Notes under the pieces: model-generated
What the model saw: only the letters and a program-made list of their open reading frames with translations
Told to the model about the DNA's origin: nothing
The model's database searches: none
Assembly: GCA_051294905.1 (NCBI GenBank)
Contig: CM119372.1
Span: 806,001 to 870,000, forward strand
Length of the DNA stretch: 64,000 nt
Origin: Botryllus schlosseri
Lineage: Eukaryota
Direction: 5' to 3'
In this document: positions 1-64,000 of the stretch, one piece after another
Numbering within the stretch: position 1 is the stretch's first letter
Layout: each line of letters opens with the position of its first letter
Program-made: the position numbers and the translations under genes

Positions 1-817
1 TACTCGACCTGAAGCCTAACACTCGATTCGGAATGGAATCACTCCGGTACCCGATTTTGCCCATCTCTACCACTCACCCTAATTTCTCCGCTATAATAGT
101 CTTTAGTTGTACCCCGGAAACAGCAAGGCTCACTTCAACCGATTCGGTATTGGAGCCCTGCGTTTGCGAACACTTGATTCTGAGGCTGACAATGTTTTGC
201 TGCATTTTTCGCAACCTTTGGACGGAGTGCTGGTGAAGATTTGTGACGCAGCTCGACACGAGGTCTTGTGGCAGCTGAGAAAAAGAAGTGATCAGACTTG
301 TACAAATTTTCAAAACTTGCAACTAGAACTAAAGGTTTTTAAAAATAGCTAAAACTGCTAATAACTGAAAATACGAATTACTGAATCGGAAATGAGCTAA
401 GGTATATCGAAGATAGAATGGGCATTTAAAAAGGACGGGGTTTCGACCCCCAAAACCGACCCCCTATCTTCACCAAATTAGATTAGAATTACTGAATTTG
501 CGAAAACTTGGAAATGGCGAGTGCTTGTACAGCAAGTTTGGCTGGTTTCGCACGATACAGTTCTTCTGCAGCATTTACAGGAAACCCAAAAATTAGATTA
601 CGATTCAAATTAGAGCATTGGAACAATGAAACATTTCACTAGGATTAGAATTAGAACAAAGAAACATTTCCCAACTTAGATTGGGATTAGAGATTACCGG
701 CATTTTCCCCTTATTACTCTACTAGCCAAGTTGAGCTACACCAATGTTAGTAGTTATGACTCTGAGCTAGCAATGGCTGCAAGAACATCACACAGCAGAA
801 CACTGGTATCACGAATC

Positions 818-2057
818 CAGAGGTGGTCAGTAACGAAGTACTTCTACTTTTTCGAAGTACTCAAGTAGTTTTCCTCTACTTCTGGTACTTACTCAAGTAG
901 ATCTGATTTTCTCTCCTTCTACTTTGTAATATTTTGTGATCTACTTACTTACTTTTCGCTATTTTCAATTTGTCAAGTATAAGTAGTTTAATCACCCAAT
1001 ACGAAAGATAGCTTGAGGACTTTCGGGGCTGTTTTCACGGAGCATCAACATTTAACATTCATAAAAGTCAAGTAAAGTCCAGAAATTTTGTTGCGCTTAG
1101 CGCATAGTAGCGATGGAGTGACAAATATATTTCATGAAAGTGTCAGTGAATATAATGTAGGTACCGGATTGCTGGGTTCCTCTCACACCACATTGTCGCC
1201 CATATCAAATATTTCATCACAGTAAATATGGCTCACCATAACGTTTGAAACTACCGTTTCACAATCTAGCAATTAGGCCTACCTATCATATCGTAATCTA
1301 GCAGCCCATTACGTGTCTTGCTAATCCGGAAAATCCAGCTTTTTTTAACGTTACACCTGTTTTAGCAGATCACCATTGAAGCTTTATGGACAAAAGACAT
1401 GAAATATATTTTTCGCTTTTTAGAAGTGGTATTTGTGTTTCACTTTCAATTGCGAGTACTTTGAGTTCTAATTACTTTCAGCTCTTTTGTCTGCAGAACA
1501 TACATGTTGAAGCATGAAAGCAAGTGTAATAAAGCTACACTAAATATAACTTTTACGATCCACAATATTTGTTATTAACGTATACTAATCGCGCAAAGTG
1601 ATGAAACCGTATCCGATACAACTTCTGCGTATTGCTCTTCGCCTAAACTTGGGGTCTTATAATATGCGGTAGGGCGCCATGCCAAAAAAACGGGGTCTTC
1701 TAGTAGACAAAGGGTTAGTACCGCATTTTCATATCAATACTCTAATCAGCACTCCATGATGCGAAACATTGCTTATTCTGTATAAAATTGATACCTCCTG
1801 GGATGGATCAATACGAATCAAGCTCTCTGCACCTGCCGCATAGCTCAATTCGCAGTTTTCGACAGTCCATGCGAACGAATTAAGATTGCATTCAAAACTA
1901 CTTACTTACTTGAGTAGTTTTAAAGTCAGTCCATTCTACTTCTACTTCAAGTAGTTTTAGGTGGCTTATTTATAAAGTACTTCTACTTGTACTTGAGTAG
2001 ATTTTTCCGTTTCTACTTCTACTTGCGTAGCTTTCATGACTACTTTGACCACCTCTG
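818..2057. mobile_element. Non-autonomous hAT-like element (AGTAC/CTACT-rich family)
   Basis: TIRs CAGAGGTGGTCA...TGACCACCTCTG; 8-bp TSD cacgaatc (810-817) / cacgattc (2058-2065). It interrupts a repeat whose uninterrupted copy lies at about 22380-22470. Related ends at about 27531-27943, 39845-40289, 41674 and 59156. Confidence 0.85.
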
Positions 2058-2608
2058 CACGATTCACACCAAACGACGACACATGTTTTCTAGTTGTTTG
2101 GAAACCAAATAATTTTTAAAATGCGAATCTAGAATTAGAACTACTCAATAAATGGACAACTAACTTGATTGATAGTTTGTTAAAGCTTGGAAGTGCTGGC
2201 GACATGCATTGTAATTTTCGACGAGTGTTAATTATAATGAAGGACACTCACCGATGTTTTTTCACTGATTTCCGATACGATATTTGTGATTGATTCGTGC
2301 TGCGGCCTTCCCTGTTCGTCTGAATACGGTGGCAGCCATAGCTTTATATTGTTGTTCCTGAGATGCGTTTTTACTTTGGTAATGTCTTCTTCACTTGCCG
2401 AGGCCATCGAATCAAGGGTAGTAATAGATGGTAAGGATTAGTGTTGATTTCACACCAGCATTGAATAGATGTTCAATTGCTCTTAATTTTCTGTAAACGT
2501 GATTTGTAAAATTGACAATATTGCATGAAATTCGAGAAACACTCATTTAAAGAGACTCTTGAAGGCACAGAACTTTAATATACAATTGACTAATATATTG
2601 ATATTGAA

Positions 2609-2642
2609 ACCTGAATATCTTCGGCTGACACTCGTTAGGGGT
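2609..2642 (-). ncRNA. Degenerate hammerhead motif in a Penelope pLTR fragment (probably inactive)
   Basis: Reverse strand reads acccCTAACGAgtgtcagccGAAGatattcagg, the same motif as 48914-48947 but with CUGA->CUAA and GAAA->GAAG. Confidence 0.6.
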
Positions 2643-2905
2643 AATTGTTAGCAACTAATAGGGCTATAGAATTGGAAAAACCAGTGTACATGTACATCAG
2701 CAGTCGACAAACGGTCACTAATTTACCATAAGCAGAAATTACAGCAACATTGGCAATTTCAGTGATTTCCATGTTCTAATGCCACGAGAAACATTTCTAA
2801 AAATTCCTAAAATCATTTCACACAGAATCCTCACATTATTCAACCGATAGTGTTGAGTTAAAATACATGAATTAACAATAAAATCTGCATATTTAAGGTA
2901 TCACA

Positions 2906-5196
2906 TCACAATAAGAGTTTATATCCAAAAGCAAACAGACAGGAACATACAATTATAAGCGTAGCTCTGGCGAATAAATATTTTTTAGATTTATCCAAAT
3001 TTTTGTGCAATTTTTCAACTTGTTTGTAAGTATCATCTAACGTTCCATCATTGCCGATAACGATGTCAGCCTGACATCGCTTTTCCTCCAACGACATCTG
3101 GGAATCAATTCTAGACTGAGCGTCTCCCTGCGATAAGTTATTTCGTTTCATAAGACGTTTCAGTTGCGTTTCTTTAGAGCAGTACACAACTACATTACGG
3201 CTGGTGATGTATGTCCATGTCTTTGATTCAAAAAGCAACGGAATGTCGAGAATAATGAAGCGGTGTCCGGAGAAAAAAGACAGCAAAACTTTCCAGAAGA
3301 TGGCCTGAAAAACGGCAGGATCGAAATTTATGCACCGGTCAATCATTGTGAACTTGAAAGAGGGTTGTAATGACTTGAGTAGCAATTTTTCGTGGACTCG
3401 AATTGTCATTTTGTTAATACATATGGAAGATTACCCGACTCGAGTCGATTTGTGGATTGACAAAGGTTACCATACATCCTCTTTAAAGAGGGTTTGTCTT
3501 CGTTTTTGAGACTTTCACTTTTGTCCTATTTTTTGAGATTTTGCCCTCTTTTTTTTTTCTTAGTCAACCACCCGACAACGTGAAGGTTGACCTTTTCTTT
3601 TTTTTTTAGTCAACCGACTACAAAGTAGGAAAAATTTACCAGTTTTTGAGAATTCTACTCTGGTTTTGCAAGTCCCGAAAAAGTGTCCTCTTTTTAGATT
3701 TCCAAAATATGGTAACCCTAGTATTGATTCGACGCATTTTATATGACTTGATTCGACTCACGTATATCAGGACCGATAATAATTGAAAATTAGGAATAAA
3801 AATAGAAACTGTCTTAGATGTGTTTGAATAAACGTGTTAAGAGAGAGTGAGAAAAATAACTATATTATGAATGAATCCAAGGCTTTAGATATGACCGAAG
3901 AGTTTCAGAAAAAGTAAAGTGAACCGGACTTTAACCTAAAATTAGGAACACTGGACAGTGGACACTATGAATATGATTGGGACGCGGACTGCAGACTTTA
4001 CTCTATGACTCGGATTCAACCCCTTGTGACTCTGTCCCTCTGTGTTGAGTTGAAATTGACTCGACTTGACTAGAGCCGAAACTAAGATTGACTTGTGACT
4101 CGGAGCCTTATGCTATGACTTGCATGGTTAACCCTGATTTGAACCCACGGTGGAAATGAAAGATACTGTGCACAATCCTGAACATACATCGGTTTCGCAA
4201 CAGTTTCCCAGATGTCTTGTGCAGGGAGTAATCGTAAAACACGTGACATTGCAGCTATACATTGGGTTGTGTCCTGGTGAGTAGAAGTATAGCTAACCAA
4301 AGTATTATAGGTTTAGCTGGCTGACTACTTAACCTGGAGTCCTGTACTGTATCCTGGTGAGATCTTCTTAAGACGCCGATATACGCAAGACATACAAATA
4401 TATTTCAGACGTTGTTACAAGTAGGTTTAGCAAATGAATCTCATCTCGAGTCAACTAAACATGCGCTTATATAGACTCGTGATCATTGCAATCGGAAGTC
4501 TTATTCGTTTCCTAATATGGCGTGGAAAACACAATGTTGGATATTATCATATGGTCCCGCAAGCAGGTGTATCACATCTGTCTCATAGCTGTATCAGCGG
4601 TATAAATTGCAACAATCTGCAACAGTTTGACAGCGGTTGCCTCTGATCGAATGAAAGCCAGATCGAATGAGATCTGCTTGCGGTTTAGTAGGTTCATGTA
4701 GGTTTGGAGGTTGTCAGTTACGAGATATACACATTTCATGGTTGAACGACAACAGGGATCTGTTACAACATTAAGCATAAACGCGATTTAGGGTAACCTT
4801 TGTCCAGGTATCATAGCATATTTTTTCGGTGTTGAGGGCTCCACAGATAAAACGAGCTTCACGGCTATAGGGGCAACTGGGCAAGCACAATCAGAATATA
4901 ATCTTAAAACTCACTTTCCCTATTGCAGGATGGACTATCGCATTCAATTTTTTTCTCCGAGCCTCGTCTTTGAAGATAATTTCTCCGAGCTTTTCTCTGT
5001 TTATCGCACCACTGTCCGTGATTACGGCAGCTCCGAATTCTTCAACTATTAAATTGTAAGCACGTTTTCCAGGTTCAACCACTTCTCTCGCTATCACATC
5101 AGCGTCTATTACCCGGCAATTAAAATCATTCTTTAAAATGGAGGATACTGTCGACTTTCCTGAAGCTATCCCGCCTGTTAAACCAACTAAAATCAT
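2906..5196 (-). CDS. DCAKD: Dephospho-CoA kinase domain-containing protein, 2 exons (4915-5196, 2906-3304), about 226 aa
   Basis: MILVGLTGGIASGKSTVS P-loop, IDADVIAREVV, LNAIVHPAI, LDIPLLFE, QLKRLMKRN, RIDSQM motifs of CoaE/DCAKD, plus a hydrophobic C-terminal tail. The phase-0 GT-AG intron 3305-4914 joins the two ORFs. Confidence 0.93.
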
Positions 5197-5971
5197 TGCA
5201 TGCCAGAACACCACTGCAATGCTGCAGCAAGCCAACAAAATATATCACCAGTCAATATATAGATTGCTGTCATCTTGGCAGCAAAATTCCCTAAACGGAA
5301 TTTTTTTATGATTGCTCATGATTTTAAGATAACTTTCCACTTTGTGAAGTACCATTTAGATTCCTATATTATGAATTTCATCAGATAAAACAACACAGTA
5401 TTGAGATGCAATGAAAAGATTGTGAGAAGTCAAAATTTTTTGGTGAAGTCAATCAAACAGACTCGCACCTTTGCCTACAAATATAGTTGAAAAGAAGAAC
5501 GTCTTTAAAGAGGCACGTAGGGTCAGTCAATGAAATGAAGCCTGCAAAATTATTTTAAAATGGGCTGGCAATAATGAAGAATGACTCGGCACTCTGTGTA
5601 CAGGTGAAATCGATCAGGCAATCTCGGTCCGATCCAGTTTGATTGCATATTAGCGTTTTGGGGTGTCAAATGGTAGCTCATTAAGATTTTCCGCGTAGGG
5701 AAATTTAGAAATCTGGTTTTGTGGGTGATTGATTGGTGATGTTGTTGTTTTGTTTTCATCAAAATCACTCAGCTATGTCTCAATAAGATTCTGTGGAGTC
5801 CTGATGATGTTTATATAGCTCAGTGATGAAGACCAACAAATCCACTCGCGATAATAAACGTAATGATCGTCAGATTATATATTTTCATCAGATCAATAGA
5901 AACACGTATGATGCGATACACAAGACACAATGCGATGTAATTAACAGATAGGTCATGCCTAAAGGACCAGT

Positions 5972-6720
5972 TGCGGGGTACACCACAGGTTATCAGGTGA
6001 GGAGAGGACAAGGTGTTTGAGATTGCAACCATTTGTTGGCGTCTAGTGAGGTAACTTTTCATGATCTCAAGTCGTGGGCCCCGAAATCCGTAACGCGCCT
6101 ATTTCGAGATGAGAATTTTATGATCTACGCAGTCAAACCTTAGCAATTTACAACGTGGCTACGTTGTAAATTGCTATGGTCAAACGCTTTTTTTAGATCG
6201 AGAAAAATGCTACATCCCTCATGAATCCGTAACGCGCCAATTTCGAGATGAGAATTTTATGATCTACGCAGTCAAACCTTAGCAATTTACAACGTAGCTA
6301 CGTTGTAAATTGTTATGGTCAAACGCTTTTTTTTAGATCGAGAAAAATGCTACATCCCACATTTCGCTTCTCTGAGATATCATAATACTATTCAGCCACT
6401 GTTAAGAGGGCATTTGAGGTTTGGTGCTTGTTTCGGAAGCCAAATTGTTGAGGGGAAATGACAGACATTTTGGCGAGGAATGAGGATAGGCATGAGAGGA
6501 GCAACTTTCCGAATACAACCTCGATGCATGGGAGAACGGATATCGAACGGTAGTTGGTGACATTGGTTCTATCACCGACTGTTTTTAGATAGCTTGGGTA
6601 GACTCCATTTTCGATCATGAAGACATGCAGCCCACTCATTTTTAAAATACCATGATGGGATTTGCTGGTCATAGCCAACGACCTTGTGCGATTTCAGTTT
6701 GTGGATGGCTACTTCTATTT
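5972..6720 (-). mobile_element. Decayed CR1/L2-group LINE RT fragment (same family as 23795-25640) with an internal ~139-bp tandem duplication
   Basis: Colinear with about 24965-25570 (NYRSISVLPC, QQFGFRNKH, ITCGVP). It carries frameshifts and a duplicated segment 6084-6220 / 6223-6360. Confidence 0.88.
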
Positions 6721-7346
6721 CCTATATCTCAGTCTTTTAACCTATATTTAACCGAAATTTTCAAAATAGAGGACATTTGGGCATCCTCCGAGGACACTTT
6801 CAATAAAGTCAAAAAAGAGGGCAAATCCTCTTAAAAGAGGACGTATGGTAAGATTGGTAACCCTACTCAAACTGGCATCCACCGCGGTCCCCGGCCTAGT
6901 TTCCAATGTAACAATTGTTTGATGCTGATGTTTTCGCGCCGGTCATTCTTTGGACAGTTCTTATTGTCTCCTTTCTTGTTTGAAACGATGAAAACATTAA
7001 TAAACCTGATTGATTGATTGAAGTATTGCTTACCGTCAAAATCAGCGGGTCTTTGTCTGGGCTTATTTGACGCTGTTACGACGACGAGTGACACGGGGGA
7101 AGAGGAGCTTGACTTTTCATTCAGTGTGCAATGTGCAGTCGCGCATGCCTCCTCTCTACTTCGCCTAGGCCATGGCTTCTCAAAGGGTGGGCCACATGAG
7201 CATTTGAGGTGGGCCACAAAGCTATTTAGAAAATTTTAGAATTAATGCGCCCTATTTCTTGTCGCTTTCTCTTTCTATACTATCTTCTTTACTTTCATTC
7301 AGTGCTTGTGCAGTGTGCAAGCCTCCTCTTTACACATCGCCTAGGC

Positions 7347-9086
7347 CAGAGGTCTCAAACACGCATGCGGCGCGCGAGAGCATTCTGTGCGGCCCGCGAC
7401 AGCATTTTGGAATTTAAAGTATTCTACAATATATTCCAGTGCCACATATCTTTTTTACATATATGAACTTGAAGTTCAACCTAAAACTGAAAAAAACACT
7501 GAAATCTCATCAAACTACACTATCACATCACTTTTAAAAGCTACCATGCGGTAGAAGATCAGCTATTACGTCACATTTCTAGTTCATGATGATAAAACAT
7601 GACCCATTGATGATTCGTGACTGAAAATATTGTGATTTGGTTTTGTGCGATCTTTCGTAGAATTACTCGATTTCGGATTGACTGGGTGATTAAATATAAA
7701 TGACTCGAATTGAGTCGAGTGAAACGTTAAAAACGGAGAAGGAATTTCGACACGGAACGGTGACTTGACAATCCTACGGACGTAACAATCTATGAAACTG
7801 TCATGAGAAATAGCAATATATCAAAAGGTGGTAGCTTGCGCTGCGTAGGGTATATATTATATAGCTATCTCATCAGGTCGGTATGGCATCCATCGGCATT
7901 ATGTGACCCCCGTGACGTATAGTTGGTTACATGATAGGTGTTGTCTGATCTCTTTAGCCATGTTATTATCGGCGGCGAGTAAGGTAGTAGCCTAGTACGC
8001 TCCACAGCTGTAACACCAATGAATTTATCGGCGATTGGACATTTCTATTCTTAACCAGGGTACGTAGACCCCTCGGGGTACGGAGCACCACATCACGAGA
8101 TGCATTGTGGAATTATGCCTATATGCTGGGGTATATTTTCTTGACCAATTTACTCGACTGGAAAGTGGTCTTCGCGCTACGCGTGATTTTACGTGTAGTG
8201 GCTTTCTAATTTTCATATAGGTACAATCAGAAATTGTGTTGAAAATGAACGGGGGCTACGAGAAATCTTATTGGAAGCACGAGGGGTACGATCGCTAAGG
8301 TTAAGTAATATTGTTATACTAGGGCTCAATAATGATTATATTCAAGTTGTTATTGATATGTTCCAATAATAATCGAAGGCAAAATATGACGCTGATTTAA
8401 TTTGACTTTGGCAATGATGTAGTAACAATAGCCTACTTATCACGATTACATCAAAACCCGGATTAGGCTACACCGCTCAAATGCTCTGGTATCAGATCAA
8501 TCTTCAGTAGATTTAAAATATTATTCATAGAATTGTGGCACGTCAAAGGTCCACTAGCTGCAATATTATAACCCGACAGTTTGACGATGTCATGATCAAT
8601 GCTCCCACTAATTTTTGACACATCTGCCTAGACTCACCAACTCACTGCGCAAACCATTGGACTACAGCGCGCAACGACTGTAGAAAAATGTCATCACTTC
8701 AGATTTTTTGTGCGCAAATTAGATTTTTTGTGCCCAGAGACCTTGTCAGCACAGCGCATTTGCGCACGTGCGCAGCTTAGAGGGAACATTGGTCATGATG
8801 CATCCTCTCGCATGATGTCTATTACTCATTATTTGAACAGATGATGCCCGGCATAAATCAATTTTATTCAAATATTTGAAAATATGATTTTTCCGAGTCA
8901 AGCGTGAATAGTACAATAGTAAATTACATATTCATGATGTTTCTGGAATGGCTGTCTTCAAGCTCCCATCAAATAAGGCCTACTTGGAAATTCTGCGTTG
9001 AATATCCCTACTATTGGTGGTGCGGCCCGCGGCGTCATCAAAACTAAGAAATTGGCCCGCGAGCCCGTTTGAGTTTGAGACCTCTG
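7347..9086. mobile_element. Non-autonomous hAT/Charlie-like element
   Basis: Perfect 14-bp TIR CAGAGGTCTCAAAC and 8-bp TSD GCCTAGGC (7339-7346, 9087-9094). It splits a LINE 3' tail (7247-7346 + 9087-9197). Confidence 0.9.
8597..8791. mobile_element. Short hAT-type MITE
   Basis: TIR CAATGCTCCCACTAA / TTAGAGGGAACATTG; perfect 8-bp TSD gtcatgat (8589-8596, 8792-8799). Confidence 0.85.
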
Positions 9087-10929
9087 GCCTAGGCCAAGGT
9101 GGGTGTCGCTTCGACATCTTCCTGTCTTTTCATTGTATCGCATTTTTTTGGTGTATTGAACTGATAAAATTGCTAATAAACCAATGATGATGATAATGTA
9201 AGCTTAGTTATATTTTCTATAATAATCGCTAAAAATATAGCCTATTTATATCATCTAATTATACGTAGGCTACGTGAAGCTTTTCATCCGACTATGATGA
9301 GACGTAGTGGCACGTATGGAGTCAGCATGTTCAAGTCGAAAACGGGAGGGAGAAACGGCGGCTTTTTCCACTGACTATGACAACCTACGGCTAACAGCAA
9401 CTAAAATAAGTTCGGGTATATAATAACTGGAAGGTAATGCTGAAATAACCAGGTATTCCGACAGGGTCATATGTCCTATGCCATTCGAATGGGTGTGTGT
9501 AATATACTCGGACTGAAGTGTAATAGAGGTATAGATTTACTGGGCTTAGGCAAGTCGTATTATTGTCAGTGTTGGGATGACTCGAGTCACCTTTTTCGTA
9601 TGACTTGACTTGACTCGAGTCACTTTGCTAAAATGTCTTGAGTGGACTCGGCGTATCAGACATGTGGATTGACTCGTGACTCGGAGCAAAATTCACGAGT
9701 CAATTTCATGTCATCAAGTAAAAATCACCTTATCTTTCATATGTTCGGATTGTTCGCCAAACACTTGTGTAACCCATGAGAGCGATCGATCATTCAATGA
9801 GCCTCCAATATTCTCTCACCAATATATTGGCCACGAACGAAGTGATCGAAGCTACTGCTTACGTTGTGGTAAACTAGTAGTAAAGTAATGTAATAGCAAA
9901 ATATATATTTCTGTTCTCTGTTCTTACCTTGACCGAACCTCTTGTTTTACTGAGATTAAAATCGAATATAGTTTATAGCCTACTCCTCAACCAGTGGCGG
10001 CTCGTCCTATAGGGCAACTGGAGCATTGCCCCGCCTAAAATTATGTTTAATAACAATTCTTTACCATTTCTAGACGCACAGCAATCTATATATACCGAAA
10101 TCACAGCGAAATCGTATTCTTCTTGTCCTTGTTCTTGTAAATGCCCATTGCCCATATATAGCGAAGTCTCTGCGAAAATCGAATTCTCTTCTGCGTTTTC
10201 GCTTTGCGAATGCCTAGCCCGGTAGCGCTCATAACAAGCTTTCACTGTCTATTCTCTCAAAGCCACGCACAATAAAGAAACAGTGATTTACTCTCTCCTA
10301 TTCATAAAATTACCGAGCAAGTGGGGCAAAATAGTCCTGTGCCCCTAAGGTGTGATGTAACAATGGTATCTATATCTGAACTCGGTTACCGTCATATGCG
10401 TTTAGTCGACCTTTGCTAGCTGGTATAGGACGATTTTGATGGTGTTTCACATCATGCTAATTCTTGAAACTTGGTATGTCATGTCGTGATGGTGGTATTT
10501 AACACTGTCGCAAGTTTCAGGGTTTCTACTTAAAGTTTAGGGCAGTAATTCCGTTTCCGAAGTTGAGTGTGTGCTGATTCGTCATGTATCGCAAACCATG
10601 GCCTGCTACATGGCCATGCGCAAACAGATTTTACTCAAAAGCCGGTATTGGTATCCATTGATTTTGACGATGTTCCATGCTGAGATCGGTCATGACTCAT
10701 GACATTTGACACGGTAAGTCTTAATGTTAGTATCGAACGCTGTACCAAGTTCGTCACTGAACTATGTTAGTGGTAATTTCGTTTCCTAAGTCGAGTAAGA
10801 GCTGACTCGTCATTTATCGCTAACAGATTTTACCCAAAGCCGGTATTGGTCTCCATTGATTTTAACGATGCTCCTTACCTCGATCCGTCATAAGCTTTTG
10901 CACGGTATGTCTTGATTTTAGTATCGAAC

Positions 10930-11519
10930 TATAGAAATTAAACATGGAACGGCAACGACCGATTTTGCAGCTTCGTTCCGCTTCGCCGAGGCTGGAGTGG
11001 AGAGTGCTTTTGCGTAAGCGACTGTAGGATTTCTGGCAATCCAAAAGCTATCTTCCCGAGCACAGAAATTATTGAATATGGTCTTGATCGAAAGCCACTG
11101 CTGCACCGATTCCGAAAATATAAAGTAAAATAATGATCAGGCACTGATCCACCTAGAATCCATCCTCCAAGTCGAAATATCGGCATTGTTCGAACAATCG
11201 GAGAGTCGCAACGGGTCATTGTTATGGTCATTGTGTTGCGGTTACCCGATTGTTCTGAACAATGCCGATATTTCAGACTTGGAGGACAGATTCTAGGTGG
11301 ATCAGTGCCTGATCATTATTTAAATTTATATTTTCGGTATCAGTGCAACAGTAGCTTTCGATCAAGACCAGATTCAATAATTTCTGCGCTCGGGAAGATA
11401 GCTTTTGGATTGCCAGAAATCCTACAGTCGCCTACGCAAAACAATTCTCCTCTCCAGCCTCTGCGAAGCGGAACGAAGCTGCAAAATCGGTCGTTGGCGT
11501 TCCATGTTTAATTTCTATA
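10930..11519. mobile_element. Foldback MITE A (long inverted arms), 7-bp TSD
   Basis: Arms of about 275 bp starting TATAGAAATTAAACATGGAAC; TSD ATCGAAC at 10923-10929 and 11520-11526. This explains the mirror-image ORFs 10938-11231(-) and 11224-11511(+). Confidence 0.88.
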
Positions 11520-11526
11520 ATCGAAC

Positions 11527-12016
11527 TATAGAATGTAAACGTGGAATGACAGCGACCGATTTTGCAGCTTCGTTCCGCTTCGCTGATCGAAAGCTACTGT
11601 CGCACTGATTTCGAAAATATCAATCAAAATATGGTGAAGCACCGTACTGAGATGAAAAACCACCCTCAGCATCTAAAATCTGCATTGTTCAGAACAATCG
11701 GATGACCGCAAAACAATGACCATAACAATGACCCATTGGGGCTCTTCGATTGTTCGGACAATGTCGATAATTCAGACTTGGAGGGCGAATTCTAAGCGGT
11801 TCAGAGCCTGATGATATTTTTATTTACATTTTCGGAATCAGTGCGACAGTAGCTTTCGATCAAGACCAGAGTCAGTAAATTCTGAGCTCTGGAAGACAAC
11901 TTTTGGATTGCCAGAAATCCTACAGTAGCTGCCGTAAAATAAGTCTGAGTAAAGCTTCAGCGAAGCGGAACGAAGCTGCAAAATCGGTCGCTGCCATTCC
12001 ACGTTTACATTCCATA
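11527..12016. mobile_element. Foldback MITE B (related subfamily, inverted relative to A), 7-bp TSD
   Basis: Ends TATAGAATGTAAACGTGGAATG / CATTCCACGTTTACATTCCATA; TSD ATCGAAC at 11520-11526 and 12017-12023. The central spacer is the reverse complement of the spacer in A. Confidence 0.85.
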
Positions 12017-12030
12017 ATCGAACGCTGTGC

Positions 12031-12907
12031 CAGACTTGGACAACTAGAAGATTTTCAGCTTTTCTGAATTAGATTAGAATTAGAATTAGAGCTCCACAGT
12101 TTTTTTCAAACTAGATTAGAATTAGAATTAGAGCTGCACAGTTTTTCCAAATTAGATTAGAATTAGAATTAGAGCTACACAGCTTTTTTCAAATTAGATT
12201 AGAATTAGAATTAGAGCTACTAAGCTTTTTCCGGATTAGATTAGAATTAGAATTAGAGCTATACTTAGTTCGCAAAAACTTGGAAATTGAATGAAATTGT
12301 ATATGGGAAATGAATACAGCAAAATGCAGTTCACATCAAATCACAGTGCGTGGTGCAAAAGGCCGTGAGGCGATACGCGCCACATATTTTTGTTTAATAA
12401 ACAACAACAACAGTGCATGAGAATGGTTAACTTCTGTACACCAAGCTTGGCGCGATTTTTACTATACTTTAATAAAATATTACTTCTTTTATGGTAACCG
12501 TGGGCATCGCCCATGTTAGTCAGAATGGCGATGTACTAACGTAAAGTTTTAGAAACTAGAATGTTGTTCGCAGACTACAAGCTACTCTAGCAGGCTATAT
12601 TCGTCATAATATCTACTATGACTGCACGGGATATTCTTTTTAAATCACTGCAATAGTGCAATATGCCTCGGACAAAGAGGCATTTTCAGGAAAACAATAA
12701 TTAGATTAGAACTAGAATTAGAGAATACGGCCATTTCACAAATTAGATTAGAATTAGAATTAGAGCATAAGAACATTTCACAAATTAGATTAGAATTAGA
12801 ATTAGAGCATGGAAGCATTTCACAAATTAGATTAGAATTAGATTACTGGCATTTCGCTCTAATTTAGTGAAATTAGACAACTAGAATTATCTAGTTGTCC
12901 AAGTCTG
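12031..12907. mobile_element. hAT-type MITE with internal ATTAGA/AATTAG arrays (most abundant family in the window)
   Basis: TIR CAGACTTGGACAACTAG; perfect 8-bp TSD cgctgtgc (12023-12030, 12908-12915). Decayed copies at about 470-730, 19300-19560, 20077-20620, 29470-29700, 40870-41280, 42430-44210, 45320-45676, 53580-53900, 54906-55155, 58040-58430, 60750-61300 and 62040-62410. Confidence 0.9.
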
Positions 12908-15900
12908 CGCTGTGCCATTGTGCCAAGTCTCAAGGTTGACACTCAATGATTAGGGCAGTAATTTCGTTATCAAGGTCGAGTATGGTACGGCAGAGATGTG
13001 CGCTGATCTGACACTTAGCCTACAATACATTGCGGATTTCACGCAAAAGTCGGTGTATCTGTGCTAACGTTAACTGTGTTCCTTACTGAGATAGGTGATG
13101 ACATGATGATATCATGAAACAGTTTACTAACATTCTCGGTTTGCATTCAAGTATTTACTTTTATATTATATTCTCCAATGTCAATTTCACCGTGAAATTG
13201 TGGCCTTCAAGCTATTTGCTTACAACCCCCTGTCAAGCTCGATAGCGATTTCGTTTTGGATGGCGGCCAACAGCTGATCACTTGATCAGCCTATTCCTCA
13301 GTAAATTTTACGCAAAATTTGGTGTTGGTCAGTTCGTATTAATTTTGACAGTGTACCATACCGAAAAGGGCCGCGAGACTACGTTTCGATGATGTCATGT
13401 AACAGTTTACTAAGTTTACGGCTTTCATCCACGTATTTATTCGGTAATATATTTTCCAAGGGCGATTTCGCAGCAGACCTATAGACAGTAATAAAGCCGT
13501 ATGTGTCGTGTTACAGTCTCCAGTTTTTAAGGCCAAAATCTCCTTTGCTGTACCGAGACCGAATTTCCGAGGCTCCTATTCTTAGTTCTTCAGAATGATG
13601 TTTTGAATTCAATATGACAGGCCCAATCTATGAGATCACAATTGCATATGTGTCCGAACTCATTGACCTTTCCAATTAGGCTTACGCAATCTCTCGAGTT
13701 ATGGTCTTTTCCATTTCTGCAGATCAGGTCAAGTGCGAACATGAACCGTGTTGAATCTTTGTTCCGTACGCCGTTTACGCAGTTACCACACTTCAAGTCA
13801 CAGCTCACCGGACCGGCAGACCCCTCGTGGCACATACGTTAAAATCACTGTTGTCGGAAAATTCATGTCACCGTACCATCATTAAGTTACTTGTTTACGT
13901 TGGAAAACGCCATTGTGACGGCATCTTGATAAAAAGTCGCTTGCAGCCCTCGCCCCACCACCCGATATTGTCACGAGCCGCCACTGTCCTCAACCACTGG
14001 CGTGGACTCGAAATGTATCATATCAATATGTATACATGGGTACTGTATTGCGTCTTATCAATTCTTTTCTCGATTCTCTATCTTGGCTCGTAACTATAAA
14101 ATGAGGCAATTTCTTACGTAGTTTAACAGTTATACGTATAAGTGAGCGATACAGCCCCGTATTGCATGTATATTTAACTCTATATTCGTTCATCGGTTCA
14201 GAATCAATGACCAATCAATCTGTTATTAAGACACCTAGCGAAATGCAATGACATATAATCATGCTTCATACTTCGAAAAGGCAACTTGACTTGAATTTTG
14301 ACTTGACTCGTGACTTGACTTGACTTGACTCGACTTGACTCGAGTCACCTCCAAAAATATCGAGTGACTTGACTTGACTCGAGTCAAAATGTGGAATGAC
14401 TCGTGACTCGAAGGTAGTGACTTGATCCCAACACTGATTATTGTAAGATAAAAATAGCCATAATTGCAAATTATTAGCAACTTCTGGTGGAGGTATCTGC
14501 ACCACCGCAACGAATCGTAATGGATTGAGGATTTAGCGGAGCGCATTAAATGTCGGAGTCGGTTTAAAATGTCCGCCCTGGAATTCATTGTACATAATGT
14601 AAGAGTCACATGAATTGATTGTTTCATTGGATTGAATATTCTGACATCGTAACTTCAGTTGGTTTGGTACAAGACATACAATCTGCATTGCACAGCATGC
14701 ATATTAAATAAATCTTTCTCCACTTCTCTGTAGTACCCCATTCACCAATGAATTGTTTGAAGCTGACCCAGAATGAATATATTATTCCCCACAATAGTGG
14801 AACTAAAATCCCAATCACACAGCGGATGCGTGGATTTGATCATAATGTTTCGCGGCGCGAATGAAGCAGGGGACGATCATAATATACACAGAGTTTTAGC
14901 CTATGATCTACCAGGGCCGTAACTGCTACACTGAAACCCCCTAAAGCGGTAGCTGGAAGGGGCCTAAGATTATTTCGTTGGTCGTTTGTTGGAGGGTATT
15001 TATAAGACATGAAAATGGGCCGAAAGGTCTACATTTAAATATCGGGCAATTAAGGGAAAAATGCGCATATTTTAGAGAAATATGCATATCAGCGCCGTTG
15101 ATTACCACGCATTGAATAGGATCATGACTCCAAGATAAGAGGCGGGCCACAGCACATTTTGAAACCGGAAAATGGGCCACGGCCAAGAAAGGGCTGAGAA
15201 CCCCTGGCCTAGGCCAAGGTGGTATCTGATCTCAAAGGCTACTCCAAGTCGTTTCGACACCTTCCTATGTTTTCATTGTATCCCAGTTTCGTGGTGTTTT
15301 GAAATTATGAAAATAATAATAGACCGATACTGATACTGAGCTCCGATAAACCAGCTCCGACTGCTGGAATTGATCCCCGAAGTTATATCTCCCCTCCTTA
15401 ACTTATCACGTGTAATTGTTAGCGCGGTATATACCTACTCGATGTAATTACTAATTACAATACGCCCTTTGTTGGCGGTTTGTCTCGGCTCCCCCTCGTC
15501 ACGTGATCTGCGTAAGTCCTGGTGTCCTAAAAAGCCTGGAAGTGGGCCGTGCTACAAGGCGTAAGTCGGTAAATACGGAATCATAATAAAGAATATCGGC
15601 CTGGTGTAAAATGACCGACGCAGTCGAAACACCATGAATATCATAAACAACAAACAATATGCACTCTTGACAACAAACACATGGGCCGGCCTGCGAGCCA
15701 AACTAACGCCACAACACTAGGAATAAATGAGAGAGCTTGTTTTGCCACATAGTCAAAGTATCGAATGAATATTAACATTCAATATTACATTCGATATTCA
15801 AAGCTACAATCGCGCATATAATTGGGGGTTCCTAATTTGATAAATTACTCGTCATTACCAGCATTTGAGATAATTCTACCGTGATCGATTGACTCCTTCT

Positions 15901-18318
15901 TCGTCGCTAAATTAGTGAGAGATAAGAAGGCCGGAGGAAATACATGGAGATTGCTTTTTTGGTATTCAATCTTCGTTAATTCAATATATCAGATCTTGCT
16001 AGTTTTTAGCACGTGCCAAACTCATCATATCGACTTGAAGCTAGAACAGCGCGGATATTTGATGACGGTAGCCGAATTTATTGCAAAGCAGTGTTCAGTT
16101 CAAGTGTTCACTGTTCAGTGACAACACTGAACGACAATGAAAACCGACTTGAGCCTCTACCACACGCAGAGAAACATAGCAGAACCAATGCCAACTGACG
16201 GACTATTTTTCGTTGCTGGGAAAGTTACAACTGTCTGGCGATCGCGTGGAAGGCCTAACGATTTCAAGAATGTATTTGTGGTCGTATAGCTCGTAGGCGT
16301 ATAAGGGGTTACATCTAACTTAAGTTATCGTGCCAAAAGAGGCCCTAGGTCTCCGGCCTACTCAAGAGTTTTACATACACGACTATTATGCAGCTTATAA
16401 CCTATATGGTGATTGCCACTTGACATCAGTCTGATCAGATATACTTCAATCATCGCGGACGTGTGTCTCCATTCATTTTTAAAACTGCCATATGTCTGTT
16501 ATGACAGGCAAAGTCCACACGAAAAAAGTTATACACAGCACTAACACTACGCAACATATGTTGTCGGCCCGTCTTTTCAGATCGTGTTGCGATAACTTCC
16601 TGCATCAACGCGTGCTTCTCAACACGCATGTAGGTAACAGGAAAGTAACCTAACGGGGCGTTAGCAAAATATTGCAAGGATCTATAAGGTTAGAGTTAGG
16701 CAGCTTGCTTCACCAGCTTTATGATATTCAAATACTGGACTGGAAGCCTATAGTGCCCGATTCCGAATCGAATCACTCGGGTACTCGAACTCAAAAGGAA
16801 GCGTTTGGCTACATATACCGGTATGTCCCGCTAATTGCTCGTCTGAAATTTACAGCGCCGAATCATACAGCTAAAAGTCTGGTTTAGCAGTGGGAAAGTT
16901 AGTTGTAGATGGCTTCGTCGAACGAAAACGGATTATACCGACCTAGCTGTACCGTTTAATGACTTTCTTAGCCTAAAAAATAAGTTATTGAAGAGATATC
17001 GTCTCTTTCGTAATTTAAAATCATGTTTTGATCAATGCGGCTAATTAAGCGTGTTTGTGAAGAAGGTGAATTAGAAATACGTGAGAAATCGCAAATAATA
17101 GGGCAAGTAAAATCGTGATCAATTCGGGTTATTGTAAGATATGCTTCGAATTCGTCTTGATAACCTGTGTCTGCATATTCCGGGTAGCCTGCTGATCAAT
17201 TATATCAATTTATACTACACCGCGATCGAGTCTCTTAATGATATCGTGATTCGTGTTCCACAAAGAACTGTGTTGCATTACAACAGTATGAAATAAACCG
17301 AAAGTTCAAATATGCTCCTACTATACGCTACCACAAAGAATATAATGGCAGTTCTACCACGGGGCCTACAATATCTAATATCGTAGGCCTCGTCTCTACC
17401 TCATATGTAATATTATTTGTTATTTTCCCCATTTTATTGCCCTTTGTGACAATGCTGTTGGCTGATCACGATTTCACAGATATGTCATTTCCACTAACCT
17501 GCGTAGCCTAGCAGGCGACTGCATATTTCACATACTGCGATACGACCAATCGCGGTTTCAAGGCTTCCAAAATGGAAAATAGCATTGAAACTAATCAAAT
17601 CATTGTTGCTAAATGACTATTTTTAAAAGGCTAGGCTAGTCTAGGCTAGGCTTATCGTCGCGCACAGTATAAGACGGAAGTGACTGGAGCCGCGGAAGGT
17701 TACCACGCGCTCCCTTAGGATTCTGTGTGAAAAGTAATTAACACTTTTATACCAGACAGGTTCACAATAATACATGATACAACAGAAAGGGTTGATTATA
17801 GGCTTCTCAATTCAATACTAGGCCGCGCACAAGGAATCGAGTAGTGTGTGGTCAACTGCAAAATGCTTCTACATTTTCCAATTACTCAAGTAGTTTTCTC
17901 GCTACTTGCAGTACTTGAGTAAATCCAAATTTACCCTACTTCCACTCCTACTCCGTCCTATTATGTGACTTACTATTCCCTATTTATAGTTTGTCAAGTA
18001 TAGAAGTATTACGTACTTCTAATAAGAAAGAGAGAGAGAGAGTTCCTACTTTTCGTTCCTACTATTATGGCTTCGAAATAAGCGATATTCAAAGCCTAAT
18101 ACACGATTCAGAACAGATCTGGCCCAGCTAGTAAATACCACAGCTACAATGAAACGACAATGCGCGTTATACGAATGGAAAGTTGCCTCCATCGAATGAT
18201 AGCCAATGTTACTCATATATCCTGTCGAATGGAATCTACCGTGGATTTTAATTCGCCTTTCTCCTCTCAATATTGCTGTATATACTTACCTAGACTTGGT
18301 CAACTGCTAGGGAATAAT

Positions 18319-21300
18319 ATGTCGACGAAGGATGTCTTTACCGGGGCGAAAGACTTGCCGATGAGTGAAAAATTGAAGATTTTGGACAAGGAGATACGTC
18401 GTTTGCACAGGGCATGCAAAGACGCCGGATACAGCCCTGATAAGATCAGAGAAGTCGCGAGCCCGGTTCTCAAGACTGCGCGCAGGTTGCAATGCATTAT
18501 ATGGTTACCGGTAACCGTTAATCCATTCATAGTGAAATGTCTTGTGATAGAAGACCAGATCGATAAGGTGATAACCGCCACATTGTTCCATTTCCAACAA
18601 TTAATAATAATAATAACATGGTTGACTGATATCAATCACATTCTTTGTCTTGGAACCAGTCAAAAACGCATAGCTGTGGTATGCAGGCTGTTCGTTTGAT
18701 GTCCAGGGTGCTCCGAGTTTGATCATTTGCGGCCAGAGGTGGTAAACAGATTAGACCATACGTGATTCTGACCGGCATGCGAAAAGTTGCCTGGAATTTA
18801 TAGCATAAAACCTACTTTTGAACGTAGCCTAATGAATGGACTATAGAAGCACACATAGGCTGTTTTAAACTGAACCAGACATGCGTTTACTTTGAAGCCT
18901 GTTTATTTATGTATCGTGATCAAGTAATAGCACACGTTCGTCGTATGCGTAATCCAGATTAACAGTAAAACCAATATAGCAAAGTTTGTAGCAACAAATG
19001 AAGTCACAGATCACTGTTTCCATATAATATATTTCAAACGTTGTTTGTTGCGTTGTTACATTACGAATTACGCGGTCCTTCCAATAAGTGGTTATACAGC
19101 AGTGTTACACCTTATACATTTCCAATTCCTAGTTTGCAAAACAAGTTATTCGGCACATTATTAGCGGCCGTCGTCGCCCGTAAAATGTTTAGAAATAAAT
19201 GTGGAATCAACATTAATTCGCCCCAGAATACAGTTTAAAGCACCATATATTCTATGCTTCTCATTTGGCCCGCCGGGTGAAATAATTGCCCAGCCATAGC
19301 CACGGATTAGAGAGAAATGCATGTAATCCGATTCTAATCTAATTTGTGAAATGTCTTTATTCTCTAATTTTAATTCTAATCCAATTTCTGGATTTTCTGA
19401 AATGCTACTGGAGAGCTGTGTAGTGCGAAACGAGCCAAGCTTGCTGTACAAACATTTGTCATTCTCGTGCTTATTAACATGAACTTTGATTTGATATGAG
19501 CTTAACTTGATTTTTTCTTGTATTTCTTTCTAATTCTGAATTTAATTTATTAATTAATTCTATTTTGGAATACCTGAAAATTTTCAAAATCAAACCGCTT
19601 TCCCACCATTTCAGGGGTGAAATGAAGAAAGCCATCCGCATATCCATATACGTCGCAATTTTAGCAATCACCTGTTACGCGTGCTACAGAAATGAAACCA
19701 CAAGTTACGTGGGGAAAGTCGTGTGGAAAAAATTCATGGTTAATTACGTGAGTACATCTTCAATTGACGATAACAGATGACGGGTACCAGTGAATTCGAA
19801 AAATGGTGAATTTGGCATTAGAAATGTAATAACTAATATTATTTTGAAAGCGATGTATATAGTAATATTGTATTCATGAATTACAAAAATAAATGTTTCA
19901 GTCGTGAGTGCGAATCTGTAATATACGAGACTTGAAATCGGCACTCGATTCTAAGTATGTATCTTTTCATAACAAATATAAAACCTATAGTAATATTATA
20001 TAAGAGATTCATCAATATTGCATTCATAAATTCAAAAACCAATGTGATCGTTAAAATAATTGTGATATGTAGTGAGCAGACTTGGATTTGACGATTAGAT
20101 AATTCTAGTTGTTGTATTAGACTAGTTAGGTGAAATGCCGGTGATCTAATTCCAAACTTATTTGTGAAATGTTTCTACGCTCTCATTTTATTACTAATCT
20201 AATTTCTGTTTTCGCGAAAATTCTACCGCATAACTGTATCGTGCGAAACGAGCCAAGTTTGCTGTACAGACATTTACCATGCTCATTCTTATGAGAATGA
20301 AGCAGGGATATCTAGATATCTAGATATCCCTGGAATGAAGTCTGATTTGTTTGTTTGTGGTATTCATGGCGTTTGTCGTCTACTATGATCATTTGCACCA
20401 GGCCAATTTTCGTCATTTTTCTTCCGTAGCTGCAGACTCGTAGCACGGCTCACTTCTAGGCTTTTATAAGACACCGGCTGCCAACATGGATTATATATTT
20501 AATATGATCTAAACTTGATTTAATTTCCAAGTTTTCTCGCATTCAGTAATTTTAATTCTAATATAATTTGGAAAAATGTGTTGCTATAATTCTAATCCTG
20601 GTCTAATTCGGAAAAGTTGAATATTTTATCTCCGCACTCTGCCTGAAGTCACGCAAAGATTTATTTTTCTTGTAGATCCTTCCGTATTACGATTGGACTT
20701 GGATCTATAACAGCGATTGCCTCGTCGAAAACCCATATTATGAACCGATAGTGGAAGAACTAACTGAAGACAACTGCACAGTAAGTAGGCTGACACCTTT
20801 TTTGGCCAATCACCATCCAGTGACACTGTATATATTGATCCTTCATACACAAAGTACGTCCGAAATCTCTTCTAGTTGCTGACGATTACCAGTGACGAGT
20901 GCAGTCGAAAACATTCGGGTTCATTTCAATATTCAATTGTGCATTGAAGTTCTGTACCTCTGAGTGTCTCTTTAATCTTCATATTGACTCATCATTCAAT
21001 TACTTATCTATGCAGGTTTGTGCCGACCTGAAGACATTGGTGCCGATGTCAAACGTGGACACGGATGAAATGACGGAGTTGATTTACGACATGATACCGT
21101 CCGTTATAGAAGACGCCATGCTGAATTGGAAGGCTATCACGGATGATGTCGACTTGGACACCTTTATCAAGGCATGTATATGGCCGCAATATACAGCGTT
21201 GCAACTCGTAGAAGCAACCAGAGGTGGCTAGTAACGTCGGGTTATCACATTTTGAAATCCGAGAAAGAGGACACTTTTTACAAATAGCAAAACTTATAAC

Positions 21301-24300
21301 ATCGGACGAGAATATTGTGGGTCGTTTTTTCAAATCGACTCGCAGAAGACCCGCTCTGAAGTCATTATCAGTCATCCCTGCCGTCGCTGACGTTGAAATC
21401 CAGATTTATGGCGTTTCAGTTCTGCCTGTACAATCATCTGGCTGTCATAGCTATAAAGAAGGACTAATTGCCAATAAATAGGACATTTGGGCGTCCTCGT
21501 AGGACATTTTCGATTTCTTGAAAAAGGAGGACAAATCCTCTTAATGGAGGACGTACGGTATAACGCTAGTAATGGAGAGTAGCCTACTTCTACTTTTACT
21601 TCAAATAGATTTCGCCCACTTGCACTACTTCCCCGAGTGGTCATGTTAAGACTTCGTCTTCTACTTTATAGTTTTTAGGTACAACTAGGCAAGTAGAAAT
21701 AGTCTGACGCGATCACTATAACGAAGTACTTCGTTTTAGATTTTCGCGACTAACGAACAGACGATGATCGTGAACGGGAAGAGTCAAACGTTTTACTTCA
21801 GGAGCACGAAAAAATTGGGAAAAGGCATCAGCAACGCGACTACTTTTGCTAAATTCATTTACCAAGAGGGTATCGAAGGAAGGAAGCATAATTTCTCTGT
21901 ACAATGGTCAGTTTCATATCCACATGAAGCAAACTGGATTTTCCTAATGTGCAACTAGAAATAGAACTAGAATATCTCACTTTTGAAAATCCGCAACTAG
22001 AACTACAACTTCTCACTTTTCAAAACTCGCAACTAAAACTAGAACTAGAATTACTCACTTTTCAAAACTGGCAACAAGAAGTAGAAGTAAAAATAGTCAC
22101 TTTTCAAAACTGGCAACAAGAAGTAGAAGTAAAAATAGTCACTTTTCAAAACTTGCAACTAGAACTAACATTACTCAATTTTCAAAACTCAGTACTAGAT
22201 TTTTAAAATCCGCAACTATTTAACTAAAACACAACTAATTCGATTCAATTCCGAAGCAATTCACTCAATTTTTATCCTCATCGGACCGGTTTTCCGCATG
22301 AACAACAGAACAAGTTTGGCATAGAAGCGTTTCGACCCTTACAACCCACTTCCATAGTTACGCCTCCATTAGTAGTGATGACTGTGAACTAGCAATGGCT
22401 GCAAAACATCACACAACAGAACACAGGTATGTCGAATCACGCCAAATGACGACACATGTTTACTAATTGTCCGGCAACTAGGACCTAAGAACTAGAACAA
22501 GGCTATTAAACTGAACCTGTATCACGAAATCTTACCGCGAACACAAACTTAATTTTTCTCAGGGCAAACAACGGCCACTCGTCCTACAAGGTCATGCACG
22601 ATTTCTATTTCAAGCCTTATTTTTTGCCGAGCATGTGCGAAGCGTTGAGGGATTTAAGCTACATCGCAATGGCGAGGCAGCCGATTTTGGAGAAACTTCC
22701 TGGACTCGTGGTGAGTCAAATGAGCAGCCGATTGAATTATCGTCGATATTGGCCTGTTGACCTTACTGATAGAGATGAGCGGATTTGAAATTTCTATGTT
22801 CCGATCCAATCCTTCAAATCCTAATCCACAAATTCTGTATACTTTAATCCTAATCCCAATCCTTGTCCGATTCAAACTTGGAATTCCACCTAAAAAGCTT
22901 ACTTCTTATGCCTATAATTCTGCAAAAATAAATAAAACGCTTCATGAGCCAAAATTTCACAAATCCGGTTTTCCCAAATCGTAATTCTAATCCATGCTCA
23001 TCTCTGCTTATACTGACTGTCGCAATGATTCGCACGGATTCATCACCATCATTGGTTTATTAGCAATTTTATCAGTTCAATACACCACAAAAAATGCGAT
23101 ACAATGAAAAGACAGGAAGATGTCGAAGCGACAAGGAGTAGTCTATGGAATCGGACACCCACCTTGGCCTAGGCGATGTAAAGAGGAGGCATGCACACTG
23201 AATGAAAGTAAAGAATATAGTATAGAAAAAGAAAGCGACAAGAAATAGGGCGGCATGTCATGGGAAGCGAGATCGATAGGTCATTCGTGGTCCGGTAATC
23301 TTGAGAATGGACTGTATTTATTCATAGAGTATCAGTATCAGTTTAGTAATAATTTTCATAATTTCAAAACATCACAAGACTGCGATACAATGAAAAGATA
23401 CATTCTCGGCTGAAAGAGTGTGTATTCACACTAACAGGCCAGAAAAGGGTGGTACAAGAAGACAGAGCCCAACTGAAAATTATATAGCGGTAATAAATCC
23501 TACGTTCCTATACGTGCATGCATAATTTGAATCAAATGTTGTACTCTATTCATACCGTGGTATAAGTCTGAGGTTGGTTCTGGTTTCGTGTTTCATGGGT
23601 GTTCATTCACTCCCATTTATCAGGGGTGGTACACGGGTGGAAATACACACCCGTCCGGCCTAGGCCATGTAAAGAATAGGTATATACTATATACCAGAGA
23701 TGAGCATGGATTAGGATTAGGTTTTGAAAAAACAGGATTTGTGAAATTTTGTTGGATTTGGATTGGATTTACCTATTTTCTGGGAGACTGAAATGTCATC
23801 ATCATCATTGGTTTATTAGCAATTTTATCAGTTCAATACACCACAAAAAATGCGATACAATGAATAGACAGGAAGATGTCGAAGCGACTTGGATTTGTCA
23901 ATGGAATCGGACACCCACCTTGGCCTAGGCGTAGTAAAGAGGAGGCATGCACACTGAATGAAGTAAAGAATACAGTATAGAAAAAGAAAGCGACAAGAAA
24001 TAGGGCGGCATGTCATGGGAAGCGAGATCGATAGGTCAGTCGTGGTCCGGTAATCTTGAGGATGGACTGTATTTATTTAGTAGTAATTGCTTGTATTTCG
24101 ACTTGAATGTGGACATGCTCGTCGACTGTCGGATGGCCGGCGGGATACTGTTCCACACATCAGGTCCGGCATATTTGATGGAGCGATGATCTTTTCGGTC
24201 GATCATATGATATTTGGACGACGTGGACGCGCGTGTGTTGTACTTGTGCGCTTTTGATTCAGAGGTAAAGAAGTCATTGAAATATTCGGGGCAACGACCG

Positions 24301-27300
24301 CAGTGAAACTGATACATAAACTTGGCGATTTCTAGTTTCCGCATATCTTCTATGTTTAGGACGCCGAATCTCTTCAGCAGCGACTTATTGGATGGGCAGC
24401 CAGGCCCCTTTGGGGCCCTAGCTATGATTCGGAGCACTTTATGCTGTAGTTTCTGCAGTGGCTTGAGTGCAGTTTTACTGGCAGCCCCCCAACAGAGGAT
24501 GCCATAATGTAACTTCGATTGGATTAAGGATTTAAAGAGTATCAGGAGAACCCATGCTGGCATGAAGCGCCCAAGGCTGTAGAACAGGCCGCACTTCGGT
24601 GATAATTTAGTTTCTAGGGACTGAATATGACTCTTCCAGGACATGTTCGAGTCCAGTAAAACTCCGAGATATTTGGCATTATCTGTGTTGGAAACGGGCT
24701 GACCAGCGATATTAACGGTTAGGTTATTTTTTGAATTGACTGTCAGCAATTGCGATTTCGAGGCGTTTATGCAAAGGTTGTTCTGGGCCGTCCACTCATG
24801 GACTTTGGGCATTTGGTCACCAGTCAGGGCATCCAGCTCTGCCGTCGAAGATGCGGAAGAGAGGAGGTGAGTATCATCAGCGAACAGTGTGGTGTTCAAT
24901 GAGGAGGTTTCAAAAATGTCGTTGACATATAAGGTGAAAAGGACCGGTCCAAGTACTGAGCCCTGGGGCACACCACAGGTCACCGGGTGAGGAGAGGACA
25001 AGGTGTCTGAGATCGCAACCATTTATTGGCGTCCAGTGAGGTAACTTTTCATGAGCTCAAGTTGTGGGCCCCGAAGTCCGTAACGCGCCAATTTCGAGAT
25101 GAGAATTTTATGATCTACGCAGTCAAACGCTTTTTTTAGGTCGAGAAAAATGCTACATCCCACATTTCGCTTCTCTGAGATATCATAGTACTGTTCGGCC
25201 ACTGTTAGGAGGGCATGAGCGGTTTGGTGTTTGTTTCGGAAGCCAAATTGTTGAGGGGAAATGACAAACATTTTGGCGAGGAATGAGGACAGGCGGGAGA
25301 GGAGCAACTTTTCGAATACAATCCCGATGCATGGGAGAACGGATATCGGACGGTAGTTGGTGACATTAGTTCTATCCCCAGCTTTGTGTACAGGGACTAC
25401 TCTGGCTTTTTTTAGATAGCTTGGGTAGACTCCATTTTCTATCATGAAGTTGAAAAAATGGGCCATATATTGACCGATATGCAGGCTTATCATTTTTAAA
25501 AACCATGATGGGATTTGGTCATAGCCGTCGGCCTTGTGCGATTTCAGTTTGTGGATGGCTACTTCTACTTCGTATTTGGTCGTAGGTTCAAGCACAATTG
25601 ACTGGGATATCGATCGATGTCGTGTGGCGAATGGCGACATACTTTATTCAGATCAGTTATTAATGTAATTATGGTTACTAAGTTATCTTGAATCAAGTGA
25701 ATCGTTGGTTGTGAAAGAAAATTTTCGAATCCCTCCATTGCATAAATAAGTATTTTTTCTGAATTTCAAGTTGGAATCGGATTAGGATTGGACATGGACT
25801 TGAATATGAAAAAGTTATGGATCAGGATTTGGATTTGAAGGTTCGGATTAGGATTGGATTAGGACATAGAAATTTCAAATCCGCTCATCTCTGGTATGTA
25901 GCCTACTGTACACTGGGCTGAAAGAAATAGGAAATAACATTGAACTACTACGAATGATGGTGCTAAAAGCAGTCGGGCTACTTGCACAGAAGCAATGCCG
26001 TAAATTTCTACTCAATTTAAGGTAGCCTACAGGTAGAGATTTCGAAGTCCTGGAAAAATTATTTCCAGTAGACGTAAACAAGAATAGATCTAAAAAAGTA
26101 TTTCGATGCAAGATACATCTTCACCCCACGCGAAACGACAAATGAACGTACAATGATTTTGGAAATATATCGATATATCAATCAAAGTAGCTTATGTCCA
26201 TTATTCAAATTTTCAGAAACAGTTTTCTGATTTATAGAAAATCAAGTCTTTTTGCAAAATTTTAAATTTTTTGGCCATGTTTATGTTTGTCACATTGTAT
26301 CAAAGTTAATCATGGCCAAGATATTTCCGAAATAAAATGTAAATTTTACGTGAAGTTAATTTTATTAAAATCAGTAAAATGGACATAAAGCTACTTCGAT
26401 CCCACAACCACGATATGATTAGTTACAGTGACATAAGGAATATTTGACTATAACCATACTTATACTAGTCCGCCCAAAAGATGACCGGACCACGACCTGA
26501 CCTATCGATCTCGCCCTCCGTGACATGTCACCCCATTTTTGTCGCTAGCTTTTTTTATACTATCTTCTTTTACTCTTCATTCAGTGTGCTGTGCAATGTG
26601 CATTCTTCGCTTTACCTCGCCTAGGCCAAGGTGGGTGTCGGATTTCAAAGACTACTCCAAGTCGTTTCGACACCTTCCTTTCTTTTCATGGTATCGCAAT
26701 TTTTGTGGTGTATTAAACTGATAAAAATTGCTTAACAAACCGAACTGAACCGAACCAGTTCTACTTAACAATTTACATGGCAAAACAAGGCCTAGAATAC
26801 TTACTCGGAAATCGCTCCTTCTACTATAGTACCACTGATAACATAGATCCGCACATATCCAAAACTTGTTTACTTTACGAAATCAAAACCAAGCAGGCCT
26901 ACTGTTTCAGCAGCCAGCGGGTCGAAAACGTGATTTCTTATTTTGCAGCTCAAGCCTCGTGCTAACGACCTTGGGATTTGGATGGCTCAAGTGGTCGGAG
27001 ATAGCGAGGTCATTTTGAGTCCTGTACCTATTTGTTCAAAGATATGCTCGAAACTGAGATTTGTTTTAAAGAGAGGCCAGATATGTGAGTAGATCTGTAA
27101 CAAAATCTTAAACACCGAATTATGTTGTAGTATACTAGAGGGCTAGGCATTGCAAAATTTGAGTACCTGATTGATTCGATTCTGAATCAACTATCTCACA
27201 GTATGAAACATGTTAAAATTCTCGTTGATGAATTACCTCTTAGCGGCCCATGCCTAGCAGTGACCCTGATTTAAAAATAAATCCCCAAGAATTAAGTGCT

Positions 27301-27410
27301 AACTTCTGATTTTATCAACAGTGAACGTGCCCCTCGGACTGTACAAGATTCAGCATCGACCCAACACAACGGACGCCGTCTCCATCGCCGTGGGTTACGA
27401 ATTCCAATAG
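18319..27410 (+). CDS. C6orf89: Bombesin receptor-activated protein C6orf89 (BRAP)-like, 8 exons: 18319-18485, 19615-19747, 20676-20780, 21016-21171, 21740-21906, 22563-22710, 26949-27084, 27322-27410 (about 366 aa)
   Basis: Exons join in frame. N-terminal hydrophobic helix, LPYYDWTWIYNSDCLVENPYY, C-x2-C, QWANN...FYFKPYFLP, WMAQVVG...C-x3-C...LKRGQIL. This pattern is recognised from memory as the invertebrate C6orf89 family. Intron 4 needs a GC donor. Confidence 0.78.
20888..20920 (+). ncRNA. Degenerate hammerhead motif in a Penelope pLTR fragment
   Basis: accaGTGACGAgtgcagtcGAAAacattcgggt within the same flanks (ctagttgctgacgatt...tcatttcaatatt) as 48914-48947; core C3 is changed to G. Confidence 0.55.
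21950..22225. repeat. 33-bp minisatellite (about 8 units, caactagaa.tagaa.ta.tcacttttcaaaact.g)
   Basis: Direct repeats are visible and produce the repetitive spurious ORF 21949-22206. Confidence 0.85.
23040..23320 (-). mobile_element. LINE 3'-tail copy (others at about 26480-26756 +, 38350-39417 -, 49237-49485 -, 53010-53145 -, 60035-60185 +, 23330-23400 -)
   Basis: Near-identical to 23795-24078, including GCCTAGGC and the tail. Confidence 0.9.
23695..25892. mobile_element. MITE (TIR CAGAGATGAGC, GGATT repeats) hosting the LINE insertion; sister copy at about 22770-23005
   Basis: cagagatgagcatgga at 23695 and ccgctcatctctg ending 25892; the inverted sister copy has the same two ends. Confidence 0.7.
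23795..25640 (-). mobile_element. 5'-truncated CR1/L2-group (Crack-like) LINE: RT domain, 3' UTR and (ATG)n tail
   Basis: NYRPISVLP, QFGFR, FLDLKKAFDCVDH, GVPQGSVLGP, LFADDT, KYLGV and HKYNTR...WNSIP motifs; one premature stop at 25023-25025; aataaa followed by atgatgatg tail at about 23795-23820. Confidence 0.95.
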
Positions 27411-28323
27411 AAATACGCGTTTTTTAAGCTCCGCCAAGTTTGAGAGAACCCTGCCTGTTTGTTTCCGGGAAATGTTGGCACGATTGAGTCCCATTTTCAA
27501 CACAGATATTCGCCACATGAGGCGCTAGCTCAGGGGTGGTCAAAGTAGTCGTCGTTGGTACTTGAGTAGAACCTCGTAAACTTCAATTCAAGTAGCCTAC
27601 AAGTAGATTTTGCAAGTGAAAAGTAATTTCAGTCGACGGGGTCGCATATTTTTAGCAGTGGAGGCTACTGTTGAAATTACTTTGTGACTAACAGAACCAA
27701 TTGAAAGAATAGATGCAATTTTCAAAAGTAAATTCACTAACTATGGTACGTTTTTTTCCAAGTTTTTAGAACAATTTCACTCATAAGGGTAATGCATACT
27801 TGTCCCAGACTTAATTTCTACTTTTCAAAGTCCCAAGTCAAGAAAGTGAGTACGGTAGTTTTGCCGAAATAAGCATTGCAAGCAGTCTAAACCTACTTGA
27901 TTACTCCAAAAAAGTAGAAGTACTTTGCTACTGACCACCTCTGGGCTAGTTGAAGTAGCTCTGCATCAGGAAAAATGCCAAAATGAATGAGATGTTTGAA
28001 GCGGTGCTGCGGCATTATTTTTAGAATTTATTACATGATAGACATAATTATGCAGAATAAAGTGTTACCGAACGATTTTAAAGACACAGGCGTAGTTGGA
28101 CAAATAGAAAAGTGGCAGCTTTGTCGAATTAGAATGATAGCAAGACAGTTCTCCTGTAGCATTTCCGGAAAAACCATGAATTCGATTTCAATTAAAATGA
28201 GAGCGTAGTAACATTTCACAAATTAGAAGAAGCTCTTCAAATTAGATTCCCAGGATTATTGAATTGTGCAAGTCTGGACACAGGTATGATTGTTACAAAG
28301 AACAATAACCATCGTTTATTGCA

Positions 28324-31300
28324 TCAAGTCGTAAACGTAACGGCAGTCCCAAGCAACGGTATCGGCAGCGAGTTGACCCCTTCGATCCAGTCTGACTTTT
28401 CCACGTCAAAGCACTCGACGCTGTCCAAGCTGTTTATGGAGCCATCGTCACAATGCTTGCCGCCAACGATATAAATCCGAGGCCCTGTCAAACAGAGGCA
28501 GTCAGCAGGGTTGAAGGACTTGACTTGAGTCATTTTGTTAAAAGTGGAAATATGACTCGATTCGAGTCAATGACGTATGGACTCGACTTGTACTCGAGTC
28601 TTTGCACATGACTCAACCAAGCCATATGTCTTATTGTAGGGTCACCATATTTTGGAACCCGGAAAGGAGGATACTTTTTCAAAATTTTTGAACTTATAAT
28701 ACCGGAGGAAAATCTTGAAAATATGGTAAATTTTCCCCACTTCGTGGTCGGTCGACTAAAAAAAGGTCAACTTTCTCGCTCAGCAGTAGTTTTTCGTACG
28801 CACTATCAGTTAGTTGACTAAGCTCCCGCCGGATCGTTACTTCACTGCTGATTTACTGTACGGTATCTCAGTCAAATTTTGCCCTATATTTCACCAAAAT
28901 TCTCAAAAAAGAGGACAAAATCTCAAAAAGGAGGACGTTTAGGCATCCTCGGAGTACATTTTCAAAAACCTCAAAATGCAGGACAAATCCTCCTAAAGGA
29001 GGACGTTTGGTAACCCTGACTTATTGGAGTCTTGTATGGGCCGGCATTGGAAAATAGGCCAAGAAACTGTTTTATCTGTTTGAATAAACATGTTTAGAGT
29101 AAGAAAAATGAGTATATTGTGAAAGTGGGGCCTTGGATATCACTCAAAAAAGTGAGTTGAGCCTACCTTGAACTCGATAATGAACAGCTAACACTATGAC
29201 TTGGACTCGACCCGACTACCCATTGCTCCGTAACTTGGACCCGGTCTTGACTTGGTGGTGAATTGAAAATGACTCGAGTTGGAATGATAGAAGTCAAATT
29301 GACTTTGAACCTTCAGACTTGGTTACAAACCTGGCGGTCAGTTACGACGTACTTCTACTTTTACATTGTAGGCTACTCGAGCAGGTTTCAATTACTTTCA
29401 ATACTTTTTCAAGCGGTTATGTTTTTGAGCTATTTCCACGTCTAATTTACATTTTTCGGCGAAGATGCTTTGCAAATTAGATCAGCGTTAGAATTAATGT
29501 ATTCACAAAAACTCGGAAAATGTCTGCACAAGCTTGGCTTGTTTTGTATTTTACAATTCTGTGGCATTTTCAGGAAAACCTAAAATGACATTACCGATTA
29601 GAACAAAAAAGACAGCATGGAAACATGTCACAAATTACATTATCAGCATTGCTATATTTAGTCTAATTAAAAAACTAGAATATCTAGTTGTCCAAGTCTG
29701 ATCCAAGGCCCATCAGTGTTGGGATCAAGTCACTACCTTCGAGTCACGAGTCATTGCACATTTTGACTCGAGTCAAGTCAAATCAATCGATTTTCAAAGG
29801 TGACTCGAGTCAAGTCAATTCACCCGTTTTTTGGAGGTGACTCGAGTCAAGTCGAGTCAAGTCAAGTCACGAGTCAAGTCACGATTCGAGTCAAATTGAA
29901 TTTTCGAAGTATATGTGATGACCCAAAGTCATTACATTTTGCTAACTGTGTGAAGGATAGATTAATTGGCCATTTATCTTGAATCAAATGACGATTATAA
30001 AGTTAAATATTCATGCAAAAATGCATCGCTCGCGCACACGTAGAACTGATAATAAAATACGTGAGTAACTGCATAGCTACATGCTACAGTCTGATTTTAT
30101 CAGCCAATATAAAGGATCGAATACGAAGCCTTGAGAAGTTGAACAAATTGATATGGTACAATAGGCACTACCCACCTACACCTCTGTGAGAATATAAAGG
30201 CATAAACTATATTCGTTCGATTTAAATCATACAAGAGTGTTGGTAAAGGTGAGCACTGCGCATGCGCAATGTAAGCACTAAGCTGCCCAAGAAACAGAGA
30301 TACGATGCGATTAGATAAATCTACTGATACTACGACAAAGTAGGTGTGATGGTTTCGTAAGCGGTCAATTTATTTGTGATGTAACGATGGATGATCTGTG
30401 AAACTTATAATTATTGAAGACTGATTGCTCTCGTAAGTGACACCGGCGTATCTCTAACAACCAAAACATACATAATATAGGGTGATTTAATCGACACCGT
30501 TTACTTTATGACTTGAAATTGACTCGTGAATTTTGCTCCGAGTCACGAGTCAATCCGCATTTCTAAGGCGTCGAGTCAAGTCAAGTCAAGTCATTTTTGC
30601 AAAGTGACTCGAGTCAAGTCAAGTCATACGAAAAAGGTTACTCGAGTCTGACTCGAGTCAAGTCACGACTCGAGTCATCCCAACACTGGAAGTTGTCATG
30701 ACAGTTTCACACATAAAAGCTTTTCAAACTACTTTCTACTACAGCACTACTGAACAGTTTTCTAGACAATTTTGATTTTAAAAAGTAAAAGATTGCGGCG
30801 TTACTTTAATTCCTAGTCGAGTAGCAATGGCAACGCTGCCTACTTCGACCAAATCTGCCGTAAAAATAACAACAGATACCTTGAAGTCTCTTGTATTTGG
30901 ATCGTGCCGGATAAAAAATCATCGATCGGACTAACTACTGTCTTTCGGCTCAATTACGATGTCACTTCCTATTTTTGTCACTTTTTCGCCTCGTTCCGCT
31001 AAAATCTCCTCAATATTCTTTTTGCCCTTCAAGTCCGAGAACCAGCCCAGATTGTCTGCGATGATGTGATGGTTTTCGCAGCCATCGCAACGAACCAGAA
31101 CCACGCCTTTGTGGTAGGCTTTTTTCGATATGTGTTTCCCGCTTCGTTTCTCACACACTGTGCATGTGAACGCCAAGGCGTAGGAATCTGATTTATCAGT
31201 CTTGCCAATAGGTATTGAACCTTCACTGCTATTAGAGTGGCTGGCTTTTGATGACGTGTAAGCAGAAATGAGTTGAGGATTGCAGATATTCAATTGGAGC

Positions 31301-34300
31301 AGCAACGAAGAATCCTTGTGTGTATCCTTAGAATGAAATATACCGCTAAAACTTCTAGCGAATATTGCTCTGGATAATCTTGGTGTTTTAAATCCTGAAC
31401 AACTTGATGACTCCACGAATATAGAAGAACATAATCTGACGTCTGTCGTAGACAGAATTATCCTTCCTCGCAGAACACCAGACAATTTATGACATAATTT
31501 GTAGGCGGTTGTTAACATGATAGTTATGCTATGACAAAACAAAATAAGTTTGCGAGTTACGAAAGATTGGAAGACTCTTTAGCGTTATATCTAATACAGA
31601 TACTTCAGATCACTAGTGAATCACAAGTAAAGCTGGGCGTAATTGAGTTTCCGAGTGATTCGATTCTGAATCGAATATTGGGCTTTGGTAGGGTTGCCAT
31701 ATTTTGGAATCGGGAAAGTGGACACTTTGTCAAAATTTTCAAACTTAGAATACCGGTGGAAAATCCTGAAAAATTTCTCAATCATTCCACTTCGTAGTCG
31801 GTTGACTAAAAAAAAGAATAAGGTCGTCGCGTTTGTACCTCAAATTTCGTATTTATGCCCATAGGCCTACTCACTATAATCTGTCCACTATATTAGCTCT
31901 AAAACGTGTAAAGGCGGGCGAATCGCCAAAAAGGAGAACGCATGCTAACCCTAGCTTTGGGCGACACTCATTTTGATGTCATAACAGTATGGCTGATGTG
32001 GACAGTTCAAATAAGTGCAATTTTTGTGACCATGAAGAAAATAATGCTAGATCACGTCTCTACAGATATGTCATATCCAGTAATGTGCATAACTTTGTAC
32101 TACATGTCCTGGAAGAGGTGATACAACCAATTGAGGTTTCCTCATCGCAAAAAAGCGCATAAACTATAGGCCTAGGCTAATTCTTGTTGCTAACAAACAT
32201 TTTAGTGGAAAGGGGAGTGTAATAACAGTACTCGAAAAAATCATCTCTCGCTGCCCGACTCGAATCACTTAATTTACTTCTTGACTCGGATTAGAGTACT
32301 CAAATCATTGTGCCCAGTTCTAACGACAAGTAATTATTACCCAAATGTACTGTAATTCTTGCTATTATCAACAGAATTGCTAATACAAACGAGAAAGTGA
32401 GCATTACAGAAGCGCATGGAAACCGTGGAAATGTAAATGTAATACACAATACACTGTCAGAAAAATATAACAGGCACGAAAAATGCCAAAACCGATGAAT
32501 TAACTGGAACTGAATATATGTTATGAGGTACACTTGGAGGTATAAAACTTCATTATACAATTGAATAATATATAAATATTGAAATACATCCGAATATTCT
32601 CGGCTGACACTCGTTAGGGGTAATCGTCCTCTATTAGTTGCCGAGGATTAACCCTGACGAATGTCAGCCGAAAATATCTCAACACATTTCAATATGAATA
32701 TATTATTCAATTGCATTTTATGACAAGTGCAATTGAATAGACTTCACGCAACAGATAGCGCAGAGTTCAAAGGTTTCGAAGCTTGTTGCGATGGAGGCTT
32801 CTCGAGCGCTTGACGTACGTGTATTTCTCTGTAGCTGTAATCTCTACGTCCCGGCTCAGTTCGAATGTCGTGTTGTACCGGATTAACTTGCTTTATGGAA
32901 TTTCCGGTTGATTTTGATTTCATGTCATCTGGAGGGCAGTTACGGGTTGCTAATTCTCCCAAAGTCGGCTTTATGTTGAAACGTCTTGGATTTTCTAGTC
33001 TTTCAAGACCTCTCCTCTTTAAATGCTTTGCTATAATCGTGTGGGCCTTTTCTTGGGTTGTGATGATGTTAGGTTCGGTCATAAATTCAGTTATTTTCAA
33101 ATTATTTTTGACGGAGTGTGATGCAGTGGCGCGTGCATGAATTGGTAGTCGTAGCTGGTAATTTTCATCAGTGAAATCGATTTCGGGCTCTGTGCCTAAA
33201 GTTTGTATAATCCGATTGGTCAGTAGTGAGTAAATCGTTTGAATCAAGATCTCTGCAGCTCCGACTTTGCAGTGTATAGTGCCGTCTGTCATTTCCTTCG
33301 GAATACCGAGACTCTTCCTCACGAAAAATCGCTCCAACTGCGACCAATTTCCGAGTTTCGTGGGCAAAGATATTCCGTTATCGAAAGAGTGCATTTGTAT
33401 GTCTTGAGGAAAGTACCACGAAAAAATCTCCGCCACCAAGAACCCGTTCGCCAAATCGCGTCTGGCATTTTTCACAGGGTAAGACAGGTCTAAACTCTGA
33501 AGCCATTTTAATACTTCCCGGGGAAGACTTTGCCGTGTGACTCCATTATCCGTCCTAGGCATCCTAACGTTATCTACTGTTAATACCTTAACCTCGGACC
33601 TCGCATGCTACACAAAGGGGGCAGATTTCACTCAATCTCGTAACCAGGGCAACGGCATCTGAACCTTGACGATATAATCGCGGAGATCACAATATTACTT
33701 TATACGAATATTACCATAAAAAAGGACTACTCTGTAAACTGTGTGCCCGCAATCCATCCACAATTCTATCGACAATTTTTCATCGACATATCGGTTTTCA
33801 CATCAGGAATGCCAAAAGAGACCATTTGCAGACAGCTACGATGGTAACACCGAAACCGACGATGACAAAAAATCCAGCTTTGAATCGTTCGTTCGTTAAC
33901 GACCCAACAAGAGGTATTGGTTCAGTATCGACTGATTGAATTTCCCATTAAAATATTTTTCAAATCTGGTGTCTTACCGTTCCATGGTAAACCAGGCAAA
34001 TATATAAAGTTGATCCAGTGTTGTTTTCCTATGATTCCAGCCATAGGCGCCAACTTTTATTTTTTTACGAGGCGGCGAAGTCTTGTGACGTCATAATTGT
34101 TCGGTGTCGATGACGTCATCGTCGCACTAAAACGCACTTTCCTACATGCCGCTGGTGTACGTGCAAAGTCACTGATTGATTGATTGATCAGCGTTAACCA
34201 TTTCCGTTTTATGTTACGTTTTAATATCGACTCTGCACTCATTATTATCAAACCATGCAGTCAAGTTATTAAGTGGAATCTTAAAACGGTACGATCATTC

Positions 34301-37300
34301 GTCCGACGATGTATACGATGCATTCCATCAGGCGGAATGCATCGAACAAAAATCAGAATGGACGTCATTGAGAATTTGAAGTTGCATCAATAATATCAAC
34401 GTGCAATGCGTCGTGTGAGTAACGAAATACACCACGCACTGGGCTGGCAAGTTCGCAAGTAACACACGACAACTCTCGAATATGAGGTTTCAAACCGACA
34501 ATAATGATGATTACAAACGTGAAATCGCGCAGCTAATCGTGCTAATCGTGAGGTTTCTGACTTCGCATTGAGAAGCTCGCATCGCGGCAATTGTTTGCAG
34601 ATTAAAACAGGGATTTTGGCGGCATTGGTGCATTTCCCGATTTACGTTCGCTAAGCATTTTTGGAGTACATCCAGGCGCGAAGCCAGGGGGTTTCGGGGG
34701 TCGAAAGCCCCTCCTTTGGAAGCGCGAATTCCCTGCTTAAACGCGAAACCCCGCCCTTTTCAAATGAGCGCTCTGACGGTAATACCCGGTTGCAATTCAG
34801 TCGTATTATCAGTTTATCACAGTTACGCGCGGCCAATTAACGAAAGGAGTGTCGACAATAAGTGAGATTCGTCCGTACGCATTGCACTGTACAATGTAAC
34901 GCGATACGATCTCCCGCTGAGATAATTGCGAAATTAGGTCATTCATTGCCCCGCGCTCGGCAATTGTTGGTAGCCTGATTTATTGCGTCACCTACAAGCC
35001 TAATTCCCCTGGCTTAAGTAATCGCATCTGCAATAGGCCCGGTGCGCGCGGTATCATCATTGGCTTACAAAATCGCATCTGCATTGGCTTGGTGCCGACG
35101 TGATCATTAGTGGCCTACACAATCGCATCTGCGATAGACCTAGTACGAAAGATATCGCTAGCCCAACTACCGCGTCTCGGGCCTACCAAGCCTTGGCTCC
35201 TACTTTCCGATGGCGATAGCTTGGATAAAATGCCGTTAAGTGTATGCTGATTAGCGATTGTGGAAGTGTGACTTCGCGAAACTGAATGATATCGAATGTC
35301 CGCAAACATGTGCGTACTGCGTACATGCGTAATCGATTTCCGCTAATACTTGAACATAACCATCAAAAGCTGTGACAAGGCTTGAGTTATAAAACAGGAA
35401 AGGTTTGAACCACCCGAAATCGGCGTCATTGTAACACATATTCCAAATGTACATTTTGACTTGCGCAAATCGTCGCCAACGCTACATAAGACGTAGGACG
35501 CATTGATAAGCGCGCGTATTTAATTGTTCACGACAGATCAGGGAGTCGCTTCCAACACTTCCGGACTCGTCGACAAGGTTATCATACGAGAATGCCGTAT
35601 AATCATCAATACAATGACAATATAATACAATGATCAGATCGTGCACACCAGGCAGAAGCCGCCAATGCAGATGCGATTGCGCAGACAAGCGATGATATAG
35701 TTTGAACTGGGCCTATTGCAGATGCGATTGTTCAAGCCAGCGGAATCAGGCTTGTTCGAGATGCGATAAATCAGGTTGGCGACGATTGCCACGCACACTG
35801 CAATGACTGACCTAATTTCGCGACCATCTCAGCGGATATCAATCATCACAGACTGTTCGCACTGATTGAAAACTTGCCTCTCGCAAATTCGCCGCACGGA
35901 ACAATGATAACAGAATTACTGAATTACTGAATATTGGATTTTGAAATGGTCATTTCAAAATGACGGGGTTTCGCGTTTCAAACAGGGGGATTCGAACCCC
36001 CTGGCTACGCGCATGGTACACGCGCGTATAAATAACGAAGACGTCTCTGAGGAGGTCGCGTCGATTCGCCTGATTACTAATTACTGGTCACAAACAACTT
36101 GGGCGTTTGAGCATTTCGTACGAGGTGGCCGCCACCTCGTAAATATGGTGACGAGGTGGGTGCGCGTGTGGAATAGACGACCCATGAGCGGTCGATTTCC
36201 AGCTATAGAACGTTTCAAATTTTGGGGCATTTGTAACCGCATTGCTGTGGAGTGGAGCCATAGTGGCTTCGGGCCTCCAGCAGAGCCTTTATAAGGGCTT
36301 ATGCTTCTAGTGTCAAGATGGCCGACGGGCAATGTGTACGAATACAAAGTAGAAAGTAGTGTGCTTGTGTATACGCTTCTCAACTATTTCTGCGGTCATT
36401 GTTGCTCTGGCCTGGTTTAGGTGGTGTCTGTATTATCATGCCAGCATTCGTTGCAATTTCGCCATCAAATCTGCAAAGTCTCTCGATCCAGATCAACGAC
36501 CGCGGACGGCTGGTTCACATTCGTCATCATTCATCATCCAGGTACATGTATTGATAGCATTTAGTTATACGATAGATTTCATTGCATGCCAAAGAATAGG
36601 CCTATCTGACACCTCTTCTACTGCGTATTTGCAACACGAAGCGCACCGGTAACACTTTTGAACGCCCCCTATTATATGACAATTAGACTTTAAAACACGA
36701 GTTATAGGCCCCATTATACGGCCCTATAATCTTACTCACTGTAACCTACCAAGAACCGCGCAACCGCAGTCATGCCGACCGACGCGCAACGCAGTAACTC
36801 CTTCCCACACGTTACTAAGATCATTGAATTTGTCCACGTCAAATACACTGCTGAAGTTTCCACAGTCGATGCCGGAATCCAACCATGCTCCACCGACTAT
36901 ATACAATCCTCCGAGACAGTCGGCCAAACTTGCAAAACACCTCGGGAATCGCAAAGGGCACATGTCTTGCCAGCTATAACAAGAAATATAGACTGTTAGT
37001 CAAAGAAACTGGCCGAAATGGTAATTCTCGAGTCCAAATGACAGGCCCTTCTTGAACCATGAGACGCGGGTAAAAGCGCTCTATACCAATGCCCTTCAAC
37101 CGGCGGGCCCGATAGGTTCCCATGTGCATTGGATGCACCAGTACGAACTGGTATACAAGGGTTCATCACAAACTCATCACACTGGGGGTTCTTAAACTGG
37201 AGTCTGTGGACTAGTTTCATGGGCTCCAAAACAGGCCCAAAATCGCAGGGTCGAGGTCAAAAAGCCGAGTATCCTGGATTTATGGTCAATCCGTAAATAT

Positions 37301-40300
37301 ATCAATTCAGCCTTTAAGAAGAAGATGATCCTATCTAAAAAGTATAATTTTCTAGAGTCGCCCAATTGGCTGCTAATTGCAGAGTCCAAGAATCCCGGAT
37401 CTTAGGATTTACCACAATGACTACATTGGCTACACATTCTCTTGATGTCCCCGAGCCCGACTCGATTCTGCCAGATTCAGTGAATTTCCTGAACGCTCAT
37501 TTTCCGGATGGATATTTATTCATATTATATTGCCAATTGAAGCCACTCGTCGTTATAGATAGGAAAGCCTGTGAGCCAAAAAGGCCATCAACCATTTTTA
37601 ATTGTGATGATAAGTAGTATACTCTGATATGTTGTGTGCAGGGATTTCTAGAACTTCCACGCGCTTCGTGTCCCATCCCGAGGTTCTAGAAATCCCTGAT
37701 TGTGTGTACTCTACACTCTACAGTACATGTATGCCGGTAAACTTGGCGCGTACGAATCGACTATTGAGCTTTGATACTGCAGTAGGAGTCGGTCATTTTT
37801 TTTGATCGATTTCGCCCCCATGAAGCATCGTTCACAATTATATGAACAGCTTCTTTGAGGTACAGAACTTCAATATACAATTGAATAGTATATTCATATT
37901 GCAATGAACCCGAATATTTTCGGCTGACACTCGTCAGGGGTAATCGTCAGCAACTAGTAGAGAATTCGAAAGAACAGCGTATATCAACAATCGTAACACA
38001 AAATATGACGTCACCAGCACGAAATGTCGAATACGAGAGCGTTCAATGTACTATTTTTAGATGATACACGAACTCTTTTTGTTGACACAGCCTTGGCTGG
38101 TGTATTTTGATAAAAGTCGACTCCAAGGCACACAAATGAAAGTGTGAGCGACCCTTTCCCAGTATGCGAAATCTGTCGTCTCGATAATTTTTCGCACAGG
38201 CGGGATTATCCAACAAGTGTTTGCCAATTGCAGAATTTATGGCCTTTGATTGTTCCGCATCAATCTTGAGCGGGTATATTCATGCAGTGAGTGAGCACTG
38301 AATGAGGTACAGGGGTTCATGAGCTCGTCACAGCAACTCCAAGGGTTCATTCATCATCATCATCATTGGTTTATTAGCAATTTTATCAGTTCAATACACC
38401 ACAAAAATGCGATACAATGAAAAGACAGGAAGATGTCGAAGCGACAAGGAGTAGTCTATGGAATCTGACACCCACCTTGGCCTAGGCCAGGGGTGACCAA
38501 CCTTTTTAGCCAAAGGGCCACATTTGATTGACGAACTATTGTACGGGCCACTAGCAGCAAGAGGCGCGAAAATTCGTCGAAGTTCATAGATCAATAATAT
38601 TGTCACTTGACTATATTGCGGGCCTGCTGTATATCACTGGGCTCAGTTTGCAAGGAATGGACTATTCGGCGCCTGGACATATCGATATCGAAAGCTTCGA
38701 CCAAAACGAGTCAATCATTTTGTGCCTAGGTTTTACAGTCGACGGTCTTTCTGCGAGCGCAAACGTAAGGTCGCATATGTTGAACGACACTTTGTTTCGT
38801 ATTCGCGAATATAGTTGGACTCAATCTGATACATTAGGCGTTCTTTCATTTTCGCAAAAGGGTAACAATATTGAAAGCAAGAAATCGACTGACAACATGT
38901 TGCGCGAAGCGTGTAGAAACGTTTTCCTTTTGAGAAATCTATCGCAAATTTTTCTGCTTTATTGTAGTGTACGAAGATCTACCAAAATGTGACTGGATAA
39001 TGGATCTGCCAATGCGTCGGAACTGATATTTTAGTCATCACATCTCAAGTGTTGCGACCAGACTAATCAAATTTTTGGTTGGCTTTGCAAGTTCACAATG
39101 TGTGCAATCCATTTTTGATAATATTACTAATTTCGGAAATTACCTCGCGGGCCACTAAAAACCTTCTCGCGGGCCACATGTGGCCCGCGGGCCATGGGTT
39201 GGCCGGCCCTGGCCTAGGCGATGTAAAGAGGAGGCATGCACAGAATGCACACTGAATGATAGTAAAGAAGATAGTATAGAAGAAGAATGCGACAAGAAAT
39301 AGGGCGGCATGTCATGGGAAGCGAGATCGATAGGTCAGTCGTGGTCCGGTAATCTTGAGGATGGACTGTATTTATTTAGTAGTAATTGCTTGTATTTCTA
39401 AATAAATACAGTCCATCCAGCAACTCCAAGGGTTCAAACCAAATAATATTGAGAAGCACTGCTCTATCCCTCTATACAACGATTGCGGAGGTGTGTGTGA
39501 AGCTATCAACCCGAGACGAACCAACCTTTCGAACTCATCATCAAATTCTTCCACTACGTCTGAAACCTCGGCTCTTTTGTGAGAGTATCCTCCAGCGATC
39601 CAAATTTTCTGTTTGTGAACACATACAGCCGTTCCCGCTCGTACGCTTGACAATGCTCCTGCATACTCCCACACGCAATCAGTGACAGAGTATCGTTCGA
39701 TGTCTCTCAGTATTCTTTGCTTATGATCCTGGCCACCGATGGCGTAGATGTATCCGTTCAAGTAGACTGCCTGAAAATGACCTCGGAAGAAGATATTGGA
39801 CCAATCATTGGCCCACAACTATCTTCAAAGTGCCATGTTTGTGTAGAGGTGGTCAGAGTAGCCATCGGTGGTAGGCTACTCAAGTAGAAGTTGGGGCACA
39901 TGTATTGAATTCTAAGGAATAAAATACGTATTCTAGGACTAGTCTTGCCTGAAAAGTGAAAACTTTGAAGTAGAGTAAGCCGGCAAATATACTTGGAGTA
40001 GGCCTACTTGGAGGAGTAAACGTTATTCGTTAATTACCACCCGCGGTTGATATTCAAGTGAATGACGTAAATTCTAATCAGTTACAAGTATAAGTAGCGA
40101 TTTGCAATTACGCGCCAAAACTACGTCAAGTGGAAGTAGAAAATGAAAGGCCTAAAAGTACTCCAGTAGTTTCAAAATTTAGTTGGTCGAAGGTTTAAAA
40201 ACAGAACCATTTGAGTAATTAGTGCAAGTAGGCAAAATCCAATTGAGTACTCCGAAAAAGTAGAAGTATTTGGTTACTGGACACCTTTGTATTTGTGCCT

Positions 40301-43300
40301 AATACTCTCAAACTACGTAACAAATTTTTGGCATCCGTAGCCATCGCGCAAATTTGAAAACATTAGTCTAAGATTAACAAATCTACAAGTAAAACGAAAA
40401 AAGTAAGGTCAAGATCCAAGAGTAGCTTATTGCTGCTGGCACTAGTGTTTTTATTGAATTTGAATTTTTTGTTGTTATAATAGAAGTATTGCTCGCTGAA
40501 AAAGGATCATGGTCCCCAAAGTTGGGAACCTCTGCTTCAAGTGTCAAACTTGTGTTTAATACCGGCAAACCAACCGGGATCAAACTGATCAGTATCCCTA
40601 ATAATTTCCGAAAACCGTTATCTAACCAAGAAAGTTCAGGGTTAGGTTTAGGGTAACACGGGAGACCTGCATAGACATCCGTGGGGTTGACATCGGGTCG
40701 ATTTTAGTCCAAGTCAGCGATTCGAGTCCGAGTCGATAGCAAGTTGCCACGGGACACACCTCGGATCCTTTCCCAGTCAAGGTAGGGTCTGATCCACCTG
40801 GAAATGAAATTCAAATTGAACACACCTCCCCAGGACAGTTGAATCAATGTGCTGCCGAACTTAGAAAGCGAGTTGGACAACTCGAAATCTTCAGCGTCTC
40901 CGAATTAGATTAGATAGTTGGAATGATATTGATAACTACATATTTTCAAATTAGATTAGAATTAGGATTACCGAAATCGCAAAAACCTGGAAATTGAATT
41001 AAATTTCGGATCAGAAATGAAATGCAGCGAAAATCAAGTTCAGTTCGTATTCGTATCATATCAGAGTTAATTCTCATAAGAGAATGGCAAATGTCTGTAC
41101 ATGTACACCCAGATTGACTCATTTCGCACTGCAGCCTACAGTTCTCCTGCAATGTTTTCAAGAAATCCAACATTTAGATTAGAATAAAAATGAGAACATA
41201 GAAAGCTTTCACAAATTTGATTACAATTAGATTACCGACTTTTCGCTCTAATTAGTCTAATCAGAATTATACATGTCTGCAAATGAATATAGGACTGAAT
41301 TGAAATTTTGTTTATATGCGACTGAATCACGAGTCGCAGCTGCTGTGGTAAAAAATGACAAATGCGAAGGGCGAATAACTGGTTCGCTGCTAAAGGAGGT
41401 AGCAGATCTCTCACCGAGGACGTAGAGATAACCTTTACAGTATACTGCCGCGTGGTGATTTCTGGGATGCTGTTGCTTTGCGAACCTTGTCCAGCGGTTA
41501 TCTCTCTCCTCGTATTTGTAAAGGCCTTCCGACGGAGCTGCGTCTTTCACGTCGATTCCTGAGATGTGTTGTGATATATAATGTATATAAGTGATACAAG
41601 TAGATATGTATTATATGAATATGTCAGAAGATATAATAATGTATTCATATTGAAATCCTATATGAATAGTACACAGAGGTGGTCAAAGCAGATATATATA
41701 GTTCTATATTTCATAGGATAGGAATTTACAATTAAGAATAAACTAATTATTCCAGGCCTAGTTATTCTAAAAACATTAAACTGTCAAGTAGAAGTAGTCC
41801 AAAACCATAAACACTTGAGCAGGTAGTGCGCGTAGAAAAATTTTTCGCAAGGGTTGCTAAAAGTAATAAATATCGAAGGACATAATCGCGCCAAGCGCGA
41901 ACAAAATTTAAGCTAAATCCAAATACTGCGAAATGCTGTATTTTCAGTCAATTGGCAAAGATTTCCGAAAGTGTGGGGGATGGCCCCTTTCTCCACATTG
42001 GCTTTGTTAATGCGTCGGAACTAGCATAGTCATCAATCCCACATTTCGCGGTCAGGGTGATTAAAGTTCTGATAGACCTTGCAAGTTCACAATTCATTTT
42101 GTGATAATATAAGTAGGCTGATTCCGAAAATTACTGCGTGCGGGCCACATGTGACCCATGGGCCACGGGTTTGCCACCCTGTTTTAAATCGATTACATAG
42201 TTTACAAGCTAAACTGAATCACGGTGGATGAGAAACCGACCTCCAGAAGCAATGATGTAGTTTGGACAACAAGAACAAGGCTTGATCGGACAGTATGTTG
42301 CCATTCTGTCTTCTCTGATCAGCTTCCCGTCGCCTTCTATCGTCCAATCTTCTCCGTCCGAGTCCAACTTTCTGAACGTAAAGTATTTCACTGAGTTTGC
42401 GATTTTGCTGACTTCAAAATAGAGAGAGACAACTAGAAAATTATCAGCATTTCCAAATTAGATCGAAAATAGAATGGTAGATACGCATTTTTCCAAATTG
42501 TACTAGAATTAGAAATATAGCTAAATCGTTTTGCCAAATTCTAATATAATTAGAATTATAGCTGCACATGTTTTTCCGAATTACATCAGAATTAAAATAA
42601 TAGCTGCATATGCGCATGTTTCTCCATAATAGACTAGAATTAGAATTATATATAGCTATATATAGCATATACAAATTAGATCATAGTTACATTATACCTA
42701 CCGTACACAGTTTTTTCCCCGAATTAGAATAGAATTAGAATTACTAAAATCACAAAAATTCGGAAATTGAATTAAATTCTGGATTAGAAAGATATACAAC
42801 AAAAATTAAGTTTAATTCATATCCAATCACAGTTCATTCTTATAAGCCGGAGGTGGCCAACCTGTGGCCGTAGAAGGAAATTTGTGCGGCCGTCGATACG
42901 TAGCCTAATTTAATTAGTATGTGTTTGCGGCCGTCGACATGCAATTTGATTTTACTAATTGGCTTACGAATTCTTGACAAATTTTAATTAATCCTGAAAG
43001 TTTCTTCGAGCTGCGCGCGATTCAAGGCGACTTCAGTTTTCAATTTCAATACAGTAGCGCCCTTTGCAATCTGAACCCCACATTACAGACGAGAAAAGCA
43101 GAGGAAATGATGCGCCACGTACAGAAACACCAACTTGGAATCGTGTCCTACTCACGAAAAAATTGTTTCCGGTACGTTTGGGTGATTCCAATATCTTTCC
43201 ACCATACCGTCAATCCTGATGGGAGGTCAAGAAATAACAGCATGCATCAAAGTGACAAATAAAAATTGGCCCACCCGAAGATGCATCATCATTTATGACT

Positions 43301-46300
43301 CCCCTTAAATTTTCGAAAAAAAAACTCTAATCAACTTTCCCGGGGAATCAGATCACATGAGCTGAGAAAGGATAAATGTTTGATAGATTCGTGAATCTGA
43401 AAAAAAATTCCATGCGCGATCCATTTCGGTGCGATATAGAAAGCCGATATGAATATATTGATTAGTCCCGAGCTCATCGAAAATGGACATGGACAATTCA
43501 ACATGGGTATTTGGTAGGCTTACCATATTTTGGAAATCAAAAAAGAGGACACTTTTTCAGAAATTTGCAATTTGCAAAACCGGAGTGAAATTCTCAAAAA
43601 CCGGTTAATTGTTCCCACTTTGTGATCGGTTGACTAAAAAAAAAAAAAAAAGGTCATCTTTTCGCCCAGAGCTAAAATCACCGTTTTTCACTCCGAAATA
43701 CCCGTCGGAGCTTCACTTCTGTGCTGATATGCGGCATATCACTCGCAATTTGCTCTAAATCTGCTCTAAATCTCAAAAAAGAGGACAAAATCTCAAAAAA
43801 GAGGACAAAAGGGCGTCCTCCGAGGACACTTTCAAAAAAGTCAAAAAAGAGGACGAATCCTCTTAAAAGAGGACGTATGGTAAGCCTATATTTGGTGTCC
43901 AGCTAGTTCATTATGACTATGTCCTGGAAGGTGGCCGTAGGCTACATGAGTAATCGAAATACGGCCGTTAATAGCAAAAAGGTTGGCCCCCCCCCGTTAT
44001 AAGCACATGAATGGCAAATGCCTAGGCTACACGCAGCTTGTCTACAGACTACAGGCACCCAGCGTTTCGCGCTATGCATTTCTCCTGTAGCATTTTCAGG
44101 AAAACCAGAGATTAGATTAGAATTAAATGAGAGCTTAGAGAGATTGCAAAAATTCGATCATCGCATTTCGCTCTGATTGGATAGCTGGAATTATCTAGTT
44201 GCCCAAGTCTGACTGCAAGTCTGAATAACTCACGAGAATTTTCCGGTTCTTTCTTGCTGCCTCAGCAAGCTCTTGTCGGATTCGTCCGAGGACTTCAAGC
44301 AGTGATATCGGAACGCTTCCAAAATCATGACTCTAGACTTCTTCTTTCTCATCAAGTAGTCCTTAGACTCTACGTGATCTGTCAGCTCCTCCGGAGTCAA
44401 CAGTTGAAGCCGGACCTGAACATGTCAGAGTTATCTCGCTGCCGAAGTTACTAATTAGAAGAAGTGGTTAGCAACGAAGTACTTGCACCAAATACTCGGG
44501 GGGTATTGTTTTTAGACTACTTATTCTGCTTGAGTAGTTTTGTAGTATAGCCCTCCTGCGCCCCCTATATAGGTTGGCGCCAGTGGGATGTTTGAGTAGT
44601 TATGTGCTGCATTCTGGGTAGAGTTGTTGGAGTGGAGTCGATGTGTATTGTGCAGCTGCAGCGTAGTGTGTGCTAGAGTAGAGTATGGATACAGGATACT
44701 GTTGTTGCAGTTTGTATACCGTTGTAAAATATGACGTATTAACATTATGACAGATTTCGACCGTTCAAAGATGTACCTTTTCTACCAGCACAAAGAATGT
44801 AAGGCCAGTATACTGCACCACATAAGAGAATTTAGTATTTTTCAATCATGCCTATTTCATTTGACTTTGTGACACTGCTGTGGATTGATCACAACTTACA
44901 GAAATATCACTGACGTATAGCTTTGTCCAACATGTTTCTTATACTGCGATGCAACATTGCGACCAACTGAGATTTCAAGCCTTTTGCATTGAAAAAATAG
45001 GGTCAAAACTGCAATTCTCATTGAAAACGGGGCATAGTTTCAGTTCTCAAAAAAACTGCCGCTCATTACCCGAATTGAGTAATCACAATTCATACTCGAT
45101 TCGCATTCGAGTACCCGAATCATCGTGCCCACCCCTTAGTCACACCAACCTTGGAGAGCAGGTACGGTCCGTGAACGAGATGCATTTGGGCGGCTTCCAA
45201 CCATTTCGTGAGAGCCTGAAACACGAGGAATTCTTCCATGTTGAGACGATCGTCGTCCAGCAAGGCGGCCACGGTGTGTACGGACGCTCGCCTGAAACGC
45301 AGAATTTGACAATTGAGAAAAAGTAGAATCATAACTTAACAGTTTAGAATTAGAATTAGAACATAATTTGAATAGCTGAATTCGCAAAATCTTGCGAATT
45401 GTATGTAAATCTGAATCAGAAAGAAATACAACCGATTTCAAGTTCAGTTCATAGCAAATCAAATCAGGGTTCATTCTCAAAAGCATAAGGGCAAATATCT
45501 GTACACAGAGCTTAGCTCGTTTCGTACTGTATAGTTCTGTAGAAATTTCAGGAGACAGGATATTCGATTAGAATTGAAATGAGAATATAGAAACATTACA
45601 AGCGGAGTAGAATTAGATAACCGACATTACGCTCGAATTAGTCGAATAACACATCTAGAATGATATATTTGTTCAAGTCTGCAGCAGGGTCATTGAAATC
45701 GTGTACCAGACGCTTGCATTCATGTGTTCGTATAAAGAACTCACAAAAAACCGCGCGTCTTGCAAATTTGTCCGATATTCCTGGCCGCGAAGCCTAGCGC
45801 TAAACCGAGAGTCGACATTTCTCCTTGCAGTCGCAGGTCGTCGATCAGGCCACACACTGAAACGAATTCGAGACCAAACGGAGATTCCTGAATCAAGAAA
45901 GATTGGTCGATGGACGGACGCGTCTGCTGTTCAATTCACATTTCAAACAATCTTCTTGACCACATAAATAACTAGAAATTAGTGACTTTAATGTCAGTAC
46001 GTTATGATTTGTATTTCTAAGCTTTTTCATAATGCATGCGTGCGTTATTGTGGTGCTGTTTTGCTAGTATTGTTTCGTTAGTGAAATTGTTAATCACAAT
46101 GTTGCTATGACTTTCTATTAATGAAATTTCGTTCTTTCAACAGAATTGACGTATAAGGCAAATACCTCATGATCGATGGTTATTATAATGATAGAGACAT
46201 ATTGATAAACATTACTTCTCGTTCACACATACCGAGAGGCGAGAAACAATTTTCCGGCACAGCTAAATGACAGAATAGCCCTCCAACTATTTTTTCATAT

Positions 46301-49300
46301 CCACAATTTTCAATTCCCAAAACTTCGCTTCTGCTGGTTTGAATTGATCCAGATTTGTGACGCATTAATAGGAAAGAAAAAGCTAACAATTTCACTGCGT
46401 CCGGGCAGTGAAATTTGAAAAAAAAAAAAATCTTTTTTAATCAATTCGCTTATACGGGTTTGAATTGATCCAGATTTGATGTGCAGCGATTCTAGGAAAC
46501 CTATCAATTGCATAGAGAACGAGTTGAAATTTGTAAAAATTTGAATTTGTACACTCGGTACCTCGTCATCGGAGTCATCCGATTCGTCCGGAACCGGTCT
46601 TCGTTTAGCAGCTCCGGGAGGTTTCGTATTCTTTGGTCGACTTTTCTTCACGCTGTCGCTGCGATGGAGATATAGGGATCATGCTAGATACGTGATCGCG
46701 GAAACTTGCCCCGCTGTCGACGTAGGTGATAAGTAGGGATGGGCTGGTTGTGATCAATCTACAGCATTGTCAGTAAGAGCAATGAAATCGGTATGGTCGA
46801 AAGATGCGAAATAACCTTTAATGCGCAACTGGCATTTCTTTATGACTTTAGACTACTTTTAAGTTACTTTCACGCAATAGCCTTGTGTTTTTTAGGCAAA
46901 ACTTGGTCTGAAAACCTGAAATTTGTACTTTTTATAGAAATAGGTAGGCCTACTTTTACTTCTACTTGTATTTGTACTTAAGTTACGGTACTTCGAACGA
47001 TCTGACGACGTCATTCACGCTCTTACCGTTTGCGGTCTCTCTCCAGTTCTTTATCCAACACGTTTCGCATAATGGCGTCGACGAGACCCTGCATTTCCAA
47101 TTTGGCCCCGGCGCGAAATAAGCGTTTTAATTTGGTGGTCGTTACGTCGACTTCGGCCGTGTACATGAAATTTAATACCTGAATATCAGAGATGAGGAAA
47201 AAGGTTTATGATCATATTGAAGCTGAATTTGGATTAGGGCTTGGACAGGAAATTTCTAATCATTGTTTAATTTCCATGCGACTTTAGAGCTAAATACCGG
47301 TATAGAGTTAGGGTTAGGGCTGCTACCAGACAGAAGACAGTGTCCCAGTGAGACCTATACTTTCCATGATCGGGTCTGCTCACCATCAGCTGGCAAAATG
47401 GCTTATTGACATTTTGGAACCGGTTCGGGAATTGTACGGCACGGAATGTGTTCGCGATTCGTTCACGTTCGCTGGTGAAATACGAAACCTGGATTTGCCG
47501 AATCCAGACGTGTTTCTGAGCTCATTTGATATCTCTAGTCTTTTTACGAACGTTCCGCTGCATGAGACTATTGATATTTGTGCCAACGCGCTGTACGGTG
47601 GTAAGTTACCGCCACCATCAATCCCGCGTAACGTCTTTGTTGAAATTTTACAAGCGGCAACTTGCTGCGTGGAATTTAGCTTCAACGAGGTCATGTTTCG
47701 CCAAATAGTCGGCTTAGCCATGGGTAGTCCCCTGGGACCTATTTTGGCCAACATTTTCGTAGGGTATTACGAGGGCGAGCTTCTGTCCCAGCGTGAGTCC
47801 GCCAAACCACTATTGTACCGCCGATACGTAGATGATACATTTGTCATTTTCAGGAATGAATCGGAGTGTGACCAATTTCTCATTCGCTTAAACTCGCTTC
47901 ACCCGGCCTTGCAATTCACAATAGAAAAAGAACGCAATAACTCATTATCATTTCTGGACGTATTAGTTGAAAAGCGCAATACCAACAAATTTGAAACGTC
48001 TGTTTTCAGGAAACCGACATTCACAGGCCAATACCTTCGCTGGAATTCATTTAGTCCTTGGCGCAGAAAAATTAACCTCATAGGCACACTCGTGCATTGA
48101 GCGTTGATGATATGTTCGGGTAACAAACTGAGTTTAGAACTTGACTACATCCGAAAAATCTTACTTGATAACGGTTACCCTGAACACGTCATCAGCCGCG
48201 GCATGGAGAGGAAATTAACGCAATTCAACGCAGAAAAACGAGCAGAGCCCACCGCACGAACAATAAAAGATGTTTATATCCATCTACCTTGGATTGGCCC
48301 CATTTCCACCCGCTTTGAAAAACAATTGATTTCTGCTGTCGGTAAATGTTACGATACAGTCAAAACCAATGTGATTTTTACAACAACACAACTGCTCCCT
48401 TCAACACGCAAAGACGTGCTTCCTGCACTTCAACAAAGTAATGTAGTGTACGAATATAGGTGCCACTGTGATTGTGGCTACGTGGGAAGAACGTCAAGAC
48501 GTCTGCAGGACTGCATAAACCAACATGTCCCCAGATTTATCAGAACACGTGCGTCACGCGATGTGAAAAGCTCACCCTCATCCACTTAAGATTGATGCTG
48601 ATCGATCAAAGGCAATTAATTCTGCCATCGGCAAACATCTGTTGGATAATCCGATTTGTGCGAATAATTATCGAGACGACCGATTTCGAATCGTAGGTCG
48701 AGGCCGTTCACAATTCCATTTGTGTGCCTTGGAATCAACTTTTATCAAAATACACCAACCAAAACTCTGTCAACAAAAAAAGTTCGTGTATCACCTAAAA
48801 ATAGTACATTGAACGCTCTCTCATTCGAAATTTCATGCTGGTGACGTCATATTTTGTGATACGATTGTTGATATACAATGTTCTTTCCAATTCTCTACTA
48901 GTTGCTGACGATTACCCCTGACGAGTGTCAGCCGAAAATATTCGGGTTCATTTCAATATGAATATACTATTTAACTACCACACTGTAAAAAATCTGGTAG
49001 ATTTACTGGGAAATCTCTGTCAATTTTACAACGAATTACCGGTCGCAGCCAATAACTGTGCGTAGCTTGTAATTTTACATTTTGATATGTAATATTACCT
49101 TAGTTTAGCTGTAAGTCAAGTTACCAGAATTTCTTCGCAAAATTACTGACAGTTACTCGTAACTGCAGTTTACCAGGCAATTGGGAAGATTGATTAGCTT
49201 CATAATCGTTGCAGCCAATATATACGTGGAAATGAATCATCATCATCATCATTGGTTTATTAGCAATTTTATCAGTTCAATACACCACAAAAATGCGATA

Positions 49301-52139
49301 CAATGAAAAGAAAGGAAGATGTCGAAGCGACAAGGAGTAGTCTATGGAATCTGACACCCACCTTGGCCTAGGCGATGTAAAAGAGGAGGCATGCACACTG
49401 AATGAAGGTAAAGAAGATAGTATAGAAAAAGAATGCGACAAGAAATAGGGCGGCATGTCATGGGAAGCGAGATCGATAGGTCAGTGTAGTGATGATGTGT
49501 TATGATGTAGTTACACCATAGCCATTATATTATATTATAAGGCTATATGGCTATACGGCCGTTCTCGCTGGTTACGTTCGTTGTTACGGATACGGCTGAT
49601 AAGTTAGAAAATCAGTTTAGGATGTATAATATTGTTCGGGAAACTAGAAATATCAGCACCGCATGCTCAGTTGACCATTTGCTAATGGCGGACAAGGCGA
49701 CCTGTAATAGGTTACAATAGGATACCGTTACGCGTTACTGGTTTTCTGAGATTCGTAGTAAACAGCCAACGCACAACTGTGACATCACAAGGAGCGTCTC
49801 GTTTAGTAAGTACAGTAAGTAGTGAACAACACTTGGGATAAATATCAATTTATACGAAATTAGACGGAAAAAAAAGGAACTATATGTACTGATAAATGTT
49901 TCTGTATGAAAGAGAAATAACCTAAGTCAAACATTATAACGTGGCCAGCAAATATTATTGGTGGCATGTCAGCGGATGAATACGACTTATTTCGAAATCG
50001 TTCGAGTGTCGTATCGTTATCTGACCATTATTGAGATTTGAGCAAAGGGTGATGCGAAGCTTGTTGTGCTTGAAGAAAGTGGACACGATCGTGGAAGATT
50101 CCTAGGAACGCTGAATGGGATACGCATCGTTAAAGGTACAGTACGACATAGTATTTGTTACCGTGAATATCTGCGACTGTGCAATGTGCACACCACTTTG
50201 ATTTCATGATTGAAATATTTCATTCTCCGCATTCTCTGTTCTATTTTGGGATACTAGTCGACTTATATAGTGACCTGTGACACCACATACTCCGCCGCGG
50301 AGGAGTTGAAACTGTTGGCTTGTTTATGTCATTTTCGGGCCATAGCATAGAGATGTTTTCATCCACTGCTGGATTTGTTTGGCACACATGCCACCTCATA
50401 TCCAGAGTGGAATTGGTGAGGATGAGGAACCTTTTGCTTCAATACATTGATAAAGTAAGTCATGAATCTCTGCTATATCATGTACAAGGCGGAGCCTTCA
50501 TCACACAATGTACCAGTACCGGTACTTCAAAACATGTTACCATATATTTTTGTTTGCCTATTTGTCTTGGTAGTCTTTATAATGTCATGTCTAGGTTAGG
50601 AACTTTGCTTTATATAGCGACTTACTCATGAATTCTTTTTAGTGGAACTGCAAGATACTAGTTACACAGAAGGAATGAGGAAGATAAAAAGAAACAATTG
50701 GAAGTTTCGCCGGTGGTGGAATTAATTCACCTTTTCTTGCGACCGCTCGTGTTACTGCATGTCTCCTAAAGAAGAATTAGACCTCCAGCAGCAATTCTTT
50801 TCCATCGATTACCACTTCATCGTGATATCAAGAATGAATATACAGTTTCTTCCAATGTCGTTTTGGGAGTGTGAAGAAAATTTTGCGATATTTTAGCATC
50901 GGGTTGCTTTGCGATAGGTATGGGTGTACGTGAATTTACAAGCTGGTATGTATCCTGATTTGCAGGGACAGCATGTAAGTAGGTAGGTAGGTAGGTAGGT
51001 AGGCGGTCTCGGTCTCAAATGTACAGGAGAACATGTAGATTGGATATACCCGGAGGGGACTGTAACATTACAGTCTGTCGTGTAAAGTGAGATTACCGGA
51101 CCAGTGTAAGTTGGATTTGCATTGACCAACGGTAATGTTAGATTACCACGAAATGTCTGGCTACCGTGCTTCCAAACATTTCGCGGTAAATCGAGGTTTT
51201 TATTTTTTACAGTGCAGATTTAGATTTTTGCTGTACCTTCTTCCTCTCGTGGACCCCCTCGGCCGATATTTGAGCCGAAATTGCCCCCTAATAGCAACCA
51301 GTTCGGTTACTAAAAAAGATCATTATTTTCTTGCGAAAGAAAAAATAGGCGAAAGCGATACTTCTAGCTGAAAAAAATTGTGAATAGCGAGACGCAAGAA
51401 AGTCTCCCTCTCCCTCTCTTCTTGAAAAAACACAATACTTCAACATGAAAAAACGTTGATTGCGAAAAAATATGATAGTCGCAAAATATGGCAATGTAGT
51501 AGTAGCGGAAATTTGAGACACTGCAGTAAGTACCGTACTGCAAGACTACTTGAGTACTGTGAAAAAGGTAGTGTTCTTCGTTACTGTATCCGCAATTGTT
51601 TTGTCTCTCTCTCTCTCTCTCTCAATACTTCTATTTCGCATCACCAGATTTTTGCGATTTGACATTAAATACCTAATCATTTTCCATTTTCGTTAGAATT
51701 TTGAACCAATTCCAGCCTTAACCAGATTTATACTTGAATTCGTGCACGAGAACAAATTAATTGTAGGATATGGATTTGGACCGACTCATCTCCGTCCATC
51801 GTAGGCTATACTCGCCTGCGCAAAAATGTCTTTTTCAATGAAATCGATGATAATCTCTTTCTCCTCCAGCATCGAACTCGCAACCGACATTTCAATCTTT
51901 TTCAAAAACACTCTGCGTATGAACGCGCTCGTGGTAGCAGGCACTATGCCGTGACACAAAAACTTCTCGTCCTCCACAACGAAAACCAAATCGCAAAGCT
52001 TCTGAGCCCGCCATAAGCGAACCAAGTTTTTCCAACTTCTGGTACAGTGCTGCTGACTAATCGAGTCGCAGTTACGCCAGTGGGAGCACGCTTCCCTTCG
52101 GCATGTCATCGTGGATTGTTTTGGCAGTTGTCGAGACAT
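28324..52139 (-). CDS. Kelch-like (BTB-BACK-Kelch) protein; exons 51816-52139, 47027-47178, 46562-46658, (46233-46262 possible), 45745-45926, 45150-45291, 44234-44415, 42241-42371, 41415-41558, 40667-40797, 39526-39770, 36750-36973, 28324-28484 (about 704 aa)
   Basis: BTB (LCDLVFVV...CHGIV...[12 protein letters not shown]), BACK ([12 protein letters not shown]...VRLQLL) and six kelch-type repeats ([38 protein letters not shown]). All intron phases are consistent. Confidence 0.88.
28637..29018. mobile_element. hAT-type MITE (AGGGTTACCA/GAGGAC family)
   Basis: TIR TAGGGTCACCA / TGGTAACCCTG; TSD tcttattg/acttattg. Other copies at about 3463-3720, 6725-6864, 21238-21568, 31688-31955, 43515-43888 and 52350-52803. 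Confidence 0.8.
29714..30688. mobile_element. hAT-type MITE (GACTCGAGTCAAGT family), compact copy
   Basis: TIR CAGTGTTGGGAT / ATCCCAACACTG and subterminal gagtcaagtc arrays; no TSD is evident. Confidence 0.8.
30931..31542 (-). CDS. DNLZ: DNL-type zinc finger protein (mitochondrial Hsp70 escort, Hep1/Zim17), intronless
   Basis: FTCTVC...[30 protein letters not shown]...[13 protein letters not shown], with a Ser/Arg-rich presequence-like N-terminus. The true start may be the ATG at 31518. Confidence 0.95.
32551..32723. mobile_element. Head-to-head inverted pair of Penelope pLTR fragments, each with a hammerhead motif
   Basis: Minus copy 32551-32628 (core CTAACGA...GAGA) and plus copy 32629-32723 (CTGACGA atgtcagcc GAAA). 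Confidence 0.8.
32744..33562 (-). CDS. SPATA4: Spermatogenesis-associated protein 4 (SPEF1-like CH domain), intronless, 272 aa
   Basis: [15 protein letters not shown]...[13 protein letters not shown]...[14 protein letters not shown]...[11 protein letters not shown]...[10 protein letters not shown] matches SPATA4 along its length as recalled. Confidence 0.92.
   Translation of the reverse strand: MPRTDNGVTRQSLPREVLKWLQSLDLSYPVKNARRDLANGFLVAEIFSWYFPQDIQMHSFDNGISLPTKLGNWSQLERFFVRKSLGIPKEMTDGTIHCKVGAAEILIQTIYSLLTNRIIQTLGTEPEIDFTDENYQLRLPIHARATASHSVKNNLKITEFMTEPNIITTQEKAHTIIAKHLKRRGLERLENPRRFNIKPTLGELATRNCPPDDMKSKSTGNSIKQVNPVQHDIRTEPGRRDYSYREIHVRQALEKPPSQQASKPLNSALSVA
33640..33653. promoter_or_regulatory. 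Candidate RFX X-box upstream of SPATA4
   Basis: GTAACCAGGGCAAC (reverse GTTGCCCTGGTTAC) about 80 bp upstream of the ATG; weaker matches at 33835-33848 and 33979-33992. Confidence 0.6.
34673..36014. mobile_element. TIR element containing an inner foldback (about 34905-35840)
   Basis: Outer ends CAGGCGCGAAGCCAGGGGG / CCCCCTGGCTACGCGCATG; inner inverted arms at about 34905-35040 and 35709-35840, with aatcgcatctgc repeats. Confidence 0.65.
37866..38277 (-). mobile_element. Penelope-like element 3' fragment (GIY-YIG C-terminus + pLTR)
   Basis: Colinear reverse-complement match to about 48580-48972. Confidence 0.88.
37908..37941 (-). ncRNA. Minimal type I hammerhead ribozyme, intact core
   Basis: Reverse strand reads ACCC CTGACGA G TGTCAGC C GAAA ATAT TC GGGT, identical to 48914-48947. 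Confidence 0.8.
38488..39211. mobile_element. Non-autonomous hAT/Charlie-like element
   Basis: Ends CAGGGGTGACCAACC / GGTTGGCCGGCCCTG; TSD GCCTAGGC (38480-38487, 39212-39219). It splits a LINE tail. A partial relative lies at about 42005-42181. Confidence 0.88.
42848..43996. mobile_element. hAT/Charlie-like element nested in an AATTAG MITE and hosting a GAGGAC MITE (43515-43888)
   Basis: Ends CGGAGGTGGCCAACCT / AGGTTGGCCCCCCCCCG; perfect TSD ttataagc (42840-42847, 43997-44004). Confidence 0.8.
47317..48972 (+). mobile_element. 5'-truncated Penelope-like retroelement (RT + GIY-YIG endonuclease + pLTR), pseudogenised
   Basis: [45 protein letters not shown] motifs; [18 protein letters not shown] and SAIGKH...ALES GIY-YIG motifs. 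Stop at 48098-48100, frameshift near 48589, ORF end at 48812. Confidence 0.95.
48914..48947 (+). ncRNA. Minimal type I hammerhead ribozyme in the Penelope pLTR
   Basis: Stem I ACCC/GGGT, CUGACGA core, 1-bp G-C stem II with 7-nt loop, GAAA, palindromic AAUAUU stem III, UUC triplet (predicted cut after C48943). Hammerheads of this kind are known in PLE pLTRs. Confidence 0.82.
48981..51214. mobile_element. Non-autonomous CACTA/EnSpm-like element
   Basis: TIR CACTGTAAAAAAT / ATTTTTTACAGTG with 2-bp TSD CA; it contains a LINE tail (49237-49485) and (AGGT)n. Confidence 0.75.
50978..51003. repeat. (AGGT)n microsatellite
   Basis: agtaggtaggtaggtaggtaggtagg. Confidence 0.9.
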
Positions 52140-53233
52140 TTTCTATATATATTAGGGTATTGCCATTGTGACGCGATAATATCGACTTTGGTGATACAGA
52201 CTACTCGGTAAATTGGCCGCTATTGAATTATCCATGATTTAATTGAAGCCAGGCTTGGATAACTATATAATTCTAGATGTCTAATTTCACTAATTAGATC
52301 GAAATGTAGGTAATCTAGTTCTGATCAATTCGTGAATGTTTATTTGCTAAGGATACCATATCCTCTTTAAGGGGATTTGTCCTCTTTTCTCGAGAAATGT
52401 AAAATGTACTCCAAGAATGCCCAAATGTCCGCTTTTTCGTAATTCGTCTTCTTTTTATAGTTTTGATAGTCAGGCGACTGTACATAAAGACAACTACCAA
52501 ATGTCATAATAGATGTGAAAACTGGATTTCGACGGAATTGAAGCAAATTTAACATGAAATTTTCACACGAAACAATTATCGGGAGTGGAGCCGGAAAATG
52601 CCCATTTTTTAGTCAACCCCACCGAAATTGGAGGCGGAACCCGGCTTTTATGTATCGACTCCGAAAAATGACTCTTTTTTAGTGAATCCAATAACACTAG
52701 CCGTAGGAATTTCCAAATCTACCCGTTTACTCGTCTGCTATTATAACTTCAGTAACTTGTAAAAAGTGTCCTCTTTTTCGGACCTCAAAATATGGAAACC
52801 CTGTTATATGCTATCATTATAAAATTACTGTATATATCATCTTGGTTTTCTGAACATGCTACAGGAGAACTGCATAGCGCGACACGATCCAACTAGGTGC
52901 ACAGAGATTTAACATCCTCGTGCTAAAGTGAATGAACTCTGATTTGATAGCAACTAAACTAGATTTATGTTGTTGAACTGTGTTTATTGCTAATAATTTC
53001 ACCTTTTCGAAAACACCACAAGACTGCCATACGATGAAAATATAGGAAGGTGTCGAAACCACCTGGAGTAGTCTTTGAAGTCAAACACCCACCACGGCCT
53101 AGGCGAAGTAAAGGCGAGGCATGTACACTGAATGAAAAATAATAGAAGACAACATAACCTGGAAGCGAACCCGGAAATGAACTATGCTTAAAATATTGTG
53201 TTAAAAGAACTAACGATTGACACAAGTCTGCCA

Positions 53234-56200
53234 TTAAAGCTGATTAAATTCGATCAAGTTTTCCGAAAAAATGCGAATCAGAAATCTCCCTCCGTTTTTG
53301 TTGTAGAACCGGGAAGGCACAATGACGTAGTTTCCGGGCGATAGCGAAGCTGTGAGGGTAACTTCCCTTCTGTTTATGTATTTTCCAGATGAGAAAACGA
53401 GGGCACTTCGGTCGCGAAAGAATTCAGGTCCGAGTTTACTAGGAGGTTTTCCGTCGATCTGAAAACACGGAACAACATGAAACGAAATCCACACCAATAT
53501 CGGATTTTTGAGCCGGCCGATCACCTTTACCGATATCCCCGATATATTCAACCAATATGCAAAAGATACGGAATCTAGCTTTTTTCGAATTCGGGGTTTA
53601 ATTCAATTACCAAGTTTTTGCCAATTTAGGAATTTTAATCTAATTTGTGAAATGTTAGTATGCTAATATCACTTCTGGTTTTCCTGATCATGCCACAGGA
53701 GAACCGTACAGTGAGAAACGAGTCAAGCTCGGTGTACAGACATTTGTCGTTCTCGTGATTAAGGGATTGAACTCTGATTTGATATGAACTGAGCTTGATT
53801 TTTGTTGTATGTTTCTTTCTAATTCGGTAATTATAAATTAGTAATTCTAACTGTACTCTTATTTGAAAAAAAAACACTGCGTAGCTGTCATTCTACTTCT
53901 AATTGGGAAAAGCTGAAATATTCTCGCTGTCCAACTTTGTAGTCAAAAGCACCTGATACACGTCGATGGCCATGTAGAGATTTTCTCTTCCTTCGCTGCG
54001 GAAGTGGCGTTTGTCCTGTTGCATGAGGCCGAAGGACAAGTCGCATTTCCCCTCCTGCGACCAATCGTCTCGTTCGCGGTCGTAGTCGTCTGCCGACAGA
54101 GGGGAAACGCAGTGCTTGCACTTTTTACGAGTACTGATATAGGTTTTGACTTATTGCAGGCCACTAGGTAATCCAGTGGTTGTGGCTTTAGACTACTGCA
54201 GGCACACCTATACATTTTATTTTAGCAGAATCAATCACACTTTTCCATTTTTGGCTTTGAAAATGAAAAATGTGCTTTCAACACTTCTACCTATACTTTA
54301 TAACTTTAATGGAGTAAAAAATGTACGGAGTCACTTCTATTTCTACCTGCAGTGACTCTTGAATGTACATGACTTCAATATACAATTGAATGATATATTC
54401 GTATTGAAATGAACCCCTCACACTGACACTGACACTCGTCAGGGCTAATCGTCGGCAACCAAGTAGAAAATTAAAAAGAACAATGTACATCCATATTTAC
54501 ACTAATGACAACTTTAAAATATTGGTAATAACAATAACAACTTCTGACTACTTTGATCACATCTGTGTTCCCTCCCGTGCAGCCAGACAACCTCACCTGG
54601 TTGCAGCAAAGTCAGAAGGTATTGCGGGTTGAACGCAAAATCTCGCGCTTCTCTCCGGTGCGATCCCACGTTTCGTTGCCAAAAACCTTTCGTTTGCGTC
54701 ACACGCCATCTGTCTTTCCAGGTCCTGCCGGGAGCCGAAACAGCTCCCACGGTGCAGAACTTAATGCTTCCAAAGTATGACTTGAAATCTTCGAACGACA
54801 TCCAAAAAACTCCCTCATTCTTTTTACGGTATCCGATTTTACGTTTCTCTGCCAGACTTACTTCGGCCCAAAGTTCGGAGCTAAATTCGAATGTATTCTA
54901 TTAACCAGACTTGACAACAATTCTAGTTGTGACTAATTGGAGAAAAAGGCCGACAATCTAATTTGTGAAATGTTTTTATGCTCTCATTCAGTTTCTAATC
55001 TTCTTTTTGTTGTATTTCTGTCCAATTCAGTTTCCAAGTTTTTGCGGATTGCATAATTCTAATCCCAATGTGATTTGAGAAAAGAACTATGTATCTATAA
55101 TTCTATTTGTAATCTAATTCAGAAAAAGCTGACAATTTTGTAGTTGTCCAATTCCGGTATGTCCAGGTCGCTGCAATACTCTGCCGTGTAAATGAAAATA
55201 TCATTATCATGTATAACTGATATCACATACCGCATGCTGATCGGTACAAATGATGACGTCTCGAAAGCAGACTGGAAGCTTAAAATTCTCTCATAACATT
55301 ACTAATCTTATACAGATTCAGAAATGTTATAATATCTTCTCACCTGTCGGACCAATCTCCTGTCCATTCCTCGTCTCCGTACGGGTTCCGTATTTTCACC
55401 AACCGGATTATCGAGCCCCGGAAATGAATCTAAGAATGAAATGACTTGATGACGCATCGACCTTCACTTTTTAAAACTAGTTTAATGCTCACTCTGAACG
55501 CTCCCGTGACTGAGTAGGCGTGTAGCGATATCAAACCACGCTTATCTTTTGTTCCGCGGTACGTACACGTCATCAAGGTGTTGTTCTTGTAAGCTCTGCA
55601 AAATCAAACCGGACATACTTTGCATCAGGGATATCTAGCAGCGGGCTGCGTGAAACCACATTTGCTGGTAAGATGAACCTATAGTCCGGGTGGTCTGACT
55701 TTAATGACATTTGAGGTACAGAGCTTAATAGCATATTCATTAAGCTTAATCTCAATTTACTATAAAGAAATAGAACTACGAAAATATTAAATTGAGCTTA
55801 AGCCATCTTTTCGCCTCGATTATTCGAATTTTCTTGCCGTATCGTACCAACTGGAATTTTGTATAATATTGTTGATTTGTACGGCTAGCGAATAAAAACT
55901 TATCGCTATTTCGGATGTAGCTACATATTCGTTTGTAACCAAGGATTGAGAATTAGCCTCGTCGCGACTGCTTCACTGCAATTTGAATTACGAATCATGA
56001 TCGGCACGATCTGCGATTTTGGTACAAAGTTGGCAAACTTTGGCAACCAGATTCCTAGCTTTCAGAAGGATTCCACATGAATGCACGTCGCAAGACCAAG
56101 GGTTAGTTTTTGCTTTGTCATGGGCGCATTGCTGACGTACAAGGAAATCGCGTTAGTTGGCCGCTTCCCGTCGCGATTATTATTCATACGATGAATTTGC

Positions 56201-59200
56201 AATCGACTTCATTTTGCGTCGAACTTGATTTTGACTGCGGTTTGACATTTCAATCGATAACGAAAGTTAGGACATGGGCAATTTCTGACTTGCGATTTGA
56301 TTGTCGCAATCTAAATTTAATACTCGTAATATTCCTATGCATAGCTTACATATTGCGTTCAAATAGATGTGATTTGAATTCAGCCTTGACCACTCGCTAA
56401 AAGTGAGAGCACTGGGAAAGGACACACGTGGGCAACAATATAATAAATTGAACTATACATAGCCCTCTTTGATTTTTAATCCATTTCTTTCTAATTAGGA
56501 AATTAATATTCAATTTCCAAGTCTTTGCGAATTCAGTAATTCGAGTTGTCATCTAATTTGAAAAATAAACACTGTGTAGCTATCATTATAATTCTAATCT
56601 ATATTGAAGAAGCTGAAAATATTGTAGTTCCGCAATTCTGCAACACGACTCCCTGGTAGTCGAACGTAGGCTACCGGTGGCCCCGTGCCACCCACCGAAA
56701 CACAAAAACTTACTTCGTCATTCTACTGAATAAGTCCGGATGCGCGTCATCCCCGAGATCGTACTGAACGGAAAGGCCGCCGGTCAGATCCTCCATCGAT
56801 TCCAGCGTGAAACCGCCGTCGATGGCTTCGTAGCTCCCGTAGAGACTGAAAAGGAGCTGATTTCGATCAATGTTACTCAAGTTTATAGAATCAGCAGTGG
56901 AAGTGAGGCAGTAAATTTATCGTCAAAATTATTACAAGTGGAAAATGAAAAGTCTTACAAGTTCAAAAAGTAGATTTGGTCGAGGATTCGCATACTTTTG
57001 GCAGTCCGTCGGAGTCGGCTACTTTCAAAATTTACAGATGTATTTTCGATAGTAGCATAGAGTATTAACACTCCAAATTAAGGTCACATTCTTAAATATG
57101 TATTCGGTTAACACGACAGAGGATATTTCACGTTGTTCTTACGACTCACTCATAAAGTTGATGCAAACTCATCACAAAATAATTTTCTGCTCTTTCCAAA
57201 ATGCAAAAGTGAAAATACCTTGAGTAGTTTTGACTAAAAACTAGCCAAGTAGAAGTTGGAAGTGAGTGTAGTCTATAACATGAACAGTTGAGTAAGTATA
57301 GTACTAGTAGGCAAAACCTACTTGATTACACGGAACAAGTGCAAGTAATTGCTTCCTGGCCACCTCAGCTGGTGTAATATTTTAAAGATATCTATATCAA
57401 ACCGTGCGAACGCCTTTTCAATCAAGGCGACCCAAAATTCGTTTCTGTCCAAGCACTGTCCGAAGACAAGTCTCCCATTCCTTGTCGGAAGCATGTCGTT
57501 GATAATGACTGCTGTCCACTCTCCAAACGTCCAAAACCTCACGTAATAATAACCCATTGCAGCTGCAGGTGAGTTGGCGTCCTGTCCGAGTGGTAACACC
57601 TGTTCAAGATAATATTTAGGGCTTGGCCAAATCGAGTAAATGGCGGATTTGATTCTGAACCAAGTACCAGGCTTTGAGTCTAGTATTCGAGTGTCACTTT
57701 TTATGAAATATGTGGAAAGTTCAAATAATATGCACCTTTTATGCGACAACAGAAATATGATGTCGATTCTAAATCACATTAAAGATAATTCAGTGTTTCG
57801 TCACTGTGCCAAGCCCTATAGTAGGCCTACAGGTGAATGCTACCTATAGATCAGAATATAGTTATATTGCTAACGTGGTTCAAGAAGCTTTGTCGTTTCG
57901 CGAGTGCTGCGAGTGAGGCCAGAAACCAGCAGTCTCCCAACTCGCCTTGAATAATGTCTTGAGTCGTGGCGCCGTCTACCCGGACTTTTGCGTTTGGAGA
58001 TATCTCCTGTAATGTTGTATCGTTATACTGATCAAATCGCGTTCTGTTCTTATGTCCAGAGATGTGGAGCTAGAAAACTTTCGGCTTGTCCAAGTCATAT
58101 ATGATAAGAATGGTAGCTATATCAGTTTTTTTCCTAAAAGATTAGAAGTATTAGAGTGATGACTACACACTTTATCAAATTAGTTTAGAATTAGAATGAT
58201 AGCTACAAATATTTTTTTTCAAATTATATTTCAAATAGCAATTGAATTCGATTCCTAATTAAAACGAAATGCAGCAAAATCAGGGTCAGTTCATATCAAA
58301 TTAGAGTTCATTTTCATAAGCATGAGAATGGCAAATGTCTGTACATCAAGCCTGGTTTGTTTCTCGCTTTGCAATTCTCCTGTAGCATTTTCAGGAAAAC
58401 AAGTAATTAGATTACAAATAAAATGAGAGCTAGTTGCGAGAGCTAGTTGCTAAGATATACTCCAACGACTACGGCAAAGTTGAGTCCTAAACTCTGACAC
58501 GGCAACTTACGTTTGGTCGCATCCATTGTAGGTTCGTCAAAAATCGGTAAGGCTTCTCGCTGTAATAAAGCGAGGAATCGTTTTCAGGGAATTCCGGATC
58601 AGTCATGCAAGGCTCCATTCTGCGGACGTTTTCTCGCATTGTCCTTCTGTACAATTGATAGCTCTGTGGAAGATACTGCCCGCTGTAGGTAGTCGTATGT
58701 ATAGCTAAGTCGCATATAGGAATAGTTGGAAAGTAGGATTAATATCGTAAATTTCTACTCAAGTATACAAGTAGGCCTACAAGCAGTGATTTCCAACTCA
58801 TGTCGAACCTAATCCAAGTAGAAATAGTCATCGTTGGGACTCATATAGAAGTAGAAGTATATGGTACATTTCTAATCAACTATGAGATTACAAGTAGCTA
58901 TTTCTAACTCATGTCAAAACTATTGTGAGTGGGGAAGTAGAAAATGAACGTACGTAAATTATACTCATACATGGAATTTCAAAAAGTAGATCTGGTCGAG
59001 TCGAGACAAAAATGTAAGTAGTTTTGACTAAGAAACTGTACACGTAGAAGTAGGAGTTGTATAAAGCAAAATCATTTGATAAAGTAGTGCAAGTATCAGC
59101 AAAACCTACTTGAGTCCTCCGACAAGGTAAAAGTACTTCGCTACTGACCACCTCTGAATTGGTGCCTATATCAACTCAGTTTATAACATTGGACTCAAAT

Positions 59201-59359
59201 CGCCTGTAACGCTGAAGTTCTCGAGTATACTGACATAGGTACTCATTGCTCTGCTGCTTACCTTAGCGCTACTTTGCAGGAAGTTCTGATCCAGGAATGG
59301 GCTCCATTTTCGCTGGAGATACGTCGATTCGTCTCGTCGCCTCTCATTAAGTCTCTCAT
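53234..59359 (-). CDS. Atypical calpain A (CysPc + CBSW only); exons 59262-59359, 58511-58682, 57875-58006, 57403-57599, 56714-56845, 55493-55595, 55344-55429, 54597-54880, 53953-54089, 53234-53458 (about 521 aa)
   Basis: DPEFP, WMRP, QGELGDCW (Cys), FWVALIEKAFA, LYGSYEAIDGG, EDLTGG, HAYS (His), RNPYG (Asn), FWMSFEDF, NPQY and GNYVIVPS motifs; all GT-AG introns with consistent phases. The first exon and start codon are least certain. Confidence 0.9.
54372..54490 (-). mobile_element. Penelope pLTR fragment whose hammerhead has lost its GAAA half
   Basis: Reverse strand reads gcccTGACGAgtgtcagtgtcagtgtgaggggttcatttcaata; GAAAATATTC is absent. Confidence 0.65.
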
Positions 59360-61475
59360 ATGTCATATCTGAGAACACTTCCGATGGTTCCCAACAGTTG
59401 AATATCACAACTAGCCACGAGCTGTTGCATATAAGGGCTCGGCAAAGTCGAGTATAGGCCTACCTGAGTGATTCTATTCTGAATCGAGTATTAGGCGTAA
59501 CAGCATCATGAGTGATGTGGAAGGTTCAAACTTGAACCTTTTACGCGACTACAAAGAATATAATTCCAGCTGTACATCACATATCTTTAGCTATTTTTTT
59601 ACCGACAGCTTAGTGACAAAGCTGTGGTTTGATCACGCCATGGAAATGCTATTTCCGCAAACGTGGGTAGCTTTGTGCTACACGTTACACGCCAATCGAG
59701 GTTTACAGTCTGTCACAGTGTTTTAGAAACTACAATATATATATAATTTACTCTGATCGCCAAGGTGCGTATAATTCCAGTACTCGAAAAACCATCTCTC
59801 ACGAAAACACATCGCTCTATAAAGTATGCCTGACCTGTATAGCGTGGAACATCGTCTCGTCGGCTATCCGACAGCCTTGTCTACATGCAAATCGAAATAC
59901 AAGCAATTTTTACTGAATCAATACTAGTCTGCCGTCAAGATTATCGAGCCACAATCTGACATGACCTCGCCTATCGACACAGGCAGCATTCATTTTTGTC
60001 GATTCCTTTTATGTATCCTTTCTTAAATCCAGTGTGCCTGCCTCCTATTTGCATGCTATGGGCCAAGGTGGGTGTCTGATTAAAAGACTACTCCAAGTCG
60101 TTTCGGCACCCTCCTTTCTTTTCATTATATCGCAATCTTGTGGTGTATTGATTTGATAAAAATTTCAATAAAATGATGATTATGACGCTCAAACTTGAAT
60201 CACTAGAATTAATCCTCAAATTAGATTTAAGTACTCGAACCGTTGTGCCCAGCCATATTGCACAGAAAACGGATGTTCCTATTATATATTTTCAACACTT
60301 AAGCCTCTGCAATTCTGCAAATGGCAGCGATCTGCATGTTTACAGTTTGATATGACAACTAATTCTGCCATTGAACGCCTGGTTAGACAACACAAAACAC
60401 GAATTGGAATTAATCATATTCAAATCAAAGTTGCTGTTACAGATTGATGACGAACGAACAGTCACCGGTTAAAACTACGTCCGGAAAGGCATTGCGACAC
60501 CCGAACGGAGGTTTTGCGACGTGATTATTCACGACGATCTCTTCTTCGAATGAGGCTATATCGTTCCATGTTAGATTCCCGCCGACAAGCAATTCCCTGT
60601 CCAGTTCAGAGGTTCCAAACCACACTGTTCATTTCTATCCTCACACAAAAGAACTCGGTGCTATGGCCAGCGTGGCACTGTAGGAAATCCCTCGTGTTTT
60701 TTCGTGTCTATTACAATATGATGTGCATCACATAAAATTGCTGCTATGCAAAGTGGACAACTAGAAAATTTACAAATTCACGAAAACAAGGAAATTGAAT
60801 TAAATTCTGAATTAGAAAGAAATGCACCCAAAATCAAGCTCAGCGCATATCAAATCATGGGTTCATTCTTACAAGCATGATAATGACAAATATCTGTACA
60901 GAAAGCTTGGTTCTTTTCGCACGATGCAGTTCTCTTGTAGCATTTTCAGGAAAACCAGAAATTATATCCTAATTGAAAATGAGAAAATGTAAACATTTGA
61001 CAATTTTGATTAAAATTGGATTACCGACATTTCGCTTTAATTAATCTCACTTGGTGGTTCCCAAAGCGGGCGATTTTGAGAGACGGCGCAAAAAGAATGT
61101 TGGACCAGAAGTAGTAAATAAGGAAAATTACTTGAGTACGTAGATAGGACCTCCTTGAATACTACGTAAAAGTAGAAGAATAATCTTACGATGGCCTTCG
61201 GTCTTTAGGGGAGCGATAAAGACATTTTGAGGTTGATGAGGGGGCGATGTTTGGGAACCACTGGTTTAATTATTCCAACTATTATCTAGCTGTCCAAGCC
61301 TGCTACTGTGTTTCGATATAATTACAGTGATACTAAAAGCTGTTAACGTTTTGTGACGTCATTTGGACAAAGCAGCATAGTCGCGCGACGAGCACCGACT
61401 CCATTGCATTGGCGTGACTTCTGTCCAGCTCAGTTAAGTTCTCAGTTTCAACTTAAATGCTGAAATCATTTCTCT

Positions 61476-63592
61476 CTAATGCAACTCTTCCAAGTTGATC
61501 TTCTTCTCTGTGTAGACGCGGAGAAGGTAGCTCGCCACTTTGTCCGGGTAGAATGTGGACGGTACGATCACGTAATGCCCTGGTGACATCAGTGAGGTGG
61601 CGCTTACTTCACGGTTATTGGTGAAAGATCCAGAATTGAGGTAGTCTCGGTTGTAACGGAAATGGTTCACAACCAGGCGTCTACGAGGCTCACTTTTAAC
61701 CTGAGATTAAAAGAAATAAATACGATTGTTGATATATTAAGTAATTTCCAATTCTCTACTAGTTGCTGAAGATTACCCTTGACGAGTGTCAGCCGAAAAT
61801 ATTCGGGCTCATTTCAATATCAGCATATCATCCAATTGTATAGGATTTAGTCCGAATGCCTCCACAATAACGATAGAAAGAGAGAGCATGGACATACTTC
61901 TACTTTTCCAATGTCGTTACGTAAAAAGCAATTTTGCCTCAAGTAGAAGTGGGGGTATTCTAAAACACAAGTACTTGAGTAAGTAGTGAGAGTACGCAAA
62001 ATCTACTCGAGTGCCCCTAAAAGTACAAGTACTTCGTTATTATAATTCTGGTTGTCTAATTTGACTAATTGGTGCGAAATGTCGGTAATCTGATCTAATC
62101 TGTGAAATGTTTCTATGCTCTGATTCAAAGCTAATCCAATTTCTGGTTTTCCTGAATGCTACAGGAGAACCGTATCGTGCAAAACGAGCCAATCTCGTTG
62201 TACAGACATTTGCCATTCTCGTGTTTCTGAGAATCAACGTTGATTGAATATGAAGTGAACTCGATTTTTGTCTTATTTCTTTATGATTCGGAATTAAATT
62301 CAATTTCCAAGTTTTTGTGAGTTCAGTGATTCTCATTCTAATGTCATTTGAAAAAAACTGTATAGCTATCATTCTAATCTAATTAGTAAAAGCCTAAAAT
62401 ATTCTAGTTTTCCCACTGTAGAAATTAGACTAGCGCGCCCGCGAGACGTAACGCAGTACTTTTACTTTACAAAGTAGTTAAAGTGGATTTTACCTGCTCA
62501 CACTACTACAAGTGGTTATGATTATAGACTACTTCCTATTCTACTTGACAGTTCTCAGTTTTTAAAGCTAAACTAGGCCCATAGTACTTACTCTTTTACT
62601 TAATTGTAAACTTCTACTTGAGTGTGATATGACGCGTTACTTCTACTTCTACTTGAGTGTGATATGACGCGTAACTTCTACTTCTACTTGAGTACCCACG
62701 GTGACTACTATCACCGCCTCCGGACACGCCTCGAAGACGTAAAATAATTGCAGTACCTTGTACACTGAGAATCCGATGTGATGATTTTCCAGTCCTTGAG
62801 CCTTTCCCACTCTTCTGTATTCCTGCATCAGTCCGATGGCGACTGAACATTTGCCTTCGCTCTCAGGCTCGTCCACGGCCGCGTCGAAATCGTCTGAAAC
62901 CGATCGGAAGGGGTATTTGAACAGCTTTAGGGGCATTGCTATGCTTAAACATGAAATAAATCATAGAGTCTACCTCTGGACACTTGCAAGCGGTGGTCGT
63001 CAGTATAAGTATATCGAGGTACTTCTGCTTTTTCAGAGTAGGGTTCGGGTGCCATAAACGTTGTGTGCTATAAACGTTCGGACGTCAATGAAACGCAAAT
63101 TCGATTGTTGACAAACTGTCGGAAATTTACGGATAACATGTGCTTAACCACAGGCACAAAAGTAAGTGCTTTTATAATGGCTAATATCAAACCGGCGGAC
63201 GTGGAAGCTACATCATTCCATAGCTTACTACATTATTCGCCATCGCACCGTACCCAGGAGAGGTGTGGGTTTAATTTTAATGGTTATATCCTATTAACAC
63301 TTTGTTGATGCACTGTTTATTATGTGCATCAATATTCTATATTAGATGTGTGCGTGTGTGTGTGATATGGGGGGGGGGGGGGGGAGGAAGTTTAAAGGCT
63401 TGCAGATTTGCGTAAGTGTTCCCCGGGTTCGTAAACATTAAAACCCACTGCTCTATACAGAAACCGTAGTCACCTGGTTCCCGTAGCTCCAAGTAATACT
63501 GCGGGTTCGTAGCAAACTTCTCGACCTCGTTTCTACATCCCCCAGCAGTCACACCCCTTACCCACGACCCTCTCGCTTTAGACAGGAACCAC
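61476..63592 (-). CDS. Calpain B, 3' exons only (63474-63592, 62757-62893, 61476-61700); gene continues beyond the window
   Basis: GSWVRGVTAGGCRN...FATNPQY, IGLMQEYRR...IGFSVYK, NNREVS...PGHYVIVPSTFYP...YLLRVYTE form the CBSW domain, followed by a stop. Confidence 0.9.
61775..61808 (+). ncRNA. Hammerhead motif in a Penelope pLTR fragment (C3U variant)
   Basis: accc TTGACGA gtgtcagcc GAAA atattc gggc with pLTR flanks from 61746 to 61840. Confidence 0.65.
62611..62692. repeat. Short tandem duplication (about 33-bp unit) inside an AGTAG-family MITE remnant
   Basis: cttctacttgagtgtgatatgacgcgt occurs twice, plus a partial third copy. Confidence 0.7.
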
Positions 63593-64000
63593 CTACAAAA
63601 AAGATGTTTGCTGAGATCTCATCAAATAACGCCACGTCCAGTTTCAACACGAATTTCTACTCAGTTACAAGTGAAAGTAGCGATTTTTCAAGACGTTCCA
63701 TTTTTTCAAGCATCCTTTCAGCGATACACAACGTATGTAAAACAGACCCGGGCATTCTACAGATACTGACCAAAAGCAGAGCCGGTCACTAGTCATTAAC
63801 GAAATGCTTTTACGTCTTAAAGTACTCAAAGTATATTTGGCTACTTGCACTACTCACTCGACTGGTTCTGTTGTTTTTCTACTTGTCAAATGCCATTTTT
63901 TGGCAGAATTAGGCCTAAAATACTTACTTTTTACTTGTTTGATAATGGCTACCTCTACTTCTACTTGAGTATAAATTTACGTTACGTTACTTTCTCACCT

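Follow-up and report, generated by a model that had tools for sequence, protein, structure and literature searches.

Minimal hammerhead ribozymes have been described in Penelope-like elements (PLEs), where most of them occur as single elements that probably derive from truncated copies (Cervera and De la Pena 2014, PMC4209133). According to the accessible part of that paper, self-cleavage of these hammerheads is weak and proceeds as a dimer, the descriptor requires 3-7 bp in helix II, and none of the 56 representatives has fewer than 3 bp there (PMC4209133). Reverse transcription of Penelope elements starts in the first codons of the ORF (PMC11167929, PMC3846280), and the pLTRs include the first 12 codons, or 22 if a tail is present (PMC3846280). 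This optional tail of 30-40 bp (PMC8557442) mirrors the presence of two sites of internal priming within the start of the ORF (PMC11167929), and inverted truncated copies and solo pLTRs are given as marks of Penelope insertion (PMC3846280). The hammerhead of an anole Penelope element needs protein and was dispensable for insertion in vitro (PMC11167929). Outside Penelope elements, hammerheads containing a pseudoknot are known from metagenomic sequences (Perreault 2011, PMC3088659; Zhan 2024, PMC11300833).

In the 64-kb stretch of DNA analysed here, which is called the window, a first-pass annotation had placed a minimal hammerhead with a palindromic stem III in a Penelope-like pLTR. This was borne out, and the pairing of the two is already in print (PMC4209133). 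As far as the accessible part of that source describes them, the Penelope minimal hammerheads and the window motif have in common the core, a helix I of 4-5 bp, the G10.1-C11.1 pair and the palindromic helix III, as well as the position in the pLTR and the occurrence mostly as single dispersed copies and as inverted pairs. Unlike the published examples (PMC4209133), the window motif has a helix II of only 1 bp, no base between A9 and G10.1, and a predicted pseudoknot of loop II. Dispersed single hammerheads from truncated Penelope elements have been known since 2014, and the stem II variant, as read from the sequence, appears to be a modest novelty over the published minimal-hammerhead consensus.

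The Penelope-like element

The motif follows a 5'-truncated and broken Penelope-like ORF at 47333..48813 on the plus strand, in which Pfam and tblastn searches detected a reverse transcriptase (RT; Pfam RVT_1, E=2.5e-9), a thumb and, at the C-terminus, a GIY-YIG endonuclease. In the tblastn comparison with the full-length relative P0122, residues 355-765 and 779-841 were covered at 63-65% identity. The ORF is interrupted by an in-frame stop at 48098-48100 and by a frameshift near 48576. Both lesions are particular to the window copy: most reads and contigs over 48098 differed from it, and extra letters at 48576 were present in reads of all four runs examined. The 80-aa endonuclease end used as the query of a protein search gave no candidate. 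Two TTAGGG units were present at 47305-47318, just 5' of the truncation point of the ORF; they could be a neighbouring repeat or a telomeric-type addition at the truncated end.

The 3' pLTR at 48814..48974 (plus strand), delimited from the sequence and by blastn, comprises the 3' UTR, the hammerhead and the opening codons of the ORF that follows. Loose ends of reads and contigs behind 48971 continue into the tail of the family. The Penelope ORF opens inside the pLTR, at 48958..48974 on the plus strand, with its start codon 14 nt past the predicted cut, a position missed by the first-pass annotation. This start codon and the codons behind it were recognised from the translated tail and from sister locus L002. 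The longer tail of copy 37908(-) encodes 18 residues that are 61% identical to the N-terminus of the full-length P0125 (pairwise E=1e-5), and L002 contains in tandem an ORF end, pLTR, hammerhead, start codon, next ORF and second pLTR. An unrelated repeat with a moderate depth of its own (48975-49240) begins exactly at the end of the pLTR copy.

The endonuclease has two Cys between its GIY and its YIG motif, and the CX2-5CxxC linker was absent from the window ORF and from 31 of 31 full-length relatives. With RT followed by this GIY-YIG domain, a pLTR that includes the ORF start, the optional tail and an inverted truncated copy, the element fits the Penelope/Poseidon type by the marks listed in the accessible part of PMC8557442, the clade name being given by description and not by comparison with named references. 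The PLEs of this type (PMC8557442, PMC3846280, PMC11167929, in the parts accessible) likewise have RT-GIY-YIG with two Cys and no such linker, pLTRs with the first codons and an optional tail of 30-40 bp, head-to-head truncated copies and solo pLTRs; stem II of the hammerhead was the only difference from them.

Structure of the hammerhead motif

The motif occupies 48914..48947 on the plus strand and was assigned to type I from its sequence and from compensatory changes across families. Stem I has 4 bp (48914-48917 with 48944-48947), and positions C3-A9 of the core correspond to 48918-48924. Stem II is reduced to 1 bp, G10.1 at 48925 with C11.1 at 48933, which closes a loop of 7 nt (48926-48932). 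G12-A15.1 are found at 48934-48937, the palindrome of stem III at 48937-48942 and C17 at 48943, after which the cut is predicted. All elements written down in the first-pass annotation could be located, namely stem I with 4 bp, the core, stem II with 1 bp and the palindrome of stem III, and the last-frame stop of the Penelope ORF at 48811-48813 accounts for the distance of about 100 nt that had been given between ORF and motif.

In agreement with the Penelope minimal hammerheads, CUGANGA, GAAA and UH stand in type I order and are accompanied by a short helix I, the G10.1-C11.1 pair and a palindromic helix III. The helix II of at least 3 bp and the extra base after A9 were absent. Hammerhead models, which the first-pass annotation had suggested as a check, did not recognise the motif: the Rfam search of the window gave no hammerhead match, even at E<=10. 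The bare pattern CTGANGA-N5-20-GAAA had 4 matches in the window versus 3.27 expected, which is not above chance; what carries the hammerhead call is stem I together with the palindrome, the position and the conservation between families. An upstream CUGACGA at 48905-48911 was considered as a second catalytic core and was rejected, because no valid cleavage triplet there is followed by pairs of a stem I.

The predicted fold of the window motif, obtained with a program that cannot score pseudoknots, was inactive. Loop II paired with the core (P about 0.85), and the pairing probability of stem I was below 0.03. That the lone motif is predicted to misfold agrees with the low activity of minimal hammerheads and with the need of the anole hammerhead for protein.

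Copies of the motif in the window

Seven further copies were found by blastn (E 4e-84 to 2e-18) on the strands given in the first-pass annotation. An unfiltered covariance model, whose training came partly from 3 of the window's 8 copies, found the same eight and no other match below E=1, so that the earlier count of eight copies in 64 kb, with their places, stands. Copy 37908(-) is not one of the solo pLTR pieces of 100-150 bp of that description, as it extends 393 nt into the endonuclease end, and 32590(-) and 32651(+) are one head-to-head pair.

The copy at 37835..38273 on the minus strand, 88% identical over 393 nt to 48582-48974, contains the endonuclease end, the pLTR, an intact core and a long tail. 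Blastn and comparison of the cores identified short pLTR copies at 61720..61842 (plus), with the change C3U and the short 3' end, at 20842..20960 (plus) and 2539..2691 (minus), both with a broken core and a long tail, and at 54357..54491 (minus), with a badly decayed core and a long tail. The head-to-head pair at 32533..32719, resolved by blastn and block tests, is composed of truncated pLTR copies with both cores broken, 32533-32628 on the minus strand with the long tail and 32629-32719 on the plus strand with the short end. A short reverse-complement piece of the tail at 32710-32750, just past this pair, forms a small hairpin with the end of the plus copy.

The whole core was retained in two of the eight copies, 48915(+) and 37908(-). 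Copy 61775 has the change C3U, and the other five have 1-6 changes each in the core or stem II. Conservation of the core above the flanks, the test named in the first-pass annotation, was not found among the copies: 13 of 96 core bases versus 61 of 435 flanking bases were off the column majority. The window copies thus decay neutrally. This lack of conservation was not taken as refuting a ribozyme, because it is expected of dead copies.

The ends of the copies were taken from blastn and block tests, with local alignments overrunning into AT-rich flanks. The 5' ends were at about -11, -25, -47, -48, -50, -59, -336 and -1585 nt from C3. The 3' ends all lie in the ORF start, within its first 6-20 codons, and form two classes about 30 nt apart, with three short ends and five longer ones. 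Target-site duplications were not established for the copies. Judged by the blastn ends, the predicted cut was spanned by all eight copies, and none of them starts, stops or is circularly permuted at this position. Tandem arrays of copies were absent, none of the 24 tandem-repeat rows in the window overlapping a copy. The first-pass proposal that self-cleavage defines short pLTR RNAs which move independently was therefore not sustained.

We consider it probable that the eight repeats are 3' ends of a single protein-coding Penelope-like family, produced by early-stopping reverse transcription, in which the motif, predicted to be pseudoknotted, was left uncut, and that this motif would cut before the start codon. 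Their likely origin is ordinary Penelope insertion, which leaves truncated copies or solo pLTRs, and not a retrozyme cycle defined by cleavage. Most likely the element is transcribed as a tandem, and the Penelope protein primes reverse transcription within the opening codons of the ORF downstream; a re-ligated full-length circle would give the same copies. Copying would then run back through the uncut hammerhead motif, usually stop early and leave the tails. For cleavage after 48943 the pseudoknot would substitute for stem II, and the palindrome would join two motifs by pairing. Such cleavage would probably occur as a dimer and with the help of protein, just before the start codon; its role would most likely be the trimming or circularising of the full-length element RNA and not the making of short RNAs. 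The head-to-head pair with its one-sided tail, together with joints to the opposite strand at 48828-48938 in reads and contigs, matches the descriptions of Penelope elements in the accessible parts of PMC8557442 and PMC3846280.

The predicted loop II pseudoknot and related families

A strand at 48904..48910 (plus), overlooked by the first-pass annotation, is complementary to the whole of loop II and was predicted to form the pseudoknot, with 6 Watson-Crick pairs and one G-U. It lies 7 nt from C3. Compared with random 16-mers of the window, the chance of this complementarity was 0.004-0.008, a post hoc value. The corresponding chance was 0.004-0.02 for L047, which is not independent of the window family, and a weak 0.03-0.12 for L054 alone.

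For comparison, 102 loci with related RTs and seven more were used. The closest family is formed by L001, L002, L003, L016, L042, L046 and L047, with RTs 59-66% identical where measured. The L047-type family has a 1-bp stem II, a 7-nt loop and the same spacing as the window motif, the outer pair being changed from G-C to U-A. All seven pseudoknot pairs are kept in L109, although its stem I is wholly different and yet still paired. L054 has an unrelated 6-nt loop II and a matching 5-bp strand, i.e. a wholesale replacement. Seven possible pairs with the identical spacing of 7 nt are present in the window, L047-type and L109 families, and loop II and 5' strands of different types pair worse (3-4 bp).

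Nine aligned rows (eight distinct) had 95% of cells paired, versus at most 43% for slid controls; the alignment omitted L054, L003, L046, L021 and five decayed window copies, and related rows inflate the shuffle test. Changes on both sides were found across the aligned families for three of the four stem I pairs, one of three in stem III and one of seven in the pseudoknot. Four of the seven pseudoknot pairs are invariant, one pair is compensatory among the three alignable families, and a middle pair is broken in L002, L003 and L042.

Stem II is reduced to G10.1-C11.1 in four families. All four retain the core positions, this pair, a non-G at 17 and the palindromic stem III, and their first start codon follows 3-21 nt past the predicted cut. 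A tree of 29 RT rows placed the 7 whose stem II has 1 bp on one side of a branch with 100/100 support, opposite 22 long-stemmed ones; it covered loci with a readable motif and an adjoining RT, and the search profile came from the close clade. The motif is under selection in active elements, since a comparison of the window family with the L047 family aligns nothing but the 42 nt of the motif and the ORF start. A sister family has U at core position 3 in nine of nine copies, mostly opposite G8 (for example L047 961-1013 on the minus strand), and the same change occurs in window copy 61775.

Stem II of the motif has likely been replaced by a pseudoknot, as far as the sequences indicate. Hammerheads that contain pseudoknots were reportedly also the subject of Weinberg 2015, as cited by others. 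In the accessible parts of PMC3088659 and PMC11300833, stem II of the pseudoknot hammerheads likewise consists of G10.1-C11.1, and a loop II helix of about 6 bp replaces helix II, as is predicted for the window motif. Those ribozymes are metagenomic or designed and have a stable helix III, whereas the window motif has a weak palindrome and belongs to an animal retroelement. The 1-bp stem II example of 2011 is of type II (PMC3088659), while the window motif is of type I. The strand only 7 nt from C3 is also unlike the arrangement in the accessible part of PMC11300833, and the window motif has no conserved counterpart of the helix IV, with 5 bp, or of the A-rich linker to helix I that are present in the crystal form of Zhan 2024 (PMC11300833). 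Its linker has 3 nt, and a candidate 4-bp helix IV hairpin is unstable (+1.5 kcal/mol), with a register that is not kept in other families. Candidates for a helix IV or for an outer extension of stem I occurred in single families only and differed between families, and they were rejected.

A more far-reaching reading is that a whole lineage of Penelope elements in animals exchanged stem II for a pseudoknot, the compact and pistol-like fold of metagenomic hammerheads, and has a working ribozyme which is switched by loop II, is missed by the descriptors and cuts 3-21 nt before the start codon. We put this forward tentatively and incline to doubt it as a whole. The switching on in the window family would then consist of the movement of loop II from the core to the upstream strand. 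If the variant folds and cuts, it would be a pseudoknot-type hammerhead in an animal retroelement, published descriptors with a stem II of at least 3 bp would undercount Penelope ribozymes, and a 55-nt test case would be available for what Penelope ribozymes do beside the start codon. It may also explain some of the 'core only' motifs of other Penelope clades mentioned in the accessible part of PMC8557442. Literature searches found no account, for Penelope elements, of a hammerhead that has a pseudoknot or a stem II of 1 bp; Lunse 2017 could contain one.

A covariance model run on 100 loci gave no new family and missed L054. In a pattern search of five contaminated genome assemblies no further pseudoknot family was recognised, and viral contigs gave three weak, uninformative matches. 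Penelope-like RTs, some with pLTR hammerheads, were found in assemblies labelled bacterial (L081-L099, L103-L109) and are most likely eukaryotic contamination. Three matches resembling the hammerhead core, about 330 nt apart, were present in G004:C4 502889-503571 on the minus strand and possibly represent a tandem array.

Reads, contigs and alternative explanations

Reads and contigs were collected from four of 24 listed runs with a likeness cut of 85%. At 47328, 48480, 48736, 48800 and 48864 the contig depth in X1 was 12,414, 299,802, 562,071, 1,430,108 and 2,768,332, and the depth in X5 was 37, 318, 1,334, 5,052 and 20,683; contig depth is no measure of copy number, and a cut of 85% works in favour of the conserved motif. 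The depth climbs along the whole ORF toward the 3' end and peaks on the hammerhead motif. It rose 2- to 4-fold per 64-nt bin in the last two bins versus about 1.2-fold in the ORF, and the steep step over the last 130 nt was seen in X1, X5 and X24. Subfamilies sharing only the pLTR could also give this final step; loose ends lie before 48823.

In the bulk RNA run both directions were equal (771 and 816), and 98% of the placed reads ran into unrelated sequence, as for passively transcribed repeats. The two raw RNA runs together had reads from both directions, of which 66-98% ran on into unrelated sequence. Read starts or ends piled up nowhere in these two runs, and such libraries rarely keep ribozyme ends. 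Among 12 of 75 rows, X1 had two joints back within the pLTR, from 48966 to 48862 and from 48942 to 48894, and short head-to-tail pLTR forms may therefore exist.

The clustering of the 5' ends and the step in depth exceed what even truncation predicts, which counts against simple truncation. The 5' ends of all four isolated short copies cluster in a stretch of about 25 nt (47-70 nt before the core), upstream of which the copies share nothing. Together with the steep step in X1, X5 and X24, this would suit a non-autonomous class, in which solo or partial-tandem pLTR transcripts are copied in trans. Their ends would be determined not by cleavage but by the internal priming sites and by a promoter or a stop point located about 50-70 nt ahead of the core. 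According to the accessible part of PMC3846280, mobilisation in trans in a rotifer required no more than the pLTRs, and solo pLTRs are present there. However, no diagnostic 5' sequence and no shared changes were found among the four short copies, the depth falls continuously into the ORF, and both the limits on contig depth and likeness cut given above and the number of copies (n=4) weaken the argument. We regard such a class as unlikely.

The second alternative concerns the motif itself, which might no longer cut and might persist beside the start codon as a folded signal at which the Penelope protein binds or primes. An inactive lowest-energy predicted fold would be understandable in this case, as would the U3 opposite G8 of the sister family (all 9 copies seen carry the U) and a pseudoknot sequence that hardly changes across three families, in contrast to the variable stem I; the dispensability of cleavage for insertion of the anole element in vitro (PMC11167929) points in the same direction. 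Against this, the core, G10.1-C11.1, the non-G at 17 and the palindrome are kept with compensatory changes in four families, as catalysis would require, and a mere signal seems to us rather improbable.

Hammerhead repeats that are short, non-coding and related to pLTRs, with dispersed monomers among them, are also known as non-LTR retrozymes (PMC7229834, bioRxiv 10.64898/2026.07.22.740005), and frog retrozymes derive from pLTRs (bioRxiv 10.64898/2026.07.22.740005, in its accessible part). Tandem pLTR transcripts would in this case cleave themselves at two hammerheads, and the unit-length RNA, linear or circular, would be retrotransposed. The two X1 joints would suit such a course, and a re-ligated circle would also yield copies that span the cut. 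Retrozymes as described in the accessible part of PMC7229834 have canonical hammerheads in tandem units. Unlike these, the window copies lack tandem units and a canonical hammerhead, are colinear with the coding element and are uneven in length; a hammerhead in tandem units of 150-450 bp was not found within the window, and the type I hammerhead is not canonical, having a 1-bp stem II and no Rfam hammerhead match. With no copy of eight starting, ending or permuted at the cut, none of 24 tandem-repeat rows overlapping a copy and no pile-up of read ends in the two raw RNA runs (of a library kind that seldom preserves ribozyme ends), a retrozyme origin is very improbable. Early-stopping reverse transcription of Penelope elements remains the preferred explanation of the eight repeats.

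Surroundings in the window

The DNA of the window is of animal type and contains host genes as well as numerous repeats. Copy 2539-2691 is located shortly 3' of a minus-strand host ORF for dephospho-CoA kinase (2906-3430), and the pair 32533-32719 shortly 3' of a minus-strand host ORF for a CH-domain sperm protein (32744-33607); both may lie in host 3' UTRs and be co-transcribed. A long inverted repeat at 10930-11519, with 244-nt arms that are 93% complementary and an inner palindrome, is probably a MITE. Fragments of a second, non-Penelope RT (Pfam RVT_1), which is LINE-like, were found at 24036-25643 on the minus strand. An abundant repeat family with a 42-nt unit was present in tandem and dispersed copies, at 12056-12261, at 12699-12842 and scattered elsewhere.
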